Of a DNA stretch of 64,000 nucleotides, positions 1-64,000 are shown piece after piece. The first letter of the stretch is position 1; the number at the start of each line of letters is the position of its first letter. The stretch comes from a phage. The position numbers were made by a program, and so were the translations under genes. The DNA is taken from the NCBI GenBank assembly GCA_024673055.1, contig GCA_024673055.1_4537.1; one strand, given 5' to 3'. A model generated the notes under the pieces. It was not told the DNA's origin, made no database searches, and worked only from the letters and a program-made list of their open reading frames with translations.

Positions 1-156
1 AAAAAAACTTTAAATACTGTGGGCGCGCAAAATTTTTAAAATTTTCCTTGACTTTTGAGTTTTGTTTTGTATCTAACATTTTAATATAATTTTTCCTAAA
101 CTTTAAATTTTGGTTTTCAACTTTCACTTTTGTAAATTCTTAAAAAGTTTAAATAA

Positions 157-201
157 TTTGAGGAATTTTTGAGATAACAGGTAGTGGTAATTTGAGATAA
201 C
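157..201. repeat. Three phased copies of TTTGAG (two as TTTGAGATAAC at 168-178 and 191-201) in AT-rich non-coding leader
   Basis: Direct reading; copies at 157, 168 and 191, spacing 11 and 23 bp. Confidence 0.4.
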
Positions 202-297
202 CTTTAATCTTATTGGTAAACCTTCAGGAACCCACCTAGATCGAATCCTAGTGATGCAAACTGAAAAAGACAAAGGTTTGTATAGGACAAAATAACA

Positions 298-322
298 GGC
301 TCTCTACGGTGCTGTAGGAGCC
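298..322 (-). terminator. Stem-loop GGCTC-CTAC...GTAG-GAGCC flanked by T-rich tracts on both strands; likely terminator of minus-strand early operon
   Basis: Inverted repeat 298-322; minus strand reads hairpin then TGTTATTTTGT. Confidence 0.4.
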
Positions 323-378
323 TTATTTCTGTGCTACAAAGTGACACCTTTGTTCTAAAAATGAAAAAAGTTAAAATA

Positions 379-921
379 TCACAAATATCGTCTTTGCGGT
401 ATTTTGTCTGGGAAAAGTATTTCGATCAGTTTATTATGATATTTGCCTAAAAGATTCTGCCCTTTCCAGGTGGCAGGGTTTAGCACCCCTGGTTCATACA
501 TCCCCATTCCAATTCCGTAAACCTTATCGTAGGGGCTTGCTTCAACAAACGTTTTGTATTGGTAAAGGTGTAAGTCTGCATACAAATCTGGATTCTGTAC
601 ATATTTCAAGCATAAACCTCGCATAACAATACGCTCACGGTTCTCTTCCCATACGTTGTTATCAAAATCCGACACTGCCCTACCCATACGTTTGTAATAA
701 GCTTGTTTCCTCTCGTTGTCACGTATAGTCGAGTGATCAAGGATAGCTGCTGCAATCGCATGATCCTTGAACAGCAAAGCCTTACGCCACATCATATATT
801 GCTCAACACAACAGAAAGTCTCATTGTAACCTGGTTCAGTTTCTGTAAAGGGTGCAATATACCAATTACTAAAAACATCTTTATGTGAAAAGAAGAATAC
901 ATAATCATCCGTTATTCGCAT
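379..921 (-). CDS. NADAR (YbiA-like, DUF1768) domain protein; putative ADP-ribose/N-glycoside hydrolase
   Basis: Motifs FSNWY, CVEQYMMWRKALLF, VWEENRERIVMRGLCLKYVQNPDL, VEASPYDKVYGIG match the NADAR family pattern. Confidence 0.7.
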   Translation of the reverse strand: MRITDDYVFFFSHKDVFSNWYIAPFTETEPGYNETFCCVEQYMMWRKALLFKDHAIAAAILDHSTIRDNERKQAYYKRMGRAVSDFDNNVWEENRERIVMRGLCLKYVQNPDLYADLHLYQYKTFVEASPYDKVYGIGMGMYEPGVLNPATWKGQNLLGKYHNKLIEILFPDKIPQRRYL

Positions 922-1132
922 TTTTCACACTCTCCAAAATTTCACGTTGCCCTTTCTGATAGGCTTTCATCAGGACCACTTTAAGGTTTGTCTCCAAAAG
1001 ATCTTCATTGTAGTTATACCGCTCCACAACATATGTCAATTCATCATAAAGATCAAGAACGGGGTAGAATACAGGGTTATCTGCTAAACGTGCCATAGTT
1101 TCTCCTTTGTTAATCCATCCACCAGTAGCCAT
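905..1132 (-). CDS. hypothetical protein (75 aa)
   Basis: ORF in co-directional tightly packed minus-strand array, overlapping neighbours by a few codons. Confidence 0.4.
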   Translation of the reverse strand: MATGGWINKGETMARLADNPVFYPVLDLYDELTYVVERYNYNEDLLETNLKVVLMKAYQKGQREILESVKNANNG

Positions 1133-1475
1133 AAACTGCGTCTGCGTCGATGAGTTTGTGTTTGTTGTTCCGCATGTAGTCTAAGATAAGTAGACGTTTA
1201 TTGTATCTGGAGAGATTATGACCCTCTTTTCCGCCATAGTCAAAATATTTTGCAAGATCTTTACACTCAAACAAAATCAGTTCGGGAGTTTCTTCACACT
1301 GGTCTGTCTGGTACACTTGACGAATGATCATGTATACATCGTCGTCTTCCGCTAAATGCTCTACTGGTCCACATCCAGCAGGAACAAATTCATAGTCCCA
1401 TCGGATCAGATGTTTCTCTACTGCTTCAAAGAAATCCATCCTTTCGTTGCGCATAATTTGAACGTCAACTAACAT
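1110..1475 (-). CDS. hypothetical protein (121 aa)
   Basis: ORF in minus-strand operon; start overlaps upstream gene end. Confidence 0.45.
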   Translation of the reverse strand: MLVDVQIMRNERMDFFEAVEKHLIRWDYEFVPAGCGPVEHLAEDDDVYMIIRQVYQTDQCEETPELILFECKDLAKYFDYGGKEGHNLSRYNKRLLILDYMRNNKHKLIDADAVYGYWWMD

Positions 1476-2695
1476 GTTTCCTCCTGTAATGTTCCACCAT
1501 AAAGTTTATAAATGTTTTGTATTGAGGCCATGCAAGATAACTCTACTGTTTCTGTGTAGCCATCTGGCATAGAATATTTGCTCACTGCTTCCGTGTGAAG
1601 GACACGCTTACAACGCTTCTCTGCATCTTTGCACTGCTTCGCAGTAGGGAAGTGCCACACTTGGACCTGTTTCATAGTAAACACATTACGACTATTTTGT
1701 TCTTTGATACGGCGATCACTATTATTGGCAATTCCAAATTTCAAAGCACAGAGAATACCTTGTTCATCATGAATGTGGTTAATGTAACATTGTTGTTGTG
1801 TCTGGTTAGCACATTGCGGACAACCAGTGCCATGATTTAACAAACTACTGGCACGTCCTATTTGTACCCCATGTTTCTTACATCCATATTTAAACTTACC
1901 TAATCTTACAGACGGTTTGCCTACCCATTCGATAAAAATCAAATCTTTTTTCTGCAACTCCTTTCTCATGCGGTATGTTAACTGCTGATCGCTAAACACA
2001 TAACGTGTAGAACAACGACAAGCGAGACTCCCGTTTTTAAGACTGCCCCTTGTAGAATAAAACTTACCATCACATACTCCAGCTTGTACATATTCGTCGT
2101 ATGAGCAAATAGGACATTTTATATACCAAATACTGTCGCTCTTTCCAGTACGTTCCCCTGTATTGATGAAGATGGTTCCTGGTTGGAAAGCGCCAGTATT
2201 CATGAAATCTTGTATGTGCTGATCGTCTGGGATAACCGCACACTTGCCTAATTCTCCTATTTTCTCAGCTTTGCATTTTGGGCATCCCGAACCTCTCTTG
2301 AAATTGGCAATACTGCAAGTATTCCATTCATGATAACAAACTTTACAACGGTTAATCATTTTAGTCCGTACACCTTTAAAAGGTTTCACAACCCCAATAA
2401 TCTCAATATCTCTTTCCTGTGCTAAAGGTTGACACTCTATAAGACAGGTTTCTAAGTTTTTCTTTTTAGCTTTACCTCTACTTTCCATTTCTTTTGCACA
2501 AACAGGACAACCACTACCCCTTTTAAAATGGTTAAAAGTCGTGGTATTCCATTCATGATTGCAATCTCTTCCCCGTAGGATCATTTTAGTCTTACTTCCC
2601 TTATCCTCTCCATACGTGCCGAGGATGATGATCCCCCTCTCAGTCGCTATCGGTGCGCACTCTTCCATATATTCTTCTATTGATTTACGTCTCAC
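1469..2695 (-). CDS. Cys-rich protein with three repeated zinc-ribbon modules
   Basis: Three copies of CxxxHEWNT...F(K/N)RGSGCP(V/K/Q)C plus additional CxxC pairs. Confidence 0.6.
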   Translation of the reverse strand: MRRKSIEEYMEECAPIATERGIIILGTYGEDKGSKTKMILRGRDCNHEWNTTTFNHFKRGSGCPVCAKEMESRGKAKKKNLETCLIECQPLAQERDIEIIGVVKPFKGVRTKMINRCKVCYHEWNTCSIANFKRGSGCPKCKAEKIGELGKCAVIPDDQHIQDFMNTGAFQPGTIFINTGERTGKSDSIWYIKCPICSYDEYVQAGVCDGKFYSTRGSLKNGSLACRCSTRYVFSDQQLTYRMRKELQKKDLIFIEWVGKPSVRLGKFKYGCKKHGVQIGRASSLLNHGTGCPQCANQTQQQCYINHIHDEQGILCALKFGIANNSDRRIKEQNSRNVFTMKQVQVWHFPTAKQCKDAEKRCKRVLHTEAVSKYSMPDGYTETVELSCMASIQNIYKLYGGTLQEETC

Positions 2696-2724
2696 CTAAC
2701 GATCCTCTCTATTAAACTAAAACC

Positions 2725-2753
2725 AATATAACAAAACCCGCCGAAGCGGGTTT
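2725..2753 (-). terminator. Rho-independent terminator (AAACCCGC-CGAA-GCGGGTTT) downstream of ATPase gene
   Basis: Perfect 8-bp stem at 2734-2753; T-run follows on minus strand. Confidence 0.5.
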
Positions 2754-2769
2754 AATAAATCTCAACTTA

Positions 2770-3909
2770 TTAGAACACGCTACCCAGTGTGGTGGAACGT
2801 TGTGTTACAGGCTCCAGCACCACTCGCAGAGTGTTTCCTGGTGTAGTGCTCATAACCAGAATCTTACCACCTTCAATCAGATCACAAGTTAGACCATCAG
2901 CCGTTGCACATAGATCAATATGTGGATCACCATCTTCATCCAGGATAACATAACTGTTGGTTTCCATTGCTTCCACTTCATCATCTTTCAAACTTTGTAG
3001 ATAGATGTTCAGGGAACAAGCACCCGACAAAAACTTAGTAGGGGTGAAGTCGTGCCAGTTATTGATCCAATTCACCTTCAGGGTTTTGCCATTAGCTACG
3101 ATAGAAGCCACAGTCCATTTAGCATCGTTGCCTAAAGAAATACCCATCATTTCAAGACATTCTTTAAAAGTCATTTTTGGATAGAAATTCAATTCTTCTA
3201 CAATACCTTGAATAACATCGAAAGACAACTCTGTGCTAACATCCCATAAACGTTGGAAGTTATCTACGTGCTTTTTATTTACCAAGTTCTTATCCAAGTA
3301 ATCTAACATAGTTTCACTAGACAGTTTATCGTAATTGAAACTGTAATAGATACGACTAGGACGGTTTACAAAATATTCCGAGATATAACCACTATTTTTA
3401 GTGAGGATGTAAAGTTTATTCCCACTTCCTGTTCCATCCAACAAGGTCAACAGTGCTTCCTGATCTTCTTTCTTAGCATACACTTTATCAAATTCGTCAA
3501 ATAAAACAACAGCACGATCTGTAATTTTACTCATAAATTCTAAGAATCCAGCATCTGTGTAAGGCTGTGTAACCAAAATGGTTGGAATACCTAAACCTTC
3601 TGTGGACATTAGGGACATGCTAATTAGTTTAGCTAACATCGTCTTACCACTGCCTTTTGTGCCTGTCAGTAACACCCCAGTATTTTTACCTTCTTTACTA
3701 CGACGAGCAAATGTTTTAATAACATGTGCGGCGCGATCTTTAGTTTCCCCATAAAGAGTGTTCGGAAGAGAGAAACTTTCGCCACGCACTAAAGAGTAGT
3801 TACCGTGCGGATCGCAGTTGACAACCCAAACTCCAGCAGGAAGTTTATTAGCTTCAACGCCATATTCCTTATTTACAACAGCTACATCTCCAAAAATAGT
3901 GTATTTCAT
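2770..3909 (-). CDS. P-loop NTPase (AAA-type ATPase)
   Basis: Walker A GTKGSGKT, Walker B VVLFDEFD. Confidence 0.65.
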   Translation of the reverse strand: MKYTIFGDVAVVNKEYGVEANKLPAGVWVVNCDPHGNYSLVRGESFSLPNTLYGETKDRAAHVIKTFARRSKEGKNTGVLLTGTKGSGKTMLAKLISMSLMSTEGLGIPTILVTQPYTDAGFLEFMSKITDRAVVLFDEFDKVYAKKEDQEALLTLLDGTGSGNKLYILTKNSGYISEYFVNRPSRIYYSFNYDKLSSETMLDYLDKNLVNKKHVDNFQRLWDVSTELSFDVIQGIVEELNFYPKMTFKECLEMMGISLGNDAKWTVASIVANGKTLKVNWINNWHDFTPTKFLSGACSLNIYLQSLKDDEVEAMETNSYVILDEDGDPHIDLCATADGLTCDLIEGGKILVMSTTPGNTLRVVLEPVTQRSTTLGSVF

Positions 3910-4265
3910 TAGAACGTTTCTCCTTTTAAAATAATTACTGTAAACTTTGCAGTTTTTTCACTCTTAATATTCTTGACTAATAAGTACTCTCCTCCAGGGG
4001 CATCTTTGTATTGTTTAATAGCTACTATTTCATTTTTGCAAGTAGCTATAATCGAATAAAAAGGACGTTTCGTGTTATCTTCTTTTCCTGTATATGCCTC
4101 AACATTTTGGCACTCTTCCAGAACACCATTTCCAGGTGTATAGTAAAATTTGTTGCCTGTGATCACAACATCTTTACCAATATCCGTTTTAACTGCTACA
4201 AATTTTTGAGCGTAAGTGGTGAAGCTTACGGTAGCCAGCAATGTGACTAAGATTAATTTTTTCAT
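3909..4265 (-). CDS. secreted/periplasmic protein with N-terminal signal peptide
   Basis: MKKLILVTLLATVSFTTYAQ signal-like N-terminus; start moved to the internal Met of the track ORF. Confidence 0.5.
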   Translation of the reverse strand: MKKLILVTLLATVSFTTYAQKFVAVKTDIGKDVVITGNKFYYTPGNGVLEECQNVEAYTGKEDNTKRPFYSIIATCKNEIVAIKQYKDAPGGEYLLVKNIKSEKTAKFTVIILKGETF

Positions 4266-4276
4266 AAACTTCCCTC

Positions 4277-4441
4277 CTATTCCCACAACATACAAATCGC
4301 AGCGACAAACATATTAGCAATAGCCGCACCAAGAACTATAAACATCGCCAGTTCTGAACAATATTCACCAACCAGAGGGGATACTATTGCACAAAGTAGT
4401 CCCAATGTTAAACACAAATTGATGATGAAGTTTAAAATCAT
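4277..4441 (-). CDS. small hydrophobic membrane protein (54 aa), not in ORF track
   Basis: ORF MILNFIINLCLTLGLLCAIVSPL... preceded by AAGGAGAG RBS; fills otherwise empty gap. Confidence 0.4.
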   Translation of the reverse strand: MILNFIINLCLTLGLLCAIVSPLVGEYCSELAMFIVLGAAIANMFVAAICMLWE

Positions 4442-4450
4442 ATTCTCTCC

Positions 4451-4642
4451 TTACAACCAACCCTTTGCCTGGTAGCCTTTAGAAAATCCATCTTCCCATT
4501 CTTCGAATTCCTTTTTGTGTGTCATTGGACAGTATGGATTTACTTTATTAAACATACCAAACTTGAACCCTGCGGTATACCCTTTCTTAAAAGCTATTGA
4601 TTCTAAAGAGATCATATTCTTTCTCCTCTTAGAACTCGACAA
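4451..4642 (-). CDS. hypothetical protein (63 aa)
   Basis: ORF in minus-strand operon. Confidence 0.35.
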   Translation of the reverse strand: MSSSKRRKNMISLESIAFKKGYTAGFKFGMFNKVNPYCPMTHKKEFEEWEDGFSKGYQAKGWL

Positions 4643-4880
4643 TGATTTTGTCTAAGTGTTCTGCTTCAATTTGGGATAATGTTAACACCTGCACCAAACC
4701 TCTGTCAATGCCTAATTTGATCACTTGCAAATAATCACCGAAAAGATCAGAGATTTCAATCTGGTGTTCAGTAACCACCACGACCTCGTTACCCTTGGTA
4801 TACTCTCTCCAGATTCGTCCACACTTGTAAATGAAATCTTTCTGGTCTTCACTGATCATCTTAGGCTTAACGCTTAACAT
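4629..4880 (-). CDS. hypothetical protein (83 aa)
   Basis: ORF in minus-strand operon. Confidence 0.4.
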   Translation of the reverse strand: MLSVKPKMISEDQKDFIYKCGRIWREYTKGNEVVVVTEHQIEISDLFGDYLQVIKLGIDRGLVQVLTLSQIEAEHLDKIIVEF

Positions 4881-5236
4881 TACATACTCCCGTATTCTGG
4901 TTCAATATTATGTTTACGACAAATGGTATCCCAACGTTCATTACCAAAACTTCTTCCATGTAGAGCGTTAAATGCGAAATGCTCTGCCAACCACAATACT
5001 ACATCATCAGGATCTGTGTCAAGAGGAATTCTAAACTCTCGATCATAACGCATACGCAGAATAAAATCCTTATCATCTTCAAGGAGATACATGTGACTTT
5101 TAGCCCGTGATGCCAAATCAAAGAAAGGAGGCTCATCTTTCCAAACGTGACGCTCAACTTCAACACCATGATCAACTACCAGAGTAGCGATCACCTCTCT
5201 CATTTCTTTACTAAACATATTACCTCCATTAACCAA
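4880..5236 (-). CDS. hypothetical protein (118 aa)
   Basis: ORF, start overlaps previous stop (ATGA-type coupling). Confidence 0.45.
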   Translation of the reverse strand: MVNGGNMFSKEMREVIATLVVDHGVEVERHVWKDEPPFFDLASRAKSHMYLLEDDKDFILRMRYDREFRIPLDTDPDDVVLWLAEHFAFNALHGRSFGNERWDTICRKHNIEPEYGSM

Positions 5237-5417
5237 TTAGTTCAACCGATTTGCAAATGTAAATCCAAACTGGAGTGAGCATAAGAGCTATACCGAATAC
5301 ACAATTCCACTTAATTCCCATTTCCTCTATTAGAGACATGATTAAGCCAACAGCACTAATAATCAGATAGATCCCTAAGAAAGCCATTGTGAAGAATTCA
5401 GACATATTTAGCTCCAA
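5229..5417 (-). CDS. small membrane protein (62 aa)
   Basis: Two hydrophobic segments. Confidence 0.4.
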   Translation of the reverse strand: MELNMSEFFTMAFLGIYLIISAVGLIMSLIEEMGIKWNCVFGIALMLTPVWIYICKSVELIG

Positions 5418-5764
5418 AGATTATCAAAATAACTAGCGAATAAAAGACGGCCCTCTAATCGTGCCTTCCTTTGATCTTCAGCATACACGATTTCTGGATT
5501 ACCACTATCAATAAAAGCATTCTCCATCTTTTCTAAAATATTTAACCACTCTCTTCTACCTGTCTCCTCTTCTTCATCTGTATACGGCGCACTTCTATTT
5601 GGATACAAAACACGCATCAGTTTAGTGGGGATCATGACAAACGTGCTATTGTTTGCCTTCTCACGGAAGGCTTTAATTCCTGCATAGATTACCTTCCCCA
5701 AAGCTGCATCCAAATCCATCAGGTCACTTTCTTCTATTTGAATTTCATCGTGTACAATTTTCAT
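5408..5764 (-). CDS. hypothetical protein (118 aa)
   Basis: ORF in operon. Confidence 0.45.
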   Translation of the reverse strand: MKIVHDEIQIEESDLMDLDAALGKVIYAGIKAFREKANNSTFVMIPTKLMRVLYPNRSAPYTDEEEETGRREWLNILEKMENAFIDSGNPEIVYAEDQRKARLEGRLLFASYFDNLWS

Positions 5765-6048
5765 CGTGCCTTCTCCCGATCTGCATCTAATTTCAACAAG
5801 AAAGCTGTATACTCTTCCGAACCTTGGTGTAAAAACATGTGATAAGAGCTTACCAGTTTCTTCGTTGTCGTATAACGTTCCATTTCCCCAACAACACCTC
5901 CACCTAGTGTGTAGAGCACAATACCTTCAACTCCAACATGGGTTACTACTTCAACCAAGTCTGTGTTATCCCAATAGTAGTTAGGTGACACAATAAGATC
6001 GCCAACTGCCAGTTTAATGTTTGCTACTTCGTCTTGTGAATAATACAT
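5761..6048 (-). CDS. hypothetical protein (95 aa)
   Basis: ORF in operon. Confidence 0.45.
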   Translation of the reverse strand: MYYSQDEVANIKLAVGDLIVSPNYYWDNTDLVEVVTHVGVEGIVLYTLGGGVVGEMERYTTTKKLVSSYHMFLHQGSEEYTAFLLKLDADREKAR

Positions 6049-6060
6049 TTGGTTCTCCTT

Positions 6061-6354
6061 TCACATTAAGACACGTTTTGTGTCGATGGGCGCATTATCA
6101 AACATGTTAAGAACATTGTCAAGCAGTTTTACTAATTCATTTGTAATTTGTTCTTTTGAACGGGAGGAAGTGAGCACTTTGCTTTCACCAACGATATGCA
6201 TAACTTTTATAGGGGCATCTAAAATAATGTTGTGTTGACGATCCTCTTCAAAAGAAGCCAACCATTTCTCATTGTTACCGTGCAAGGCTACAATCACACC
6301 AAAACCGTTAATTGTTTCAGAAATATTCTTAGTTGCTAAAGTAATGTTCATCAT
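6061..6354 (-). CDS. hypothetical protein (97 aa), first gene of minus-strand block
   Basis: ORF adjacent to divergent promoter region. Confidence 0.45.
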   Translation of the reverse strand: MMNITLATKNISETINGFGVIVALHGNNEKWLASFEEDRQHNIILDAPIKVMHIVGESKVLTSSRSKEQITNELVKLLDNVLNMFDNAPIDTKRVLM

Positions 6355-6379
6355 CTACCTCTCTTGTTAATGTTCATAC

Positions 6380-6407
6380 ATGATACCTGAAAATAATTTC
6401 AGATCAA
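6380..6407 (-). promoter_or_regulatory. sigma70-like promoter for the minus-strand block (TTGATC-16-TATCAT on minus strand)
   Basis: Reverse complement of 6380-6407. Confidence 0.35.
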
Positions 6408-6410
6408 GTA

Positions 6411-6438
6411 TTGACATACTTTTTAATCTTGTTAAGAT
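6411..6438 (+). promoter_or_regulatory. sigma70-like promoter TTGACA-16-TAAGAT for the plus-strand block
   Basis: TTGACA 6411-6416, TAAGAT 6433-6438, 30 bp upstream of the 6469 ATG. Confidence 0.45.
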
Positions 6439-6468
6439 CAACTCCTACCAAACAAAAGGAGAAAACAA

Positions 6469-6912
6469 ATGCAAAACATCCAAAACATCAAACTGACTTG
6501 GCCCGAAGCTAAAGAAGCGATGAAGGAAGGTAGACGTGTTGAGCACCGCTATTTTTGTGGTGGCGAATGGTTTGAGATGCGAGATGGTGTTATTCTCGAT
6601 GAACAAGGTTATAACATGGAAACTTGGTTCAGAGGGGAAGCTTGGCAGGAAGAGGGTTGGTCTGTAATTGAAAAAGAAGACAGTAAGGAAGAAGGCGTGT
6701 TGTCTAATGTAGAACGCAAGATGAGGGAAACAAAGATACCTGCTTTGGATTTTGTATACCTGGAAGAACTTGTGGCAGCATCTTTTGTAGCAGGAAATCT
6801 TTGGAATACACCTGTTAGCCGACTGGAGAACCAAAATAACCCATCTGCTCGTAATCACAAGCTTTATAAGGGTAAAGGTCACAACAAATTAAAGAAAGGA
6901 AAGAAGAAATGA
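6469..6912 (+). CDS. hypothetical protein (147 aa), Lys-rich C-terminus
   Basis: ORF with AAAGGAG RBS. Confidence 0.5.
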   Translation: MQNIQNIKLTWPEAKEAMKEGRRVEHRYFCGGEWFEMRDGVILDEQGYNMETWFRGEAWQEEGWSVIEKEDSKEEGVLSNVERKMRETKIPALDFVYLEELVAASFVAGNLWNTPVSRLENQNNPSARNHKLYKGKGHNKLKKGKKK

Positions 6913-7058
6913 TCTACAAAAACAAGTTCACTGGTTGTCTCCGTAAATTTATCAATAAGAAAGGGTATGTTTCTCTTGACAAGGGTGTTACGTGGGTGCA
7001 AAATGGCACTTCAGAACAACTGATCAAGGCTTTACCTTACTATGAGGAGGTTTTATGA
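6909..7058 (+). CDS. hypothetical small protein (49 aa), not in ORF track
   Basis: ATG overlaps upstream stop (ATGA) and its stop overlaps the next ATG. Confidence 0.3.
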   Translation: MIYKNKFTGCLRKFINKKGYVSLDKGVTWVQNGTSEQLIKALPYYEEVL

Positions 7059-7315
7059 CACTTTATCACGTAACTACAGAAGGCGACTGTGAAGGCCGCA
7101 CTACAAAAGATTTGGGGTATGTTGAAGCAGATTCACCTGAACATGCTATCAAATACCTGCATTCCATCGGGAAGTATGCGGGTTATGAGTATACTATCTA
7201 CGAGGTTGAAATTATTAACCTTATACAAGTGGCAACTCCTATGGCAGAGTTGAAACATCTTAAGGCAAAAGTAAGACCTGGTATAGTGTCCGATTACAAA
7301 GGGGAAGTAAAGTGA
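7055..7315 (+). CDS. hypothetical protein (86 aa)
   Basis: ORF, GAGGAGG RBS. Confidence 0.5.
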   Translation: MTLYHVTTEGDCEGRTTKDLGYVEADSPEHAIKYLHSIGKYAGYEYTIYEVEIINLIQVATPMAELKHLKAKVRPGIVSDYKGEVK

Positions 7316-7524
7316 GTGGATGGATTAAAGTATCTGGTACCGAGGATGTTCCTATCGGAGAGTGGCTTGTAATCATGGCAAACGGCAAGAAGGGATTCTG
7401 TGAAGTTAACAAAACACGCAATGGCACGATAGCTGTTATCAATGGTCATTTTTATTTTGACTTGGCACCTGTGATCGCATACCATGCACTACCAACGTAT
7501 GAAGAGGAGATTAACAATGGCTAA
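7312..7524 (+). CDS. hypothetical protein (70 aa)
   Basis: ORF with start overlapping previous stop. Confidence 0.45.
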   Translation: MSGWIKVSGTEDVPIGEWLVIMANGKKGFCEVNKTRNGTIAVINGHFYFDLAPVIAYHALPTYEEEINNG

Positions 7525-7834
7525 CAAAGAACCACATGTATATACTGCACTGGTAAAGCACTTGAACAAAGAACGTAACAAGATCATTGCAGATTATCGT
7601 AAATTTAAACGTAGTAGTCTAAATCGTAAATACATGCCACATGCAGCTTTTGACGCTACACGTGCAGTATTTCGTGCAAAGATTGCGGAAATGGATAATC
7701 TGCTTAAGCTTGCACGATTATCTATTCATGCATCCAAAGTAACAGGAGTCACTCACTTCTTTGACTTCGATACTAAAGCACTATATGCACCAGAAGCAGG
7801 TGAACAATTGATTTATCTACTTAACAAAAAATAA
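7517..7834 (+). CDS. hypothetical protein (105 aa)
   Basis: ATG at 7517 after GAGGAG RBS (track ORF starts upstream at 7484). Confidence 0.5.
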   Translation: MANKEPHVYTALVKHLNKERNKIIADYRKFKRSSLNRKYMPHAAFDATRAVFRAKIAEMDNLLKLARLSIHASKVTGVTHFFDFDTKALYAPEAGEQLIYLLNKK

Positions 7835-7882
7835 GTGTTGACTTTTTTCAAAAAATATGCTACCCTAACCCCGAAGGGTCGA

Positions 7883-7977
7883 GCGATAGCGAGTATAGAT
7901 TATGTAATAGATTAATCTCTATCGTTAGATGTTCGAAGAACAGAGATTTAAGTACTTGTTCTTATCGGTAGATGATC
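7883..7977 (+). promoter_or_regulatory. Structured intergenic element: inverted repeat CGATAG/CTATCG, tandem ATAGATTA, hairpin AAGAACA-N14-TGTTCTT, flanking 16-nt direct repeats
   Basis: Direct reading of 7883-7977; preceded by a weak TTGACT promoter-like site at 7837. Confidence 0.35.
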
Positions 7978-8010
7978 GTAAGATCAAGAACAATAATAGG
8001 AGAGTGTGTT

Positions 8011-8208
8011 ATGTTAGTCAGTGAAATACTACCTGACTCTAATGGTAATCAGATCACTATTGATTGGTTTCCTGGTACTGGTACACTAGATCTAACTGCT
8101 GAATGGTCTGGTGATATTTATGGAGAAGGTGTATTATCATTGTCTACAGAACAAATGATCATCCTTCGTGACTTCTTAATTAGTTTAGATCTAGGAGAAA
8201 ACAAATGA
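8011..8208 (+). CDS. hypothetical protein (65 aa)
   Basis: ATG at 8011 after TAGGAGAG RBS. Confidence 0.4.
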   Translation: MLVSEILPDSNGNQITIDWFPGTGTLDLTAEWSGDIYGEGVLSLSTEQMIILRDFLISLDLGENK

Positions 8209-8474
8209 GTAAAACTTCTGTTGAGTTTATCGAGAAATCCCCTGTTCCAAAATTATATCGTTTAGATGAAATTGAACCTATGTCTGTTTTCTACTACTAC
8301 GATTCAGAAGTAAGTGAACAAGAACGGGACTACTACCTAGCTACAGATACAGGTGCAGTGTGCTTAACAGGTTCTCGTGCAGGAGAATACATTGTGACTA
8401 GTCGTTTTAATGAAGCAGATTACTGTTGGGCTAAGGTTGAAACTAAGATTGTCATCAACATCATTAATCATTAA
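8205..8474 (+). CDS. hypothetical protein (89 aa)
   Basis: ORF, start overlaps previous stop. Confidence 0.5.
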   Translation: MSKTSVEFIEKSPVPKLYRLDEIEPMSVFYYYDSEVSEQERDYYLATDTGAVCLTGSRAGEYIVTSRFNEADYCWAKVETKIVINIINH

Positions 8475-8484
8475 GACTAATCTG

Positions 8485-8526
8485 ACAAAGAGTTACTTGA
8501 CATGTGCAAAGCTCTTTGTGTAGAAT
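8485..8526 (+). promoter_or_regulatory. sigma70-like promoter TTGACA-18-TAGAAT bracketed by inverted repeat ACAAAGAG/CTCTTTGT (operator-like)
   Basis: TTGACA 8497-8502, TAGAAT 8521-8526; repeat arms at 8485-8492 and 8512-8519. Confidence 0.4.
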
Positions 8527-8556
8527 AAAGATTCACTTACTAAGGAGATTTTATAA

Positions 8557-8754
8557 ATGGCCACAAAGAAACAGAAAATGAAATGTCTTACTCTCACTGA
8601 ACTGGGTCAAGCTTCCAACTGCGTTACTGTTGGTAAGATTTATTCTACAGTTCTTGATAAAGACAACAACAGTTTTACTTTCAAAGATGATAACGGAAAC
8701 CCTCAAGTTGGAATCTACCCTTCCTGTGCTTTTGGTACTTGGGAAAAAGTGTAA
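8557..8754 (+). CDS. hypothetical protein (65 aa)
   Basis: ORF with AAGGAG RBS. Confidence 0.45.
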   Translation: MATKKQKMKCLTLTELGQASNCVTVGKIYSTVLDKDNNSFTFKDDNGNPQVGIYPSCAFGTWEKV

Positions 8755-8797
8755 CTAATTAGAGGGTATACTTGTAAACAAGATTAAGGAGGCATTT

Positions 8798-8971
8798 ATG
8801 GGAGATAAACAAAGTAACATCCGTTACGCGCTTTATGGAAGAATGGGTGCAGATTGTGAATGGATGCTTCTGTCGCAACGTATACCCTCTTACAAAGAGG
8901 CTCTTGAAAAAAGAGACTATTATAAACAAACATGGCGTTTTGTCATTTGTAAACACTATTTGGAGGCGTGA
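8798..8971 (+). CDS. hypothetical small protein (57 aa), not in ORF track
   Basis: ATG at 8798 after AAGGAGG RBS; stop overlaps next start. Confidence 0.4.
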   Translation: MGDKQSNIRYALYGRMGADCEWMLLSQRIPSYKEALEKRDYYKQTWRFVICKHYLEA

Positions 8972-9279
8972 TGAGTACATTATCATTAGCAGTTACGGTG
9001 CACCAGTATTACGAAGAAGCTGTAAAAGATTCAGAAAACCCATCTACATTGGTGTTTGAAGATCGGACTGGTCTTAAATGGGTAGAATCTGGGGATGAAC
9101 TCTACTTTTGGTATCCACAAGGTTGCACAAGTAATTCTAATTTGTATAGTTATGAACTGGAGTATCGTGCGCCTGTAGACGAAGATGACAATTACATCAT
9201 GTATTATGTTAATAATGGTTGCGGTGAAACGTTTAATGTAGTATTCTCTAAAGCCTTGAAGTCCGACGAGGAGATGTAA
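8971..9279 (+). CDS. hypothetical protein, tandem paralog 1
   Basis: Shares TLSLAV...H..Y...VKD...P..L.F......W...G.E.Y...ELE(Y/H)RAP...DD..IM..VN.G.GE...VVF with the next gene. Confidence 0.5.
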   Translation: MSTLSLAVTVHQYYEEAVKDSENPSTLVFEDRTGLKWVESGDELYFWYPQGCTSNSNLYSYELEYRAPVDEDDNYIMYYVNNGCGETFNVVFSKALKSDEEM

Positions 9280-9584
9280 TGCGGCACAATACGACTTTAA
9301 GTTTGGCAGTTGCAGCCCACATGCTGTACAATGATTCTGTGAAGGATGAGTTGTCGCCTGTGAGTTTAGCTTTCTATCTGATAGACAGGGATTGGATGTT
9401 CTCTGGTGAGGATGAAATCTACTACGTAAATTCACGCGGTTTTATTGAAAGTTTTGAACTTGAACATCGCGCACCAACAGCAGAAGATGATCGTTTTATT
9501 ATGTTCTGTGTAAATGATGGTTACGGAGAGGTGTATGACGTAGTATTCTTCAAAAACCGACAGAAGACTGAAGAGGAATTCTAA
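9279..9584 (+). CDS. hypothetical protein, tandem paralog 2
   Basis: Paralog of 8971-9279. Confidence 0.5.
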   Translation: MRHNTTLSLAVAAHMLYNDSVKDELSPVSLAFYLIDRDWMFSGEDEIYYVNSRGFIESFELEHRAPTAEDDRFIMFCVNDGYGEVYDVVFFKNRQKTEEEF

Positions 9585-9947
9585 ATGAAAAGGCTACTTT
9601 GTATCCTGATGTTGATGATTGCCACCAATGCTACAGCCGCCCGTGATGGTTTCAAGATTGGGGTGGAAGGTAGCCAATTCTTCACTTGGTATGGTGGTGA
9701 AGCTGTCTACCAGGTGGATGATAAAAAGTATAACTGCAAGTTTGATCGTATAGATCGTGGAGTGGATAATTGGGGTGACGCTTACAAAGCCACAGGTTTC
9801 TATTGCACAAAAGATTTATATATTACAGTCAAAGAACCACAAGACAATAGAAAGGTGTTGTTCATTGTGGTAAACCCTGCTAAATTTGAAGAACGTAAAG
9901 CTTACTATGCAGATATGTTCATTGAATACAAAAAGGAGGAAAAATGA
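9585..9947 (+). CDS. secreted protein with signal peptide
   Basis: MKRLLCILMLMIATNATAA signal-like N-terminus. Confidence 0.5.
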   Translation: MKRLLCILMLMIATNATAARDGFKIGVEGSQFFTWYGGEAVYQVDDKKYNCKFDRIDRGVDNWGDAYKATGFYCTKDLYITVKEPQDNRKVLFIVVNPAKFEERKAYYADMFIEYKKEEK

Positions 9948-10306
9948 GAGAAACAATCGTAGATGTTGTTATTAATGGTCAACGTTATGTGCCTGTTGTA
10001 GAGAAAGCTGAACCAGATGCTTTAGATGTTGTTTTTGAAGACGATGATCTTGGCACTGTTACTGTGCGTGAATATTTCAGACGACTGCTCTCTACACTTT
10101 GGGAAGAAGAAGATAGTTTCAGTGGAAAACGCCCTTTCGGTAACTCTTGCTGGCAGTTCGATTTGATTATTGGTTTGATCGATGCTGGGTACCTGGAAGG
10201 TAAAGTTTATCGTGACGAAGATGGTGGTATAGAAGATACCGACTATGATCGGGAAGAAGCAGATAAACTCATCCAGGGTCTGATCGCACGTATGTGTTTA
10301 GGTTAA
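9944..10306 (+). CDS. hypothetical acidic protein (120 aa)
   Basis: ORF in operon. Confidence 0.5.
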   Translation: MRETIVDVVINGQRYVPVVEKAEPDALDVVFEDDDLGTVTVREYFRRLLSTLWEEEDSFSGKRPFGNSCWQFDLIIGLIDAGYLEGKVYRDEDGGIEDTDYDREEADKLIQGLIARMCLG

Positions 10307-10310
10307 TATT

Positions 10311-10853
10311 GTGGACATAAAAGAACAACTGTTTTATGCTTACTACGCAGGTTGCATAGATTGTGATGGGTCTATTATAAGCAGAAACAGGGAGACTTCA
10401 GACTCCTACACAGTAAACCTTACACAACACGAGAGATCGGCAGAAGAAATGACCGATTTGGCTAAAGAGTTGGAAAGTTATGGATATACTGTCTCTTTCA
10501 CATCGCGCGTAGCTTGGGCTGAAAAATATGATAATTTGATGTATAATATCAATGTTAGCAGCAGAGAAAGTGTGATAAGATTGCTTGAGAATTTAATCCC
10601 TTATCTCCGTTTCAAAAAAGAGAAAGCGGAAGAGGCTGTCAGATTGCTAAAAGTGATGGATGTAAAGCAACCTATCATGTATGGTGTGGATGATAGACAA
10701 GCTAAACGCCGCTACTGGACAGAGGAAGAAGACCAGATTCTTGAAAAGTTAAATAGTGAAGGGTATAGTCATGCAGGGATTGGTAAGGTTCTAAACAGAT
10801 CTCGCAACTCTGTATCCCACAGGTTAATGCGAAATAAGGTCAACACAAAATAA
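10311..10853 (+). CDS. LAGLIDADG-type homing-endonuclease-like protein with C-terminal helix-turn-helix
   Basis: YAGCIDCDGSI resembles LAGLIDADG; LENLIPYLRFKKEKAEEAVRLL typical downstream block; GTG start. Confidence 0.55.
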   Translation: MDIKEQLFYAYYAGCIDCDGSIISRNRETSDSYTVNLTQHERSAEEMTDLAKELESYGYTVSFTSRVAWAEKYDNLMYNINVSSRESVIRLLENLIPYLRFKKEKAEEAVRLLKVMDVKQPIMYGVDDRQAKRRYWTEEEDQILEKLNSEGYSHAGIGKVLNRSRNSVSHRLMRNKVNTK

Positions 10854-10865
10854 GAGGAGAATTTT

Positions 10866-11219
10866 TTGAAAAATATTATTGATGTAGATGTGTTTGGTAT
10901 CACAACACTACAAGACAAACAAGCAACATTGTATTATCATAAAAAAGAGGACCAAGCTTACATCTACATCGGGGCAGAAAAGTTTGGTGTCGGAGATATG
11001 GTTTTAAATGTTGAAGGAGATCTTCCTTTAGAACAAAAGTTGAAAGTTTTTCGTTTCACAAGAGATGTTAAACTAGACGGCGTTATCGCAATCCTACAAG
11101 AAGACCATTATTATATGGTAACTTTCGTTACTCCTGCTTTCTCTGGTCTTAATGGAGAAGAAGCTCTTAACGATGTTATTATCTTAAAGATTGGTAATGC
11201 TTTAAACGATGTAAACTAA
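10866..11219 (+). CDS. hypothetical protein (117 aa)
   Basis: ORF in operon. Confidence 0.45.
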   Translation: MKNIIDVDVFGITTLQDKQATLYYHKKEDQAYIYIGAEKFGVGDMVLNVEGDLPLEQKLKVFRFTRDVKLDGVIAILQEDHYYMVTFVTPAFSGLNGEEALNDVIILKIGNALNDVN

Positions 11220-11233
11220 AGGAGGGAGTGTGT

Positions 11234-11743
11234 ATGTTCTTTGATGCAAATTCTCTTTTTGTATCTACAGCAGGGCAGTCTGCTGTTAATGCAGAATTTG
11301 AGGAAAGAGAAGAATGGATTGATAATCACAACTATGATCCAAGTAATCTAAACTGGTGCAGTTTGGCTGTTGGTAATCTTAGTAGAGATAATGCACTTAG
11401 AGCATACTACTCTGTATATACTGTTGACAATCTTTATCAATACTACGTGTTTCGTAGTTTTATTGTTAATCTTAATTTAGCTGGACGTTTAAAGAACAAT
11501 AAAGCATTCACATTGGGACATTATATTCCCTTCCGTAAAGGTGGTGTGCATTTTCCATGTAATTGGATCATTCAAACACGAAAAGAAAACAGTTTAGCAG
11601 GAGACACCATGCCAAGATTTAAAGATAAGTGGACATGGGAAAAACAAATGGGGTACATTAATGCACATTTGCCACCTAATCTAAAAGAACCTTATGCCAG
11701 CAGAGCTAAGGAAATGATGAGGATTGTCAAGAGTTTTTATTAA
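11234..11743 (+). CDS. hypothetical protein
   Basis: ATG at 11234 after GGAGGG RBS. Confidence 0.5.
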   Translation: MFFDANSLFVSTAGQSAVNAEFEEREEWIDNHNYDPSNLNWCSLAVGNLSRDNALRAYYSVYTVDNLYQYYVFRSFIVNLNLAGRLKNNKAFTLGHYIPFRKGGVHFPCNWIIQTRKENSLAGDTMPRFKDKWTWEKQMGYINAHLPPNLKEPYASRAKEMMRIVKSFY

Positions 11744-11757
11744 GAGAGGAGAAATAC

Positions 11758-13350
11758 GTGTCTACACAATTGAGTTTTACACCTACCGAGGAACAATACG
11801 CTATTGAAAGCGGGTATAAAGAAAATCGTTTCGTTACAATTCAAGCTAAATCTGGATCAGGTAAAACGTCAACACTGTATATGTTGGCTAATGGCACAAA
11901 TGATAGTATTCTATATTTGGCGTTTAACAAAAGTATGGCAGAGGAAGCTCGACGTAAAATGCCGCCTAACGTTATGTGCCGAACGCTACATTCAATCTGT
12001 TACCAGCGTCTTCCACAAAACCTTCGACACAAATTGTCTCGTCCAGAAGGTCAATATGTTAACGTAGCTGGAACTGGTAGTGAGATTGCCAAAAAATTCA
12101 AGATTCAGAATTTGATTGATAAGAATGGTAAAGTGCTACTGACTCGTGCAATGATCGGGTTAATGGTAAAACAAACTTTAGCTAAATATGAGTTTTCTGA
12201 CGATGAACATATTGGACATAAACATTTTCCTAAAGTGCATATGTCAGATCTTAAACGTAAGAACATCAACGAACAAAAACTTATTAACGAAGTTGTTAAA
12301 TATGCGAAGCAACTTTGGCGTGAGCGTATTGATCCTAAATCAGAAACCATTATGACTCATGACACCTATGTGAAACTCTTTGAATTGAGCAAAGAAGATC
12401 TAGGATACGATATTATTTTTGGAGATGAATTCCAGGATGTTAACCCTGCATTCCTGTCTATCCTTCGCAATGCTAAATCGGCTAAACGTATTGTTGTTGT
12501 GGGTGATGAATTTCAGAGTATTTATCAGTTCCGTGGAAGCCAGAACATGATGAAGCAAACGGCTACATATGGGGTTGAGTTGCCTCTGACAGCTTGTTTT
12601 CGCTTTGGTCCTAAAGTTGCGGACATTGCTAATGCGATCCTTTCTGATCGTTCACCTTTGAAGCATCCGCTGGTAGGCAAAGGTTATGATACTGTCACTG
12701 GAAGTTTTCATTCTGATGTGGTAGATTATAGTAAACCTTACACCATTATTTTCCGTAAGAATTTGACTCTGTTGCTCGAAGCTATGGACCGAATCGCTAA
12801 CGGAGAAGAGATTATTATTAACGTAGATACCAAAGATTTCATTTCTATGGTTGATAGTGTTAATGCTTTACGTAGAGGTGATTTGGACAAAGTTAAGCAT
12901 GAGACAGTTCTCCCTTACACTTCTTGGGAAGAATTTGTAGAGTGTGCAGAATCAGATCCTGATGCAAAACGGCTTTTAAACATTGTTGTTTCTGGTAAAG
13001 CTAATAATATTGCATACACTTTACGTATGCACCGTAACTCTCCAACGGCTAAAGTTACTTTAACTACAGCCCACAAATCAAAAGGTTTGGAATGGGATCA
13101 GGTTATTGTTGCAAATGACTTCCCTTCTAATTATGATAAGAAGGGTGAATGGGTAGGTCTTGAAGAATCAGAACGAAATCTTCTGTATGTTGCACATACA
13201 CGTTGTATTAAATGTCTACAATGGAACCGGACTGTTCAAGAGATTCTAGACATGCATCGTTTAGGTAAGAGCACGGCTCCTGTATCCGAAGAAGATAAGC
13301 TTATAGCTGCCCTTGCTCGTAAGATTAATCAAATCAGAGAGGATCGTTAA
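11758..13350 (+). CDS. UvrD/Rep-like superfamily 1 DNA helicase
   Basis: Walker A AKSGSGKTST, Walker B/motif II GDEFQDVN, motif III VVVGDEFQSIYQFRGS. Confidence 0.75.
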   Translation: MSTQLSFTPTEEQYAIESGYKENRFVTIQAKSGSGKTSTLYMLANGTNDSILYLAFNKSMAEEARRKMPPNVMCRTLHSICYQRLPQNLRHKLSRPEGQYVNVAGTGSEIAKKFKIQNLIDKNGKVLLTRAMIGLMVKQTLAKYEFSDDEHIGHKHFPKVHMSDLKRKNINEQKLINEVVKYAKQLWRERIDPKSETIMTHDTYVKLFELSKEDLGYDIIFGDEFQDVNPAFLSILRNAKSAKRIVVVGDEFQSIYQFRGSQNMMKQTATYGVELPLTACFRFGPKVADIANAILSDRSPLKHPLVGKGYDTVTGSFHSDVVDYSKPYTIIFRKNLTLLLEAMDRIANGEEIIINVDTKDFISMVDSVNALRRGDLDKVKHETVLPYTSWEEFVECAESDPDAKRLLNIVVSGKANNIAYTLRMHRNSPTAKVTLTTAHKSKGLEWDQVIVANDFPSNYDKKGEWVGLEESERNLLYVAHTRCIKCLQWNRTVQEILDMHRLGKSTAPVSEEDKLIAALARKINQIREDR

Positions 13351-13602
13351 ATGGCGGGGTATCACATAACAGACATTAAGAAACAACCTTATGGCAGCAT
13401 AGAAAAGATTAAAGAGGAAGTAGAAGAACTTTTTGATGCTGTTGAACAGGATTGCAAAATAATGCAACTTGTGGAATTATCAGATATTATAGGTGCTGTC
13501 GAGGGAGTTTTAGAACAACAGTTCCCAGATATGACTTTACAAGACTTAATCATTATGTCCAACATTACTAAACGCGCTTTCCGCACAGGAGGAAGATCAT
13601 GA
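13351..13602 (+). CDS. small all-alpha protein, possibly MazG-like NTP pyrophosphohydrolase
   Basis: Acidic pattern KIKEEVEELFDAVE...ELSDIIGAVEGVLEQ; weak. Confidence 0.4.
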   Translation: MAGYHITDIKKQPYGSIEKIKEEVEELFDAVEQDCKIMQLVELSDIIGAVEGVLEQQFPDMTLQDLIIMSNITKRAFRTGGRS

Positions 13603-14153
13603 ACGTAGCTGTTATTGCTCAAGCTATTGATTACTACGGGCGATTTGCGGAGATGTTGGAAGTCCCTTATCTTGTAGATGCGGATATCCTTGCATATACA
13701 TTACCAGAAGGTAAAGAGGATCGCCCCTTGGGGCATCCTAATGGTAAGTTCTACGTAGCCAGTGCAGAGCAGTCTTTCCTCCAGATGGAGAAAGATGGGT
13801 TTGAATTTTCAACAGATCATCCTTATATGGCTCTAACACCTTGCTACCGAACAGAAGAAGAGTTGGATGATGTTCATTTTAACATTTTCTTAAAGTTGGA
13901 AATTATTGAGTTTTATCCAGGAGCGTCCGTCAAAGAATATGCCGAAACTATGCGCTATTTCTTTTGGACGTATTACAAAGTTCAAACTCAAATCATAGAG
14001 ACAGATATTGGTCTTGACGTGGAAGATATGTATGGGTTAGAATTAGGTTCGTTTGGGATGAGAACTTCTCCACAAGGTCATCCATATTTATACGCCACTG
14101 GTATCGCAGAGCCTAGGGCATCTATTGCAATAAAACGAGGAGGGTTATTATGA
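13599..14153 (+). CDS. hypothetical protein (184 aa)
   Basis: ORF in operon. Confidence 0.5.
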   Translation: MNVAVIAQAIDYYGRFAEMLEVPYLVDADILAYTLPEGKEDRPLGHPNGKFYVASAEQSFLQMEKDGFEFSTDHPYMALTPCYRTEEELDDVHFNIFLKLEIIEFYPGASVKEYAETMRYFFWTYYKVQTQIIETDIGLDVEDMYGLELGSFGMRTSPQGHPYLYATGIAEPRASIAIKRGGLL

Positions 14154-15496
14154 ATGTATATGCACATAAGCAAGATTTGGTAACAGCGGCAAACAATCGG
14201 GGCTTGTTCGATAGGCTTTGCAAAGCTATTGAGATTGCATATGGTTGGACTAAAGAGACAGATCCTAAACTTACAGGACAATATGCTCTTTTACACGGTT
14301 GCACAAATTTTCCATACATCTGTCACACAGTCGGGACCGATGAATTTTCTGGAGAGCCGACAGTAGGAGATAATGAACTACGTTTTACAGGAGATGCAAT
14401 GCTAGATTTAATTTTTAAGAAAACTAAAATGCTAAAAATTGAAGATGTTTACACAGACACTAGTAACCTTTCTGAAGAAGAAATTGGAGAAATGATTACT
14501 ACTTTCAATAATACAACAGGGAAGAGTTTTTGGACTAAAAGCGATGCTTCCCGTCTTAAACGAGTAGACCCTGCTATTCCAGAAGACGGTAAGAAGTATC
14601 GAAAAGTTATCTTTTACGATAAAATGGCAGGTCTGGATGCTCTACATCTTGAGTGTGGAAGCCTTGTGCCTCCGGCTGTTAGAGAACATGAATTTGCAGT
14701 TGAGGTTGAAGCACAGGAGTTTAAAGATATGTTTTATACTAAGCATGTAAGAAAAGTGGAAGATGTGGAACAACAAAAAGAGACTTTTGAACCAGAAGAC
14801 ACAGAGCCTACCTATATTCCTAATACAGGTATTCAACCTTGTGAGGACTTTGTTCAAGTCCGTTACAAAAATGGTGTTTTAGAAGTATGTAAAGCCAACC
14901 ACTTCGAATGGGAGAAATACGACAGTGAATGGCAGATTGAAGAATATTTTGTTCTCCCAAGAACAGCAAAATACCAAGCCCACATCGGAGGTAGACGCCC
15001 TTGTGATGGTCCTGTTAATGTTCTTTTTCGAAATGGGGACCAAGGAAAAGGTTTGGCAGAGACGTTTTATTGGAGCCACTCTGGAGATGGATCAGATATT
15101 GTAGGTTATATTAAACTTAACCCGTCTCCCCGTTACCGCAAGCGTCGTCAGAAGCCTCCAGTAGGTAAGAAGAGTGTCGTTCGTGTCCTTTACACTACAC
15201 AGCAGACATACACATTTAAAAATGTGGTAGACGTGCAAGTGACCGAGGAGCGAGTTTATATCCAATATGATCGTGAAGTTACAGAGGGTATTAAAGAATC
15301 GGTTACTACCGAAATTGAAAATAAGCTTGTTATGGCAATCATTGTTGAAGAAAGTAAAGTAGAGAACGGTAAAGCCTACACTGTTCGTGATAGCTTCTTG
15401 CGCAACATTGATGGAACTTGGGATTATAATGGACACGATGGGACCGCTGTAAAGAACGGTAAGATCATGGGAAGACAATTCCTCTCCAAACGATAA
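14150..15496 (+). CDS. hypothetical protein (448 aa); weak RNase III-like signature ELRFTGDAML
   Basis: Long ORF followed by a strong terminator; motif resemblance only. Confidence 0.5.
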   Translation: MNVYAHKQDLVTAANNRGLFDRLCKAIEIAYGWTKETDPKLTGQYALLHGCTNFPYICHTVGTDEFSGEPTVGDNELRFTGDAMLDLIFKKTKMLKIEDVYTDTSNLSEEEIGEMITTFNNTTGKSFWTKSDASRLKRVDPAIPEDGKKYRKVIFYDKMAGLDALHLECGSLVPPAVREHEFAVEVEAQEFKDMFYTKHVRKVEDVEQQKETFEPEDTEPTYIPNTGIQPCEDFVQVRYKNGVLEVCKANHFEWEKYDSEWQIEEYFVLPRTAKYQAHIGGRRPCDGPVNVLFRNGDQGKGLAETFYWSHSGDGSDIVGYIKLNPSPRYRKRRQKPPVGKKSVVRVLYTTQQTYTFKNVVDVQVTEERVYIQYDREVTEGIKESVTTEIENKLVMAIIVEESKVENGKAYTVRDSFLRNIDGTWDYNGHDGTAVKNGKIMGRQFLSKR

Positions 15497-15504
15497 AACT
15501 TAAA

Positions 15505-15526
15505 GGCGCACTTTGCGCCTTTTTTG
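15505..15526 (+). terminator. Rho-independent terminator GGCGCA-CTT-TGCGCC + TTTTTTG
   Basis: Hairpin 15505-15519 followed by T-run. Confidence 0.6.
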
Positions 15527-15596
15527 ATTTTCCTCAAAGCTTTTTTCGGTTGGAAGAGGTAGAATAATAGTTCTACTCACAAAATAAGGATTAATA

Positions 15597-17411
15597 ATGA
15601 AAGATTTGTACCAAGATGTTTTTTCTTTTTTAGATCGCACTTCAGAAACATACACTAGAGAGAATGCAAACAAACCTTCCCACCTCGTTAACACGCACAG
15701 GGATCTCTTGGCGGGGATTTTAAGCAAACATATGGCAATGACACAGATACTGCCAAAAAACTTGTCAGAATGGCATACAGAAGGTTTTGGACATATTCAC
15801 GACTTGGATTATCTACTCTCTCCTCTTACAAACTGTTGTCTTGTTAATTATCAAGATATGTTAGAAAATGGTTTTAAGATCGGTGCTGCACAGATAGAAA
15901 AACCAAAATCTATTGGAGTAGCTACCACAGTGCTAACTCAAATTATCCAAGCTGTTGCCTCCAGTCAGTATGGAGGTCAGACGTGTGCGCACATTGATAA
16001 AGGTCTTAGTCCTTATGTTGAAGCTAGTTTCCTTAAAAACATGGAGATAACCAAACGTCGCTACGGTTGTTATGCAAGGAAAGAAGCCCTGGAAATGACC
16101 GAACAAGATGTATATGATGCTATGCAAACTCTCTTGTATCAGGTTAATACTTTAATGAGTGTTAATGGACAATCTCCTTTTATTACAATCAGTATGGGTC
16201 TGGATACCTCTGTTTTTGGCAGAATGATCACAGCTAATTATCTTAAAGTGCATAGTAATGGTCTAGGCAAAGATCATGTAACGCCTGTATTCCCTAAAGT
16301 TATTTTCTTTTTACAAGAAGGTGTTAACATGAAACCTAGTGATCCTAACTATGACCTTAAGCAACAAGCTTTGGCATGTTGTGCTGATCGTATTTATCCA
16401 GATTTTATTTCTGTTCCTTTGAACAAAGAAGTTACGGGATCAGCAGATGGCACTGTTACGAGTATGGGTTGTCGTTCCTTTTTGTCGTACTATGCCACCG
16501 AACAAGGAGAAAAATACGATGGACGATTCAACCTTGGAGTAGTTTCTATCAACTTACCTCTGATCGCTGCGGAAGCGAGAAGTAAAGGAGAATCTTTCAC
16601 CGATCTTCTTAATAAACATATGGAGATAGCCTACGATGCTCACATGCTACGTGTAAACCGTATCAGACATACCAAAGCATCTGAAAACCCTATTCTTTTC
16701 ATGGAAGGGGCTTTAGCGCGTTTAAATGCCAATGATGAAATTGGTGTTTTGTTTGAAGGTGGTTATGCTTCTATTAGTATTGGTTATGTAGGTCTTGCCG
16801 AAGCTTTGGAAATCCTTTATCCAGAAGAAAAAGATAAAAAGGAACTTGGTAAAAGCATTCTGCAACATATGAAAGATGTGTGTGCTGTGTTTAAAGAACG
16901 ATCTAAGCTGGCGTTTAGTCTCTATGGAACTCCAGCAGAATCCTTGTGCTATAAGTTTGCAACAGCTTTAAATGAAAAATACCCAGGTTTGGTAGAAAGA
17001 GACTATCTTACTAACTCTTTTCATCAACCTGTATGGTTGGTAACAAATCCTTTTGAAAAATGGGATTATGAAGCAGGTTTTGCACAGATTAGTAATGGTG
17101 GTAACATAAGTTATGTCGAAACACCAAACTTAAAGAATAACTTAGAAGCTTTGGAGACTTTAGTAGACTACGCTTATGAACATATTCACTATTTTGGTAT
17201 TAATCAGCCCGTGGATCAATGCTTTAAGTGTGGTTTTCATGGAGAATTTAAGGCAACGGCTAAAGGGTTTGAGTGTCCTGATTGTGGCAACCATGAAGAA
17301 GAAACTATTTCTGTAGTTAGACGTGTATCAGGGTATCTTTCTGCCCCTAATTCACGGCCTTACAACAAAGGTAAAATGCAGGAAGTTTTGCAAAGGGAGA
17401 AACATCTTTGA
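15597..17411 (+). CDS. nrdD: anaerobic ribonucleoside-triphosphate reductase (class III RNR)
   Basis: C-terminal zinc ribbon CFKCGFHG...CPDCGN and glycyl-radical motif RRVSGYL. Confidence 0.9.
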   Translation: MKDLYQDVFSFLDRTSETYTRENANKPSHLVNTHRDLLAGILSKHMAMTQILPKNLSEWHTEGFGHIHDLDYLLSPLTNCCLVNYQDMLENGFKIGAAQIEKPKSIGVATTVLTQIIQAVASSQYGGQTCAHIDKGLSPYVEASFLKNMEITKRRYGCYARKEALEMTEQDVYDAMQTLLYQVNTLMSVNGQSPFITISMGLDTSVFGRMITANYLKVHSNGLGKDHVTPVFPKVIFFLQEGVNMKPSDPNYDLKQQALACCADRIYPDFISVPLNKEVTGSADGTVTSMGCRSFLSYYATEQGEKYDGRFNLGVVSINLPLIAAEARSKGESFTDLLNKHMEIAYDAHMLRVNRIRHTKASENPILFMEGALARLNANDEIGVLFEGGYASISIGYVGLAEALEILYPEEKDKKELGKSILQHMKDVCAVFKERSKLAFSLYGTPAESLCYKFATALNEKYPGLVERDYLTNSFHQPVWLVTNPFEKWDYEAGFAQISNGGNISYVETPNLKNNLEALETLVDYAYEHIHYFGINQPVDQCFKCGFHGEFKATAKGFECPDCGNHEEETISVVRRVSGYLSAPNSRPYNKGKMQEVLQREKHL

Positions 17412-17878
17412 ATTTTGCAGGATATGAACCTGTAGATCTTATTAATGGTGAGGGAGTTAGGTGCTCCCTCTGGGTTAGTGGTTGTAGCCACGGTTGTCGT
17501 GGCTGTTTTAACCAAAAAGCCTGGTCTTATTCTTATGGGAAACCATTTACTCACGAAAATGTAGAGCAAGTTTTAAAAGATTTGTCAAGACCGTTTGTAA
17601 AAGGTTTAACAATTTTAGGAGGAGAGCCATTAGATCCGCAGAATATTTACAATGTTAAAAACCTTATAGAAAAGGTTAGAGACGTTTATGGGTCAAGCAA
17701 AGATATAATGGTGTATACAGGATATACTTTTGAGGAAGTGCCTTTGTATATTAAAAATCTTGTTGACATTATTGTAGACGGAAAGTATGAAATAAACAAT
17801 CCAACTACAAAACCTTTCAGAGGGTCAGATAATCAAAGATTATGGACCAAAACGGCAAGTGGTTGGCAATCAGATTAA
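17408..17878 (+). CDS. nrdG: anaerobic RNR activating protein (radical SAM)
   Basis: CSHGCRGCFN cysteine cluster; start overlaps nrdD stop. Confidence 0.85.
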   Translation: MNFAGYEPVDLINGEGVRCSLWVSGCSHGCRGCFNQKAWSYSYGKPFTHENVEQVLKDLSRPFVKGLTILGGEPLDPQNIYNVKNLIEKVRDVYGSSKDIMVYTGYTFEEVPLYIKNLVDIIVDGKYEINNPTTKPFRGSDNQRLWTKTASGWQSD

Positions 17879-17891
17879 CTTAGGAGGTTTC

Positions 17892-18083
17892 ATGGTTACA
17901 TATTTTGCTGTAGGAGATAGAGTAGGGACGGCAGGAGAACTTTTGAAGAACAGTGATCGGGACGTTAAGGACATTCTTGCAACCCTTGTGGATATTTTAC
18001 AAAGAAAAGAGTTGCTTTCTGATCGAGATGTTGCTAAATTACTTGATATCGGAGGAGATGAACTTCAAAGACTTCCATTTTAA
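17892..18083 (+). CDS. hypothetical small protein (63 aa)
   Basis: ATG at 17892 after TAGGAGG RBS. Confidence 0.35.
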   Translation: MVTYFAVGDRVGTAGELLKNSDRDVKDILATLVDILQRKELLSDRDVAKLLDIGGDELQRLPF

Positions 18084-18098
18084 GTGAGGAGATAAGTG

Positions 18099-18704
18099 AT
18101 GCAACATAGTGTAGTAGTTAACATGCCAAATAGCGGGGATAAATCTTTTGGTGTCCCTGCTAAAAAAGTGTGGAAAGCCCATTTTCATCTTACTTTATCT
18201 AACGTTAGTTCTGAAGAGTTGATGAAAGCAGCTAAGATTATTGGTGCCAAATGCACAACAATTGATTTACATCGGGATACAAAATCTCAACGTGATCGTA
18301 TGTTAACAAAATATCAAAGCGATCTCGACACTACTTTAATGTTGCAGTGTGTAGAAAAACTTGAGAATGCAGGTTTCAATGTTGTTCGTTACAAACTGGA
18401 ACGAATGTTTAAACATGTCGCCTGTGTTCTTTTCATGGATCTAAGTAAAGAAAATTATGGAGAAGTTCACATTAAGACTTCAGCAAGTGATCCCGAAGTA
18501 GAAACAAACTTCTTCCGTATTTCTTCTAATGCTGAAGAAATTGATTACCGATTTTATAATGCTCGCTTATATTCCGCAGAAGATAAGTTGCGTTTCAATG
18601 AAGCGTATGAGATGCTCTTGAACAGTGGGACACAGATAAAAGGCTACCACATAGAACAAGTGGTAGTGGACAGTAATCTTAATTTAGACGCATGGTGGGC
18701 TTAA
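18099..18704 (+). CDS. hypothetical protein; possible 2H-phosphoesterase-like fold
   Basis: HFHLTLS (HxTx) near N-terminus, second His-containing block GEVHIKTS; uncertain. Confidence 0.45.
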   Translation: MQHSVVVNMPNSGDKSFGVPAKKVWKAHFHLTLSNVSSEELMKAAKIIGAKCTTIDLHRDTKSQRDRMLTKYQSDLDTTLMLQCVEKLENAGFNVVRYKLERMFKHVACVLFMDLSKENYGEVHIKTSASDPEVETNFFRISSNAEEIDYRFYNARLYSAEDKLRFNEAYEMLLNSGTQIKGYHIEQVVVDSNLNLDAWWA

Positions 18705-18705
18705 T

Positions 18706-19362
18706 ATGACTATTAAACATATCTCTTTTGATGTATGGAACACACTGATCACAGCAAACTCCAATTACGCAGATATGCGAGCCTGGACTATCGCAAAATA
18801 TGGAGATATTACGGAAGTGGAAGCAAGAGCAGCTTATAAGAAGATCAAAAAGGAACTGGATAATGCAGCACTTCAAGGCAAAGCTGAGTGTGCAGCATAC
18901 GCCTGGGAAAGACTTGGTTCTGAACTTGGGATAACCCCTTGGAAGTCTGCAAAGCTTCGTTTCGAGTGTGAACAGTGGTTCCTTAAGTTTCCACCACACG
19001 TAGCCGTGGATCTGCCGATGTACTTGCTGTATCTTTCGGGACGTTATGATTTGAGTATTAAGAGCAATACCAACTTCATATCAGGAGATATCCTGCGTCG
19101 TGCTTGTAAGTTTGATAGTTGGAATTGTTTTGAGTTCACCCATTTCTCGGATGAAGCTTTACTTTGTAAACCAGATCCGCGATTCTTTGCTCGCACGCTC
19201 ACGTATTCTCCGATCCCTCTATTAGGGCACGAAGTATTGCACGTAGGCGATAGTGAAGAATACGATGGAAAATGTGTTGACTTAGGATTTAACTTCTGTC
19301 ATATTAGGAACCCTAACGACTTACTAGAGAAACTTAAAAGAGGAGAAATTGTAAATGCGTAA
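18706..19362 (+). CDS. HAD-superfamily hydrolase/phosphatase-like protein
   Basis: Motif I-like ISFDVWNTLI, motif III K-PDPRFF, motif IV HVGDSEEYD. Confidence 0.6.
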   Translation: MTIKHISFDVWNTLITANSNYADMRAWTIAKYGDITEVEARAAYKKIKKELDNAALQGKAECAAYAWERLGSELGITPWKSAKLRFECEQWFLKFPPHVAVDLPMYLLYLSGRYDLSIKSNTNFISGDILRRACKFDSWNCFEFTHFSDEALLCKPDPRFFARTLTYSPIPLLGHEVLHVGDSEEYDGKCVDLGFNFCHIRNPNDLLEKLKRGEIVNA

Positions 19363-20182
19363 TCAAACTCAAATTTTTGCAAATAAATTTGATGACCTGG
19401 AAACTGCTACTTTTGATATTAAAGATTATTCAAAATTGAAATTTGGTAGTAACCAGGCTGCGCGTCGTATGGGTAAAGAATTGGCACTTCAGTTTTTTGC
19501 TCAAGTGGCAATGAAACATATTGGGGAACAATTTGTTATAATCCCTTCTCCTTACAACCATGTGCATAATGCTGCAACAATGATGACAGATCATTTTATT
19601 AATTACTTTAATATGTTGCAATCACAATATGATCAAGGTCGTTCAGCAGAACTGGATATTATTCATCGTAAAGTTAGCTATATCAACGATTATGGTTTCT
19701 TGGATAAAGCTAGTCGTAAGAAACTTATTGATGGGGATACATTCTACTGCAACAAAGAATTCTGGGGTGATAAGAAGCTTGTGTTTATTGATGATGTAAA
19801 TATCACTGGAACTCATGAAGACAAACTGATTGAGATCCTTGATGAAAATCAAGTTAAAAATGATGTTTACTTCTTGTATTTTGCAAAATATGAAGGTAAT
19901 CAAGCAGATACCGAAGCTAAACTGAATTTTAATTATATTAATACACCAGAAGCGTTTATTAAAATGATTAATGAAGAACGTGATGCACAGTGCCTTGTTC
20001 GTCCTATTAAGTATCTTATGGGCCAAAATCACGAAGACTTCAAAATCATTCTTAGCCAATTGCCACACTACTATGTAGAGCAACTTTTCTTCGGATGTTT
20101 GGGAGAAGGTTACAACCGAATTTCAAAGTATGCTGAAAACTTTGAATTCTTGGATCGTTACACAAAACAACACATTCTGTAA
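19355..20182 (+). CDS. type I phosphoribosyltransferase-like protein
   Basis: PRPP-binding-like motif KKLVFIDDVNITGTHEDK. Confidence 0.55.
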   Translation: MRNQTQIFANKFDDLETATFDIKDYSKLKFGSNQAARRMGKELALQFFAQVAMKHIGEQFVIIPSPYNHVHNAATMMTDHFINYFNMLQSQYDQGRSAELDIIHRKVSYINDYGFLDKASRKKLIDGDTFYCNKEFWGDKKLVFIDDVNITGTHEDKLIEILDENQVKNDVYFLYFAKYEGNQADTEAKLNFNYINTPEAFIKMINEERDAQCLVRPIKYLMGQNHEDFKIILSQLPHYYVEQLFFGCLGEGYNRISKYAENFEFLDRYTKQHIL

Positions 20183-20195
20183 TAAGGAGCTAAAA

Positions 20196-20681
20196 ATGCT
20201 TAAAATGAAAACAGGTAATCTTATTGATGCCGCTAAAGCAGGTGAAGTAACTGTTATTGCTCATTGTTGCAACTGTATGTGTAATATGGGGGCAGGTATT
20301 GCCCCACAAATAAAATATGCGTTTCCATATGCATACGAAGCAGATTTAGCTACAGGAGCAGGAAACCAGAAAAAGCTTGGTTCTTTTAGTTTAGGAGAAC
20401 CAGAAGATTATCCTAATCCTATGGTATACAACCTTTATGGACAGTATCGTTATGGATACAATAGTAAAGGTCGTCAACTAGATTATGATGCACTGTATGA
20501 TGCTCTTGCAGCTATGGCAATGGACTTACACAATTACGATAAAGGAGATCAACCAGCACATAAGATTGGTCTACCTATGATTGGCGCTGGATATGCTGGA
20601 GGTAATTGGGCTATCATCCAAGTGATGATTGAAGAAACTTTAGTAAAAACAGGTCACGATGTGACTATTTATAAACTTTAA
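20196..20681 (+). CDS. macro-domain protein (ADP-ribose binding/processing)
   Basis: VIAHCCNCMCNMGAGIA and IGLPMIGAGYAGGNW resemble macro-domain Gly-rich motifs; ATG at 20196 after AAGGAG RBS. Confidence 0.6.
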   Translation: MLKMKTGNLIDAAKAGEVTVIAHCCNCMCNMGAGIAPQIKYAFPYAYEADLATGAGNQKKLGSFSLGEPEDYPNPMVYNLYGQYRYGYNSKGRQLDYDALYDALAAMAMDLHNYDKGDQPAHKIGLPMIGAGYAGGNWAIIQVMIEETLVKTGHDVTIYKL

Positions 20682-20693
20682 GAGGAGATTAGT

Positions 20694-20915
20694 ATGGGTG
20701 TTTTTGCAGGTATTGTTGCAGTGGTAAGCTTTTTTGTTATTGCTTTTATGCTTAGTTTGATTCCAGCTTGGTTACTGTTGCTGGCTTACAACTATGTTGC
20801 TGAAGTTATGGGTCATGCAGATATCACTGTCCCAGTAACCTTCTGGACCGTGGTTTGTGTTTCGTTTATTCTGGCTGTATTACGAGGAATCTTTTCCTCT
20901 CATTCAACAAAATAA
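20694..20915 (+). CDS. small membrane protein (2 predicted TM helices)
   Basis: Hydrophobic segments GIVAVVSFFVIAFMLSLIPAWLLLLAY and VTFWTVVCVSFILAVL. Confidence 0.45.
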   Translation: MGVFAGIVAVVSFFVIAFMLSLIPAWLLLLAYNYVAEVMGHADITVPVTFWTVVCVSFILAVLRGIFSSHSTK

Positions 20916-20918
20916 GTG

Positions 20919-20946
20919 TTGACATAGTTCTTAAAAAGAGTAAGAT
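20919..20946 (+). promoter_or_regulatory. sigma70-like promoter TTGACA-16-TAAGAT upstream of terC; 5'UTR hairpin GCGGGGA-ATAGT-TCCCCGC at 20959-20977
   Basis: Direct reading. Confidence 0.45.
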
Positions 20947-20994
20947 ATATCACATGAAGCGGGGAATAGTTCCCCGCAAAGAGAGGAGAAAAGA

Positions 20995-21969
20995 ATGCAA
21001 CTTGGTTTCCCAATTATTGATGTAGTTGTTTTAGTTGGTATTTTGGCATTGTCTATTGGTATCGATTTCTTTGGTCATAAAGAGAATAAAGAAATTGGAA
21101 TTAAATCTGCTTTGCTTTGGTCTGTTTTTTGGATTGCTTTAGCTTTAGGATATTACGCATTCATTTGGGTAGAACATGGTAAAGAGTTTGCCGCGCTTTT
21201 CCTAAGTGGCTATGTGTTGGAAAAGAGTCTTTCTGTAGATAACCTGATGGTGTTCATGGCAATTTTTGCAAGCTTTGGAATTAAGAGCACACATCTCCAA
21301 CATAAGATTTTACTTTGGGGGATTGCAGGAGCCATTGTCTTCCGAGGTATTTTTGTTGCAGCAGGGACCGCTTTGTTTAACCTTCATTGGTCGGTCCAAG
21401 TGTTGTTCGGTTTGATTGTAGCTTGGTCTGCCGTGGCTATCATCAAAGGTGGTGACGAAGAAGAGGATATTGATTACTCTAAGCATTGGGCTGTTCGTTT
21501 AGTAGGTAAAGTTCTGCCTGTGCACAATGCACTGGATGGTGAAAAGTTCATCACCATTAAGAATGGTATTAAATATGCAACTCCTGCTCTTCTTTGTGTG
21601 TTTGTTATTGAGCTTACAGATATTGTCTTCTCTTTTGATTCAGTTCCGGCTGTGATCGGTGTGACACAAGAACCTCTGCTAGTTTATTCTGCAATGCTGA
21701 TGGCTGTTCTTGGTTTACGTGCACTTTTCTTTGTGTTAAGTGTGGCTGTGAAATATCTGGTTCACTTAGAGAAAGCTGTTGCTGTGGTTCTGGTGTTTGT
21801 CGGTGCTAAACTTATGTATCACCCGTTCGGTGAAACACTTCATGCCAAATGGTCATTCCTCCCGCATGATATTTCCCCTAACGTAAGTCTGATGATTGTT
21901 CTAGGCACATTAGCTCTTGGTGTTATTGCAAGTTTTATCTTCCCTGAAAAAGAAGAAGCTGCTGTTTAA
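20995..21969 (+). CDS. terC: TerC-family integral membrane protein
   Basis: Multiple TM segments; EKSLSVDNLMVF and ELTDIVFSFDSVPAVIGVT match TerC signature blocks. Confidence 0.75.
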   Translation: MQLGFPIIDVVVLVGILALSIGIDFFGHKENKEIGIKSALLWSVFWIALALGYYAFIWVEHGKEFAALFLSGYVLEKSLSVDNLMVFMAIFASFGIKSTHLQHKILLWGIAGAIVFRGIFVAAGTALFNLHWSVQVLFGLIVAWSAVAIIKGGDEEEDIDYSKHWAVRLVGKVLPVHNALDGEKFITIKNGIKYATPALLCVFVIELTDIVFSFDSVPAVIGVTQEPLLVYSAMLMAVLGLRALFFVLSVAVKYLVHLEKAVAVVLVFVGAKLMYHPFGETLHAKWSFLPHDISPNVSLMIVLGTLALGVIASFIFPEKEEAAV

Positions 21970-21975
21970 TAGATG

Positions 21976-22000
21976 AGCCTCCTTCGGGAGGCTATTTTAT
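21976..22000 (+). terminator. Rho-independent terminator AGCCTCC-TTCG-GGAGGCT + ATTTTAT
   Basis: Hairpin directly after terC stop. Confidence 0.55.
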
Positions 22001-22011
22001 AGGAGAGACTT

Positions 22012-22362
22012 ATGAATAATTTTGATGAAATTCAAGAACTTATTTGGGATTTATCTGGTGATGTGGATTACGTTTTAGATTATCTTTCAAAAGTTTACCC
22101 TGGGGTAAGCGTTATGATTGTGACCAAAGATCCAATTAATTTGCCTCCTAATGTTGTAGCTTGTTGTGGAAGTGGTTCAGGAGAAGTAGAGCCTGTATCT
22201 CGTTGGGAATTAACTAAAGCTGTTTCAAAACGAAACGGTGAAGTTTTGAATATTGATATCGAACAAATATGGACTTCTCCAGCAGCCAAATGGAACGATC
22301 CAAATGGTTGGGATTTGTTCTTCTGGGATAATGAAACTGATGATGAGGTATTTTTAAAATGA
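22012..22362 (+). CDS. hypothetical protein (116 aa)
   Basis: ORF with RBS. Confidence 0.5.
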   Translation: MNNFDEIQELIWDLSGDVDYVLDYLSKVYPGVSVMIVTKDPINLPPNVVACCGSGSGEVEPVSRWELTKAVSKRNGEVLNIDIEQIWTSPAAKWNDPNGWDLFFWDNETDDEVFLK

Positions 22363-22530
22363 AATACTTGTTGGTTGTGTTTGAAAATATCTGTTTTGCA
22401 ATAGGGTTGTTTGTTGTAATTTTTGTATTGACAAGCGTAATCAACGGCAGTAAAGTGAGTTTATACCGAGATGGAGAGCAACTTTATTGCTTCTCTGGAG
22501 ATTTCAAACATAGATGTATTAATAGTCAAA

Positions 22531-22983
22531 ATGAGGAAAGCAAATATGAAAAAACTAGCCCTGATTTTAATTGGTTGTATCTTTTTAACAGCTTGCGAGG
22601 ATGAAACAAATCCTGCACAATACCAACAACCTCCTCAACAATACGCTCAACAAGGATCTGACGGAGATACAACTATTATCAACAATGGTGGCGGTTCTAG
22701 TAGTAGCGGTGTTGGTGAGTTTGCTACAGGTATGTTGTTAGGGCATATGATGAGTGGTGGTAGTAATCGTAACAGTGGAGATTATAACGATAACAGAACG
22801 ATTATTAATAAGCATTATAATACACCTAAACCGAAAACTAATTTTTATGGTAAGCCTAAACAAGAGATAAAAACTTATGAAAAGCCGAGACAAACTTTTA
22901 AAACAAATAGTAGCTATACAACTCGTAAATCTTACAATAGCCCTTTAAGTAAAAAGAGTTCATCTCGTAGCAAGCGACGTTAA
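22531..22983 (+). CDS. putative lipoprotein (Gly/Ser/Asn-rich, basic C-terminus)
   Basis: Signal peptide with lipobox LTAC; start may be 22531 or 22546. Confidence 0.5.
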   Translation: MRKANMKKLALILIGCIFLTACEDETNPAQYQQPPQQYAQQGSDGDTTIINNGGGSSSSGVGEFATGMLLGHMMSGGSNRNSGDYNDNRTIINKHYNTPKPKTNFYGKPKQEIKTYEKPRQTFKTNSSYTTRKSYNSPLSKKSSSRSKRR

Positions 22984-22997
22984 TAAGGAGAAAAACA

Positions 22998-23591
22998 ATG
23001 ACAATTTCTATTCGTACTTCCATTACAGGTGTTAAAAGTTTGCCTAATGCTTTGCAAATCACACGTGCTTTGAGGGATACGTTCTCTGCTGTGGATGAGC
23101 ATAAGATGCTCGATAATCTCTCAAATTGGCCCTATTTTCATTATTTTAAAAACGAAGACGACGAGTTTATAGACGCTGTTTCTTACGGTTATGATTTCGG
23201 TAAGGAAGTTTCCCCTGAAGAATTTGTAGCTACTGTGTTCCCAAACGGTTTGCCTACTCGCAGTAAACGTAAAAAAGGACCAAAAAACAAGAAACGTGCT
23301 ACTAATAAAGCTACCATTTTCTTTACTGATGGCACACAATATACGATTAAAGATTTTGAAGAGGTATCTTATACAGCAGGTGGGAGTCTTTCTTTCTACA
23401 CCATCAAAAAACAAAACTATACGTTCAGCCATGTTTCTAACATGATTGAAATGTTAGTAGAAGATATTGAAAGCGTGGCTGTGTTAGGTATGCATAAAAG
23501 CTTTTTAATTACAAATATTTCAGATTTCAGTGCAAGTTTATCTGGCCCTGATTTTGAAGCCACGACCACGTATTTCGCTTTTAAGGTGTAA
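22998..23591 (+). CDS. hypothetical protein (197 aa)
   Basis: ORF with AAGGAG RBS. Confidence 0.5.
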   Translation: MTISIRTSITGVKSLPNALQITRALRDTFSAVDEHKMLDNLSNWPYFHYFKNEDDEFIDAVSYGYDFGKEVSPEEFVATVFPNGLPTRSKRKKGPKNKKRATNKATIFFTDGTQYTIKDFEEVSYTAGGSLSFYTIKKQNYTFSHVSNMIEMLVEDIESVAVLGMHKSFLITNISDFSASLSGPDFEATTTYFAFKV

Positions 23592-23594
23592 GTT

Positions 23595-24185
23595 ATGCAT
23601 ACCGAGAGAGACTTGCAACTCTTGTGGTGGGAAGTGATGCAGGAAATAAAAGAAGATTTTCCTGTTTACTACAACATGTTACGTGAAGCAGGATATAAAG
23701 CTTGTGTTAGAAACAAAGTGAATAACTCTTTCGGTTGGTGCAACTACCGAGATAAAATTGTTGTTGTAAATTGGCACTTGCATAAGAACTCCACAAGAGA
23801 TATGATCGTGGATACAATGAAGCACGAAATTGCTCATGCTATTGATGGTTGTATGGGTAAGTTTAGTAGGCACGGTGCTCATTGGCAAAAACTGGCAGCA
23901 GAATTAGGGGCTAATCCTAAAGCCACTTCCAAAGAGCCGTTGAACCACGAATATAAATATGTTCTTGTTCTGGTAGATAGGTTTGCGACAAGATGTGTTA
24001 GAGGTTATAATCGTAAACCTAATCGCATGTACCCAGGTAAGCAACCTAATATGTGGTTGAAATCAGATAAAGAAGGGACCGAAGGAAAATTATGGTTGTA
24101 TAAATGGGACGATTGGGTTAAAGTAGCTAAAGAGTACGGTGTTTCACCATATATAAGAGATGCAGAAGAGGAGAATGAAGAATGA
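23595..24185 (+). CDS. SprT-like zinc metallopeptidase
   Basis: HEIAHAIDG (HExxH) followed by HGAHWQKLAAELG, as in SprT-like proteins. Confidence 0.55.
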   Translation: MHTERDLQLLWWEVMQEIKEDFPVYYNMLREAGYKACVRNKVNNSFGWCNYRDKIVVVNWHLHKNSTRDMIVDTMKHEIAHAIDGCMGKFSRHGAHWQKLAAELGANPKATSKEPLNHEYKYVLVLVDRFATRCVRGYNRKPNRMYPGKQPNMWLKSDKEGTEGKLWLYKWDDWVKVAKEYGVSPYIRDAEEENEE

Positions 24186-25294
24186 CAAGTCCATTTTTAA
24201 AAGCAGCTACTGGTGGTCAGAAGAAGCCTGAAATGAGCGTATTTGCTGCAACAACAGATGCAAGTAAATCTGTATTCGCTCCAAGCGTGTTAGATGCCAG
24301 TCCTGTTTATGCACCAGCGGCACCGCAAGAAGTTCCAGTTTTGCCTTCTATGACCCGACAAGAGATTGAAGAGATTGGGGCAGAGGCAGGAACAACCTTG
24401 CGTTCCTTGAATGCCGAGGTGTTAAAACATCAACGTAGTAATCAAGGCGATCAGATGAGTGAACGACTCACAGCTTTGATTAAACAGGCAAAACAACTTG
24501 ATCCAAACTCTATTAAACAAAGCAAGGGTATTACTAAACTCATTAAAAAAGTTATGGGTATGAAAGAAGACCTGTTCGGGGAGTTTGATAATGTTAATAA
24601 CCGTATTGAAGAGTTGGTAAAGAACCTTCAAATGGATATTCGCAAAGAAGAAGATTCCTTAGTATATCTTGAAAAGCTACATCAAGCTATTGGACAATAT
24701 GCTGCAAGTTTGAACCGAGATATGCAGCTTCTAACAGCAACCTATGAAAAAGAAGAACAAGCTTTGGCTGCTCTTCCAGAAGATGCAGTAGAACAGCGAC
24801 AAGTGATCCGAGATACTTTGGATCTTCTGGAGATTCGTATTGCAGATTTAAAAGCATTGCGCCTACTGTGTGTCCAAATGGGACCGCGTGTACAAGGTAT
24901 GCAAAAAGTTTCTGCAAGCTTAATGCGATCTGCGCGTAACATAGTAAATAATGTTATTCCTGCTTACTCTGCTAACTTCTCAATGTATATCGAGAGCTTA
25001 CGTCAAATGAAAGCAGCAGAGACGCAGAATAACGTTCTTGATGAATTTAACCTGGCAATTAAACTGGGTAGCGATCTTGCCACACAGAATCAGATCGAAG
25101 CAGCAGCACTGGCTAACCGTCAAGTGTTGGATATTGAAACTCTGCGTCACGATCAGGAAAACTTGGTTAAGATGTTGGAAGAAACTAACCGCATCAATAC
25201 GGAAGCCCGTGCTGCTCGTGTTGATTATATTAATGAAGTTCAGTCTCTGGAAGACGGGATGGTAGCTGCTGTGAAACGAGGGCTTGGTAAATGA
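24182..25294 (+). CDS. coiled-coil protein, possibly TelA-like toxic-anion-resistance family
   Basis: 370-aa helical protein inside a Ter-like gene neighbourhood; family assignment by size and context only. Confidence 0.4.
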   Translation: MTSPFLKAATGGQKKPEMSVFAATTDASKSVFAPSVLDASPVYAPAAPQEVPVLPSMTRQEIEEIGAEAGTTLRSLNAEVLKHQRSNQGDQMSERLTALIKQAKQLDPNSIKQSKGITKLIKKVMGMKEDLFGEFDNVNNRIEELVKNLQMDIRKEEDSLVYLEKLHQAIGQYAASLNRDMQLLTATYEKEEQALAALPEDAVEQRQVIRDTLDLLEIRIADLKALRLLCVQMGPRVQGMQKVSASLMRSARNIVNNVIPAYSANFSMYIESLRQMKAAETQNNVLDEFNLAIKLGSDLATQNQIEAAALANRQVLDIETLRHDQENLVKMLEETNRINTEARAARVDYINEVQSLEDGMVAAVKRGLGK

Positions 25295-25488
25295 GAATCC
25301 GTATCTATATAATTGATGAGGACATTGGTGTCCGTTATGATGACGAAAAACGATTCGCACCGATGGGAGGCATATATCCCCCAAGTGTTCTAGCAGTTTG
25401 TCGTGATTGTTATATTTATGAAGGTTGTCGTAACTTCCGTAAATTCGAACTCCTTGCAGATATTGACTTCAATGAGGAGGAGGAGTAA
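25291..25488 (+). CDS. small Cys-containing protein (65 aa)
   Basis: ORF, CRDCYIYEGC. Confidence 0.4.
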   Translation: MRIRIYIIDEDIGVRYDDEKRFAPMGGIYPPSVLAVCRDCYIYEGCRNFRKFELLADIDFNEEEE

Positions 25489-25661
25489 TGAAAATATTAC
25501 GAGTGAATATTGAAACTGCTTGGTGTGGATGCAATGAGGTTGTGGATATCGAAATTGAAGATGATATGTCTCAAGAGGATATAGAAGATCTTGCACACGA
25601 AACCTTTCAGGATTATTGTAATTACGGGTTCCATATTTTAGAGGAGGAAGAAGATGTATAA
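25488..25661 (+). CDS. hypothetical small acidic protein (57 aa), not in ORF track
   Basis: ATG overlapping previous stop (TAATG); GGAGGAGG RBS. Confidence 0.3.
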   Translation: MKILRVNIETAWCGCNEVVDIEIEDDMSQEDIEDLAHETFQDYCNYGFHILEEEEDV

Positions 25662-26052
25662 TCCAACAGGTATTCTTTTAAAACTTACAGTAACAGACCC
25701 TACTCTTTTCACTAAGTTAGCAAGTGGTGAAGTTTATGAAGTAATGAAAGATGATGACGGTTGGTGTTATCTTTGTGGCTACTTCCTCTGTGATGCAGAA
25801 GAGTTAGAATCCATTGTAACTAAAGGTTTTTATGAAGAACCAGGGTTCCGTGTGGAAACTACGCAGAAACCTGATACCATTACGTTGACTCGACAGGAAC
25901 TGATCACAATCATTGAAGATGCTTTTATTGATGGCTGGAATACACAAGATAATGACTGGGGTGGACCCGAAGCTTTTCTGGAACATCATAAAGCTTATGG
26001 AGAATTTTGTGAAACCACTGTAGCTCTTGATAATCTGAAGGAGGGTTTGTAA
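25654..26052 (+). CDS. hypothetical protein (132 aa)
   Basis: ORF with RBS. Confidence 0.45.
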   Translation: MYNPTGILLKLTVTDPTLFTKLASGEVYEVMKDDDGWCYLCGYFLCDAEELESIVTKGFYEEPGFRVETTQKPDTITLTRQELITIIEDAFIDGWNTQDNDWGGPEAFLEHHKAYGEFCETTVALDNLKEGL

Positions 26053-26615
26053 TGGGTTGTTTTAGCTTTTTGTGCAAAGAATCGGGCAAAGCTGCCCTTT
26101 CTACTTCTTTCGACGGATCACCTTGCTACCTCTTTCTTTTGAAGGACGGTGTTGTTATTGAAGAGATGTATGGCAACTATGATAGTTATGGTTGTGTTTT
26201 CTCTGGAAAGGAGGATGAAAATGGTGTTCGTGAACGATTTGAATGGGCTATGGATTGGAGTAAGGTTTGTGATTTGATGCATTCCTCAAATCCAAGGGAC
26301 GGTATCGCTATGGTGCTGGAAGAGTACTTTACAGGTGAAATCCCTACAGAACAATCTGACGGAGATCCTAACCAAGGTTGGGGTGATGGTGAAGAAGATC
26401 CAGATTGTTTTTTCAGCACAGAAAAGAATAAGTTTAAACGTGTTGACAACCCTTATCACAAAGTGCATAATACTCTCATTGAAACAGAAGATGACAAGAT
26501 GGAAATTGAAGAAGATGATCCTCTTGTAACACTTCCTATAAGTGAGTTACAAAAGATCACTAAGGAAGCTTACGATTTGGGCTTCAAAATTGGTAGAGGA
26601 GGTATGCGTGTTTAG
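26052..26615 (+). CDS. hypothetical acidic protein (187 aa)
   Basis: ORF with RBS. Confidence 0.45.
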   Translation: MGCFSFLCKESGKAALSTSFDGSPCYLFLLKDGVVIEEMYGNYDSYGCVFSGKEDENGVRERFEWAMDWSKVCDLMHSSNPRDGIAMVLEEYFTGEIPTEQSDGDPNQGWGDGEEDPDCFFSTEKNKFKRVDNPYHKVHNTLIETEDDKMEIEEDDPLVTLPISELQKITKEAYDLGFKIGRGGMRV

Positions 26616-26886
26616 ATTCAATATTCAAGAAGAAAAAAGTCAAGATTTACCTATTGCTTTCGAAGATCTTGACGTAGGGGCAACATTCATGTATTATGAT
26701 GCCTATGAAGACGCAGGGTTGGATACCTACCGTAACTTGGTGTTCATTAAAAATTCCACAAACAGTGCGATTTGTATTAATGGATCACTAGCACAACGAG
26801 GCTATACTCATTGCATCCCACCAGATACAAATATGGTGGAAGTAGATTTAGAAGTTACCAATATTACACTTAAGAAGGAGAAATAA
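26608..26886 (+). CDS. small protein, paralog A of 27908-28177
   Basis: GTG start after AGGAGG; shares (I/F)xDLDVG(A/D)TF(M/V)Y...GLD...EV(D/E)L(E/T)VT(N/G)ITLK with 27908-28177. Confidence 0.45.
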   Translation: MFRFNIQEEKSQDLPIAFEDLDVGATFMYYDAYEDAGLDTYRNLVFIKNSTNSAICINGSLAQRGYTHCIPPDTNMVEVDLEVTNITLKKEK

Positions 26887-26887
26887 T

Positions 26888-27682
26888 ATGTCCGAGAAAA
26901 TCAGCCTGAAAAAACGTCAAGAAAACCTTGCTTTCTCTCTGAAAAAGAATAAGAACCTGAATGAAGGTAAGATTGTTCTTCGTGTAGCATGTGCTCTAGA
27001 TATTTCTGGTAGTATGCATGGTCTATATTCTAGTGGGGTAGTGAGTGATTTTGTAGGTAAACTGCTTCCTTTTGGTATGCTGTTCGACGATAATCAACAA
27101 ATTGATATGTGGGCCTTCAATACGAGTTCCCAAGAGCTTACTCCAGCAACAGCAGACGTTTACGATGACTATGTTGGTAAATGTATGCGTAATGTTCGTA
27201 TCGGAGGTGGAACAAATTACGCCCCTGTAATGGCAGATATCTACGATGAGTATTTTGGCACTGTTACCAAATATATTACCACTAAACAAGTGGTACAAGA
27301 GGAGGCTCCAAAGAAAGGCTTCTTTAATCGTCTGCTTGGTAAAACTGAAACAGTGTCTGTAGAGCGTGAAAAAGTTGTAGCTGTATCTGAACCAGGTGCT
27401 GACGTTACCCCTGGTGTTGTATTCTTCCAGACGGATGGTGAGAATGGTGATCCTAGTGCTGTTCGTCGTCTTATTGAAGAGAATAAGAATAAACCTATTT
27501 ATTGGTTCATGGTTGGCGTTGGTAATGAGAAGTTTGGCTTCCTGAAAGAACTGGCAAATGCTTATGATAATGTTGGTTTTATTGGCATTAAAGATTTAGA
27601 CTTGACAGATTCAGAGCTTTATGACAAACTCTTATCTGAAGAGTTCGGAGAGTGGGTTGTTAAAGTAGGTGCTAAAAAATGA
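26888..27682 (+). CDS. von Willebrand factor A (vWA) domain protein, TerY-like, with TerD-like N-terminal leader
   Basis: MIDAS motifs DISGSM, GGTN, QTDGE; N-terminus KISLKK...SLKK resembles TerD N-terminus. Confidence 0.7.
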   Translation: MSEKISLKKRQENLAFSLKKNKNLNEGKIVLRVACALDISGSMHGLYSSGVVSDFVGKLLPFGMLFDDNQQIDMWAFNTSSQELTPATADVYDDYVGKCMRNVRIGGGTNYAPVMADIYDEYFGTVTKYITTKQVVQEEAPKKGFFNRLLGKTETVSVEREKVVAVSEPGADVTPGVVFFQTDGENGDPSAVRRLIEENKNKPIYWFMVGVGNEKFGFLKELANAYDNVGFIGIKDLDLTDSELYDKLLSEEFGEWVVKVGAKK

Positions 27683-27927
27683 TCGACGAGCTTGCCTCTC
27701 AAGTCATAGAAAATTATTGGCGCGAGAGAGAAGCTTTCATTATGCGCAGTCTCAAAGAGTATTTCATTGGGACTGTGCGAATGGAAGATATTGTAAGTAG
27801 AGTAGAGATTCATGTATGGCCCGATTATGAAGAATGGGTTGACAAAGAAAATGAAAATGCTATAATTCTTCGTATATACAAACCGGAGATAACATTAGGA
27901 GGAAGAAGTGTTAAACTTCGAAATTGA
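27679..27927 (+). CDS. hypothetical protein (82 aa)
   Basis: ORF, start overlaps previous stop. Confidence 0.4.
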   Translation: MIDELASQVIENYWREREAFIMRSLKEYFIGTVRMEDIVSRVEIHVWPDYEEWVDKENENAIILRIYKPEITLGGRSVKLRN

Positions 27928-28177
27928 TGAGCAAAAAGTAAATAAACGATGTCTTACCATTAAAGATTTGGATGTAGGAGATACTTTCGTCTATGAAAAT
28001 GCATTTGACGAAAATGGTTTAGACCTTAGTGAAATCATTGTTTATTTAAAAGTAGATGATGGGGAAAATGATTGTTCTGCTGTAGAACTAAACCATCATG
28101 CACAATTAGTATCAATCCAAAACACATCCAAGCTTTTGGAAGTAGAATTGACTGTAACTGGTATTACACTTAAATAA
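27908..28177 (+). CDS. small protein, paralog B of 26608-26886
   Basis: See 26608-26886. Confidence 0.45.
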   Translation: MLNFEIDEQKVNKRCLTIKDLDVGDTFVYENAFDENGLDLSEIIVYLKVDDGENDCSAVELNHHAQLVSIQNTSKLLEVELTVTGITLK

Positions 28178-28192
28178 TAGAGGAGACAAAAG

Positions 28193-28795
28193 ATGACTGA
28201 TAAAATTTCCCTGAAAAAAGGCTCTAGCGAAAAAATTTCCCTGAAGAAAGTTGCTCCGGCTCTGAAAGAACTGCGCCTGGAATTCTCTTGGAAATCTGAT
28301 TCTAAACTGGATCTGGATGTAAGTGCACTGGTTTGTCGTCACAATGCCACTGGCAATCCTGAAATGCTGTCTGCACGTCACCTGGTTTGCTATGCTAACA
28401 AGTTTGATCCTGAACGTTCTACCTTCGCTGGTGACGATGTTCGTGATGGAACTGGCAGCATGGAGCAGATTGATATTACTCTGGCTAAAATCTCTCCTGA
28501 TGCACAAGAGATTGCCTTTGTTCTGACCATTGATGATGATACAGGTCTGAAACGTTTTGGTCATGCTTCTGAAGGTATGCTTAAAATCTTTGACTCCGAG
28601 CGCAATGTTGAAATTCTGGATTTTGACTTCCTGGCTCCTGAAGTAGCTGGCAACACAATCTGCCACGTGGCTTCCTTGGTTCGTGAAGATGGGGAATGGA
28701 AGCTGAAAGCATATGGTGTAGGTAAAGCTGGTCTGGATATTTGTGATGTGGTGATGGCCTTCGGTGGTAAAAAAGAATGGTATGAATGTCCATAA
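28193..28795 (+). CDS. terD: TerD-family protein
   Basis: Duplicated KISLKK leader, DLDVSAL, AGDDVRDGTGS, AFVLTIDDD, DGEWKLKAYGVG align to TerD-family blocks; CTG/CGT/GGT-dominated codon usage. Confidence 0.8.
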   Translation: MTDKISLKKGSSEKISLKKVAPALKELRLEFSWKSDSKLDLDVSALVCRHNATGNPEMLSARHLVCYANKFDPERSTFAGDDVRDGTGSMEQIDITLAKISPDAQEIAFVLTIDDDTGLKRFGHASEGMLKIFDSERNVEILDFDFLAPEVAGNTICHVASLVREDGEWKLKAYGVGKAGLDICDVVMAFGGKKEWYECP

Positions 28796-28813
28796 TAATT
28801 AACAAATGATTTT

Positions 28814-28836
28814 GAGGGGGAGAAATCCCCCTCTTG
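28814..28836 (+). terminator. Rho-independent terminator GAGGGGG-AGAAAT-CCCCCTC
   Basis: Hairpin after terD stop; T-run weak. Confidence 0.5.
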
Positions 28837-28862
28837 CAATAAAGCCTCTATCGTGTTATACT
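28834..28862 (+). promoter_or_regulatory. sigma70-like promoter TTGCAA-17-TATACT
   Basis: Direct reading upstream of the 28895 gene. Confidence 0.45.
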
Positions 28863-28894
28863 AGAAATTCGTTAACTTAAAAAGGAGGCAAAAT

Positions 28895-29416
28895 TTGCTG
28901 ATAAAAAACTTTGTAACAGTTGCGTTACTATCCTTAACTGCTTTTACATTTACACCTGTTGTGGCGAAAGCCGAAGCTGCAAACGTAAAAACCGCTAAAG
29001 TAGTTCACAAATGTACAAAGCAATATAATGATAAAATTCTATTAGCTTGTGCAATTTACGCAGAAGGTCGCGGTCTGGGTAAAAAAGGAATGAATGCCGT
29101 TGGGAATGTGGTAATCAACAGAAGAAATGATACCTACTTCCCTAACACAGTCAGAGGAGTCTTGTTCCAGAAAGGACAATTCTCATATGCGAAAACTTTT
29201 AACGTAACAGAGAAAGATAAGTGGCAGGAAGCAAAAGCAATAGCGGAGCGTTTACTTTATCTAGAGAAACATTTTCCTGAATTGCGGTCTGTTTTAGATG
29301 TTACTAAAGGTGCTCTATACTTCAAGAAACGGAATATAAAGACACACTGGGAACGTGATATGCGTCTTGTTTATCGAGATAAAGTGCATGGTTTCTATCT
29401 ACCAAAGGGGAGTTAA
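28895..29416 (+). CDS. SleB-like cell-wall hydrolase with signal peptide (candidate endolysin)
   Basis: AIYAEGRG...MNAVGNVVINR...FPNTVRGVLFQKGQFSY matches the SleB/Hydrolase_2 pattern; TTG start. Confidence 0.65.
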   Translation: MLIKNFVTVALLSLTAFTFTPVVAKAEAANVKTAKVVHKCTKQYNDKILLACAIYAEGRGLGKKGMNAVGNVVINRRNDTYFPNTVRGVLFQKGQFSYAKTFNVTEKDKWQEAKAIAERLLYLEKHFPELRSVLDVTKGALYFKKRNIKTHWERDMRLVYRDKVHGFYLPKGS

Positions 29417-29417
29417 A

Positions 29418-29702
29418 ATGCAAGAAGATAATACTGTTGTTGTAGCAAGTTACCTGGTTGTCGGTCTTACCGAAGAGGATGTATACTACACCCGTAAGCA
29501 TTTAGAAGCATACGCTACTTTGTTTATGGAAGATGAAAAGGATGTAGATAAATATAGCATTGATATGATCAACGACAGTATTTATCCTTGTATGGTTCTT
29601 AAAGTAGATGCTGTGTTGTGGGAGCGTTTTGCAAGGACTCATGATGCTGTAGAATGCTCCGCAGTAATGTCTCAAAACAACATTTTAGGGGAGATTCATT
29701 GA
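29418..29702 (+). CDS. hypothetical protein (94 aa)
   Basis: ATG at 29418 (track ORF starts upstream at 29355). Confidence 0.4.
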   Translation: MQEDNTVVVASYLVVGLTEEDVYYTRKHLEAYATLFMEDEKDVDKYSIDMINDSIYPCMVLKVDAVLWERFARTHDAVECSAVMSQNNILGEIH

Positions 29703-29932
29703 TGGGAGAAGTCATTGAAGTCAATTTTCGCACTAAACAGAAAGTGCAAAAATATGTCGTTATTAAAAACATTTGCGTTGTCTGCTTCAATACAGTAATA
29801 TACGACTCACGACGCGGAGAAAACGAAAATGAACCTTACATTGAAATTTCTAAGAACAAAGGTCAATGTATTTGTAAGAACTGTGCAGTAGCTATTAAGG
29901 AGGTTGTAAATGAAAACGCTTGGGACCAATGA
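29702..29932 (+). CDS. small Cys-containing protein (76 aa)
   Basis: ATG overlapping previous stop (TGATG); CVVCF...CICKNC. Confidence 0.4.
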   Translation: MGEVIEVNFRTKQKVQKYVVIKNICVVCFNTVIYDSRRGENENEPYIEISKNKGQCICKNCAVAIKEVVNENAWDQ

Positions 29933-30101
29933 AACTGGCGAAATCTCTCTTCAAGAAGTGACAAACGACAAACTGATTAAGCTACGAGACGTAGCTCGTG
30001 ACCATCTTCAAGAATCTTTTAAAGAATACATGGAAGCACGAGATCGTGTCATCCAAATCCAACAGGAAATGATTAAACGCGGGATTGTAGCCGACAGTTA
30101 A
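29910..30101 (+). CDS. hypothetical protein (63 aa)
   Basis: ORF. Confidence 0.35.
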   Translation: MKTLGTNETGEISLQEVTNDKLIKLRDVARDHLQESFKEYMEARDRVIQIQQEMIKRGIVADS

Positions 30102-30117
30102 TATAACGGAGGGGAGA

Positions 30118-30681
30118 ATGATTTATTATATTACTCCCTATCTGACAGGAAATATCGGCAAGGCTATCAATGAAGCCATTGCCGTTCTTCCAGATGATAG
30201 TTGGGTGTGTTTAAGAGATACCGATACAATGTTCCTCCTACCTGATCAACCATCTATGCTTGAAGAGCTTGTTATGTCAAACCCGCCTTTTGATGTAATA
30301 GGTGCAACTTGTAACAGGTTAGGCAGTGGTTATCAGCTTTTCTCTAACCAAATTAACGATGATCCAGATATTCTAAACCATATAGAATATGCTAAGATTG
30401 CAAAAGAATATCATAAAGTGAGTGTTGAAGAAGTTCCTTTCGGAACACCTCTGGCAGGTTTCTTTTTGCTTTTTAGAAAATCATTGTGGAATGAAATTCC
30501 TTTCGAAGAAAAATCTATCCAATTCGACTTAATTTTCTCTCGCACTTTACATGAAAAAGGAAAGAGGTTAGGATTGATGCGGGGAATGTATCTGTTTCAC
30601 ATTTACAGATTAGGTCAAACAAATCCTCAACGGTCTATACATCATTTATTACACTGTCACGATCACAGTAAAACTATTTAG
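30118..30681 (+). CDS. hypothetical protein, possibly glycosyltransferase-like
   Basis: LRDTDTMF (DxD-like); weak. Confidence 0.4.
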   Translation: MIYYITPYLTGNIGKAINEAIAVLPDDSWVCLRDTDTMFLLPDQPSMLEELVMSNPPFDVIGATCNRLGSGYQLFSNQINDDPDILNHIEYAKIAKEYHKVSVEEVPFGTPLAGFFLLFRKSLWNEIPFEEKSIQFDLIFSRTLHEKGKRLGLMRGMYLFHIYRLGQTNPQRSIHHLLHCHDHSKTI

Positions 30682-30689
30682 GAGAGAAA

Positions 30690-31373
30690 ATGGAAAATAT
30701 TAAAATCGGAGTGGGTGTTATCACTGTAGGTGTCCGTCCACTTAAAGACTACCTTGTAACAGATCCACGTGCAGATTTTCGAGTATTCAACGATCCAGAC
30801 CGTAAAGGTGTAGCTTATGCCAGGAATGAACTTATGCACCAGTTTTATGAAGAAGGTTATGATTATTGGTTTATTTTTGACGACGATTGCTACCCAGTCA
30901 TGGAAGGATGGGAAACATACTTTGTAGATCAAGCTGTTTCTGGAGGATGGGATTTCTTTGGTATGCCGGAGTACTTCAAAGATAAAGTTGTTGGAAGCAA
31001 AGGAGAAGTTATTCTCTGGGAACTTGCAATGTGTCAATTTGCAATGTATTCTCGTGCCGTTGTTGAGAAGATGGGTTATTTCCGCCCTTACACTCACGGT
31101 TATGGTTTTGAAGATGCCGAATGGGGACACCGTTTGAAAGCTGCTGGTTTGAATCATGGTATTCAGGCAACACCTTGTCCACTTCGTATCATGGCTTATA
31201 TCCACCCAGACGATGTTTTTGGAAACAATCCTATGCCTTTTGCTAATCTGACAAAAGAAGAGAAAGAAGCTGCTATCGGGATTAACTGGGAAGAATATAA
31301 AGCATCTTTAGAGGATATTAAAAATGGGAAAATCCGAATTTCCTATGAGGAGGCACTGGCACATGTCAAATAA
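30690..31373 (+). CDS. GT-A fold glycosyltransferase-like protein
   Basis: FIFDDDCYP (DxD), YGFEDAEWGHRL. Confidence 0.55.
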   Translation: MENIKIGVGVITVGVRPLKDYLVTDPRADFRVFNDPDRKGVAYARNELMHQFYEEGYDYWFIFDDDCYPVMEGWETYFVDQAVSGGWDFFGMPEYFKDKVVGSKGEVILWELAMCQFAMYSRAVVEKMGYFRPYTHGYGFEDAEWGHRLKAAGLNHGIQATPCPLRIMAYIHPDDVFGNNPMPFANLTKEEKEAAIGINWEEYKASLEDIKNGKIRISYEEALAHVK

Positions 31374-32310
31374 AAAATGGTCTAAACTAAAAATTGATGC
31401 GAAACCTCACAGCGGTTGTGACTATCATCGTATTGTTATGCCACTTAACAACCATAATCTTCAACCTAAGAAAGATGTTGTTGTGTTTAACCGTATCCAC
31501 TCTAAAGGTGCAGAATACGTTTTATCTTTGAAACGTCAAGGTGTTAAGATTGTTGTAGATTTAGATGATTTCTACCAACTTAATCCAGAACATTATTTAG
31601 CAAGTCTATACGAGTCAAACACTCATACTATTGTAGCTATGGTTAAGCTTGCTGATGTGGTTATTGTGACTACAGAATATTTGGCATATAAGATCCGTCA
31701 CTTAAATAGGAATGTTGTTGTGATCCGAAATGCACTTCCTTTTGATAGTGGACAATTCACTTTGTCAAATGATCGTTCATCCGGTACCCCTGTTGTATGG
31801 GCTGGAGGTGCTAGTCACGAACCAGATTTACGACTAGTCTCTAATACTTTCGATGATGAGCTTCTTACTATTGCGGGATATGAAGCATCGCAGAGCATCA
31901 CGGGACAAGAGTGGATTAAGATTCGCAGAAATTTACCAAATGCTAAATATAAAGCTGCTGTAAAAGATTTAGATAATTACATGAGTGTTTACGAAAGTCA
32001 TGCTATTGCTATAGCTCCTTTGGTAGATAATGATTTTAATAATTGTAAAAGTAATCTCAAAATCCTAGAAGCTGGAGCAAAGGGTATTCCGATTGTTTGT
32101 TCTAAGGTATTACCTTATTTTAACCCTGTAGATGCTCGTGCTGTTGCTTACGCAGAGAACAAAGCAGAATGGCATTACGAAATTGTTAAGCTTCTTCGCA
32201 ATCCAAACTATCGGGAAGATCGTGGCTTGTTCTTGGCTGAACATGTTCGAACACATTATAATCTGGCAGATGCAAATGAGTTGCGACGCCAGGTTATTGA
32301 AAGTTTGTAG
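31363..32310 (+). CDS. GT-B fold glycosyltransferase-like protein, paralog 1
   Basis: SNLKILEAGAKGIPIVCS resembles GT4-type E-A-x-A-x-G-x-P motif; ATG at 31363 after GAGGAGG. Confidence 0.55.
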   Translation: MSNKKWSKLKIDAKPHSGCDYHRIVMPLNNHNLQPKKDVVVFNRIHSKGAEYVLSLKRQGVKIVVDLDDFYQLNPEHYLASLYESNTHTIVAMVKLADVVIVTTEYLAYKIRHLNRNVVVIRNALPFDSGQFTLSNDRSSGTPVVWAGGASHEPDLRLVSNTFDDELLTIAGYEASQSITGQEWIKIRRNLPNAKYKAAVKDLDNYMSVYESHAIAIAPLVDNDFNNCKSNLKILEAGAKGIPIVCSKVLPYFNPVDARAVAYAENKAEWHYEIVKLLRNPNYREDRGLFLAEHVRTHYNLADANELRRQVIESL

Positions 32311-32317
32311 GTGAAGT

Positions 32318-33262
32318 ATGGGACAAATAATTCTTGACAATCGTAACGGAATCAATTATAGTGTCTGCGATTTCCATAGGGTAGTGCTGCCTTACTCAAG
32401 GCAGTTCTCTTCACAACCTAAATACAACGTTTTCGTTTTTAACGGAGTGCCAACAAAAGGTAAAGAGGGCTTTTTAGCCCTTAAAAACCTAGGCTTTAAA
32501 ATGGTTATGGATTTGGATGACTCTTTAGTTATTCCAAAAGGACACATGTTAGAAGGTATTTTTGAATCAGGTATTCGTGAACATTTAAAATGGTTTTTAG
32601 AGCACAGCGATCTTGTTACAACTACGACACCTGCTTTGCAAGTTGAACTTTCACAATACAATGATAATGTGCACATAATCCCTAATGGACTTCCTTACGA
32701 TGAAGGTCAATTTGTGTTGACCCGTGATCGCTACTCCAAAACTCCATTAGTCTGGGCTGGAAGTGAAACACATAAACAAGATTTGGCTATCTTACCTGAT
32801 TTTGGTAAAGATCTTACAATATGTGGTTTTCGTAGGGATTCTGAAGTTTTAAGTAGTCGTGAATGGTCTGTAATCAGAGAAAATGTAGCACCAACTTGTG
32901 TTTATGAAGGTGTAAGACCATATGCCAACTACATGGAATCTTACGATGGTCATCAAATCAGTCTTGCGCCATTGATTGATAACGTGTTTAATAATGCAAA
33001 AAGCAATCTTAAAATTCTTGAGGCAGGTGCTAAGGGTTTACCTTTGATCTGTTCTCCTCGTGAGAATTATCATACGCAAGAGTTTAAAGATTTGTTATTC
33101 TTTGCTGAAACACCTTCCGAGTGGAAAGATATTACGGAATACTTATTAAGTGCTCCCGATGTTTGCATGGAGAAAGGATTAGCATTAGCTAAGTATGTCA
33201 GGACTCATTATCACATTGATGTGTTGAATGAGCGTCGTAGACTTTTATTTGAGGAGCTATAA
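32318..33262 (+). CDS. GT-B fold glycosyltransferase-like protein, paralog 2
   Basis: Collinear similarity to 31363-32310 (VVFN..., DLDD, SNLKILEAGAKGLPLICS, YVRTHY). Confidence 0.55.
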   Translation: MGQIILDNRNGINYSVCDFHRVVLPYSRQFSSQPKYNVFVFNGVPTKGKEGFLALKNLGFKMVMDLDDSLVIPKGHMLEGIFESGIREHLKWFLEHSDLVTTTTPALQVELSQYNDNVHIIPNGLPYDEGQFVLTRDRYSKTPLVWAGSETHKQDLAILPDFGKDLTICGFRRDSEVLSSREWSVIRENVAPTCVYEGVRPYANYMESYDGHQISLAPLIDNVFNNAKSNLKILEAGAKGLPLICSPRENYHTQEFKDLLFFAETPSEWKDITEYLLSAPDVCMEKGLALAKYVRTHYHIDVLNERRRLLFEEL

Positions 33263-33540
33263 TGATTAACACTTTTGATTTTGAATACACCACTCGTAAC
33301 GGGAAAGCTTTAGTCGTGGAGGTGGATTACTATTATGAAGAGCCTAACCCGCTTTCTCGTGAAAGTGATTGGGATTACCACGGAGGGCTTTTAATTGACG
33401 GTATTCGTTTTTACGAAGGCTCTACAGAAGTTTTTGAAAAAGATTTAAATGTAACTGTAGCAGAAATTGCTTTCCAATTTAGAAAGCACATGGAAGAACT
33501 AGAAGCAGAATATATGATGGAGACTAACGAACCATTTTAA
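33262..33540 (+). CDS. hypothetical protein (92 aa)
   Basis: ORF, start overlaps previous stop. Confidence 0.45.
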   Translation: MINTFDFEYTTRNGKALVVEVDYYYEEPNPLSRESDWDYHGGLLIDGIRFYEGSTEVFEKDLNVTVAEIAFQFRKHMEELEAEYMMETNEPF

Positions 33541-33552
33541 CAGGAGAACAAA

Positions 33553-35331
33553 GTGTCGCACATTATAACTAAATATGGATTTGATGTTGATCTTAGCAAG
33601 GAAGGGCATACAGGTTGTCCGCGCTGCATGAAAAATGGCAAGGATCGCTCTCGTAATAACCTGATGGTTTATGGATTAGATTCTAATGGAGAGCATAAAG
33701 GTGCTAAGTGCTTTGCGTGTGAATACACTATTCCTAGCGTAGAATGGTTACGAGAAAATGGTGAAGTTTTAGAAGAAGAGGAGGAGATTGTGGGTTCGGA
33801 ATTTAATAAACAGATTCATCGTAAAATTGTTCAAGAAACATCAACCAACCCACGTGGTTATCGAGGCATTAAAGAAAAAGTTTCATCTTTCTATGGTGTT
33901 CGTTATGAATACCGTCAGGAAGGGGATCAGATGGTAGTAGAAAGTTGTTTATATCCAACTACTATCGGTAAAGAATTGGTTGGTTTTAAGCGTCGTATTC
34001 ATCCTAAAGATTTCAGTAAACCTATTGGTCAAGTAGGTAAAGATGTAGATCTTTTTGGACAAATTCGTTTTGCAGACCGTTCTCATACTGTGGTAATTAC
34101 AGGTGGTGAACACGATGCTCTGGCAGCTTATCAAATGCTGTCTGAAAACTTGGACAACAAATATGAACTTCCAGCAGTAGTTAGTGGCACAACTGGTGAA
34201 ACCAGTATGTATAAACAAGTTCAGGCACAATATCCTTTTTTTGAAAAATTTAAGAAGATTATTGTTTGCATGGATAATGACAAAGCAGGTAATGAGGCAT
34301 TTGAAAATATTGTTAAGGTGCTGCCTCGTAACAAAGTCTACCGTATGCAGATGGATCTTAAGGATGCCAATCAGTATCTGGAAGAAGGTCGTGCAAAGGA
34401 TTTCGTAAAAGCTTTTTGGAGTGCTCGTCTATACACCCCAGCAGGTGTTTATGCTTCTAATGTCTTGTATGAAGCTGCATTAGAATGCTTGGAATCCAAG
34501 ATGATTACCTTGCCTCCTTTTATGCGTGTTGCTGCAAATATGCTGGGTGGTGGTTTAGTAGAGGAAGAGATTACAGTCATCCTGGCAAAGACCAGTATCG
34601 GTAAAACTTTGATGGTGAACGAGATCACCAAACATATTATTGTTGCGCACCCAGAACATACCCTAGGTATTCTGTCCTTGGAAGCAACTTATAAGAAATA
34701 TTCTCGTAACCTGTTGTCCTCGTTCCTGCATATTCCTCTACACAGGAAAACACCGGAAGAGAAATTTCAAATCTTGGAAGAGAATAAAGAAAAAATCCTA
34801 GATTTTTACGAAAGAGAAGATGGATCACCACGTTTTTATGTATGTGATGATCGTGGAGCAGATGTGGAGTCTATCAAAGAAAAAGTTTTGGAGATGATCA
34901 TCTATTTTGGAGTAACAATTCTTGTTATCGACCCTTATTCTGATTTGCTTTCTGGTATGGATGTTCAAGCCCAGGAAGAGTTAGCAACATGGTTGAAGCG
35001 CATCATGAAAGAGTATGCTATAACTATTATCGTCATCTCACACGTTAAGAAATCGGCTAATGGTGGCAATGAACACTTAACAGAGGACGATGCAATGGGT
35101 AGTAGTTTCTTGGCTAAAGGTGCTGGTATTACCTTGGCTTTGGAACGAGATAAAGCCGCTGAAGACCCTGTAGAACGCAATACGACTCATTGCTTTATCC
35201 TAAAAAACCGTGAGTTTTCGGAAACTGGTCCGGCAGGGCAGTTTTACTATGACATTAGAACTGCAACTCTGCATGACAAAGAGCAGTATTTCAACAATCC
35301 TGCTAATTTGCCTACGGATAGCAACTATTAA
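33553..35331 (+). CDS. bifunctional DNA primase-helicase (T7 gp4-like)
   Basis: N-terminal zinc ribbon CPRC...CFAC, TOPRIM-like VVITGGEHD/CMDNDKAG, Walker A AKTSIGKT, Walker B LVIDPYSD; GTG start. Confidence 0.85.
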   Translation: MSHIITKYGFDVDLSKEGHTGCPRCMKNGKDRSRNNLMVYGLDSNGEHKGAKCFACEYTIPSVEWLRENGEVLEEEEEIVGSEFNKQIHRKIVQETSTNPRGYRGIKEKVSSFYGVRYEYRQEGDQMVVESCLYPTTIGKELVGFKRRIHPKDFSKPIGQVGKDVDLFGQIRFADRSHTVVITGGEHDALAAYQMLSENLDNKYELPAVVSGTTGETSMYKQVQAQYPFFEKFKKIIVCMDNDKAGNEAFENIVKVLPRNKVYRMQMDLKDANQYLEEGRAKDFVKAFWSARLYTPAGVYASNVLYEAALECLESKMITLPPFMRVAANMLGGGLVEEEITVILAKTSIGKTLMVNEITKHIIVAHPEHTLGILSLEATYKKYSRNLLSSFLHIPLHRKTPEEKFQILEENKEKILDFYEREDGSPRFYVCDDRGADVESIKEKVLEMIIYFGVTILVIDPYSDLLSGMDVQAQEELATWLKRIMKEYAITIIVISHVKKSANGGNEHLTEDDAMGSSFLAKGAGITLALERDKAAEDPVERNTTHCFILKNREFSETGPAGQFYYDIRTATLHDKEQYFNNPANLPTDSNY

Positions 35332-35350
35332 GGGCTTCGGCCCTTTTATT
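35331..35350 (+). terminator. Rho-independent terminator GGGC-TTCG-GCCC + TTTTATT
   Basis: Hairpin immediately after primase-helicase stop. Confidence 0.5.
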
Positions 35351-35361
35351 AAAAATACCTG

Positions 35362-35390
35362 TTGACAACTTTACGGAAGGGACTTATACT
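35362..35390 (+). promoter_or_regulatory. strong sigma70-like promoter TTGACA-17-TATACT
   Basis: Near-consensus hexamers. Confidence 0.5.
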
Positions 35391-35422
35391 TGTCTCATCA
35401 ACCAAACAAGAGGAGAAGTAAA

Positions 35423-35854
35423 ATGCGTATGACAATCGATCTGAATGCAAAAGTTAAAGCTGCTGGTGCTCTGGGTGCTGGTGTTATTAAACACAAACAA
35501 GCGTTGGCATTTGCCATCCCACATATGATTGTTGAGGATCATCCTGAAGAGTTTGCTGTAAAAGTTGTTGAGAATAATGTCTCTGTTATTGAACATCTTC
35601 CAACTGGACGTTCTTACCGTGTTGTTTCTTCTAAAGGTTTCCGTTTCGATGTAAGCCCTTCTTTCACAAAAGGTGCTGGTCGTAGTAAAGTGGGTATTCT
35701 TTCTTACAAATATTATATCGATAAAGTTGCAGATGGTGTTGCCTTCTGTCGTGTAAGTGAAGGTAAAGTAGATATCATCTTTAAAAATACCAAAAACATG
35801 GTTATTTCTGACGATGGTAAAGTTGACCTCACTATTGAGTTCGCTAACAACTAA
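35423..35854 (+). CDS. hypothetical protein, likely highly expressed (143 aa)
   Basis: ATG at 35423 after AGGAGAAG; CTG/CGT/GGT-rich codon usage. Confidence 0.55.
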   Translation: MRMTIDLNAKVKAAGALGAGVIKHKQALAFAIPHMIVEDHPEEFAVKVVENNVSVIEHLPTGRSYRVVSSKGFRFDVSPSFTKGAGRSKVGILSYKYYIDKVADGVAFCRVSEGKVDIIFKNTKNMVISDDGKVDLTIEFANN

Positions 35855-35863
35855 GGAGGACTA

Positions 35864-36658
35864 TTGAGCAAGTTGAACACACTTGATCAATATTACACTA
35901 ACCCCGCTTATGCGGGGTTCTTATGTGATAAGATCAAAGAAATTTTTGGAGAGGAAGCTAACTACGTAGAACCATCTGCGGGAGAAGGAGCTTTCTCTTC
36001 TTGTTTTAAAAACATAACTTCTTTTGATATTGACCCTAAGTTTGAAGATTGTATTGAGGCAGATTTTTTAGCTCAATCTGTTGAGTCTGTTGGTAGTGTA
36101 ACTGCTTTTGTCGGTAATCCCCCGTTTGGAAAAAATGCTAGTCTTGCCATTAAGTTCTTTAACCATTGTGCTGAAATGTTGGATAACGAAGGTGGTATTT
36201 GTTTTATCTTGCCTCGCACATTTCAAAAAATCTTTTTTGCACACAAACTAAATCCCCACATGCATCTTCTTTACGAAGAAGAATGTCCAAAAGGATCTTT
36301 TATTCTTCATGGAGAACCTTGGGATGTTCCTTGCGTATTCCAGATATGGATTAAACGCAATGAGAAGCGTTCTCCCGTTGTTTTAGGAGAGAATCGACTG
36401 TTCGTATTAGGTAACAGTAAAGACTACGATATAGCCGTTAGGAGAGCGGGAGCAAGTGCAGGTAAAGTGTTATCAGAAGAAGATTCTTTATCTGAAGCAT
36501 CCACCTATTTTTTAAAAGCCTTGACTTCTGATCTTAAAACGCGTATCATTGAGGCTTACCCGTTACTTAAAGCTGAAGCTAGTAAAACTGCGGGAGTAAG
36601 AAGTTTAAGTTTAAAAGAACTTCAGTGGGTTCTGGAGAACATTAGAAAGGAGGAATAG
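35864..36658 (+). CDS. SAM-dependent N6-adenine/N4-cytosine-type methyltransferase (orphan)
   Basis: Motif I EPSAGEGAF, motif IV NPPF; TTG start after GGAGGA. Confidence 0.55.
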   Translation: MSKLNTLDQYYTNPAYAGFLCDKIKEIFGEEANYVEPSAGEGAFSSCFKNITSFDIDPKFEDCIEADFLAQSVESVGSVTAFVGNPPFGKNASLAIKFFNHCAEMLDNEGGICFILPRTFQKIFFAHKLNPHMHLLYEEECPKGSFILHGEPWDVPCVFQIWIKRNEKRSPVVLGENRLFVLGNSKDYDIAVRRAGASAGKVLSEEDSLSEASTYFLKALTSDLKTRIIEAYPLLKAEASKTAGVRSLSLKELQWVLENIRKEE

Positions 36659-39600
36659 TGAGTAAGTTTACATGGGATATTGAAGCAAACGGATTGTTGA
36701 ATAATGACACTATTGATTATTTAGCTAGTCCTTATCGTCTCAAAGACACATTTCAAATGCACTGTATTGTCTTAGAGAACCATGAAACAGGAGAAATAGT
36801 AGCTTTCCACGATGGCCCTAAATACATCTTTGATGGGCGTCCTTATGAAGAGTCAGATGGTAAATACACATATGTTCTTAAAGAGTATGTGGCGCAAGAT
36901 TACACACATTTTCAACTAAAAGATTTCCCAGACTTTATTAATCATGAAGGTTATTTTAAAGATAAGCCTGAATATCTGGTTGAAATGGCTGTGGCTCACA
37001 ACGGTATCAACTACGACTGGTTGGCTACAAAACTGTTTTATGGCTTAGATTACAGTGTTAAATATAACACGTGGGGCAAAAATAAGGTAAAACTTATTGA
37101 CTCCTTGATTTTGAGTAAAGTGTTAAACCCAGATCGAAAGATTGAGGGCAAATCAGGACATAGTTTGGCAGCACTTTCTCGAAAGGCAGGTGGTGATGTA
37201 AAAATAGATTTCCGTAAAGAGATTCCAGAAGAAGATCGATTTAAGACTTTTGCTGCGGATATGCTTTATTACTGTATTTATGACAACAAAGCCAATACGA
37301 GCGTATATAATTACCTTATGGAAGAATGGGGCGATTATGATAAATGGGAAGGTCCATTTGAACTTGAACAACGTGTAGCAGACATTATTACACGCCAGGA
37401 ACACCGTGGGTTTGCTTTTAACATGAAGCAAGCAGAAGAGAACCTTGCTTTTTTGGATGCAGAAATGGAGCGTCTTCGTTTACTCGTTGAGCCTATTTTG
37501 CCACCTAAACCAGCAACAAAAGGTTATCTTAAGGCTTTTATTCCACCTAAGTTGCAAATTAAAAAGAACTTAGAGCCAACTAACCATATGATCAATTTTG
37601 CTAAGAAACATGATGGTCATTTGGAAGAGAGGGATGGCGATTGGTGGTTAGTTATGTTGGGGAAAGAGTGGAAACTGCCAGTTGCAGCAGATGAGCCTCT
37701 ATGTGATCCTAACATTCCTGCAACATTGAACGATACAACCCATATTAAAAACTGGCTCGTAGGATTAGGTTGGGTACCGTCTGAATATAAAGATAAAGAC
37801 TTGACGCTTAAATCTGGCACCAAAATTAAAAAGAGCGAGGAAGAACTTCAGAAAGGTATTAGAGCTTACGTTGAGCAAACTCTATCTTCTAATTTTTGTC
37901 AGGATCGTTGTGATCATCTGGAGTGCACACCGGAAACTTTGGAAAGGAAGATTCAAGAGCGTATAGCAAAAGGTAAAGGTCGCGGTCTTAAAGTATTGAC
38001 TAACCCATGTTTTACCAAAGGTCAGGAAAAAGAAATTTGTCCTAACCTGCAAGCTTTGGGTGAGAAATTTCCTTATGCTACACAGATTGTAGAATACTTA
38101 ACGTATAAGCATCGTAGGAACTCTATTTTAGGTGGCGGTGCTGATTGGGAAGAAGATGAAGAAGATCAAGAATACGATAAAGGTTTCTTAGCCGCAGTAA
38201 GGGCGGATGGGCGTATTCCTACACCAGCCGCTACATGTGATGCTGCAACCTCTCGTATGAAACATAGATCTGTAGCTAATATTCCTCGTGTCACATCTTT
38301 GTTTGGATGGGAGATGCGTAACTTGTTTGGTGTAGAGGTTCCTAAATACTTCCAGATTGGCTACGACTTCGACTCTTTGGAAGCAAAAATTGAATCGCAT
38401 TACTGTGTGCCGATGGATGCTCAAGCTTTGACTCGTAAAGGTTGGGTAGGATATCACGACCTGAAGGAAGGGGATGAGATTTTAGGGTACAATGCTGAAA
38501 CAGGTCTGAAAGAATGGACTAAAGTAAAAGGTAAGGTCTTCTATAAAAATAGTAAGACGTTTGAGATTAAAGGGAAATCACACACTTACCGTGCAACAGC
38601 AGATCACCGTTGGTATGTTAATACCCGTAGTAAAGGGAATACTTATGTGCCTAAAGTCAGAACAACTGCCGAGCTTTGCACAGGAGATAACATTATTTGT
38701 AATGCTCCATTTAACATGGAACAAGATCAGGTAAATAGTTTAACTTCTGTTCAACAGGGTAAATGGGATGTTCCGTGGGTAGAACGTGTAGTTAATATGT
38801 CTCATGCCGAGCGTGTAGCTTTCTTGGAAGGTTTCTTGATTGCAGATGGTTACTGGCACGAACATAAACAAAAACCTGTTTGGCGTTGGGCGCAGAACCC
38901 AGGTGAACTTTTTGAAGCAGCTTTAACTGCCTCGTACCTGGTGCATGGAGGCAATATCTCTGTAGCTTTCAATACAAAAGAGCAGAAAGTAAAAGTGGCA
39001 ACATTGACTAACCGCTCTCACATTCCTGTTCAAAGTTTGACTATTGAAGAGTGGGGTGTAGAAGATGTTTGGTGTCCACAAACAGAACTTGGTACGTGGG
39101 TCATGCGTCAGAAAGACTGCATTACCATCACAGGAAACTGTTGGCGGTACGAGCCGGAGCCACACGAATATTGTAACGCTCTGTTGTTAGAGAAACCTAA
39201 TGATGTTCACACAATGATGGCAAAACGTATCACTGAAACTATTGGACGTAAATTTGAACGTAGTCCTGCTAAATCTGTTAAGTATGGTATTACCTATGGT
39301 GCACAAGCCGACAAGGTTGCTAAAACAATTGGTAGCGACAAGTTTACAGGTCAATTGGTGTTCGATGCTTTCTGGGAAGCTGCATTCCCATTGGCGCGTC
39401 TTAAAGAACGTTTAAACGATTTCTGGGTTAAGACTGGTAAACAATATGTTTTGGGTATTGACGGTCGTAAGGTTCCTACTCGTTCTGCTCACGCGATTCT
39501 TAACTCTCTGTTCCAAAGCGGTGGGGTTATCTGTGCTAAACGTGCAATGGTTATTTATGATGACATGATCGAAGAAGAAGGGCTAAGTGTTGACTTCTTT

Positions 39601-39990
39601 AAAGATGACTGGAAGAATAAAGACTTCGTGCAACAAATGATTGCATATCACGATGAAGCCCAGCTTGAAGTTTCTCGTAACCTTGTAGAATTCAAATGGT
39701 TTTCACCGGAATCATTAGGTTGGAAGAAAGTAGACGATCCTGAAGAACAAAAGAAAATTGATAAAGAATGCCTTGCTAAAGTTGAAGAATGGAAGCATAA
39801 TAAGGAAAAAGAGACAGGGCAAATTTGGGCTAACATTCATGAATCTCCCAAAGGTGGATGGTTTACAGCTTATAGTCGGGCAGGTGAACTTGCTGCTTTA
39901 GCTGTTACTAAGGCTGGAGAATTTTACAATCTTAATGTTCAGCTTACTGCTGGATATGACGTGGGGAATTCCTGGGCCAGTTGTCACTGA
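36658..39990 (+). CDS. family A DNA polymerase with 3'-5' exonuclease domain, interrupted by an intein
   Basis: Exo I WDIEANGL; motif A DFDSLEAKIESHY; motif B RSPAKSVKYGITYG; motif C YHDEAQLEV; about 245-aa insert between motifs A and B. Confidence 0.9.
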   Translation: MSKFTWDIEANGLLNNDTIDYLASPYRLKDTFQMHCIVLENHETGEIVAFHDGPKYIFDGRPYEESDGKYTYVLKEYVAQDYTHFQLKDFPDFINHEGYFKDKPEYLVEMAVAHNGINYDWLATKLFYGLDYSVKYNTWGKNKVKLIDSLILSKVLNPDRKIEGKSGHSLAALSRKAGGDVKIDFRKEIPEEDRFKTFAADMLYYCIYDNKANTSVYNYLMEEWGDYDKWEGPFELEQRVADIITRQEHRGFAFNMKQAEENLAFLDAEMERLRLLVEPILPPKPATKGYLKAFIPPKLQIKKNLEPTNHMINFAKKHDGHLEERDGDWWLVMLGKEWKLPVAADEPLCDPNIPATLNDTTHIKNWLVGLGWVPSEYKDKDLTLKSGTKIKKSEEELQKGIRAYVEQTLSSNFCQDRCDHLECTPETLERKIQERIAKGKGRGLKVLTNPCFTKGQEKEICPNLQALGEKFPYATQIVEYLTYKHRRNSILGGGADWEEDEEDQEYDKGFLAAVRADGRIPTPAATCDAATSRMKHRSVANIPRVTSLFGWEMRNLFGVEVPKYFQIGYDFDSLEAKIESHYCVPMDAQALTRKGWVGYHDLKEGDEILGYNAETGLKEWTKVKGKVFYKNSKTFEIKGKSHTYRATADHRWYVNTRSKGNTYVPKVRTTAELCTGDNIICNAPFNMEQDQVNSLTSVQQGKWDVPWVERVVNMSHAERVAFLEGFLIADGYWHEHKQKPVWRWAQNPGELFEAALTASYLVHGGNISVAFNTKEQKVKVATLTNRSHIPVQSLTIEEWGVEDVWCPQTELGTWVMRQKDCITITGNCWRYEPEPHEYCNALLLEKPNDVHTMMAKRITETIGRKFERSPAKSVKYGITYGAQADKVAKTIGSDKFTGQLVFDAFWEAAFPLARLKERLNDFWVKTGKQYVLGIDGRKVPTRSAHAILNSLFQSGGVICAKRAMVIYDDMIEEEGLSVDFFKDDWKNKDFVQQMIAYHDEAQLEVSRNLVEFKWFSPESLGWKKVDDPEEQKKIDKECLAKVEEWKHNKEKETGQIWANIHESPKGGWFTAYSRAGELAALAVTKAGEFYNLNVQLTAGYDVGNSWASCH
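38404..39138 (+). mobile_element. intein (about 245 aa) within the DNA polymerase, with degenerate LAGLIDADG-like block
   Basis: Starts with Cys right after motif A; block B-like RATADHRWYV; LEGFLIADGYW; ends ...ITGN followed by Cys; flanks resemble uninterrupted T7-type pol sequence. Confidence 0.65.
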
Positions 39991-40008
39991 TCTAACGTAT
40001 TGTTTTAT

Positions 40009-40030
40009 AAGGGGCTTCTGCCCCTTTATA
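40009..40030 (+). terminator. Rho-independent terminator GGGGC-TTCT-GCCCC + TTTATA
   Basis: Hairpin after polymerase stop. Confidence 0.55.
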
Positions 40031-40039
40031 GGAGAAGAT

Positions 40040-40231
40040 ATGAGTTACGATTTAGATTGTTTTGGTATGCCTTATCTACCAGATGAATTTGAAGGTGAAG
40101 AAGAACGTGAATGGGACGATGGGGATATCCGTTGTTGGTCTTGTGGCAAAGATATGTCTTATGAACAACATATGCACAATGATGGTTTCTGCATACATTG
40201 TTATAATGAAATTGATCTGGAGGAAGATTAA
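40040..40231 (+). CDS. small zinc-ribbon protein (63 aa)
   Basis: CWSCG...CIHCY; ATG at 40040 after GGAGAAG. Confidence 0.4.
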   Translation: MSYDLDCFGMPYLPDEFEGEEEREWDDGDIRCWSCGKDMSYEQHMHNDGFCIHCYNEIDLEED

Positions 40232-40398
40232 TGGGAAATGGTATCATGATTTGCTATAAAATTGTGCGTATTGTCGGAGACGAAATTACCACTCGGTATT
40301 TTATGATAGAGTCTCAAGCCGATGAGGTTTACAATGACTGGCTTGAAAAAGGTGGGTACGATTTTGTATCTAAAGAAACTTTCCGTTTAGAAGTATAA
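40231..40398 (+). CDS. hypothetical small protein (55 aa), not in ORF track
   Basis: ATG overlapping previous stop (TAATG). Confidence 0.3.
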   Translation: MGNGIMICYKIVRIVGDEITTRYFMIESQADEVYNDWLEKGGYDFVSKETFRLEV

Positions 40399-40408
40399 GG
40401 AGAAAACA

Positions 40409-40627
40409 ATGCGTAAATTAGTGAGCTTTAATGTTTCAATTTTTGTTGATGAACAAAATGAAGATGTTATTAAGGGTCTTGCAAATAAGATTGCAGGTGG
40501 AATGACGGAAGCTGAAGTGTGGGAAGAATGTGCTCGACTTTATGAGGAAGGTGTTATTGAGGTCTTGGGGGATGAGATTAATATGGACGATGTTGTAAAA
40601 GTAACTGTGGAGCGTATCAATGACTAA
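40409..40627 (+). CDS. hypothetical acidic protein (72 aa)
   Basis: ORF with AAGGAG RBS. Confidence 0.4.
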   Translation: MRKLVSFNVSIFVDEQNEDVIKGLANKIAGGMTEAEVWEECARLYEEGVIEVLGDEINMDDVVKVTVERIND

Positions 40628-41213
40628 ATCAAAACAAATCAATATTGCCAAAGAAATTCTTACCGTATTAAAGATCGCTGATCCTAATTCTGTCTTGGCT
40701 GGCGGTGCTGTTCGTGATTGGCGTATTCTTGATATTGCTGGACGTGATCTGGATTTCTATACATCCCTTCCTGCACATCGGACTGAAGAACAAATACAAG
40801 GATTAATTGCATCTGCTTTAATGGGAACCAATATTCGTAAACTAGGAAACAAAGAGGCTTCTGACAATTATGAAGGTGTTACTGGTCTTAAACACGTTTT
40901 TGAGTTTGAACGTGATGGTCAGCTTTGCAACCTTATGATTATGGAACCAAGCGTAATGACAACCTTTCTAAATGAGTTCGATCTGTCCATCTGCCAAGCT
41001 GCATTTGATGGGAAGGATTGTTATTATTCTAAAGATTTTGAAACAACCTTGGAAACAGGGATCTGCTTCTTGCACAAAGACGTTAGAGAAGATGCCAAAC
41101 ACGTTATTAAAATTGCTACACGTTTCCCATATCTTCGTTTTGTGAAAGAGGTTAAGGTTCCACGTCCACCTCAAGTAGATACCAGATTGGAAGAAGATGA
41201 TATTCCTTGGTAA
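40620..41213 (+). CDS. nucleotidyltransferase-fold protein (Pol-beta superfamily) with SSB-tail-like C-terminus
   Basis: LAGGAVRDWRILDIAGRDLDFY resembles the GGxVRD...DxD head motif of CCA-adding/polyA polymerases; C-terminus ...LEEDDIPW. Confidence 0.45.
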   Translation: MTKSKQINIAKEILTVLKIADPNSVLAGGAVRDWRILDIAGRDLDFYTSLPAHRTEEQIQGLIASALMGTNIRKLGNKEASDNYEGVTGLKHVFEFERDGQLCNLMIMEPSVMTTFLNEFDLSICQAAFDGKDCYYSKDFETTLETGICFLHKDVREDAKHVIKIATRFPYLRFVKEVKVPRPPQVDTRLEEDDIPW

Positions 41214-41220
41214 TTAAAGC

Positions 41221-41250
41221 TTGACAATATTAAACATTTTATGATAGGAT
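41221..41250 (+). promoter_or_regulatory. sigma70-like promoter TTGACA-18-TAGGAT
   Basis: Direct reading. Confidence 0.35.
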
Positions 41251-41258
41251 AGCATTCA

Positions 41259-41651
41259 ATGACTGAACGTTCTAAGATAGCTGTTGAAACTGTTTATGGA
41301 AACTATACCAGTTTGACACTAGTTGAGAAAAATGTTGTAGGTCTTGACAACTCTTTTTATTTTCAAATTTTGGTTATTCAAGGTGGAAACAAGAAGCTAA
41401 CTGCTCGTGTTGAAACATCTGAAATAATTGAAACCACTGTTACAAACAAAGAATTCATTTCACTGCAAGATACAATCCGAAACGTTATAGACGAAGAAGG
41501 CAAAGCTGCCACAATTAAACTCGGAGGTTTTCCAGTGCAAATAGTTCATTTCCCTAATGGTGAAATTGGAGTTGGAATAGGTAAAGGTAAATACCTGTTA
41601 GAGCAAGATGATATGGAAAGACTCCGCTCTTTCTGTGCAAAATTAATGTAA
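41259..41651 (+). CDS. hypothetical protein (130 aa)
   Basis: ORF. Confidence 0.45.
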   Translation: MTERSKIAVETVYGNYTSLTLVEKNVVGLDNSFYFQILVIQGGNKKLTARVETSEIIETTVTNKEFISLQDTIRNVIDEEGKAATIKLGGFPVQIVHFPNGEIGVGIGKGKYLLEQDDMERLRSFCAKLM

Positions 41652-41667
41652 TGTAGAGGAGATAATA

Positions 41668-42600
41668 ATGTCCGTAATTAATACTGAAACTGATCGTAAA
41701 GGCAAAACCGTAACTTATGCAACTGGTATCGTAGACTACGTTAAACTGGATAAATTCGCTGAACCTAAAACTTTTCATTGGGAAGGAAAAACGATTGTTT
41801 CAACTCACCGAGCTTCTCTTGTTCTGAAAGAGAAAGGTGCTAAACCAGATGAGAAAGGTGTTTGGATTTCTCTTGGTGACATTGAACTGAAAGAAGGTTA
41901 TGAAAACCTGCAAGTCAAAGAAGGTGATAATTGGATCACTATTGAAAAAGGTGTAGAAGTAAGTATTGATATTGATCGCGTTGATAATAAAGGCGGTAAA
42001 ACTTACTACAATACTAAAAAATCTCGTATTACAGTATTGTCTACCGATGGTGTTCAGAAGTCTAACAAATCTTCTGGCAATAAAGGTTCCAACGATGCTG
42101 CTCCTAAGCAATCCTATAAAAAACGTGATACTGTAGGTCTGGAAACTGGTCACGCAGTAAATGGTGCACTGGAACTGATTCGTAATGGTGTTAAAGGCGA
42201 TGCTTTCGATATCGCTGGGGTTGTTCAATCTGCAACTGTCACGCTGAAATCGGAAATTGCTGAATCTCGTGGCGTTGATATTAATGATTATGATCTTGGG
42301 GCATCTGTTGGTCACGCTATTCTTAATGCTTGTAAAGACCATACCATTAAGACTGTATCTGTAGAAGATCTGATTGACTCTGCTCGTAAAGTTCTAGCTC
42401 TGTCTGATAAAGTTGCTGCTGCCATTCGTGGTTCCGCAGAACAACCTAAGAAAGAAGAGAAGAAAGAAGTTAAAAAGCCTGAACCACAACCAGAACCAAC
42501 TCCAAGTAATCAAGAAGAACCTCCAATGGACTTCGACGATGATATTCCATTTGCTCCTATTGGACTGCAATATGGTCGAAACTTCCTGCATTGCTTCTAA
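41668..42600 (+). CDS. single-stranded-DNA-binding-protein-like (SSB-like)
   Basis: Contains ...EEPPMDFDDDIPF, matching the E. coli SSB C-terminal tip, followed by 15 extra residues; CTG/CGT/GGT-rich codon usage. Confidence 0.55.
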   Translation: MSVINTETDRKGKTVTYATGIVDYVKLDKFAEPKTFHWEGKTIVSTHRASLVLKEKGAKPDEKGVWISLGDIELKEGYENLQVKEGDNWITIEKGVEVSIDIDRVDNKGGKTYYNTKKSRITVLSTDGVQKSNKSSGNKGSNDAAPKQSYKKRDTVGLETGHAVNGALELIRNGVKGDAFDIAGVVQSATVTLKSEIAESRGVDINDYDLGASVGHAILNACKDHTIKTVSVEDLIDSARKVLALSDKVAAAIRGSAEQPKKEEKKEVKKPEPQPEPTPSNQEEPPMDFDDDIPFAPIGLQYGRNFLHCF

Positions 42601-42635
42601 GGTTTGTTTCAAGTGTGTGAGGTTGAACGCTGAAT

Positions 42636-42670
42636 AAAAGAAAGGAGCCATTTGGCTCCTTTTCTTATTT
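42636..42670. terminator. bidirectional terminator between convergent gene blocks (A-run, GGAGCC-ATTT-GGCTCC, T-run)
   Basis: Hairpin 42644-42659 flanked by A-rich and T-rich tracts. Confidence 0.6.
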
Positions 42671-45337
42671 ATAATTGGAAGGAATGTTGTTATAATCAGA
42701 AAGTTTTGTGCAATACCTGAATAGGTAACTATTAGCTACTCCGCCTAATGTATTTGTTAATGTTGTTCCTGTTCCTGTAAGATTTGTGCATCCACTAAAG
42801 AAAGAAGATAATGCTCCACGTTTACCACAAACAGTTAACCCTGGGTTGTCATTAAAGATTTTATTAAAATCTGTAAGTGCTAAACAACCTTGGAATGTGG
42901 CTGTTAAAGAGGTCACTTTCGTTGGAATATTATCAAACATTCCTGCTGGAACTTCTGCAAGAGAGGTGCAATCTTTAAAGGTGTAAGAATATCTTGTAAC
43001 TTTTGATAGATTCTTAAATAAATCTGAAGGAATAGATGTTAAAGATGTACAACCTTCAAACGTGCTTGACATTGTTGTCATTGAAGGAAATAAAGCATCA
43101 CTGAATAATCCTTCAGGGATAGCTGTCAAACTTGTGCAGCCAGAGAAGATACCGCTTATAGATGTTCCGGTGTAAGATGTGTTACTAAAACAATCAGAAG
43201 TTATTCGTCTTAAGTTAGCACAACCTTTTAAGAATTGTGAGGCTGGGCTTGTAGAATAACCAATTCTGTTGCCGCCCCATAATTCTAAAAGATCTGGATT
43301 TGCTTCCATAGACACATCAACACTATTCACTACTGAAGCACTTGCAAATTCAATAGCCAGTCTATATTCTCCTGCTGGATAACTATCCACTGTAGAGAAA
43401 GCTTTATTTCTAAATATTACTTTATTTGAAGGTATTACAACGTCATCCACCTTAACTACAAAGTTAGCTGGTGTGACAGTACCCGATAAAATTGGGAACG
43501 TAATTGCCCCATCTGCCGAGTGGTTGAAATATCCGTTTAGAACCGTTAAACTACTACTCGGAGATGGAGCTAACTCCTTTCCCGCAACAGCGTTCACCGT
43601 TAAATAAGAACTATCAGAAGCGGTAACAACACCTTGATATGTAGCTGTGCAACCAATCCTACAACCACCATCACCAACACCAGTTATTACACCAGTTGTA
43701 GGATCTACTGTAGCAACACTAGGATCTGTAGTTGTATACTCAACAACCATACCAGGTAAGCTTGCTGCTCCTGTTGGTGTTATTTCTGCTACCATTGTTT
43801 GTGTTGTTCCTACATCCATCGCAGATAAGCTAGGGGTGTAAACACTCAATGTTGAAGCATACCCTCCAGAGGTATCTGATAAAGTTGTTCCTTCAGCGTT
43901 TAAGGCTGTCATACCTGCATCAAAACCACCTTCTGCATGGAAAGTCATTAAACCAGTAGATGATATTGTCATGTTTGCAGGGGCAGAAGAAGTGTATTTA
44001 ATATTGAAAAGTTTACCTCCTTCTGGGCTAACAGAATGTGTCAACTGTTTAGTTCCACCTACAATACAAATTCCTAAAGAATCTGTAGTTAAGCTAGTTG
44101 CCAGCACATCTCCCGTAATCACAGAGCTTGCTATCGGTGTGAATTTATTATAATTTAGACCACTGTTGAACAGATACGAGGCTTTCCCATCTTTCCAAAT
44201 ACCGGAATAATACATATCCCCGTTATAAACGAAAAAGGTTCCTTGATAACCTAATTGGTTAGTAATATCCATATTCAGCGTATGAACGCTTGTGAGCTTG
44301 TTTATATCCCAGGAACCCACTCCTTCAGGTTTAACTGGTTTTCCCACTTGGAGTGGATCTCCGCTCGCAGAATCATACCCCAAACCTAAGTTTGCAGTGT
44401 AGTTCTTACCAATAGCCCACAAGGAATTATTGATCCCAACGAAAAAAGAGTGGCGGCTTGGTGGAAATTTCCATGTTGAGAAACCTGCTGCAAAGGTGTC
44501 CAGTTTAGTGTAGGTTGTTTCTGTATTAGACCTAACATATAAGTAGTTTACTGTACCCGTGCCGCCGGAGGTATCTCCTACAACTATTGTCTGGGAAACT
44601 GTATTGATGTAATCTTTGACATACACTGTTTCAGTAGTGGATATCGTGGCATTGACAAAAGCGGTTGTTGTGTTATTATTACCTGCTAAACCTTTACTAG
44701 CTCCACAAACACGCAAGGTTCCCACATTGTTGACATAAGAGCATTGGTTGTAACCTGCATCAAAAGCAACTGCTGAACTTGTTATCTGACGAGGAGTAGA
44801 AACTTCGTTAGTAGTGCTTGCACCTAAACTACCTACTGTGTTTTGACCCGATCCATAAAGAACACCACTATTCATTAACCAGAGAGTATTGTTATACCCT
44901 CCTTTAACCTCTTTAAGATTGGCTAAAGAAATAGTCCCTGTTATTACAGATGGAAAGCTGGTCCAAGTAGTTACACATGCATCCGTACCACCTGCTGCTA
45001 TAGATCCTACCAACCCTGCTGTCAATCCTGAATATTGCCATCCCCCACTATTAGTTTTAATAACAAAACAACGATCTGCGGTAAACACATCCGCTACTAC
45101 AGTAGAAGCTAAGTGGAAATTATTGAATCGTGCACTACGAGTTCCATCTGCAATCTCACCAAAGAGGTTTGCGCCTTGAGTAAACAATCTACCATCATTA
45201 AGCAAAATTGCTAAACTACTGTTAGAATTACCAGCGTTATCTGGGTAATCTAAAGTAATTACTTTTTTAACAATACCTGCTGGCAGAGGAACGACACCAG
45301 TACTGGTCATAATAGTAAATATTGGAATTGGAAACAT
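42665..45337 (-). CDS. multidomain tail fibre-like protein: RCC1-like repeats, Ig-like segment, C-terminal BspA-type leucine-rich repeats
   Basis: Repeats FxGCTSLTxIPxxLF, FKDCTSLAEVPAGMF, FQGCLALT, FSGCTNLTG; Gly-rich propeller-like repeats near N-terminus. Confidence 0.6.
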   Translation of the reverse strand: MFPIPIFTIMTSTGVVPLPAGIVKKVITLDYPDNAGNSNSSLAILLNDGRLFTQGANLFGEIADGTRSARFNNFHLASTVVADVFTADRCFVIKTNSGGWQYSGLTAGLVGSIAAGGTDACVTTWTSFPSVITGTISLANLKEVKGGYNNTLWLMNSGVLYGSGQNTVGSLGASTTNEVSTPRQITSSAVAFDAGYNQCSYVNNVGTLRVCGASKGLAGNNNTTTAFVNATISTTETVYVKDYINTVSQTIVVGDTSGGTGTVNYLYVRSNTETTYTKLDTFAAGFSTWKFPPSRHSFFVGINNSLWAIGKNYTANLGLGYDSASGDPLQVGKPVKPEGVGSWDINKLTSVHTLNMDITNQLGYQGTFFVYNGDMYYSGIWKDGKASYLFNSGLNYNKFTPIASSVITGDVLATSLTTDSLGICIVGGTKQLTHSVSPEGGKLFNIKYTSSAPANMTISSTGLMTFHAEGGFDAGMTALNAEGTTLSDTSGGYASTLSVYTPSLSAMDVGTTQTMVAEITPTGAASLPGMVVEYTTTDPSVATVDPTTGVITGVGDGGCRIGCTATYQGVVTASDSSYLTVNAVAGKELAPSPSSSLTVLNGYFNHSADGAITFPILSGTVTPANFVVKVDDVVIPSNKVIFRNKAFSTVDSYPAGEYRLAIEFASASVVNSVDVSMEANPDLLELWGGNRIGYSTSPASQFLKGCANLRRITSDCFSNTSYTGTSISGIFSGCTSLTAIPEGLFSDALFPSMTTMSSTFEGCTSLTSIPSDLFKNLSKVTRYSYTFKDCTSLAEVPAGMFDNIPTKVTSLTATFQGCLALTDFNKIFNDNPGLTVCGKRGALSSFFSGCTNLTGTGTTLTNTLGGVANSYLFRYCTKLSDYNNIPSNYK

Positions 45338-45349
45338 TTAAACCCTCCA

Positions 45350-45375
45350 TAAAAAGAAAGCCCCTTTCGGGGCTT
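45350..45375 (-). terminator. Rho-independent terminator (GCCCC-TTTC-GGGGC) for the collagen-like fibre gene
   Basis: Hairpin followed by T-run on minus strand. Confidence 0.55.
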
Positions 45376-45378
45376 CTG

Positions 45379-47403
45379 TTATCGTGTTACAACAACCATG
45401 TCCACGACATTACCCACACCAGGATACGTTAATTGCAAAATTGTTACTGCGTTAGCAGTAGTTGCTATTTCTGTATCATTCAGTGCTCCATAAGACGCAT
45501 CTAGTGTAACCGTGTGTCCCGTTGTATCTTGAATCAAATAAATCATTGCTGAAAACGCTTTAGGCTTTGTAGAGCCAGTGACACCAGGCCATGCTCCAAC
45601 TGTTAAAGCATCGGTTACTGTAACAACATACATATTGGAAGTTCCAGAAGGAGTCCAAGATGCTCCAGAGTTGGCAGTAGTTGTTTCAAGTTCCATGAAA
45701 CCTGCTGTAACTCTAGTTGGTGTTATAGCTTCCGTAGGATCTGATCCTGATATTTCAATCCAGTTCCCATCAGAACGACCATACGTCAAGCCGTCTTGAG
45801 GTGCTTCTGGTATACTAGGAAGAGTTCCTATAAGTGTCCAAGTAGAAGAATCTGTTTTCTTGAACACTGCTCCAGTGGTAGTATTGAAGGCGTAATCATT
45901 GATAACACCGTCTCCTGCGACTGGATTAGTTGTTGCTACAAACCACTGTGCGCCGTCCTTACCGTTGGTCCCATCAGTACCGTTGGTTCCGTTTGTTCCA
46001 GGATCACCCTTATCTCCTTTATCCCCTTTTTCACCTTTGTCGCCTTTAATACTTCCCATGTCAATAAAAGATGCGGAATTGGTGTCTTGATCGTAGGTAT
46101 AGATGTAAAGATTACTAGTGTCTTCAGTTAAATAGGCATCGCCATAGTTATTATAAACAGGGAGAGCTTCACTGTTCGGAACATGACCTTTAGCTGTAAT
46201 TGATGTTCCTCCAAGACTGCCAACATTCATCCATTCCGTAGCATCTTGAACCCAAACATATAAATCATTATTAATTTTATATGCATCACCCACTTCTCCG
46301 GTAGGAGGAAGTTCAGCTTCACTGTTCAGAACCCCGATAATATCTAAGCCTGATCCTGTTGCACCCACTGGTCCTTGTGGACCTAGTTCACCTTGTGGAC
46401 CTCGCTCTCCTTGATCACCCTTGTCTCCTTTTGGACCTTTAAGTGAGGCAATAAAATCTACTTCTGTCCCTTCATTACCAGCATCCAGCCAACTTTGATA
46501 TGCAGATTTCCCTTCATCTCCATCTGTTCCATCAAGACCGTCTTTACCTGCCTCACCTTGTGGACCTTGAGGACCAACAATATTACCCATGTTGACCCAA
46601 GCTGTCCCATTAGAAACATAAAGATTACCATTGATAGAATAAGCTTGACTTACGTTTTCAGAGTTTGGTTGTGGTAAGTTACTTGTAGAAGGCAAATCCC
46701 CACGATAATCAAAACCGTTGGCGTTAACACCAGGTGCTCCCTGTGGCCCTGTAGGACCAACATCACCTTTATCACCTTTTATAGAGGTAAGAAAATCATA
46801 AACAGATCCTGTATTACCATCTGCCAACCATACCTCGTAAGCTGATTTACCTTCTGGCCCAAGAGAAGAAATAAGTTTCCAAACAGAACCATCCCAAGCG
46901 TAGATTACATCACCTACGATATAACCATCCCCTGCAACGTTACCTGTGGATGGTAGTTCACTAGTGCTTGCTAATGATCCTTTAATATTAAGTTGAGCAC
47001 CAGTATCCCCTTTCAAAGAAGCAAGCCATTGTGCTTCTGTTCCAACAAAACCATTATCAAGCGCGATCTGATAAGCCGATTTACCAGCTTCAGGTATTGT
47101 TTCCGACAGATCATCAATCTGTTGCTGCATTGCCGTAAACTTGGCATTGATAATTGCTATATCATCAGCGGTCCCAACACTTTGCCATGCAAGGGAAGAA
47201 ATACCACCTGTGGTGGCTGGCGTAGAGTTTGCTGGAACAACTTTAGGAAAAGTTCCTTTCCATTGGTAATAATTCCCTTCTGCTGCTAACAGCAAAACTT
47301 CACGGGAATTACGTAATGTAAAACCTGCCTCAAAGCTGCGACGTTTTCGATAAGTAGCTTCTACCAGATCGGCTATCGCACTATTAGGTCTTGTTAAATT
47401 CAT
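45379..47403 (-). CDS. collagen-like tail fibre protein
   Basis: Gly-X-Y runs (GPQGPQGEAGKDGLDGTDG; GDKGEKGDKGDKGDPGTNGTNG); three repeats of GKSAY(Q/E).W...G..G.....(F/W)L.S(L/I)KG; N-terminal W.G.FPK.VPA.STP module. Confidence 0.8.
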   Translation of the reverse strand: MNLTRPNSAIADLVEATYRKRRSFEAGFTLRNSREVLLLAAEGNYYQWKGTFPKVVPANSTPATTGGISSLAWQSVGTADDIAIINAKFTAMQQQIDDLSETIPEAGKSAYQIALDNGFVGTEAQWLASLKGDTGAQLNIKGSLASTSELPSTGNVAGDGYIVGDVIYAWDGSVWKLISSLGPEGKSAYEVWLADGNTGSVYDFLTSIKGDKGDVGPTGPQGAPGVNANGFDYRGDLPSTSNLPQPNSENVSQAYSINGNLYVSNGTAWVNMGNIVGPQGPQGEAGKDGLDGTDGDEGKSAYQSWLDAGNEGTEVDFIASLKGPKGDKGDQGERGPQGELGPQGPVGATGSGLDIIGVLNSEAELPPTGEVGDAYKINNDLYVWVQDATEWMNVGSLGGTSITAKGHVPNSEALPVYNNYGDAYLTEDTSNLYIYTYDQDTNSASFIDMGSIKGDKGEKGDKGDKGDPGTNGTNGTDGTNGKDGAQWFVATTNPVAGDGVINDYAFNTTTGAVFKKTDSSTWTLIGTLPSIPEAPQDGLTYGRSDGNWIEISGSDPTEAITPTRVTAGFMELETTTANSGASWTPSGTSNMYVVTVTDALTVGAWPGVTGSTKPKAFSAMIYLIQDTTGHTVTLDASYGALNDTEIATTANAVTILQLTYPGVGNVVDMVVVTR

Positions 47404-47430
47404 TTATCTCTCCTATCATTAGACCATTCT

Positions 47431-47459
47431 ATTGGAAGAAGAGGGGGAATCCCCCCTCT
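47431..47459 (-). terminator. Rho-independent terminator (GAGGGGG-AATC-CCCCCTC)
   Basis: Hairpin downstream of 47466 gene on minus strand. Confidence 0.5.
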
Positions 47460-47465
47460 ATTCCA

Positions 47466-50400
47466 TTAGGTTGTTGGCACATCTACTACTGGCGTTGGGC
47501 GAATAACCGCAGTATTACCTACAGAAACATTACTGGAATCATTAGGTATGGTTTTAATTCTAACTCCAGCACTTGTAGGCGTTACAATTGGATCTGCAAT
47601 GTCTATTTTAACTGGGTTAGTCCACGTATCATTATCTTGATAAGGTGCACGAGTAATAACTGTGTCCAAATCTGCTCCACCTACACCAGCGCCAGGAATA
47701 CGGATACGTGTCCCTGCTGACAGAGGGTAATGATACAACCAAGAAGCATTTGTTGCTGTCCCGTTAGGAGTCAAGTTCTGTGTCAGGAAGGTATCTCCTG
47801 CCTGTGTAGCTCGAATACCGAAAGCTGGAATATCTGGAATATATGCCCCACTTGTTGTTACAAGGAAGAACGTATTATCCGCCTTGACTATCATATCACC
47901 TTTGTCAAACTCTTTCCCTGTTGGGAAATGCATTCCATCAATGTTTCGACTAGGATTAGGCTCTAAGTAATAAACTTTGCCCGTTGTCCCTACAATAGCT
48001 CCAATACCACCTGCGATATTGGTATACATATTAGCTTCAACATTACAGTTGACACGATGAATATCCGAGTAACGGCAACGGCTCCACTGTGGACGACCAG
48101 TAACCATCGTCTTGCCATCTGGGTAACAGTTTACGTTAACCATTTCAAGAACAGATTTTTCTCTACGGAAGAATCCATCATAAAATGTCCCTGGACCAGA
48201 TTCAGGTTGACCAACACAATCGAAGATATTACAGGTGATATTAGACATTGAAAGCCAAGAAGCTATACCGAACAACTGCAATGCAGCGCAACGAATATTT
48301 TCAAAGCTAACTCTGTTTTCATAACCTGGCCCAGCGGAAACTCCCGCAAAAACACGCCCAGTTTTGGTGTGAATGTTACGAACAGAATAGTTAAAACATG
48401 GATTTGAAGGTCTGCCCTGTGCCGGAACTACCGGATTACCCTCTTCGTCCAGAACTGCGTTAGTTCCCCACTCCAAATAAATCATACGGATATTACTTGC
48501 AAGTGTGCTACCGTCTGTTTTAGGCTCTCCATAAACACCGTCAATCGTAAAATCTTTACTTCCGTACATTACAACTGCGCCAGTTGCCAAACCTGTCCCA
48601 ACAGATACAGTCTGATCTGGATCGCCATGAATGTTTTCGATAGAGATATTACGACCAACTTCTACGTGGACAATCTGACGACAACGTTTTGCAAAAACGT
48701 TACGAATTGTAATATTCTTGCAATATTGATCATCAGGGATTCCGTAACCATATGGTCCTTTACCAGCTACACCGATACCGATACCCCAGTTGGACAGAGG
48801 AATAGGAGCGTTAGTCCCATCGATATTAGACAGGTAAATATTCTCAATCACACAACCATCGTCATAATGTTTATTGATGACGTTCAGTTCTATTGCATCA
48901 CCTTGCATGTCCATGAAGGTAAGGTTACGGAAGACACCACGTGTTACTGGTTCCCCTGTTCCTTGTTGAAGGATGCCATACAACCCGTTTTTAAAAGTAC
49001 AGTTATCAATTTCAAAAGTACCTGATATTGGGTTGCCTTGGAATACCAAGCTACCAACTTGACCTGCGCGAGGAGCACCGTCCCACAAACAATCGAACAT
49101 GCGCACAGCACCACCCCAATACATAACACGAGAGTTACGGAAAGTTGTGCCTTCTACTGTAGCATTTTGCACACGATAGTCGCGTTGACCACGGAACACA
49201 CCCCCACGCAAAGTGATACCTTGAATATCAAAAGAGCTTGTCGTGAAAGTCATATCGCAACCGTAAGCATCGAGAATCTTGCTTTTCGAAGCTTTTGCTG
49301 CTAACAGTGCCGCTTGGAAAGCTGCTTCTGGTGTGGTATAGGTAGTTGTATTGTTAGCAAATTCGGACAAGTAGACAACATCGAATAAATCGTTGTATGT
49401 TCCACCACGAGGGGTTAACAGTCCTTCTGTATTAGTCAGAACCCATGCATTTGGACCTAATCCTCCGCTCGTCTCCAAGGTATCGGAAGCCAAAATACTT
49501 TTTGGTAAACTTCCAGCCCAACGATAACGACCAGCGCCACGTCCAATCGTCTGATTTTTAGCTGTCAGAGTTACATTATTACCAAAGCTTGTAGGCAAAT
49601 GAACAAACTGTCCACGCTCAACAGCCAGTGCAGAAAGGTCTACAGATCCTCCAGAATAAGTCATTACTCCAGAAATAGACAAGGATGTTAAAGTGCCTGT
49701 AATGTTAGGAGGTAATGTGTAGGAAGACTGCGCTACCGGATCATACAGAGCTTTAATCCCTGTTAACGATTGACCTGCTGTTGCGTAAGCCACCTCATCA
49801 TCTAACAAACCATACTTACGAGCAATAGTTTGCAGAGGGACTTTATCCATGCTTTCTGTTAGTTCTTCCGTTTTTGTTTCTAAACTAACAAGACGGTTCT
49901 CTAGATTAGGATCTGTATCTGCTGAAGCTACGATTTTGCCAATATAAGCAAAAAGTTTGTTTGGCAGTCCTGTTGCAGGATCGTGTCCCAAAGGTTCAGA
50001 TAAGATGATCTTACTATCTTCTATACGGAAAGCTTCCCCCAGAACCTGAATAACACCATTGATCGTAACAATAGCACTATCAAAGATGTAAGGAGGACTA
50101 ATTACTGTTTCATAACCAGTTGCACCAGAATATACCCAAGGGGTGACTTCTGTTGCCAATTGTTCTGTCTTCAGTCCCCACAATACCCAGTTGTTATCTC
50201 CTACTGGAGTCCCTTGCATAGGGATTGGGTTAACCAATGTAGCGTTAGGGGCATAGTAATAACCGCTCAATACTCCATTCTGGAAATAACGAAGTTGGTT
50301 AAAAACTGTTTCGTTTGTGCCTTGCGCCCAATCCAATGGGCTTTTAAAGAAAAAGTTGTCAACAAGGGCTTTTCTCAGGGTTGGTATCAACCCTGATTCT

Positions 50401-50519
50401 GTTTCAATACTCTCTGTAGCACTTCCATTAATAACATCATGGAGTTGGTTAGATGAGAAAATAACCAGGTCTACGCCCTGTTCGAGAGACGTTGCTGGAT
50501 ATGTTGGGAATGTTGCCAT
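47466..50519 (-). CDS. tailspike/tail fibre protein with right-handed beta-helix (pectin-lyase-like) domain
   Basis: Periodic N/G/I/V-rich repeats typical of parallel beta-helix (e.g. NITIRNVFAKRCRQIVHVEVGRNISIENIHG). Confidence 0.7.
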   Translation of the reverse strand: MATFPTYPATSLEQGVDLVIFSSNQLHDVINGSATESIETESGLIPTLRKALVDNFFFKSPLDWAQGTNETVFNQLRYFQNGVLSGYYYAPNATLVNPIPMQGTPVGDNNWVLWGLKTEQLATEVTPWVYSGATGYETVISPPYIFDSAIVTINGVIQVLGEAFRIEDSKIILSEPLGHDPATGLPNKLFAYIGKIVASADTDPNLENRLVSLETKTEELTESMDKVPLQTIARKYGLLDDEVAYATAGQSLTGIKALYDPVAQSSYTLPPNITGTLTSLSISGVMTYSGGSVDLSALAVERGQFVHLPTSFGNNVTLTAKNQTIGRGAGRYRWAGSLPKSILASDTLETSGGLGPNAWVLTNTEGLLTPRGGTYNDLFDVVYLSEFANNTTTYTTPEAAFQAALLAAKASKSKILDAYGCDMTFTTSSFDIQGITLRGGVFRGQRDYRVQNATVEGTTFRNSRVMYWGGAVRMFDCLWDGAPRAGQVGSLVFQGNPISGTFEIDNCTFKNGLYGILQQGTGEPVTRGVFRNLTFMDMQGDAIELNVINKHYDDGCVIENIYLSNIDGTNAPIPLSNWGIGIGVAGKGPYGYGIPDDQYCKNITIRNVFAKRCRQIVHVEVGRNISIENIHGDPDQTVSVGTGLATGAVVMYGSKDFTIDGVYGEPKTDGSTLASNIRMIYLEWGTNAVLDEEGNPVVPAQGRPSNPCFNYSVRNIHTKTGRVFAGVSAGPGYENRVSFENIRCAALQLFGIASWLSMSNITCNIFDCVGQPESGPGTFYDGFFRREKSVLEMVNVNCYPDGKTMVTGRPQWSRCRYSDIHRVNCNVEANMYTNIAGGIGAIVGTTGKVYYLEPNPSRNIDGMHFPTGKEFDKGDMIVKADNTFFLVTTSGAYIPDIPAFGIRATQAGDTFLTQNLTPNGTATNASWLYHYPLSAGTRIRIPGAGVGGADLDTVITRAPYQDNDTWTNPVKIDIADPIVTPTSAGVRIKTIPNDSSNVSVGNTAVIRPTPVVDVPTT

Positions 50520-50522
50520 TAA

Positions 50523-50858
50523 TTACCCCTTATTCTGTGTACGTTTAACTATGTCATCTAGCATCATTTGGATAGTCGCATTCTTGAGGTCCATAATCTT
50601 TTCAATTTTTTGCTCAAGGGTGTTATTATTTGCCATTAATGTAGAGTTAATTTGATTTAGCATCTGGGTAAGTTCGGCTTTAGTTGCATAAGTTGATTCA
50701 ACAAAGACCAACTTCTTCTCTAGCTCTCGACTTTTCTCCTCCATTTCCTCAAGATCAGAGCCGAATTTATCCATTTTTTGTTTGAAAAAGAACCAGATGA
50801 CTCCGATTAAAGGGATTATTGCATCCTTTGCAAGTCCCCATGCTTCTTGAAATTCCAT
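50523..50858 (-). CDS. membrane-anchored coiled-coil protein (111 aa)
   Basis: N-terminal hydrophobic helix IIPLIGVIWFFF then coiled-coil-like sequence. Confidence 0.45.
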   Translation of the reverse strand: MEFQEAWGLAKDAIIPLIGVIWFFFKQKMDKFGSDLEEMEEKSRELEKKLVFVESTYATKAELTQMLNQINSTLMANNNTLEQKIEKIMDLKNATIQMMLDDIVKRTQNKG

Positions 50859-50867
50859 AGTGATCCC

Positions 50868-51413
50868 TTATTTTGTCGGTAATGTAGGCCAATCTATAGC
50901 GTAAGGATAGTCTTTTTGAAGCGGAACACGATTTAGTTTAACTACATAAACTTGAAGATTTTTAAGATAAGCTAATTCGTCTTCAGTAGCCATTTCTAAA
51001 TCTTTAGCATACTGTAAAGGTGTTATAAGTGCTACCGCTGTTTCTTGTAAAGAGCGAATTTTTGCACTAGCTTGTGTCATCAACTCTTCACGGGAATACT
51101 CTTTATCCTTAAGAGTTAAGGTTTCTAAATCCAGAACCTTGTTCCTAATATCCTCAAAAGTATCTATATTAAAGTCTACTTGTGCTATAGAAAGATCTTC
51201 AGGGCAAAGTAGTGTAGGATCAGTATTCCAAAACACAATACGATTTTGATCATCAAAAACGACTTTCATTTTATCGTTATTGAATTCTGTGCTACGTAAA
51301 TCATACCAATCGTAACCTTGATCGCAACGAAGAAAAAGAATGTTCTCTGCTTCTACCAATTCTTTTAGTTCAGGGTCTTCAGGAATATATTTTTTAAAGT
51401 TTGTAAATATCAT
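50868..51413 (-). CDS. tail fibre assembly chaperone (Tfa-like)
   Basis: C-terminal ...LAYLKNLQVYVVKLNRV...YAIDWPTLP resembles Tfa C-terminal motif. Confidence 0.5.
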   Translation of the reverse strand: MIFTNFKKYIPEDPELKELVEAENILFLRCDQGYDWYDLRSTEFNNDKMKVVFDDQNRIVFWNTDPTLLCPEDLSIAQVDFNIDTFEDIRNKVLDLETLTLKDKEYSREELMTQASAKIRSLQETAVALITPLQYAKDLEMATEDELAYLKNLQVYVVKLNRVPLQKDYPYAIDWPTLPTK

Positions 51414-52475
51414 TTAGCCTCCAATATCGTACCAGTTTCCGTTAACGTTGCGCTGGAGGCGTTTGAAGTAAACCCCACCGATGTTATCCGCAGAGCTACG
51501 TCCTGTTTCCTGTACGATAATACCAGAAAGAACATAACCAGAAGAACAGATATAAGTCCAAGAAACTTCGTTCCCTGGTGGATAATACACACCTTGGCTA
51601 GTATAACGAATATCTCTTACAAAGGTTCCGTTAGCATAATTGTAGTTATTTGTAATCTGATTTTGATGATTACTTTCTACATTGTTTATACGGGAAGAGA
51701 GGTTGCTGTTAACACTATTCAGGTTGTTTTGAACAGTGTTAATATTCGTCTGCAATGTGTTCTGAAGAGAAGTCAAACGAGAATTCAGATAATCTAAGCG
51801 AACTAAAGCGTTTCCGTTAGAAGTATCTTGTCCACTGTTTGATCTTGGACTGTCTATTAGAACATAACCTGCATCATATAAACGAACACCTGCCGATACA
51901 TTACCTGTGCTAGGATTTCTACGATAGATGTAAAGCTGACCTCCGCTTTGATACTCGGCAGAAATCTCACCATTTGTTTGTCCTGCGAAGTTTTTGAAGA
52001 ACAGTGTTGCAGGATCTGTTGTGGAAGTACCGTTAACATAAACATCGCCACCATAAATAGCACCACCCGCATCACGTTTTACCAGCACGTTTGGTGTTAC
52101 TGTTGAACTAGTGGCATCTGTAATGTTTGCCGACAAGTGATTATGACTGTTATCTTGAACCTGGATAGATAAAGTAACTTCTTTGTTACCGTTCCAAGTA
52201 GCCTCACCAGTAGCATCACCTGCCATTGTAATCTTAGTTCCCACTAAAGGCAAGTAAGTATCAGGTAAAGTTGGAAGAAAGTCATCCACCAAATAGCGAA
52301 TCCATAAACCGATATTATTAAGAATCCAGTTCATTTCTTCGCAAGTCATGATTTGACCATAATCCATACCAACTGTGCGGATGGTTTCTTTAGGTCTAAT
52401 TTTGTTTGTGTTTAAAGTTCCTGGGAGCGTTACAGTTTGTGTAGCCCAGTCAGGATAATATATTGGCTTCGCCAT
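51414..52475 (-). CDS. tail fibre protein
   Basis: Asn/Ser/Thr-rich repeats (NTLQTNINTVQNNLNSVNSNLSSRINNVESN) and C-terminal globular tip. Confidence 0.6.
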   Translation of the reverse strand: MAKPIYYPDWATQTVTLPGTLNTNKIRPKETIRTVGMDYGQIMTCEEMNWILNNIGLWIRYLVDDFLPTLPDTYLPLVGTKITMAGDATGEATWNGNKEVTLSIQVQDNSHNHLSANITDATSSTVTPNVLVKRDAGGAIYGGDVYVNGTSTTDPATLFFKNFAGQTNGEISAEYQSGGQLYIYRRNPSTGNVSAGVRLYDAGYVLIDSPRSNSGQDTSNGNALVRLDYLNSRLTSLQNTLQTNINTVQNNLNSVNSNLSSRINNVESNHQNQITNNYNYANGTFVRDIRYTSQGVYYPPGNEVSWTYICSSGYVLSGIIVQETGRSSADNIGGVYFKRLQRNVNGNWYDIGG

Positions 52476-52484
52476 TTAAACTCC

Positions 52485-53114
52485 TTAATCTATTTGCTTG
52501 AGAAGCGTACACATGCGTCCTGTTTCATCCCCAGTAGATTCCATGTACAGGGAACCTAAACCACCAATACCATGAGGCGGTTTGGTAGCATAATAAGAAC
52601 TAAAACCAAAAGCTGATCCTGCTTTTGCTCCAAGACGGTAGCTACTAATAATAGGGAAAACACTTAGCAACTGCTCTAAAGCTTGATCAGATTGAAGACA
52701 CAGGTTGTAGAAAAACACATCAAAGGTTTTATTCAAACCTACGTAAGTATTAAGCGTTTCACGTTCTGTTCCTGTGAAACGGGCGAAGATATCAATTATG
52801 TCACCACGAGTCCCCGATGAGGCTACGCGGTAAGCCCTGATTTTTAATATTGTTCTATACTCTTCATCATCAGAGCCATTACGTTCGATCCCCATTTCTT
52901 CCCCTAGAATATCTAGGTATTTGCCTGTGGCTGTAGAGATCAAGCGGTGTTTAGCAAGATAGATCATTGCCTGATCTATCTTTTGCTTTTCACTGGATAC
53001 GATGTAGAGGAGCTTGACAATGTTAGGAGAAGATTTAAAATCTTCAATCAGAAGGTTTTTAACGTCTTCATTGATACTGGCCCAAGTTGTTACATGGTCA
53101 ACACTCACTGCCAT
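52485..53114 (-). CDS. baseplate-associated protein (209 aa)
   Basis: Position between J-like and tail fibre genes. Confidence 0.45.
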   Translation of the reverse strand: MAVSVDHVTTWASINEDVKNLLIEDFKSSPNIVKLLYIVSSEKQKIDQAMIYLAKHRLISTATGKYLDILGEEMGIERNGSDDEEYRTILKIRAYRVASSGTRGDIIDIFARFTGTERETLNTYVGLNKTFDVFFYNLCLQSDQALEQLLSVFPIISSYRLGAKAGSAFGFSSYYATKPPHGIGGLGSLYMESTGDETGRMCTLLKQID

Positions 53115-53116
53115 TT

Positions 53117-54604
53117 TTACACTCCATACTCGTAAGAAATGTTATCAAGGTCAAAAGAAGGGACAACATTATAAGCAGGAACTATATTATTCTCTGTATA
53201 TTTACTGTCATCCTCAGTATTAAGTTTAACATAAACACGAAGAGAAGTCAAGCGTCCAAAAGCAAGTGCTGCATAAATAACACCTTTGATTTGATCGTTC
53301 GTTACTGAAGAACCTAATTCAAAGTAAGCTTGCAGGTTTTGTAAAGCTTCTACGATGTTTTGTTTTTCTGTTCCACTTAAAGTTGTTCCGTTGACAGTTT
53401 GATAAACAAGTTTTACAGAATACATAGCAGAAGCACCAGGAGAGAAGCGAATAATTTCTTGTCCTCCATCTTCTGTTGTAACTGTTATGTTAGTTGTTCC
53501 GTGTGTCAAAGTGTTGATTGGTTTGGTTTTATAGATAACATTTGCAATTTCTTCTGCACTGCCACCATAAACTATGGTCTGGAAAGTCATAGCTGGAGCA
53601 TGTTCTTGATCGTGTAATGTGGGGTTATCGTAGATTTTCACTTTGGTAACACCATCTGTAAGCAGTAGTGCTTTCACAATAGCTGCTCGTGTCCCCGCAT
53701 TAGCTTCATCAACGTTGTCATTGAAACGAGAGCGGAATTCTGCGTCTGTCTCAACATCCCGACCAGGAGAAAATGAATAAAAGTTACCACTGTCAAGATA
53801 ACCTGTAAAGGTAGAAGATATCCCTGTAATAGACTCCACACCAACAGGATTGTATCCTTTCTCTGCTGCAACTACTGGAATTTCACTCCATTTGGTTCCA
53901 ACTGGAACACTGGCATAAAATTTGATAGGAGTTACTAGTCCCACTGGAGTATCGCTGGTTAAAGAAGTAAAACCAATTGATAAGTTACCTGAATCAGAAA
54001 ATACAAGACTACGATCAGCTTCTGTTAAATTCGCCTTGATAAAAGTTTCAAGATCGGCTATAAATGTAGAAGAACCAGGTGCAAGTGTTTTACTGTTTAA
54101 TCCTCCGTCTACCGCACTTTGTGCATAAAAAGTAATATTTGGAACACCTGTAGCAGTTGCATTAGCACGAGAGATTTGATAAGCTGCAATCTTAGCATTC
54201 AACATAGTTGGTGTGCTAACATAGTAGTTCATATCACTGTCAGAGTTGAAGTAAATATCCGTGCCTAGTTCATAAGTCCAAGCTGCTTTGTTATTACTCT
54301 TAACATATGCATAACCTGTACTTGCTGCTGCACCTGCTCGATAGAAACCGCGTTTAGAAAAGATTTCATCAAGATAAATACCTTCTGCACCATCCAGTGT
54401 TTGAGTATTATAAACACCTTGCATACCTTCCCACAATGTGTAATCTGTGTATGCAATTATTCTAAACAGTTGTCCGATCACAGTATCTTCCGAAGTGGCT
54501 GCATCTGCACCAAATGTGTTTTTTACTGCTGTCATGTAGTTGTTTAAAACATCGTCAAAAGTCGGGATTACAAATCCCGCATCTGTCAAACCATATTCGT
54601 CCAT
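53117..54604 (-). CDS. baseplate wedge protein (J/gp6-like), tentative
   Basis: Size, position and general resemblance to baseplate J-like proteins. Confidence 0.45.
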   Translation of the reverse strand: MDEYGLTDAGFVIPTFDDVLNNYMTAVKNTFGADAATSEDTVIGQLFRIIAYTDYTLWEGMQGVYNTQTLDGAEGIYLDEIFSKRGFYRAGAAASTGYAYVKSNNKAAWTYELGTDIYFNSDSDMNYYVSTPTMLNAKIAAYQISRANATATGVPNITFYAQSAVDGGLNSKTLAPGSSTFIADLETFIKANLTEADRSLVFSDSGNLSIGFTSLTSDTPVGLVTPIKFYASVPVGTKWSEIPVVAAEKGYNPVGVESITGISSTFTGYLDSGNFYSFSPGRDVETDAEFRSRFNDNVDEANAGTRAAIVKALLLTDGVTKVKIYDNPTLHDQEHAPAMTFQTIVYGGSAEEIANVIYKTKPINTLTHGTTNITVTTEDGGQEIIRFSPGASAMYSVKLVYQTVNGTTLSGTEKQNIVEALQNLQAYFELGSSVTNDQIKGVIYAALAFGRLTSLRVYVKLNTEDDSKYTENNIVPAYNVVPSFDLDNISYEYGV

Positions 54605-54846
54605 TAGTCATCCTCTTTGGTAGATTGTGATCTGCCCCAGCGTAAATCAATAAGATTTTTCATGAGGCGAGAAGGAGTTATCATGAAAACAAAAGCCCAA
54701 CCCATCCATTCAGGAATTTCTTTTTCTATTCCTAAAAAGATAAACATGCCTGTCATAACCGACATGCCTACAGCGTTCCAGACTTTCGTAGAACTGACTT
54801 TATTATCAGGATATGTACAGAACATACCTATTAAAAATTTTCTCAT
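54604..54846 (-). CDS. small membrane protein (2 TM)
   Basis: Hydrophobic segments; start overlaps upstream stop. Confidence 0.45.
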   Translation of the reverse strand: MRKFLIGMFCTYPDNKVSSTKVWNAVGMSVMTGMFIFLGIEKEIPEWMGWAFVFMITPSRLMKNLIDLRWGRSQSTKEDD

Positions 54847-55151
54847 AGTGCGTTCCCATTACTTTTTAAATCACGAGATACAGCTAATTCCCCAAGGTCT
54901 ACAGAACCCGCTGAATGCACAAGTACAGCAGCACTAAGACTAATGGCAGTAATACCTGAGGCAATATCAGCAGGTAGGGAATACGCCCTTTGCGTCTCCT
55001 TATCATAGATAACCTTATACCCACCCAAATCCACACCAACTGAGAAGTAAACAACCTCAGATTGTTTGACTCCAAAGTAACGGGCTACTGCTTGTTTATT
55101 GGTTAAGATTCCGGTTGAACCTTTACCACCTTGGGAGAACATTTCGTTCAC
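54843..55151 (-). CDS. hypothetical protein (102 aa)
   Basis: ORF downstream of 240-bp non-coding gap. Confidence 0.45.
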   Translation of the reverse strand: MNEMFSQGGKGSTGILTNKQAVARYFGVKQSEVVYFSVGVDLGGYKVIYDKETQRAYSLPADIASGITAISLSAAVLVHSAGSVDLGELAVSRDLKSNGNAL

Positions 55152-55390
55152 AACAACCTCTTTGTTTTTCTAAGTAAGCCCCTCTTTGGAGGGGCTTGCA
55201 GTGGTAGTGACAACACTTTGAGTTAGTACGATAGTAACTAAAGACAAGATTAACCCTGCTACGATATGTTTTCATCATTTTATCACATGGCGATGAGATT
55301 CGCTTGCAGGACATAGTTTGTGTGAGTCGTAATGAAGTCCATGATGTCACATTTATAATTTCCCCGCCGAAGCGGGGTTATTGTTTGCTC

Positions 55391-57490
55391 TTACATACTG
55401 CTTATGAACTCAAGCTCGTAAAGCTGAACACGGTCTGTTGTGATATTTGCCTCAAAGTACGTTCCATCGTAGCTAGCAAGTTTCACATCATTTATATGCC
55501 CAGCATAGGCATCATCATACATAAAAATAACCTGACCTGTTCCTTTACCTACATACTTACACGTCCAGGTTCCTAGGGTTGTAGTGTTATTCGCCAGAGC
55601 GATTGTTGTCTCTACACCGCCTGTAGCGATAACTCCATATGCAGTGTTAGCTACATATTTAATACCAAAGTAGTTACCTGACGCGACAGAGCCACAAACC
55701 AGATAACCCGCTAAGGCTGTGACACCTGATGGTATGGCAAATGCCACTGCAAATCCAAGGTAGTTAGAGTTCTCAAACTGCCTTACCAAACGACGCTCTC
55801 GCTTATATCTCTGGATTGCAGTACCCCCAGCAGTACCAGCTCGAACAACTAAGCCACCTTCTACATAGTATTCGATACCAGATCCAGTACCGGTTACAGT
55901 ATTGGTGAACTTGTCATAATCCTGAAATTGCGTATGGTGGCGGGTGGTATCTAGTCTGAAAGAGGATGTCACACCGTTGATGGATTTGGTGGCTGTTTCT
56001 ATAATGACTCCAGCCTGTACACCATCAACCCGTGATTGTGCCACTTTACCTATTGCCATACCAAGGTCATTAGCGATTATTGTCCCGCCGATAGCCACTG
56101 CTACCCACGATTTGAGCACACCAGACATAGGAGCTAAAGCACTACCAATGCGAGTGGAGTTTGACATGATGGTCCCACCATGTTTAACCACCATACCCTT
56201 GTCATTTATATCTGTCCCAAAATCACAACCTTCAACACTGATAGTAGAGTTATATGCCTCTATACACTTGTCGACTCCAACACCATTGAAAGAGCATTTA
56301 TTAACGGCCCCGCTAGTGCAACCGTAAAATTCAACTGAACAATTCTCGTCGCTGTGGGTTCGATTGGTAAAGTTCAGGTTTTCTAAGTTAGGTGAGTAAG
56401 GCGTACCACCGCAAGAAAATACTTGTGCAGATCTGTAACTTACTTTTGTGCGGTCTTTGGATTTACTGGTAATAACCAAAATAGCCTGTTGACCGGACTC
56501 AGGCGGGAAGTTTGGAGTACACCCTCGTTTATTACGAATCACAAGGTCTTCATCGTAGGTTCCATCGGAAACCTGAATAGTAATAAATTGCCAGTAGTTG
56601 TCCGGCACCGCGTCAATGGCGGCCTGCATAGTAGGGTAGTCCTCTGGCACGTTTACCGTAACGTTGTAGGTGTAGACGCCAGGGACGGTAGAGGAATCAA
56701 CCCCGTATTGTTTGATATAGTTACGATACGGATCACCCCCGCCAATTGAGTTGATAAAACCCTCAATGCGAACTTTATTTGTTGTTGAGTATATATATCC
56801 GTTTTCACCTACATCTACGCGGAAAAGACGCGGGATTGTCAAATCCTCTTTAATCTCAACAGGGACATTAATGTAAACGCGACCACGACCACTTGCTATA
56901 GCTCGCTTTAATGCCTGAGTATAGTCTGGAGCGATGGGATCGCCGTCTCTAACGTAAGCACGAATGTCATCGTTAACTTCATCTCGCCCACCTATAAGGG
57001 TGAATCCTTTGCTGCTAGTTAATTCGTTTCGCAATGAAGCATTACCAACACTAACCCATGCACCTGTTCCAACACCACCTGTTGATGTAGGGGTTGAGTC
57101 AGCGGGAACAGCTTTAGGGAAAGCACCATCCCATGTATAGCACTGTCCACCAGCAATGTGCCAAACAGCATCGGTTGAACTATTGGCTGTCGCCCCTTCT
57201 TCAAAGCTACCATCAACAAGAGTTAACCCAGCCTCGGCAAGACTACGACACCACTGTTCACGATCATTAAGAAGATTGTTATTCAACTCTTCCTGAACAG
57301 TATTACCATTTGAGGATTGTATTAAATCTGCTCCATCTGTATCTTTCAACTGGGTGGCTAAAACCACCCCAGTGTCAGTAAGAAATTTGGAAACTGTGCT
57401 TTTAACAGTCTTATCAGGTTGGTCTAAAACCAGGTAATCAGAATCATTAACTTTTGATGTTTCGGGTAAATTAGTAATTGTAGTTGACAT
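55391..57490 (-). CDS. tailspike protein with beta-helix domain
   Basis: Shares the W.G.FPK.VPA.STP..TGG module with the collagen-like fibre; N/G-rich beta-helix-like repeats. Confidence 0.7.
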   Translation of the reverse strand: MSTTITNLPETSKVNDSDYLVLDQPDKTVKSTVSKFLTDTGVVLATQLKDTDGADLIQSSNGNTVQEELNNNLLNDREQWCRSLAEAGLTLVDGSFEEGATANSSTDAVWHIAGGQCYTWDGAFPKAVPADSTPTSTGGVGTGAWVSVGNASLRNELTSSKGFTLIGGRDEVNDDIRAYVRDGDPIAPDYTQALKRAIASGRGRVYINVPVEIKEDLTIPRLFRVDVGENGYIYSTTNKVRIEGFINSIGGGDPYRNYIKQYGVDSSTVPGVYTYNVTVNVPEDYPTMQAAIDAVPDNYWQFITIQVSDGTYDEDLVIRNKRGCTPNFPPESGQQAILVITSKSKDRTKVSYRSAQVFSCGGTPYSPNLENLNFTNRTHSDENCSVEFYGCTSGAVNKCSFNGVGVDKCIEAYNSTISVEGCDFGTDINDKGMVVKHGGTIMSNSTRIGSALAPMSGVLKSWVAVAIGGTIIANDLGMAIGKVAQSRVDGVQAGVIIETATKSINGVTSSFRLDTTRHHTQFQDYDKFTNTVTGTGSGIEYYVEGGLVVRAGTAGGTAIQRYKRERRLVRQFENSNYLGFAVAFAIPSGVTALAGYLVCGSVASGNYFGIKYVANTAYGVIATGGVETTIALANNTTTLGTWTCKYVGKGTGQVIFMYDDAYAGHINDVKLASYDGTYFEANITTDRVQLYELEFISSM

Positions 57491-57498
57491 TTTTACTC

Positions 57499-59652
57499 CT
57501 ATATATAAAATTTTTGTGTTGTTACTAAATCTTCTCCAGATTTAGTAGCTAATGTAATTCCACTTATGGTAGCAATCTCAACATTTGCTTGTTTAAGAGT
57601 GATATCTTGCAAATAACAATTCAAAGGCACATTACCCATATAGAAAACTTGGGATTGAGAATTAACTACCGTGATAGAATCGTGCATTATTTGAGGATAG
57701 GCCCATATATATTGTGTAAGTCCATTGAACTTATTGGCGTTCAACACTATGTTACCTATAATCATTTTCCAAAGATACGTGCGGTAGTTTGATTCAGGAT
57801 CAAAGCCATACAAAGGTGCAAGAGTAGCATCTGGAACAAAACCTGCAAGATAGTGAATATCAGAATATTCAAAACCTAATTTTTCATGTGGTATGGTAAT
57901 TGCATCAAATGCTTTCATCATTTTACCTTCCAGAAGCCAGTCGTAACACTCCGAACAGTAAAAATCAAAAGCTTCAGGAATGTAGTAATCAGACGGAAAG
58001 TTAACTTTCTCCATCAATCCGTTGCCAATAATTGATGGTAAGAATGGAAGCAATGTTACTTTAGCTCCTGGATAAGTTGCTCTGGTGTCTGTTGCAAACT
58101 TTGTAACTCTTAACCCTAGTTTACGAGACAAAAATGCATAGTATTCGTCAAATGGTGTTCCTGTTTTATAATTATCTATTGTTCCTGCATCTTGTGCAAA
58201 TAAGCCTGTTTCTGTATTGAATGCCAGTTTGGTAGTGTAATCATATATACAAGGCATTTTACTTGCTGTATTATACCACCACCAAGGTTCACCAATTTGA
58301 ATTACGACTGGAATATTGTTAGCTTGAGAAATAGATGCTATTTTGTTAATAACATTTTGCAAATATTCCATGCCTTCGTCAATAGTTGGAGACAACACGT
58401 AACTAGGAGGCTTATACCCTGTTGCTGCAAGAGCATCGTTCCAATCATGCTGGACCCATTCAACAGGACAAACTGTGCTCATCAACTCAAAACTTAAAGA
58501 GTTCATTATTGTGTAACCCTTCTCGTTCGCTATAGAATGGAAACTATTTAGCCAAGCTTCTGTAGCTGGATTCAGGAAGACAGATCTATTTAAAGCCCAA
58601 GATGTTCCGTTCCATGAGAACTCATAATAGTGAGACATTCCGTTGTAATGGTTAATCATTCCACGATAACCTAGTGCATATGTATTATAAATAACTCTCT
58701 CTGGAGTCAGGTTATACATATCATCATAAGATGTGCACATGCGAATATCATGTTCAGGCTGGACAAGGTTGCTGACTTTCATCATACTGTAACCAGAAGT
58801 AGGTTCAAGAAGAGTGAAAGTAAACCAAGCCTCTTGACTGGCAATAGGTACAATCTCTTCTATTTCTTCATACCTTGCTGTAATCAAAGAGAAGAAAATA
58901 TTATCTACAGCACTCATATCCAAAGGAATATCATTATTAGGGCCAGAAAAGATATTACCAAAATCTAACTTTATTGTGGCTGTTTTACCATCTTCTGAAA
59001 TATCTGAAGCGTAGAATCCTAAACTGACATAATGAACACTTTTATCCAGGAGAGTTACAGTCAAAGTCGGCACCAAAGGTTCTTCTTTAAAACCTGGCAT
59101 GTTTTGACTAATTTCCATTTTAAACCAAAGTTTCTCTGAACTTAAATCTGTGTGAGGCAAATACCCAACACCTTTATGGTCATATTTGTCAACTGTACTC
59201 CAGATAACCCCTGCCAAACCTGCTGTTGTTCTGTTTACAAATCTTGCAGTAAAAGAGTCTCCATGAGATACAATAGAACAACTTTCCGTTGCTTGAGAAT
59301 CTATTGTCCAATACATAGGAGAGAACATTTTAACGTCTTTTGTAGTCCAAGTTATTGGAGTAGTATTTTCTTGGATAGTAGTTATAATACAATTGATGGT
59401 TGTTTCAACCATCATGTTATTTTGACTAATCCCTGAAACTTGGAGGGAGAAGTTAAGATCTATTGAGTTCTTTGGTCGTTCAAATACTTCAACCACAATA
59501 GTAGCAGAATCAGCATCATCAGGGAACACAAGTGTTCCCGATTTTGCAATATAATCTCTACCAGCGACTGCTGTTCCGTCAACAGTCGTGTAGTTAAATG
59601 AACTCGCATTTACTCTCTTGTCTCGCGTGACAGTAAATATAGCTTGTTTCAT
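57499..59652 (-). CDS. virion-associated protein with N-terminal Calx-beta-like domain and large putative carbohydrate-active domain
   Basis: YTTVDGTAVAGRDYIAKSGTLVFPDDADSATIVVEVFERP matches Calx-beta pattern. Confidence 0.6.
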   Translation of the reverse strand: MKQAIFTVTRDKRVNASSFNYTTVDGTAVAGRDYIAKSGTLVFPDDADSATIVVEVFERPKNSIDLNFSLQVSGISQNNMMVETTINCIITTIQENTTPITWTTKDVKMFSPMYWTIDSQATESCSIVSHGDSFTARFVNRTTAGLAGVIWSTVDKYDHKGVGYLPHTDLSSEKLWFKMEISQNMPGFKEEPLVPTLTVTLLDKSVHYVSLGFYASDISEDGKTATIKLDFGNIFSGPNNDIPLDMSAVDNIFFSLITARYEEIEEIVPIASQEAWFTFTLLEPTSGYSMMKVSNLVQPEHDIRMCTSYDDMYNLTPERVIYNTYALGYRGMINHYNGMSHYYEFSWNGTSWALNRSVFLNPATEAWLNSFHSIANEKGYTIMNSLSFELMSTVCPVEWVQHDWNDALAATGYKPPSYVLSPTIDEGMEYLQNVINKIASISQANNIPVVIQIGEPWWWYNTASKMPCIYDYTTKLAFNTETGLFAQDAGTIDNYKTGTPFDEYYAFLSRKLGLRVTKFATDTRATYPGAKVTLLPFLPSIIGNGLMEKVNFPSDYYIPEAFDFYCSECYDWLLEGKMMKAFDAITIPHEKLGFEYSDIHYLAGFVPDATLAPLYGFDPESNYRTYLWKMIIGNIVLNANKFNGLTQYIWAYPQIMHDSITVVNSQSQVFYMGNVPLNCYLQDITLKQANVEIATISGITLATKSGEDLVTTQKFYI

Positions 59653-59660
59653 TTTACCCC

Positions 59661-62537
59661 TTACTCGGTAACGTCCACACTAATGTTTGCCATTGTCAAA
59701 ACAGTAAGTGCAGGAATATTGCTCGAATCCAAAACAGGTGATGCATTTTGGGGATTAAGTTTTTTGTATAAAGCATACAACCCAAAACCACGTAACAACT
59801 CTCCAGCGTGGAAGCCAAAGAAGACTCCGTTATCACTGTCTGGTCTAGGAGCAGCACTCCAACAACCATTCATAACGTGATTAGGACCAAGAACAATATA
59901 GTTTTCCTGAATAAGTTCAAAACAGCGGTCTGCTACTATTTTAATGTTAGGAATTTCTGAATCATATCCAGCCATCCCCATTATAGCACATCCCGCCATA
60001 AAGAGCGCAGACATGTGACTTGTAAAGTCATCTACAGGCGCAGCCACTTCTCCGTTGGGATAAAATATTGTTGGTGTTCTTCCTTCGTTGTTATCTTGGA
60101 ACCACTTCAGGTAGTTGATCCAGTTTTTACAAACTGTTAAAAGTTTTTCAGGAACTTCGGCTCCTCGTCGCTTTAGTTCGTATACCGTATGACACGCACA
60201 GAAGAATGCTCGTGCTTCATAACCATCCCAAGCTTTATCGTTCCAATGATACATTGTGAACTCATTTTTGTTTCCATATTTATGAGCATCCCAACGATCC
60301 CAAACATAAGCTTGTGCCATTGGCCCAGGCATTACAGGGGCAAACTTATTATAAAACCACATTTGTGAATCATATAAAAAGTCTATACTGTTGTTCATAC
60401 GAACCCAGTCAATATCTCTCCCTTTAAAACAATATAAGGATGGGTATTGATAACCTGGGTAAGGAATACCACGCCAACCGTCATATAATGCTGTGTTAGG
60501 ATCACTAATATTGGAAAATGGAATGATTCCTGGAGTATAATTCAAACTGTCAAGTTTGTAGTCCAGTATTGTACAATCTCCAAGTTTTGCTGTATAAGGA
60601 TTTTCAGATGAAACTGTAACCCTGAAATACATTGTGTAATCATCACCAGCGGCTGAAGAATACAAAGATGGGATATCGTTAACACAATAAAAATCGATTG
60701 CCCCTGTCAAGCCATTTGCAGGTTCAGAATCCAATGCAATGTTGATCTGATCAACAGCAGTCAGGTTTATTGACGAAGGTTTTGTCTCTGTGTCGTTATG
60801 ATCGGGTTGCCAAGTGCTTAATTTGAAATCAGCAGGACTTAAAGCTTTAGTAACCCATGTAGAATTTGTTTTTTCTAACATGGCCCACCATCTCCAACCT
60901 GCGGAATCCGTAATAGTGATGTTAAAATCATCTGCGTATGAACGATATGTAATAGATTTTAAATTGGCTGTTTTAGTTGGTGTTAACCAAAACCCAACAG
61001 TAAAACCACCATCTGAATCCATATTAGCAGAAACTATCTGATCACTATTTGTCCCAGCAATACCAGTTGCATATTTATATTGTATCACAGTATTGCTTCC
61101 CCAGTCAACAATAATTCTGGGTTCAGCAATAATATATACACCACCTCCAGGAGGTTCTGTGCGCATAAAACTAGATAAAGGTATATCCATCTTAGTCATA
61201 TTAGCTGCACCAAGAGGTAAGCCACAACGATATGTCACTGTGTCTGTTTCACTCTTAGTTTTGCTTAATTCTAGCTCTGGACGGAAAAGAACACCTTCCC
61301 CTGCATCATCTACACCTTGAAACTCAATACGCAGTTTTGAATTCTGATCTACTCTGAACCAAACTGCCTGTTGTTCTAGAGTTGTTTGTGCTGAAACATC
61401 TTGGCGAATTACTGTGTATCCTAATTCGTCACGAGAATATTTAGGTATTGCTGTAGATGGGTATGAGTAATCATACGAGATACCATCTGTAAAAGGAATT
61501 ATTGCTGTCGTAGATCTACGGAAGAATTTATCAAACATATCGATGTTTGAGTAGTCTTGACACAACAATAAAGAAGATTGCCAGCAAAGCCAGTATTTTC
61601 TCTCTCCTGTGATCTGATACATCAAGTAGTTTGCATCACACCACCACGTTTCAGCATCGGAAGCATTATCTTGATAACCTAACCCTACCGGAACGTTTAC
61701 AGGACGGTTATGCCACATCTCATTACGCTTAAGCAGATATCCACCGTGTTCTACAGGGTTGCATGTAGCGTAGTTGAATTTATAATCACCGTTCACAGAA
61801 GCATTTTTAAGTTGCACTGTTCCATATTCTGCGAAGCTGTGACCTGTAGATAAAATGTTACCATCCCAATCAACTTTACGTCCTAGACGATCTATAATCC
61901 ATTCAACGTCCCACTGATCTCCGTATTCTTTCCAGTTGGTTGAACCATCTGGATTAGTTGCATAAACTGTTGCGTTAACGGAGTTCCAACCAAGATTGCC
62001 ATTGAAAGCAAACCAAGCTTTATCTAAGTATTCCCCCCAATGCGGTGCACCTTTAGGAATAACAGTCCTTCCGTTAATCCAAGTCATCATGCTACCTTTG
62101 AACCCACCGTGCGTAGGATACCCATCATCTGTGAGAGGGTAATGTGCTAAACGTGGTTCTTTACCATTGATGATCCAGTTGGGACGATACTTAGCCGGAG
62201 GATCAGGAATAGGTTGGCCCCCGAAGAAGTGATCTATATAGGCTTGCCAATACTTCTCGGCAGATTCAAGATATTTTTTATCCCCTGTAGCCAAATATGC
62301 ATAAGCAAAACCAGTGATAAGCACAGATTGACCTTCGGTAGTAGCGTCACCGTTTGGTTGCCCTTCCTGCGCTGTCCAGTTAATAAAGTGTCTGTTGTTC
62401 GCCAATACGTTTTGTGGGTTGATAATGTAATGCTGAACCGTAGGATCTATGGTAAGCCCAGTATTTCTTTCCAAAAACTGAACCAACCCTTCAATCAACT
62501 GAAACGTGTTGTCAATATTGTGCTTAACTCTTGACAT
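59661..62537 (-). CDS. large structural protein (958 aa), possible polysaccharide-degrading domain
   Basis: Long ORF in structural operon; Trp/Tyr-rich segments; function not resolved. Confidence 0.55.
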   Translation of the reverse strand: MSRVKHNIDNTFQLIEGLVQFLERNTGLTIDPTVQHYIINPQNVLANNRHFINWTAQEGQPNGDATTEGQSVLITGFAYAYLATGDKKYLESAEKYWQAYIDHFFGGQPIPDPPAKYRPNWIINGKEPRLAHYPLTDDGYPTHGGFKGSMMTWINGRTVIPKGAPHWGEYLDKAWFAFNGNLGWNSVNATVYATNPDGSTNWKEYGDQWDVEWIIDRLGRKVDWDGNILSTGHSFAEYGTVQLKNASVNGDYKFNYATCNPVEHGGYLLKRNEMWHNRPVNVPVGLGYQDNASDAETWWCDANYLMYQITGERKYWLCWQSSLLLCQDYSNIDMFDKFFRRSTTAIIPFTDGISYDYSYPSTAIPKYSRDELGYTVIRQDVSAQTTLEQQAVWFRVDQNSKLRIEFQGVDDAGEGVLFRPELELSKTKSETDTVTYRCGLPLGAANMTKMDIPLSSFMRTEPPGGGVYIIAEPRIIVDWGSNTVIQYKYATGIAGTNSDQIVSANMDSDGGFTVGFWLTPTKTANLKSITYRSYADDFNITITDSAGWRWWAMLEKTNSTWVTKALSPADFKLSTWQPDHNDTETKPSSINLTAVDQINIALDSEPANGLTGAIDFYCVNDIPSLYSSAAGDDYTMYFRVTVSSENPYTAKLGDCTILDYKLDSLNYTPGIIPFSNISDPNTALYDGWRGIPYPGYQYPSLYCFKGRDIDWVRMNNSIDFLYDSQMWFYNKFAPVMPGPMAQAYVWDRWDAHKYGNKNEFTMYHWNDKAWDGYEARAFFCACHTVYELKRRGAEVPEKLLTVCKNWINYLKWFQDNNEGRTPTIFYPNGEVAAPVDDFTSHMSALFMAGCAIMGMAGYDSEIPNIKIVADRCFELIQENYIVLGPNHVMNGCWSAAPRPDSDNGVFFGFHAGELLRGFGLYALYKKLNPQNASPVLDSSNIPALTVLTMANISVDVTE

Positions 62538-63010
62538 TAAATAACTCCTGCTAAAACTAAGCTACCTGTCCAAGTTGCACCATTATCATAACTGATAAAC
62601 TCAAAAGTGTCTGTTGCACCTTGACGATAACTCAAAACTGGGGAACGACCAAAACTCCATTTTACAGAAGAAGGCCATACGACTTTATTTGCGCCACTTC
62701 CTTGACGCAAAGCTAAAGTAAAGTTTAAAACTGCATTCGTTGCTACTGGAATATTAGTAAAACTAATTGTGCATGTTGCAGAAGATAAAGTTGCCGAAAA
62801 ATATTCTGCTGAACTAATATCTAATGCCAAGGTGCTAGTTACTGTTCCACGTGCATTTAAACGGTTTCTAGTTACCCCTGCACCACTCAACAGCACTTTC
62901 AAAGAAGTCTTCTTTGTTATTCCAGCCTGATCTGTTACAAAGAAATCTGTATCAGATACAGAGGTTGTTTGTGTAAGATCAGAAACTTTGATCGTAGTTA
63001 AATCTGCCAT
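62537..63010 (-). CDS. baseplate/tail-fibre-adaptor-like protein (157 aa)
   Basis: N-terminus D.T....DTDFFVTDQ similar in pattern to the N-terminus of 55391-57490. Confidence 0.45.
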   Translation of the reverse strand: MADLTTIKVSDLTQTTSVSDTDFFVTDQAGITKKTSLKVLLSGAGVTRNRLNARGTVTSTLALDISSAEYFSATLSSATCTISFTNIPVATNAVLNFTLALRQGSGANKVVWPSSVKWSFGRSPVLSYRQGATDTFEFISYDNGATWTGSLVLAGVI

Positions 63011-63636
63011 TATTCTTCTACTCCTGTCATAGCTGTTATACCGAAATTATTGTTTGTAGCTAATGCATCACCTTTTTCGTTAACCATGATTCTTTCCCCT
63101 GCTGACTCTGTAGACCATTCATTCCACCAAGTAGAGTAGGTATCACGTGGCAAACCAACAAAGTTGATAAAGCGATAAAGTCTATTCGAATTCTCAACAA
63201 TACTGTAAGCTTCACAAATGATCGCTGCATTGTCTTCACCAGCTTCAGGGTAAATAAACTCTTCAGAAGGTTGAGTATTGAATATGGATGTTACTGTATC
63301 TGCTCCAACTGTCACCATAACTGTCATTGAGTAATAACGTTGGTCCATGTCATAAGCAGATTTATAACTGTTTATTGTATCTATGTAAACGTTTTTGGCA
63401 ATCTCCGCTAAAAATATTCTGTCTACAATATCTTTCTTTCTAGCAACACCAATAATCTCTTGTAAGTAAGGAACACCGAAGTTAGTATTTAAAAACCACT
63501 CTCCACGATACGTGTTCAGAGTTATCCCAAGAGTTTGTGCTGCAATTTCTGTTCTGGTTGTGGTGAGGACCAAATCCCCATCATCCATGATGAGGTCGTT
63601 GTTTGGTCCAAGTTTTAAGTCAAAAGGGATTCCCAT
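63010..63636 (-). CDS. baseplate wedge protein, gp25/GpW-like (tentative)
   Basis: YRGEWFLNTNFGVPYL resembles the GER...P.FG block of GpW/gp25-family proteins. Confidence 0.4.
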   Translation of the reverse strand: MGIPFDLKLGPNNDLIMDDGDLVLTTTRTEIAAQTLGITLNTYRGEWFLNTNFGVPYLQEIIGVARKKDIVDRIFLAEIAKNVYIDTINSYKSAYDMDQRYYSMTVMVTVGADTVTSIFNTQPSEEFIYPEAGEDNAAIICEAYSIVENSNRLYRFINFVGLPRDTYSTWWNEWSTESAGERIMVNEKGDALATNNNFGITAMTGVEE

Positions 63637-63637
63637 G

Positions 63638-63877
63638 TTAGGCTCCTGTTGGTTTTAAGGACTCGGCACTTGAGCTACCGCTCTGAATGTTACGAACCGT
63701 GTGCGTGTGAGTATGGAATCCGATGCCATTACCATCTGTCATCAAACCGTTCTGATCTATTTTAAGACCATTGATATCTGCTACGCCGCCTTTGAAAGTT
63801 AAATTACCACCTTTTAGATCCAAAGTCCCTGTGCCATCTGTAATAGTAATACCAGAGGTAGTAATATCTATTTTCAT
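63638..63877 (-). CDS. baseplate spike tip-like protein (tentative)
   Basis: Gly-rich beta-strand repeats ending in GFHTHTHTV histidine cluster. Confidence 0.35.
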   Translation of the reverse strand: MKIDITTSGITITDGTGTLDLKGGNLTFKGGVADINGLKIDQNGLMTDGNGIGFHTHTHTVRNIQSGSSSAESLKPTGA

Positions 63878-64000
63878 CCCTTGACTATTCCATATTGAAA
63901 TATTACCTGTAGGGTCGAAAGAAGCGTACGTGTTTTTGTTATTAGAAATAACTACCTTTTCAGAATCTACAGCTTCTGTTGAATCTGTTCCTGTAGCTAT

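Follow-up and report, generated by a model that had tools for sequence, protein, structure and literature searches.

The stretch of DNA analyzed here, referred to below as the window, comprises 64,000 nucleotides of a Phapecoctavirus (Stephanstirmvirinae) coliphage. A megablast search with its first 4 kb retrieved 74 phage records, nearly all from Phapecoctavirus. ORFs on the minus strand follow one another from ~6882 to 379 as a leftward cluster, and those on the plus strand form a block that begins near 7055. This arrangement recurs in the annotated relative Mt1B1_P17, whose rightward block encodes ribonucleotide reductases, a helicase, DNA polymerase, and a TerC/PRTase/HAD cluster. We infer from gene content that the leftward cluster is of "early-type". 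Near-identical Phapecoctavirus genomes have also been deposited as Campylobacter phages B15 and A145, Acinetobacter phage vB_AbaM_ABPW7, Pseudomonas phage PsgM04F, and Klebsiella phage ZCKP1, host labels that look doubtful for a genus of E. coli phages.

The leftward cluster ends with a NADAR-domain gene (379..921, minus strand) that starts with ATG and encodes 180 aa, predicted to be an ADP-ribosyl-guanine N-glycohydrolase homologous to AdfN^Bas60. A putative Shine-Dalgarno sequence, GGAGAG (930..935, minus strand), stands 8 nt 5′ of the ATG at 921, within the 3′ end of the preceding ORF. The start is supported by the N-terminal motif MRxTDxYVFFF, which is kept across homologues. The NADAR domain begins at residue 1-11, and the protein is single-domain with no N-terminal extension. 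The NADAR/YbiA blocks pointed out in an earlier note on this DNA are all four present in the translation: FSNWY (residues 17-21), EQYMMWRKALLF (40-51), QNPDL (109-113), and VEASPYDKVYGIG (126-138). The profile search that the same note proposed for NADAR/DUF1768 returned Pfam PF08719 at 123 bits (E 1.8e-35, profile positions 3-154 of 163), far above the gathering score of 35.1 bits. The protein also matches PHROG 1017, a family annotated as function-unknown (E 7e-51). With the single sequence, the sole match in the PDB is 8BAU, the NADAR of Phytophthora nicotianae (PnNADAR; E 1.2e-13), while a family profile built from 93 homologues reaches both 8BAU (9e-35) and E. coli YbiA, 2B3W (2e-16). The DS-32 NADAR anti-phage family (NCBIfam NF053876) was rejected, as the protein scores 16.1 bits and the cut-off is 240.

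NADAR closes a group of four overlapping minus-strand genes. The first, at 1469..2695, encodes a CapR/treble-clef zinc-finger/MUG113 "endonuclease". It is followed by a 121-aa ORF (1110..1475), which overlaps both of its neighbors, and by a 75-aa ORF (905..1132), the stop of which overlaps the NADAR start by 17 nt and which lies in the same transcription unit. A terminator-like hairpin (2753..2734) separates the four-gene group from an AAA ATPase gene at 2770..3909. At the other end, an intrinsic terminator-like hairpin on the minus strand (289..323; GGCUCCUAC-AGCACC-GUAGAGAGCC, then UGUUAUUUUG) lies with its U-tract 56 nt past the NADAR stop. Its stem is GC-rich and bulged, and its fold is stable (dG -23.3 kcal/mol, z -4.1), with none of 200 shuffled sequences as stable. 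The same hairpin sequence is annotated as an ARNold terminator in phAPEC8. A simple terminator scan did not report it because the stem is bulged. Placing the gene at the end of a minus-strand operon, as had been done previously, thus agrees with both the ORF run from ~6882 to 379 and the hairpin at 323..289.

Beyond this hairpin, positions 1..288 of the window hold no ORF of note and contain repeated promoter-like modules; these fall within the ~1.3 kb of gene-poor DNA that follows the NADAR terminator. Direct repeats of 72 nt and 29 nt, carrying promoter-like TTTACA-N18-CAAAAT modules, occupy window positions 1..160 and L001:6762-6971 of phage ECO340P1. An E-value search of the downstream gene-poor region (ECO340P1 L001:6500-7950) gave no Rfam match for an ncRNA. 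Outside the window, 63-171 nt beyond position 1 (ECO340P1 L001:6984-7092), a AAATGATAATGATTCGCATTT-like palindrome occurs in three copies 29 nt apart. It resembles the Fur-box consensus, GATAATGATAATCATTATC, and the three copies could be an iron-responsive operator array in a phage intergenic region.

The surroundings of the gene were also considered for a toxin or ADP-ribosyltransferase (ART) partner, as in a phage toxin-antitoxin pair of the YarT-YbiA kind, a possibility that we regard as unsupported. Searches of the five genes upstream of NADAR detected neither DarT nor any other ART domain, and the downstream side is non-coding. The 75-aa and 121-aa ORFs have no Pfam match and fall only into function-unknown PHROGs (22330 and 24465, respectively), and a sequence search of the PDB returned nothing for the 121-aa protein. 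Neither ORF is present beside the NADAR homologues of Bas60, Bas61, and FBKp34. Thus, with neighbors that lack an ART signature and that differ in the Justusliebigvirus and Klebsiella-phage relatives, NADAR has no conserved partner.

Two further observations concern these neighbors themselves. The "endonuclease" gene is absent in phiWec188, where the 121-aa gene directly follows the ATPase gene, and its length varies in relatives (~1.0-1.2 kb); it looks like a mobile insertion of the homing-endonuclease type, judged from these sequence comparisons. In 65 phage records the 121-aa ORF is conserved at 99% identity or more, and in phiWec188 it is 97.5% identical versus only 86% for the adjacent NADAR. 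It is much more conserved than the neighboring NADAR.

An AlphaFold2 model of the NADAR protein, computed from the 93-sequence alignment, has a mean pLDDT of 95.2 and a pTM of 0.89, and is confident across residues 1-170, with the last four residues alone disordered. Foldseek comparison of the model with the PDB returned 8BAU (TM 0.79) and 2B3W (TM 0.69) as the only matches with E < 1. The predicted structure has the NADAR alpha+beta fold, and PnNADAR is the nearest solved structure. In PnNADAR, ADP-ribose is contacted by E43, K50, R79, W89, R93, E125, D130, and W133 (Schuller et al., PMC11543638). HMMER and MAFFT alignments place these residues at E40, K47, R81, W91, R95, E127, D132, and Y135 of the window protein. 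Among the 93 homologues, E40, K47, W91, E127, and D132 are invariant and R81 is conserved in 90. In the E. coli C7 enzyme, mutagenesis identified the Glu, the Lys, and the second acidic residue as required (PMC11543638), and the E36A mutant of AdfN^T4 has lost its activity (PMC11825919). The position corresponding to PnNADAR E125 is occupied by Glu, not by Asp or His, and lies in the motif VEASPYD. Tyr in place of PnNADAR W133 occurs in exactly 20 of the 93 homologues, and the same 20 sequences carry a 7-residue insertion at ~63-71; this clade takes in the Bas60 and Bas61 proteins.

Profile matches, fold, and catalytic residues together confirm that the window protein belongs to the NADAR superfamily (PF08719/DUF1768/COG3236). 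It is a Glu-type stand-alone NADAR, of the kind represented by PnNADAR, SCO5665, and the sigma70-linked E. coli NADAR and distinct from the DarG1, T4-phage, and YbiA families, with a clade placement that leans on the published tree for AdfN^Bas60 (PMC11825919). A loss of the catalytic residues in an alignment, which the earlier note had named as evidence against its reading, was not observed, as E40, K47, E127, and D132 are all retained. The protein is almost certainly an active NADAR hydrolase.

The NADAR protein is 100% identical to WAX14295.1 from phage ECO340P1, which is labeled "hypothetical protein". Approximately 70 phage records hold the full-length gene at 86% identity or more. Across five Phapecoctavirus orthologues dN/dS is 0.07-0.24, and the gene is under purifying selection. 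Variable sites among the Phapecoctavirus orthologues are enriched in residues 52-72 (12 of 38, P ~1e-4), a loop/helix segment that contains the clade-specific 7-residue insertion. Positive selection on this segment was rejected, as omega is 0.1-0.6 (not >1) versus ~0.05 in the rest of the protein, values that point to relaxed constraint or mosaicism. In some orthologue pairs dS is locally very high at codons 52-72, which suggests recombination.

These data bear on whether the protein might be a non-catalytic binder or decoy, or a decaying remnant with no current role. Another phage NADAR, mentioned in PMC11825919, has been reported to work without enzymatic activity; in the Phapecoctavirus record EP57 the match covers only 43% of the window protein, and the length of the C-terminal tail varies among orthologues. 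Against this, the catalytic residues are invariant, omega is ~0.05 outside a single loop, the model is confident over residues 1-170, and the gene is full length in the ~70 records noted above. We therefore consider a non-catalytic protein or a remnant extremely improbable.

Two unrelated phage NADARs, AdfN^Bas32 and AdfN^Bas60, were recently described, the latter in BASEL phages Bas60-62 (PMC11825919). Bas60 is phage PaulScherrer (MZ501100.1), now placed in the genus Justusliebigvirus of the Stephanstirmvirinae. We picked out its NADAR by locus tags in GenBank MZ501100.1. The gene there is bas60_0111 (QXV83846.1), labeled "putative YbiA-like N-glycosidase". No other NADAR gene was seen at this locus, from which we infer that bas60_0111 encodes the AdfN^Bas60 of the published tests. 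Over 172 residues, the window protein and bas60_0111 share 58% identity (E 1e-68), and the copies in Bas60 and Bas61 are 99% identical to each other. The two genes are also syntenic, each standing after an AAA/FtsH-like ATPase and before the gene-poor stretch of ~1.3 kb, with one variable gene between ATPase and NADAR at the Bas60 locus. On the basis of this homology and synteny we conclude that the window gene is the putative Phapecoctavirus counterpart of AdfN^Bas60. It is phage-encoded, an orphan with no adjacent DarT, and homologous to a validated AdfN. Our literature search found no paper linking Phapecoctavirus to NADAR or DarTG.

A relative was also found in a bacterial assembly. Burkholderia multivorans contigs (L012/L013, 5001-5489) encode a 42% identical homologue, P0084, which is surrounded by phage-like genes (Gp3-like, DUF7696) and thus says little about a cellular role. 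Some cellular relatives of the clade may be prophage-borne.

Database labels point to a different function. In phage records the gene is labeled "hypothetical protein" or "GTP cyclohydrolase II"; the latter is a misannotation that traces to the COG3236/RibA-fusion name. Together with "YbiA-like N-glycosidase", this label rests on the idea of a YbiA-like housekeeping N-glycosidase that destroys reactive intermediates of the riboflavin pathway. The window protein does score 114 bits with TIGR02464 (cut-off 73.7), and YbiA scores 169.5, yet bas60_0111 (109) and PnNADAR (117) also pass, so that the model is not specific for a riboflavin role. BLASTP against YbiA aligns residues 78-173 only, at 29% identity (E 2e-6). 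No rib genes occur near NADAR or in the annotated 49 kb of Mt1B1_P17, the protein has no RibA/RibD fusion, and AdfN^Bas60 falls outside the YbiA-like group in the published tree (PMC11825919). A housekeeping role in riboflavin metabolism is thus very unlikely.

The function established for the validated homologues is counter-defence. T4 gp30.3 (AdfN^T4) is a NADAR that removes ADP-ribose installed by DarT1 on phage DNA (Johannesman et al., Nat Commun 2025, PMC11825919). AdfN^Bas32 and AdfN^Bas60 neutralize DarT1 in E. coli with no other phage factor and restore plating of RB69, T5, and Bas25 on DarTG1, while T5 on DarTG2 is rescued by neither (PMC11825919). Removal of guanine-ADPr (G-ADPr) and neutralization of DarT1/DarTG1 have been published for AdfN^T4, AdfN^Bas32, and AdfN^Bas60 only (PMC11825919). 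These activities, namely guanine-ADPr hydrolysis, DarT1 neutralization, and DarTG1 rescue, would carry over from the homologues to the 58% identical window protein.

Under this scheme, NADAR would be made as the last gene of the leftward cluster of small, mostly uncharacterized genes, at a time that we assume to be early in infection. In a DarTG1 host, DarT1 would modify phage DNA by moving ADP-ribose from NAD+ to guanine N2, and this guanine ADP-ribosylation would block phage replication. The phage NADAR may then bind the ADP-ribose moiety, with K47, R81, W91, and R95 contacting the diphosphate and E40, E127, and D132 surrounding the distal ribose, and hydrolyze the ribose-guanine N-glycosidic bond, which would restore replicable DNA. 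The protein would in effect be an orphan "antitoxin" of the AdfN class that needs no direct contact with a toxin.

Defence against DarTG1 is probably the main biological role of the window protein. The earlier note had proposed a counter-defence against DarT-like toxins in general. One part of that proposal is supported by the activity of the 58% identical AdfN^Bas60 against DarT1, which modifies guanine; the generality is not, as the tested phage NADARs fail against DarTG2, which modifies thymine (PMC11825919). The AdfN^Bas60 result thus supports the counter-defence reading, yet this reading has already been published for a close relative. Phage NADARs were catalogued between 2012 and 2022, including a 2022 survey that listed them in 27% of myoviruses (PMC9503650), and the anti-DarTG1 role was published in 2024-25; the counter-defence idea is not new. 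One caveat applies to all readings. YbiA and T4 gp30.3 hydrolyze G-ADPr in vitro, yet they did not rescue E. coli from DarT1 (PMC11125620), so that activity on G-ADPr in vitro is no guarantee of protection in the cell.

It is also conceivable, though rather unlikely, that the main substrate is another ADP-ribose adduct or a soluble ADPr derivative, with DarT1 reversal as one activity among others or as a side activity. Candidates include cytidine- or guanine-ADPr placed on DNA or RNA by pierisin/ScARP-like enzymes or other ARTs, and low-molecular-weight NAD-derived immune signals. The window protein carries Glu (E127) at the PnNADAR E125 position, and Glu-type NADARs and YbiA-family members strip DNA and RNA of G-ADPr and C-ADPr alike, while the Asp-type (DarG1) and His-type (T4) enzymes remove G-ADPr alone (PMC12945103). 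Iyer et al. argue for soluble ADPr derivatives as the predominant targets of phage NADARs (PMC9503650). Among PADLOC models, the window protein best matches PDC-M42C, which belongs to a candidate defence system, an indication that several conflict systems make use of the fold. On the other hand, DarTG1 neutralization is the only function shown in vivo for the closest tested homologue (PMC11825919), and the literature that we found holds no demonstration of a soluble-signal substrate for any NADAR. A wider substrate range would broaden the DarTG1 explanation more than it would offer a true alternative to it.

A second ADP-ribose-related gene lies in the plus-strand block. The ORF at 20130..20681 probably starts at an internal Met at 20196, after the PRTase_3 stop at 20182, and the resulting gene (20196..20681, plus strand) encodes a macrodomain of the DarG/TARG1/SCO6735 type, a homologue of T4 Tk.4 (AdfM) and a candidate thymine-ADPr hydrolase that would complement NADAR. 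The protein scores 20.9 bits with Pfam Macro, just under the cut-off of 22, and matches PADLOC DarG (1.3e-9), SCO6735/5E3B (4.8e-12), Thermus DarG 5M31 (6e-5), and TARG1 (9e-5). Its identity to T4 Tk.4 is 37% (E 9e-21). A macro domain at 20196, as called in the earlier note, is thus well founded. A preprint names Tk.4 AdfM, an anti-DarTG2 factor that is needed on DarTG2 hosts (10.1101/2025.11.20.689424). In the window protein, SCO6735, and Tk.4, GQY stands where DarG and TARG1 have the TKK catalytic-lysine motif; SCO6735 is listed as reversing thymine-ADPr despite its GQY (PMC12945103).

The macro gene sits inside a cluster of HAD (18706..19362), PRTase_3 (19355..20182), and TerC (20995..21969) genes, which leaves room for a metabolic role instead. 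The macrodomain could serve counter-defence or a Ter-type nucleoside-metabolite pathway. An investment of the phage in ADP-ribose chemistry, as suggested before this analysis, is a reasonable reading: T4 pairs AdfN with the macrodomain Tk.4/AdfM, and the window phage has a parallel pair of NADAR and a Tk.4-like macro protein. Speculatively, Phapecoctaviruses may carry a two-enzyme "de-ADP-ribosylation kit", in which NADAR would handle G-ADPr and C-ADPr on DNA and RNA and the macrodomain T-ADPr. Such a kit might confer broad immunity to DarTG1, DarTG2, and pierisin/ScARP-like enzymes, with the loop at 52-72 tuning substrate access or evading a host factor; we put this forward tentatively, as a possibility on the doubtful side.

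The main value of these results is in correcting the "hypothetical protein" and "GTP cyclohydrolase II" annotations. For the gene, present in ~70 Phapecoctavirus genomes, a suitable label is now NADAR-family ADP-ribosylglycohydrolase, probably an anti-DarTG1 factor like AdfN^Bas60. Many Phapecoctaviruses have been isolated with a view to phage therapy against APEC, ESBL, and STEC E. coli. For such use, a probable resistance to DarTG1, and perhaps to DarTG2 through the macrodomain, helps to predict host range. As the mechanism and its use by phages are both published, the window NADAR opens no new question.

Several known systems can be compared with the window protein. PnNADAR (8BAU), a guanine-ADPr hydrolase (PMC11543638), is likewise stand-alone and Glu-type. 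It is a eukaryotic protein, carries Trp133 at the position of Tyr135 in the window protein, and lacks the 7-residue insertion. E. coli YbiA (2B3W) is an N-glycosidase of riboflavin intermediates that also hydrolyzes G-ADPr and C-ADPr in vitro. Its chromosomal gene belongs to an operon under LexA control, and YbiA gave cells no protection against DarT1 (PMC11125620). DarG1 (G. lovleyi 8BAT and E. coli C7), the antitoxin associated with DarT1, has the same fold and chemistry, and the window protein would represent this antitoxin logic minus the toxin. Assignment as DarG1 of a DarTG1 toxin-antitoxin system was rejected, since an adjacent darT1, the N-terminal extension, and the catalytic Asp are all lacking.

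T4 gp30.3 (AdfN^T4) belongs to the same superfamily and has the same proposed job, the reversal of DarT1 guanine ADP-ribosylation during infection. His replaces the catalytic Glu in the T4 protein, whereas the window protein has Glu at 127. No significant pairwise similarity was found between the two by BLASTP (E 3.9), and gp30.3 had no Pfam- or NCBIfam-level match in a profile scan. Membership in the T4-type (gp30.3) clade is ruled out by the Glu at 127 and the BLASTP result. AdfN^T4 works only in the context of a T-even infection, a dependence that AdfN^Bas60 does not share (PMC11825919).

The closest parallel is AdfN^Bas60. The window protein shares with it the subfamily Stephanstirmvirinae, the genomic position, the catalytic residues, and a stand-alone architecture with no adjacent toxin, as well as the clade-specific 7-residue insertion and the Tyr at the PnNADAR W133 position. 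They differ in genus (Phapecoctavirus versus Justusliebigvirus), in 42% of residues, and in a 6-residue insertion near residue 30 that is present in AdfN^Bas60 and lacking in the window protein. The genes immediately upstream are unrelated, namely the 75-aa and 121-aa ORFs and the endonuclease in the window versus one ORF of 325-467 aa at Bas60-type loci. The window NADAR is a new member of the published NADAR/AdfN type, a real and ordinary find.

Follow-up and report, generated by a model that had tools for sequence, protein, structure and literature searches.

Results

Genes and features of the locus

The window (the whole 64,000-nucleotide stretch of DNA that was analysed) comes from a Phapecoctavirus of the phAPEC8 group, a virulent E. 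coli phage, and is 96–98.5% identical to 63 phage records. We scanned 30 ORFs between positions 14150 and 32310 with Pfam; all genes and features of the block described below lie on the + strand. Profile searches bore out the original prediction of a real Ter gene set in a virulent phage, here a myovirus, with every named component in its predicted place, and TerC, TerD, vWA and TelA all gave matches. The 10.7-kb block is flanked by NrdD and NrdG (nucleotide metabolism) upstream and by a SleB-like hydrolase and glycosyltransferases downstream, and not, as first proposed, by replication genes proper. GC content is even throughout the block.

The TerC protein (20995–21969), an integral membrane protein of the TerC/Alx subfamily and putative divalent-metal exporter, matches PF03741 with an E-value of 3e-40 and passes the curated NCBIfam cutoff for TIGR03718 (TerC/Alx; 319 bits vs 246). 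The 370-aa coiled-coil protein at 24182–25294, suspected to be TelA-like, is a TelA-family protein, with a match to PF05816 (E-value 3.2e-33) that covers profile positions 13–327 of 332. The vWA-TerF-like protein (26888–27682; PF10138, E-value 1.6e-37) has the predicted MIDAS, complete and visible in its sequence (DISGS...GGGT...TDG, with DxSxS, T and D all present); HMM scans detected no TerD domain in it, and PADLOC gave no TerY-P match. Its KISLKK N-terminus, described in the original prediction as a TerD-like leader, is part of an M-[ST]-[DE]-KISLKK start common to the vWA and TerD proteins. The TerD-domain protein (28193–28795) matches PF02342 (E-value 2.9e-28) and aligns with Klebsiella TerD (2kxt) over 179 residues (2.5e-15). 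Its first calcium motif (DLD; LDLDVS) is kept, and the second, canonically GDN.TG.GDGDDE, is degenerate (GDDVRDGTGSMEQ), with loss of the acidic GDGDDE run (GTGSMEQ). HMM scans of the whole window found no further TerD-domain protein, and no Pfam match to TerB was detected among the 30 ORFs. Not every Ter locus has TerB, and its absence here does not exclude membership.

The enzymes predicted upstream of these genes are likewise present. The type I phosphoribosyltransferase (19355–20182) belongs to the Ter-associated PRTase_3 family (PF15610, E-value 7e-42) rather than to PF00156, the family first suggested. In its PRPP loop, FIDDVNITGTH, residues D146, D147, T151, G152 and T153 are invariant in 20 homologues. 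The HAD-superfamily hydrolase (18706–19362; REG-2-like, family IA) has a weak Pfam match (4e-4, below cutoff) that is backed by PHROG 14393 ("hydrolase"), by the NCBIfam REG-2-like model (2.4e-8) and by motifs I–IV, which are conserved in 33 homologues. At position D+2 of motif I, a conserved Trp replaces the usual Asp, so that simple phosphatase chemistry is not assured. The macro domain (20208–20681), which resembles the TARG1/SCO6735/DarG type, falls just under the Pfam cutoff (3.6e-4), but matches the solved macrodomain 5e3b at 4e-12 and TARG1 at 6e-5. It also matches DarG models at ~1e-8, although at 33 vs 250 bits this is far under the equivalog cutoff, and the protein lacks the DarG C-terminal domain.

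PHROG matches and homologue comparison place a 202-aa protein (phrog_22504) at 18096–18704, its gene translationally coupled to that of the HAD hydrolase. The protein has invariant H29/H31/T33 and H125/K127 residues, and homologous domains are fused elsewhere to NUDIX (three cases), HD_4 and Ham1; its probable role is that of an accessory, nucleotide-linked enzyme or domain in the biosynthetic module. PADLOC "AbiEi" models match it at 7e-13, and no convincing PDB match was found for its AF2 model (pLDDT 80.5). We rejected assignment of 18096–18704 as a 2H phosphoesterase, because two HxT/S motifs on a LigT-like fold were not found.

Four genes of the block encode membrane proteins or lipoproteins. 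A 73-aa hydrophobic (membrane) protein is encoded just 5' of TerC (20694–20915) and an 81-aa single-pass membrane protein at 22359–22604; both are kept in phage phi92. The predicted lipoprotein (22533/22546–22983), with Gln/Gly-rich and basic regions, carries a lipobox, LTAC, after MKKLALILIGCIF, and has a homologue in phi92, gp180. The SprT-like zinc metallopeptidase (23595–24185; E-value 4.2e-9, HEIAH) was also correctly predicted. A 187-aa protein (26052–26615; phrog_14928 by PHROG) has an N-terminal 135-aa domain that is widespread in unrelated phage contexts and gave no match to solved structures. Two copies of phrog_11278, ~35% identical to each other, are encoded directly 5' of the vWA gene (92 aa, 26608–26886) and directly 5' of TerD (89 aa, 27908–28177). 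Several small ORFs, like SprT and the 187-aa protein, are insertions that are either unrelated or restricted to a lineage. The listing of all these genes as one Ter set stands for the core, and not for SprT, the 187-aa protein and probably the macro domain, which are not Ter-specific.

The block contains several promoter-like and terminator-like sites

The description of the block as one operon did not hold: we observed three sigma-70-like promoters within it. They are identified as consensus matches, and the total number of such sites found by the scan is not above the shuffled expectation. The first, for TerC (20919–20946, TTGACA-16-TAAGAT), is followed by a 5'-UTR hairpin (20959–20977) and has an equivalent promoter-like site in phi92. 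The second (26443–26471, TTGACA-17-CATAAT) lies 5' of the cassette of small gene and vWA gene, and phi92 has identical hexamers at the equivalent position. The third, 5' of the cassette of small gene and TerD (27839–27866), is a perfect-consensus promoter, TTGACA-16-TATAAT, with an extended -10 TG and an analogous site 5' of TerD in phi92. A terminator scan found an intrinsic-terminator-like hairpin 3' of TerC (21976–21993). A G+C-rich hairpin 3' of TerD (28814–28833), where a terminator is annotated in the vB_EcoM_ASO2A record, overlaps the next promoter-like site and has an equivalent in phi92. With promoter-like sites kept in position in phi92, expression of TerC, the vWA cassette and the TerD cassette looks early and modular.

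HAD, PRTase_3 and Ter genes recur together

We compared the gene neighbourhood with those around 37 further PRTase_3 genes, and each of the 37 has a HAD gene as its immediate upstream neighbour. All six Stephanstirmvirinae loci also have the Ter genes (TerC, TelA, vWA, TerD) within 10 kb, as do seven of the 16 remaining viral loci; those seven show four different gene orders. On many viral contigs, TerC, TerD, vWA, HAD and PRTase_3 are compactly arranged. Two Bacteroidota genomes also link Ter genes with HAD-PRTase_3, together with OmpA-domain envelope proteins; one of these loci reads TerD-TerD-OmpA-HAD-PRTase_3-OmpA/TolB-TerC, in line with the prediction that the block mirrors bacterial Ter loci and their linked phosphoribosyl-metabolite genes. 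In nine viral and 12 rhizobial loci, no Ter genes are close to the HAD-PRTase pair; in TM21B and CcrColossus the pair is isolated, yet vWA-TerF is encoded elsewhere in the genome. The macro gene is kept in phi92, and elsewhere is not consistently beside HAD-PRTase. Homology and this recurrent association show a core made up of the HAD and PRTase_3 pair, TerD, the TerF-type vWA protein with its MIDAS, TelA and the Alx-type TerC.

Between Phapecoctavirus and phi92, the Ter proteins (TerD 81%, TelA 78.5%, TerC 71% identity) are as conserved as NrdD (78–81%) and NrdG (69%).

Comparison with known systems

Bacterial Ter loci, which we take to include terZABCDEF (IncHI2 plasmids and E. coli O157) and B. 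subtilis yceCDEFGH, have TerC, TerD, TelA, TerF-type vWA, PRTase_3 and HAD families in common with the phage block. In contrast to those loci, the block lacks TerB, has one TerD-domain protein instead of multiple paralogues, and is carried by a virulent phage with what look like phage-style early promoters; unlike TerF, its vWA protein has no N-terminal TerD domain. It has the Ter-system features TerD, TerC, TelA, a TerF/TerY-type vWA with MIDAS, and linked PRTase and HAD, and not the enterobacterial terZABCDEF set of TerZ, A, D, E and F paralogues with TerB and TerC in one operon. A Ter-linked PRTase/HAD biosynthetic module was reportedly described by Anantharaman and colleagues in 2012; compared with the larger bacterial module, the phage block has no ATP-grasp or lyase components.

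The description of the block as an undescribed phage system did not hold. Public records of near-identical phages already name TelA-like, TerC, tellurite resistance, VWA and stress proteins, and the Ter cluster of phAPEC8-group phages is both annotated and discussed in the literature. Four tellurite-resistance-related genes were reported in phapecoctavirus ZCKP1, with protection against colicins and superinfection proposed (Taha et al., 2018; PMC6141743). Iyer, Anantharaman, Krishnan, Burroughs and Aravind described phage Ter systems in Acinetobacter phage vB_AbaM_ME3 and Caulobacter jumbo phages, and in "certain other related smaller tailed phages", that share with the block PRTase and HAD "signal biosynthesis" enzymes, TerD, TerC, a TerF-type vWA and TelA, as well as the proposed role against superinfecting phages (Iyer et al., 2021; Viruses 13:63; PMC7824862). 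The role in protection that we favour below had already been proposed for phage Ter genes in those two papers. Homologous PRTase_3, HAD, TelA and vWA proteins are common to the block and to Caulobacter and Brevundimonas phages; vB_AbaM_ME3 is likened to it by component list, its PRTase not having been retrieved in our homologue search. Unlike the jumbo phages, the phage here is a non-jumbo E. coli myovirus of ~150 kb, and its genes are spread over 10.7 kb with accessory insertions, a duplicated phrog_11278 and separate promoters. phAPEC8 and ZCKP1 (Phapecoctavirus) have essentially the same DNA, and phi92 (Justusliebigvirus) has the same gene order; annotations in these genera do not tie HAD-PRTase, vWA or promoters to the Ter genes, and in many records most of these genes are hypothetical. 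A literature search found no experiments on any phage Ter gene.

Interpretation

The reading that we favour, and to which we give about an even chance, is that the block is a phage-borne bacterial-type Ter system with unrelated accessory genes, whose function we infer to be early envelope protection or superinfection exclusion. Host RNA polymerase would transcribe the block early from the several sigma-70-like promoters. PRTase_3 would couple some base to PRPP and the HAD hydrolase would then convert the product, so that the two enzymes probably make a nucleoside-like small molecule, with the 202-aa His-motif protein and the macro domain perhaps contributing extra steps in this phage. TerD, the vWA protein and TelA would gather on the inner face of the cytoplasmic membrane, where they would be joined by the lipoprotein, the two small membrane proteins and TerC, as an exporter of divalent metals, and would alter the state of the envelope. 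An infected cell could then withstand further membrane insults; the candidates are injection of DNA from a competing phage, colicins that form pores, and lysis from without. Phage inhibition and colicin resistance are historical phenotypes of plasmid ter operons. In favour of this reading, we count the family matches, the recurrent linkage of HAD-PRTase_3 with Ter genes, the conservation relative to phi92, the promoter-like sites kept in phi92, the four membrane or lipoprotein genes, the two published proposals, and the apparent competence of HAD, PRTase_3 and vWA for catalysis or binding, as judged from intact motifs, PRPP loop and MIDAS; against it, we count the absence of TerB, the degenerate second calcium motif of TerD, the missing D+2 Asp of HAD, promoters that are consensus matches no more numerous than expected from shuffling, and the viral and rhizobial HAD-PRTase loci without nearby Ter genes. 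T4 Imm/Sp and T5 Llp are classical superinfection exclusion functions that protect a cell already infected. Like them, the block encodes apparently early membrane and lipoprotein products; unlike them, the Ter set has many more members, some of them enzymes, and there is no sequence relationship. A further point against the favoured reading is that, to our knowledge, one or two small proteins suffice for the known superinfection-exclusion functions of virulent phages.

The strongest of the alternatives, itself unlikely, is that the Ter proteins, instead of keeping competitors out, support the infection cycle of the phage itself by stabilising the membrane and Mn2+/Ca2+ balance of the infected cell, which could prolong productive infection or, as counter-defence, blunt membrane-depolarising or membrane-permeabilising Abi effectors. 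Membership of TerC in the Alx metal-homeostasis subfamily, the calcium-binding fold of TerD, seemingly early expression and high conservation across two genera are consistent with such a role, as is the resemblance of the neighbouring macro domain to the DarG antitoxin domain, suggesting that counter-defence genes may be concentrated in this region. However, the obligatory HAD-PRTase partnership is left unaccounted for, the phenotypes on record for bacterial ter operons are exclusion-type, and no specific host defence is linked, with PADLOC giving no matches for TerC, TelA, vWA, TerD or PRTase.

Ranking next, and similarly improbable, is a mosaic of independent modules, in which a nucleotide/NAD-related HAD-PRTase_3 unit (with the macro domain and 202-aa protein) would belong with NrdD/NrdG, accompanied by separate Ter "morons" and unrelated small genes. 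Promoters and terminators do divide the block, phrog_14928 occurs in unrelated contexts, and phi92 lacks SprT, the 202-aa gene (which is found in phapecoctavirus-like loci), the second phrog_11278 copy and other ORFs. In other loci, unaccompanied HAD-PRTase pairs have as neighbours a gene for thymidine kinase, DHFR, an NMN adenylyltransferase/NUDIX protein or a PnuC-like transporter, and on a rhizobial plasmid the pair is close to repA. Nevertheless, at least five independent arrangements across viruses and Bacteroidota place HAD-PRTase_3 next to TerD, vWA, TelA or TerC, a recurrence that would be difficult to account for if they were not functionally tied; moreover, a nucleotide-forming enzyme paired with a hydrolase is ill-suited to salvage, and PRTase_3 matched no curated salvage-enzyme model among NCBIfam-type models.

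Tellurite or other xenobiotic resistance of the infected host is very improbable as the selected function: it is suggested by how the families are named and by the phenotype historically associated with plasmid ter operons, and xenobiotic tolerance during pseudolysogeny has been raised as a side possibility (Iyer et al., 2021; PMC7824862), but the cluster lacks TerB and the resistance operon's TerZ/A/E paralogues, tellurite is rare in gut and sewage, the habitats of these phages, and the host of a virulent phage does not survive a single cycle.

A Ter gene block in a phapecoctavirus

Profile searches of the block at 18096-28795 placed every component named in the original prediction, from TerC to the lipoprotein, at its predicted position, with E-values far beyond chance that confirm the set. 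TerC (20995-21969) matched PF03741 (3e-40) and exceeded the curated cutoff of the NCBIfam model TIGR03718, 'TerC/Alx metal homeostasis membrane protein'. The 370-aa coiled-coil protein at 24182-25294, tentatively called TelA-like, matched PF05816 over almost its full length (3.2e-33). The vWA protein (26888-27682) matched the vWA-TerF-like family PF10138 (1.6e-37) and has, as predicted, all of the MIDAS residues; its KISLKK leader is indeed TerD-like, since the vWA and TerD proteins both begin with M-[ST]-[DE]-KISLKK. TerD itself (28193-28795) matched PF02342 (2.9e-28) and can be aligned with the solved Klebsiella TerD; its calcium motif is partly degenerate. We also observed a phosphoribosyltransferase of the Ter-associated family PRTase_3 (19355-20182; PF15610, 7e-42) with an intact PRPP loop, a SprT-like protein (23595-24185; 4.2e-9) with the motif HEIAH, and a lipoprotein (22533-22983) with a lipobox. 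Pfam matches were sub-threshold for the HAD protein (18706-19362) and the macro domain (20208-20681). PHROG and NCBIfam REG-2-like matches secure the identity of the former, together with motifs I-IV, which are kept in 33 homologues and are intact, with an unusual conserved Trp at D+2. The latter is secured by a match to the solved macrodomain 5e3b (4e-12) and by further ones, to TARG1 and DarG; it appears closest to SCO6735/TARG1 and the macrodomain of the DarG antitoxin. Membrane or envelope genes in the block comprise TerC, the lipoprotein, and membrane proteins of 73 aa and 81 aa, which gives the block a bias towards the envelope. A PADLOC scan returned no defence-system match for the core Ter proteins.

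Megablast of 18000-29500 retrieved 63 phage records with at least 80% query coverage and 95-99% identity, including phAPEC8, ZCKP1, ESCO13 and the 'anhysbys' group, and a further 69 records at 60-80%, with phi92-like Justusliebigvirus and Klebsiella phages. Because of the 63 close matches, we assign the window to Phapecoctavirus (Stephanstirmvirinae), virulent E. coli myoviruses of roughly 150 kb. GC content is even (0.37-0.40) throughout the block and its flanks, so base composition does not point to recent acquisition. The + strand carries every gene in 15.6-32 kb. The block had been described as lying between replication genes; its neighbours are instead NrdD/NrdG upstream and a SleB-like hydrolase and glycosyltransferases downstream, none of which is a replication gene.

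The suggestion that this is an undescribed phage system does not stand. GenBank records of near-identical phages already name TelA-like, TerC, tellurite resistance, VWA and stress proteins, phi92 gp172, gp173 and gp178 have been listed as TerD/tellurite-resistance proteins (Zschach et al., 2015), and four tellurite-resistance-related genes of the phapecoctavirus ZCKP1 have been discussed (Taha et al., 2018; PMC6141743). Iyer et al. (2021; PMC7824862) described complete Ter systems that include PRTase and HAD, from jumbo phages and 'related smaller tailed phages'. Literature searches found no experimental study of phage Ter genes. The Ter cluster is real and moderately interesting but known in kind, and our contribution is comparative detail, not another kind of system: the invariant HAD-PRTase_3 pairing, a core/accessory split, conserved promoter positions, a duplicated small-gene cassette, and nucleotide-hydrolase fusions of a 202-aa domain.

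HAD-PRTase_3 and Ter proteins as a recurrent core

We compared the block with 37 loci: phi92 (Justusliebigvirus), two metagenomic contigs, 16 IMG/VR loci, three further phage records and 15 loci from bacterial assemblies. All except phi92 were found through the PRTase, and the viral sample comprised 22 loci with 10-kb flanks. In 37/37 loci, a HAD gene directly precedes PRTase_3, both on one strand. TerC, TerD, TelA or vWA-TerF was present inside the 10-kb flanks of all six Stephanstirmvirinae loci and of 7 of the 16 other viral loci, in four viral gene orders: TerC-X-TerD-Y-vWA-HAD-PRT, TelA-vWA...HAD-PRT-TerD, TelA-HAD-PRT-vWA...TerD and TerC...vWA-TerD-TerD...TelA-HAD-PRT. TerD paralogues adjoin HAD-PRTase_3 in two Bacteroidota genome loci, one of which additionally has TerC and two OmpA-domain proteins. 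Recurrent association in shuffled gene orders is a classical mark of functional linkage, and the core accordingly consists of HAD-PRTase_3 plus TerD, vWA-TerF, TelA and TerC. The pair stands alone at 12 rhizobial loci, including one near repA on plasmid pRL10, and at nine viral loci; at least two of the lone-pair phages, RHph_TM21B and CcrColossus, have vWA-TerF elsewhere in the genome.

Conservation relative to phi92 was similar for the Ter proteins and PRTase (TerD 81%, TelA 78.5%, TerC 71%, vWA 66.5% and PRTase 66% identity) and for the adjoining NrdD (78-81%) and NrdG (69%).

In the compact viral clusters, hhalign gave only a weak match of the ~400-aa protein X to TelA (E 4e-4, probability 35%) and no support for the 300-390-aa protein Y as a TelA equivalent. 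At two distant loci (coordinates 5862-6425 and 13029-14612), a few kb at most separate HAD-PRTase_3 from NAD-related genes, namely an NMN adenylyltransferase/NUDIX gene, a PnuC-like NMN transporter and an AAA_28 NadR-like kinase, a hint that the PRTase_3 substrate might be a pyridine base.

Promoter-like sites have shared positions in phi92

The block is not the single operon that had been predicted: TerC and the vWA and TerD cassettes have separate sigma-70-like sites, and a terminator-like site follows TerC (21976-21993, from a terminator scan). The promoter sites, all on the + strand, are a sigma-70-like match ahead of TerC (20919-20946), a promoter-like TTGACA-17-CATAAT at 26443 ahead of the small-gene/vWA cassette, and a perfect TTGACA-16-TATAAT with an extended -10 at 27839 ahead of the small-gene/TerD cassette; a hairpin is present 3' of TerD. 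In total, promoter-like matches were no more numerous than shuffled sequence would give; in phi92, though, promoter-like sites recur at these three relative positions, plus a terminator after TerD, and this agreement across genera argues that the three promoters are real. The TerC 5'-UTR that follows the promoter contains a simple hairpin only, and Rfam gave no Mn2+ (yybP-ykoY) or other riboswitch at E <= 1 in 14000-32000.

Accessory and lineage-specific genes

The 202-aa gene (18096-18704), the SprT gene, the ORF at 22012-22362, 25291-25661, 27679-27927 and the second copy of the small-protein family phrog_11278 are absent from phi92. The macro domain is kept in phi92 and occurs beside HAD-PRTase elsewhere only inconsistently. 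The 202-aa gene is confined to phapecoctavirus-like loci, always just 5' of HAD. In an exhaustive profile search, other proteins were found to join its domain to nucleotide hydrolases of the NUDIX, HD_4 and Ham1 types, so that the 202-aa protein is plausibly an additional nucleotide-handling step. Two PADLOC 'AbiEi' models matched it over nearly its full length (E 7e-13), with no match to the Pfam AbiEi family or to a solved structure; assignment as a 2H-phosphoesterase failed.

The phrog_11278 genes (26608-26886 and 27908-28177) are paralogues with about 35% identity, each directly 5' of a gene for a 'KISLKK' protein. Their products share DLDVG and ITLK motifs with TerD; hhalign probabilities below 1% against the TerD and vWA alignments reject their being degenerate TerD fragments. 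The 187-aa protein at 26052-26615 (phrog_14928) is 76% conserved in phi92, and no solved structure matches the confident model of it (pLDDT 87). Its N-terminal domain is present in replication or RNA-repair-like settings on unrelated phage contigs, ruling it out as a Ter-specific partner. Atd1, the anti-TIR-STING gene reported from Phapecoctavirus, which reportedly encodes a MazG-like pyrophosphatase, is not a block member, as 18096-28795 contains no gene for such an enzyme.

Possible functions of the block

From what is established for these families, TerD is a Ca2+ binder and TerC/Alx proteins are Mn2+ exporters, with TelA and TerF-type vWA proteins proposed to act beneath the membrane. Plasmid ter operons inhibit phages and protect against pore-forming colicins. 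The block is most likely an early-expressed envelope-protection or superinfection-exclusion system, as proposed earlier (PMC7824862; PMC6141743). Alternatively, the Ter set might serve membrane and metal homeostasis, or counter abortive infection, to the benefit of the phage itself; the macro domain could undo ADP-ribosylation by DarT-type defence toxins. The block might also be a mosaic in which HAD-PRTase, found both alone and among Ter genes, is a nucleotide- or NAD-type metabolic pair without relation to Ter. Literal xenobiotic resistance is unlikely, given that the carrier is a virulent phage.

Type I PRTases join a base to PRPP, and phosphoesters are what HAD enzymes hydrolyse, so the HAD-PRTase_3 pair, judged from family knowledge, should give a nucleoside-like product. 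It is conceivable, though we think it rather unlikely, that the 202-aa domain, HAD, PRTase_3 and the macro domain form a short pathway to a new ribosyl metabolite, a ligand that would switch the TerD/vWA/TelA/TerC membrane machinery. In that case the phage would have a complete, genetically tractable signal-plus-effector Ter circuit, from which the input and the action of Ter systems could be learnt.

Ter genes occur widely among pathogens. For more than 40 years they have been tied to tellurite, colicin and phage resistance, to our knowledge without a mechanism. Several relatives have K-12 MG1655 as isolation host in public records, and a compact Ter set in virulent phages of E. coli K-12, with separate promoters and an obligatory HAD-PRTase partner, is convenient for experiments. 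Superinfection exclusion or membrane protection would also bear on the design of phage cocktails, as phapecoctaviruses are frequent candidates for therapy.

Flanking genes and related records

NrdD (15597-17411) is a single unbroken 604-aa ORF; the phi92 record gives its NrdD (7218-9296 of the compared stretch) as an interrupted gene whose two pieces are spliced together. The SleB-like cell-wall hydrolase (28895-29416), called endolysin in relatives' records, has a hydrophobic signal-like N-terminal segment, MLIKNFVTVALLSLTAFTFTPVVAKA, which suggests export either via a signal peptide or by signal-arrest-release. It is followed by a row of at least three glycosyltransferase-like genes (30118-32310 and beyond), one of which (30690-31373) weakly matches the TET-associated glycosyltransferase family PF20691 (E 0.0012), and the question arises whether their targets would be DNA or cell-surface sugars. 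ARAGORN found no tRNA genes in the window; relatives have tRNA clusters elsewhere. Across 1-64000, GC skew starts negative, turns positive at about 6 kb and is negative again beyond 42 kb, changes that would fit coding-strand switches, with strand examined within 14-32 kb only.

The records of 'Campylobacter phage' B15, A150 and C3 and of 'Acinetobacter phage vB_AbaM_ABPW7' share 97-98.5% identity with E. coli phapecoctaviruses, and a PRTase 100% identical to that of the window is on a 'Proteobacteria bacterium' MAG contig; these odd labels likely reflect wrongly recorded hosts or the binning of phage contigs into MAGs.

Follow-up and report, generated by a model that had tools for sequence, protein, structure and literature searches.

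What does a run of four consecutive genes in an E. coli phage encode: one pathway, or parts of separate systems that lie side by side? The genes (18099-20681) are found in a 64,000-nucleotide stretch of DNA (the window) from a phAPEC8-like phage (Phapecoctavirus). A sequence-only reading had taken their products for a possible 2H phosphoesterase (here called ORF A), a HAD hydrolase, a type I phosphoribosyltransferase (PRTase), and a macro domain. All four genes proved to be real and conserved, and the HAD, type I PRTase (PF15610), and macro assignments were upheld, while the 2H assignment fell on both its fold and its second motif. What the analysis established, as described below, is how the genes are built, which families they belong to, what surrounds them, and that their distributions are separate. 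The account to which we give slightly better than even weight is that three units lie here as a mosaic, namely, a HAD-PRTase_3 module of the Ter type, a macro enzyme, and ORF A; the latter two, which flank the Ter module, look like orphan copies of bacterial antitoxins and may serve the phage against defenses of its host.

The genes lie downstream of nrdDG in a block that runs from nrdD to the TerC gene and is bracketed by the sole two strong terminator-like hairpins of the scanned stretch (Table 1). The upstream hairpin has a 9-bp stem with five G-C pairs and a T run after the stem on both strands. ORF A and the HAD and PRTase genes are translationally coupled, the latter two sharing an 8-nt overlap. 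In every phAPEC8-like and phi92-like locus, the small phrog_17780 ORF precedes the cluster on its 5′ side, and the phrog_16065 gene is invariably placed between the macro and TerC genes within this phage group. A riboswitch in the TerC leader found no support: a search of the whole window against Rfam gave no match.

Table 1. Features of the nrdD-to-TerC block and of the Ter genes downstream of it (window positions)
Feature	Position	Strand	Remarks
Terminator-like hairpin, bidirectional	15502..15522	.	Upstream boundary of transcription block
nrdD, anaerobic ribonucleotide reductase large subunit	15597..17411	+	ORF; same annotation in close relatives
nrdG, activating protein	17408..17878	+	4 nt shared with nrdD; annotation in close relatives
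Small ORF phrog_17780, function unassigned	17892..18083	+	Conserved
ORF A, PADLOC label AbiEi, tandem ferredoxin-like model	18099..18704	+	
HAD-superfamily hydrolase, Ter-linked partner of PRTase_3	18706..19362	+	
Type I phosphoribosyltransferase PF15610 (PRTase_3, 'ComF-like')	19355..20182	+	E 7e-42
Stand-alone macro domain, ALC1-like class, SCO6735/BT1257 subtype	20196..20681	+	
Small hydrophobic membrane-like protein, phrog_16065	20694..20915	+	
Promoter-like site TTGACA, 16 nt, TAAGAT, then hairpin GCGGGGAATAGTTCCCCGC	20919..20968	+	TerC leader
TerC-family integral membrane protein	20995..21969	+	PF03741, E 3e-40
Terminator-like hairpin	21976..21993	+	Closes nrdD-to-TerC block
Lipoprotein-like protein, lipobox LTAC	22471..22983	+	Also in distant Ter-carrying phage locus L018
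SprT-like metalloprotease	23595..24185	+	PF10263, E 4e-9; 4 nt shared with telA
TelA-like protein	24182..25294	+	PF05816, E 3e-33
vWA domain, TerF C-terminal type	26888..27682	+	PF10138, E 2e-37
TerD-domain protein	28193..28795	+	PF02342, E 3e-28

The PRTase matched PF15610 over its full length with 144.1 bits (curated threshold, 28.7). Its PRPP-binding loop is intact and of type I, with an acidic pair followed by TG.T (VFIDDVNITGTHE), and D146, D147, T151, G152, and T153 within the motif DDVxITGTHE are invariant among 22 diverse homologues. A profile search of the PDB with this protein returned nothing but insignificant matches to the HPRT PRPP loop. The HAD protein carries all four catalytic motifs (D8, SNT, K155, and GDSEEYD), which are kept in 19 homologues. 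Its motif I reads FDVWNTL, as it does in PDB 2om6, and thus places Trp at the position of the second Asp (D+2), the general acid/base. Of the 19 aligned homologues, 18 have Trp here and one (L016) has Tyr; Asp is absent. Given Trp or Tyr in place of the general acid/base Asp, simple dephosphorylation by this enzyme is not assured.

Viral contigs scanned with the single PRTase sequence gave no match, and PRTase loci were recovered from them by scanning with an alignment as the query. A HAD gene stands immediately 5′ of the PRTase_3 gene in every fetched PRTase-carrying locus (23/23), an adjacency that extends to jumbo-phage contigs and Rhizobium plasmids. The pair adjoins Ter genes in most phage loci. 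In the window, TerC starts 0.8 kb downstream of the PRTase gene, and TelA, vWA-TerF, and TerD all lie within 8.6 kb of it; the sequence-only reading had missed these genes. Ter genes were likewise found within 10 kb of the pair in L003, L004, L015, L016, L018, and L019, and at L011 the pair is adjoined by TerB and an ATP-grasp gene. Apart from the phAPEC8-like and phi92-like groups, there were 13 distinct PRTase loci, and in 5 of these no Ter gene was found within 10 kb.

Such a pairing has a history. Anantharaman, Iyer and Aravind reportedly defined in 2012 (Mol Biosyst 8:3142) a Ter biosynthetic module for a "nucleoside-like metabolite" that combines PRTases with HAD phosphoesterases. Phage versions of Ter systems were treated by Iyer et al. 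(2021, Viruses 13:63), whose text lists "nucleobase PRTases and HAD fold phosphoesterases" for signal synthesis among Ter components, states that some phages encode them, and places a Ter system in Acinetobacter phage ME3 "and certain other related smaller tailed phages" (PMC7824862). The PRTase and HAD signal-synthesis proposal is summarized in a further article (PMC8115787). The enzyme combination had been called one outside recognized pathways; it was described computationally, as part of Ter systems, in 2012 and 2021 (PMC7824862). The HAD and PRTase_3 genes match this Ter gene set for stress or exclusion, which had already been predicted in phages and is predicted to make a nucleoside-like metabolite.

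We then asked how far the other two genes share in this association. Phages L007 to L009 have PRTases that are just 62 to 79% identical and yet retain the order ORF A-HAD-PRTase-macro-small membrane protein-TerC, and coupling together with an order kept across such diverged phages makes a functional link of the genes possible. In the phi92-like loci L006 and L010, ORF A is missing from a cluster that does contain the HAD, PRTase, macro, and TerC genes. ORF A and the macro domain could be integral accessory enzymes of an extended Ter system that, for example, trim, recycle, or switch off the PRTase/HAD signal. That proposal draws on the retained order (from ORF A through TerC among phAPEC8-like phages, from HAD through TerC among phi92-like ones), on the single terminator-bounded block, on the acceptance of ribose-phosphate ligands by macro domains, and on L015, an unrelated 198-kb phage contig in which 7 kb separate a related macro gene from the Ter cluster. 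We regard it as unlikely, however. Among the 13 PRTase loci outside the two phage groups, a macro gene is nearby in 1 and ORF A in none. Phage records with macro relatives number 2,503, compared to 157 with the PRTase and 187 with ORF A, so that the macro subfamily outnumbers the PRTase about 16-fold among phages. ORF A, moreover, has a bacterial partner of its own, AbiEii (see below). Rheinheimera phages account for 110 of the 187 ORF A records and are missing from the organisms listed for the PRTase, and the single Barbavirus locus inspected has ORF A on its own in a stretch of early genes. The separate distributions count in favor of the mosaic.

The macro protein consists of 161 residues and is a macro domain alone; the C-terminal DarT-binding domain of DarG is absent from it. 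NCBIfam and PADLOC DarG models both matched the domain, with the NCBIfam DarG model giving 34.8 bits, below its cut-off of 250. The best solved relative is SCO6735 (5e3b, 4e-12), followed by BT1257, TARG1, and DarG (2fg1, 2e-7; 4j5r, 6e-5; and 5m31, 7e-5). In the HMMER alignment, four functional residues of SCO6735, the catalytic His24, Asn27, and Gln85 as well as Gly128, have equivalents in the phage protein, and a fifth, Val25, is replaced by Cys; Gln stands where DarG has its catalytic Lys80. SCO6735, DarG, and TARG1, the proteins to which the domain is closest, take ADP-ribose off thymidine in DNA. SCO6735 reverses the DarT modification, i.e., cleaves thymidine-linked DNA ADP-ribosylation (PMC9411070). 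Most likely, the phage macro domain would strip ADP-ribose put on phage DNA thymidine by host DarT-type toxins; alternatively, it may break down a soluble ADP-ribose derivative. The anti-DarT factors AdfA and AdfB are of the binding type, and a macro domain acting on DarT-modified DNA would, unlike them, be an enzymatic anti-DarT factor.

The domain might instead serve a Sir2-like protein of the phage itself by clearing O-acetyl-ADP-ribose or ADP-ribose adducts rather than host DarT marks. A close relative does carry a gene for a Sir2 NAD-dependent deacetylase in another part of the genome, and TARG1/OARD1, one of the solved macro relatives, is an O-acetyl-ADP-ribose deacetylase. We judge this to be quite improbable: the Sir2 gene is distant from the macro gene, and the macro domain is nearer to SCO6735 than to TARG1, whose Lys84 and Asp125 it lacks.

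ORF A belongs to an unannotated family that PADLOC calls AbiEi. Two PADLOC AbiEi models matched it over nearly its full length (PDLC02277, 6.8e-13; PDLC02279, 1.3e-11), with residues 29 to 200 aligned to positions 4 to 192 of the 195 in the profile. ORF A had no match in Pfam or NCBIfam, the Pfam AbiEi families matched neither ORF A nor any of 125 relatives, and sequence and profile searches against PDB chains gave no match and hence no close solved structure. The predicted structure is a confident tandem ferredoxin-like model from which a winged helix-turn-helix is absent. A profile search placed ~260 cluster representatives in the family; genome contigs scanned with a narrower alignment yielded 5 loci, all of them in metagenome-assembled genomes.

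The proposal of a 2H phosphoesterase did not survive this analysis. The fold is not LigT-like, and the second H-x-T/S motif is missing: the first motif is H30-L-T32, and the second is H124-I-K126, with mostly Lys at this position across the 125 relatives. The sole support for 2H came from two marginal Pfam matches among those relatives. An HKD motif (HxKxxxxD) for H124-K126-D131 was also ruled out, as the Asp is not conserved. The conserved site comprises H-x-T, R-x-K-x-E, E-x-H-x-K, and S-x-N motifs.

AbiE/MenAT-type modules pair an AbiEi antitoxin with an AbiEii/MenT nucleotidyltransferase toxin. In the AbiEii-linked clade of the ORF A family, the ORF A relative lies upstream of the AbiEii gene in all four contexts examined and overlaps it by 4 nt in three of them. 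No AbiEii toxin gene adjoins ORF A in the phage. A 197-aa ORF (40620-41213), considered as an AbiEii-like partner, had no Pfam match; it apparently corresponds to a gene annotated "nucleotidyltransferase" in the relative EF1-1. The phage clade is nearer to a Nudix-fused clade than to the AbiEii-linked clade, and direct hhalign comparisons, profile against sequence, with the plasmid proteins were weak (probabilities, 50% and 6%). Fusions to Nudix were seen in 13 of the 125 relatives and to HD_4 (SpoT-type HD) in 1. Phage relatives of ORF A adjoin Acb1, NADAR, NAD kinase, and NAMPT genes, neighborhoods that look counter-defense-like; several other neighborhoods gave no information. For one relative, the gene overlaps that of a NAD kinase, and NAMPT is nearby.

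These comparisons point to ORF A as a putative orphan copy of the partner of AbiEii nucleotidyltransferase toxins, which in the phage would neutralize toxins of that type. The conserved His, Lys, Arg, and Glu residues, together with the Nudix and SpoT-type HD fusions, suggest an enzyme whose substrate is a nucleotide or an RNA end. A bolder version, which we think rather unlikely, is that ORF A represents a new enzymatic antitoxin domain that undoes AbiEii/MenT damage, for instance by trimming additions to tRNA 3′ ends, and that phage copies, whether orphan or fused to Nudix or HD, counter AbiE-type abortive infection. As a family paired with AbiEii in bacteria and orphan in phages, ORF A is a concrete candidate for a new anti-defense function.

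We return to the question of a single pathway. On the model built on the sequence-only reading, the four enzymes would lead from ADP-ribose or ADP-ribose-1''-phosphate to NAD+ or a precursor, against NAD+-depleting or ADP-ribosylating defense. Macro domains are known to bind ADP-ribose, the four genes are co-oriented and tightly packed, and the Nudix fusions and the NAD kinase overlap among ORF A relatives fit such a scheme. The PRTase, however, is the type I, Ter-linked PF15610 enzyme and not of the NAMPT or Namat type, and none of the four genes encodes a NAMPT-like transferase, Adps, or NMNAT. Nor are NAMPT-, NMNAT-, or PRPP-synthetase-like genes annotated in ~127 kb of the 148-kb genome of EF1-1 (record positions 1 to 50000 and 81000 to 136953, a scope that spans window positions ~8400 to 64000). 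The ORF A fold gives no support to a 2H step as in the classical Appr>p route. Finally, the HAD-PRTase_3 pair travels with Ter genes and in most contexts lacks the macro domain and ORF A, as these in turn lack the pair. A joint pathway is thus very unlikely. From that reading we retain a PRPP-dependent ribosylated product as a fair interpretation of the PRTase and HAD enzymes, though not of all four, and a role against ADP-ribosylating immunity as plausible for the macro domain, though not the rebuilding of NAD+ by four enzymes together.

All substrates and biological roles named for the mosaic are inferred. The HAD and PRTase enzymes would be the pair that synthesizes the small molecule of a phage-borne Ter system: the PRTase would couple PRPP to a base or other nucleophile, yielding a ribotide, from which the HAD enzyme would strip the 5′-phosphate to leave a nucleoside-like product. 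This product may work with the ligand-binding TerD, the membrane protein TerC, TelA, and vWA-TerF, and the module might serve to alter the envelope or ion state of the infected cell, e.g., to exclude other phages. Ter clusters have been linked to tellurite, colicin, and phage resistance, and the question of what they do dates from the 1990s; to our knowledge, no identification of the predicted nucleoside-like signal has been reported. The phAPEC8-like and phi92-like coliphages carry a compact Ter set, with one each of PRTase, HAD, TerC, TerD, TelA, and vWA-TerF. Because these phages grow on E. coli K-12, they offer a convenient system for finding the Ter metabolite.

Comparison with known systems places each unit. 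Osterman et al. reportedly described in 2024 two routes of phage NAD+ reconstitution, NARP1 (Adps and Namat) and NARP2 (Nampt and Nmnat). The cluster resembles these (see also PMC9503650) in being phage encoded, in its PRPP-related chemistry, and in its early gene region, but it has none of their defining enzymes, and its PRTase is from another family. With the 2H phosphoesterases (LigT, CPDase, and Acb1), ORF A shares a similar size (~177 residues in its core), a pseudo-twofold repeat, an H-x-T on a first-half strand with a conserved His on the matching second-half strand, and, in one relative, an adjoining Acb1 gene. With AbiE/MenAT, it shares the two nearly full-length PADLOC AbiEi matches and, in bacterial relatives, the upstream, overlapping antitoxin slot beside AbiEii genes; it differs in its tandem ferredoxin-like fold, without a winged-helix DNA-binding domain or a Pfam AbiEi match, and in the lack of a neighboring toxin gene in the phage.

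The macro domain resembles SCO6735, DarG, and TARG1 in the SCO6735 residue equivalents and in a long basic loop after the Gln, although identity is low and Cys replaces Val25. Where TARG1 and DarG have a catalytic Lys, it has Gln, and, in contrast to DarG, its gene is carried by a lytic phage without a toxin partner or DarT-binding domain. Compared to the Ter metabolite module, the phage set is reduced to a single PRTase, without ATP-grasp or TIM-barrel lyase and with no TerB found, and it lies downstream of nrdDG, interleaved with the macro domain and the AbiEi-labeled protein. The PRTase family (PF15610), the neighboring HAD gene, and the linked TerC, TerD, TelA, and vWA-TerF genes are nevertheless the same, here carried by a virulent phage.

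The four-gene HAD/PRTase/macro cluster described in the sequence-only reading largely stands: four plus-strand open reading frames (ORFs) are present and the HAD, PRTase, and macro domains were matched, but the Ter genes downstream had been missed. One base separates ORF A from HAD, HAD and PRTase overlap by 8 nt, and macro, which has an AAGGAG site to itself, begins 13 nt past the PRTase stop. A GAGGAG ribosome-binding site precedes ORF A, whose first 21 residues are of low confidence; many homologues start ~20 residues later. Since only two terminator-like hairpins were seen, the genes between them make up a single block that runs from nrdD and nrdG through a small ORF, the four genes, and a small membrane-like protein to TerC. 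The promoter-like site and hairpin of the TerC leader sit between the small membrane-like protein and TerC. Mn2+ riboswitch leaders are frequent at bacterial TerC-family genes; an Rfam search of the window matched no family here.

Features of the four-gene region and the downstream Ter genes (window positions)
Feature	Position	Strand	Basis or detail
Terminator-like hairpin	15502-15522		one of only two seen
ORF A	18099-18704	+	ORF call
HAD	18706-19362	+	ORF call
PRTase	19355-20182	+	ORF call
Macro	20196-20681	+	ORF call
Promoter-like site, then hairpin (TerC leader)	20919-20968		near-consensus TTGACA, 16 nt, TAAGAT; perfect 8-bp G+C-rich hairpin
TerC	20995-21969		PF03741, 3e-40
Terminator-like hairpin	21976-21993		one of only two seen
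Lipoprotein-like gene	22471-22983		signal peptide with lipobox LTAC, Gly/Ser/Asn-rich middle, basic tail
SprT-like metalloprotease gene	23595-24185		overlaps telA start by 4 nt
TelA	24182-25294		domain match
vWA domain, TerF type	26888-27682		domain match
TerD	28193-28795		domain match

The PRTase matched Pfam PF15610 (PRTase_3, ComF-like; E value of 7e-42), and its type I PRPP loop, DDVxITGTHE, was invariant in 22 homologues (46 to 66% identity); PDB searches found no close solved structure. HAD fell below the Pfam threshold yet is a member of phrog_14393 ("hydrolase") and shows full-length similarity to PDB 2om6. Across 19 homologues, conservation extends to the Asp nucleophile, the Ser/Thr, the Lys, and the GDxxxxD motif; the residue at nucleophile+2 is Trp in 18, Tyr in 1, and Asp in none. 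The missing Asp is unusual for a phosphatase; dehalogenase-type HADs also have a D-x-W/Y-type motif I without D-x-D. Motif I (near 18727-18747) reads D-x-W/Y, not D-x-D, across the Ter-linked HAD clade and PDB 2om6. Judged from this motif, HAD may carry out chemistry other than ordinary phosphomonoester hydrolysis.

Anantharaman, Iyer, and Aravind (2012) reportedly defined PF15610, among other PRTase families, in a study of Ter systems. In the published account, nucleobase PRTases and HAD-fold phosphoesterases of Ter systems serve signal synthesis, TerB and TerD are sensors, TerC is the membrane component, and TelA and vWA-TerF are sub-membrane (PMC7824862); a fairly complete version is reported from Acinetobacter phage ME3 "and certain other related smaller tailed phages," perhaps as an aid in competition with superinfecting phages (PMC7824862; also PMC8115787). 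To test the Ter link, the surroundings of PRTase_3 homologues were collected from metagenomes, IMG/VR, and plasmids, and the ORFs there were searched with the window proteins. HAD lay directly upstream of PRTase in 23/23 PRTase-carrying loci, including 200- to 350-kb phage contigs and Rhizobium plasmids. All phAPEC8-like and phi92-like loci have Ter genes within 10 kb, as do six further loci (L003, L004, L015, L016, L018, and L019); in L011, TerB and an R2K-clade ATP-grasp gene lie upstream of HAD. PRTase occurs in 157 GenBank phage records; most of the rows listed show a HAD/hydrolase annotation at the match or next to it. The HAD and PRTase_3 core is thus a member of an already described, so far predicted, Ter-associated metabolite module, here borne by a coliphage together with TerC, TelA, vWA-TerF, and TerD. 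The lipoprotein-like gene between TerC and TelA has a homologue in L018 (14017-14580), a distant phage contig that carries Ter genes, so phage Ter clusters may include it as a component not recognised before. The position of the SprT-like gene before telA is conserved in four phAPEC8-like loci (L001, L002, L008, and L009).

The other two genes are distributed separately. Macro adjoins the pair only in the phAPEC8-like and phi92-like groups and is 7 kb away in L015; its relatives occur in 2503 GenBank phage records, including T-even, Felixounavirus-like, and Pseudomonas phages. Among the loci, ORF A is confined to the phAPEC8-like ones (L001, L002, and L007-L009) and is absent from the phi92-like L006 and L010. 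It is found in 187 GenBank phage records, 110 of them Rheinheimera Barbavirus, which is missing from the organism tally of the PRTase search; in the single Barbavirus locus examined, ORF A stands alone among small early genes. These distributions show that the four genes do not form an obligate unit. HAD-PRTase is the only invariant pair, and the proposal that the four genes form one pathway was not borne out. Positions 1-50000 and 81000-136953 of the 147884-bp record of EF1-1, a close relative, contain no gene annotated as NAMPT, NMNAT, or PRPP-synthetase-like; these parts cover window positions ~8400 to 64000.

The finding belongs to a known, sequenced phage group, since 69 complete phage records match 17400-22000 with 90 to 99% identity across 80% or more of that stretch, almost all of them Escherichia phages of the genus Phapecoctavirus (phAPEC8-like, Stephanstirmvirinae). 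The region's genes are mostly annotated there as "hypothetical," "hydrolase," "putative orotate phosphoribosyltransferase," or "phosphatase." MG065650.1 ("Campylobacter phage B15") and OP562383.1 ("Acinetobacter phage ABPW7") are near-identical phAPEC8-like genomes, and their host labels are probably unreliable. Upstream of nrdD (13599-15496), the annotations of a 184-amino-acid "histidyl tRNA synthetase" (phrog_4806) and a 448-amino-acid "ribonucleotide reductase" (phrog_15930), whose sequence is unlike standard RNR, look doubtful. Four consecutive ORFs at 30118-33262 are annotated as glycosyltransferases in EF1-1, which has dTDP-rhamnose synthesis genes elsewhere; together they could provide sugar modification of a host or phage polymer.

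A word-indexed search returned only 34 close relatives of ORF A, with H28, H30, T32, R97, K99, E101, E122, H124, K126, R151, R156, E186, and D191 invariant. An exhaustive profile search returned 257; in an alignment of 125 of these, R97, K99, E101, E122, H124, S142, E186, and D191 were invariant and H30, T32, K51, D66, T70, Y120, N144, R156, D197, and W200 nearly so. The AlphaFold model from this alignment is confident (pLDDT of 90.3, pTM of 0.83) and has two beta-alpha-beta-beta-alpha-beta-like halves. No Pfam or NCBIfam model matched ORF A or its family. An N-terminal Nudix domain is present in 13 of the 125 relatives, a SpoT/RelA-type HD domain (HD_4) in 1, and a helix-turn-helix in 1. The same polar residues are common to the AbiEii-linked, Nudix-fused, and phage clades; a site for catalysis or ligand binding explains this better than a surface that contacts a toxin.

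Two PADLOC models labelled AbiEi match nearly the whole of ORF A (6.8e-13 and 1.3e-11), a label explained by bacterial relatives that sit before AbiEii/AbiGii genes. On Streptomyces rimosus plasmid pSRIMHP, a Deinococcus plasmid, and a metagenome contig, the relative shares 4 nt with the start of the AbiEii/AbiGii nucleotidyltransferase toxin gene that follows it; an RNA ligase gene adjoins on the Deinococcus plasmid. In an alphaproteobacterial MAG (L035, 4947-7576), the following ORF joins an AbiEii nucleotidyltransferase with a T4 Rnl1-type RNA ligase, suggesting an RNA-end-directed toxin or repair module. In phages, on a 110-kb contig (L024, 10001-11021), the most distant of the close relatives (37% identity) overlaps the start of Acb1, an anti-CBASS protein of the 2H family, with a NADAR gene 4 kb downstream, and another relative has DUF4326 and SIR2 genes around it in an early region. 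In L028 and L029 (729-7125 in each; phage contig), a fusion of the HD_4 hydrolase and ORF A domains overlaps an NAD kinase gene, with NAMPT and a long Nudix protein encoded upstream, in what looks like a counter-defence island joining NAD+ salvage with the ORF A domain. The acceptor ends of tRNAs are lengthened by MenT/AbiEii toxins (PMC10435456); from this we infer that ORF A acts on a nucleotide or RNA end and that the phage copy is an antitoxin-like orphan used for counter-defence. No part of the account is less secure: profile-to-sequence comparisons of ORF A with the plasmid proteins were weak, and the AbiEii link runs from the ORF A profile to one relative, P0274 (3e-8), and from P0274 to the plasmid proteins (38 to 47% identity), plus the PADLOC match. 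With a confident but unmatched fold, enzyme-like conservation, both toxin-antitoxin and phage contexts, and no curated family, the ORF A family is the most interesting residue of the analysis.

Macro lies just below the Pfam threshold and matches phrog_335 (3e-53); its PDB matches are SCO6735 (5e3b, 4e-12), BT1257, TARG1, and DarG. NCBIfam and PADLOC DarG models also match, far below the equivalog cutoff. In HMMER alignments, macro has Gln opposite TARG1 Lys84 and Ala opposite TARG1 Asp125, a pattern shared by SCO6735 and BT1257. SCO6735 strips DarT-placed, thymidine-linked ADP-ribose from DNA and rescues cells from DarT, with His24, Asn27, Gln85, and Gly128 important for activity (PMC9411070). 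In a survey of viral NAD+/ADP-ribose systems, soluble ADP-ribose derivatives were argued to be the main targets of phage macro domains that stand alone (PMC9503650). Both uses are possible, and DNA de-ADP-ribosylation is the favoured candidate role because of the SCO6735-type residues. As a minor alternative, macro could be linked to the phage's own Sir2-like protein, a role suggested by a Sir2-like gene elsewhere in the EF1-1 genome. DarTG is a phage defence system; the factors by which phages are known to counter it, AdfA and AdfB, are not macro domains but small proteins that act by binding (PMC10760071). The best view of macro and ORF A is that each is an independent orphan resembling an antitoxin gene, placed around the Ter module: macro is of the DarG/SCO6735 type and ORF A of the AbiEi-labelled type. 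Compared with SCO6735, the phage macro keeps the His, Asn, Gln, and Gly in the HMMER alignment, with a long basic loop after the Gln, but has Cys in place of Val25.
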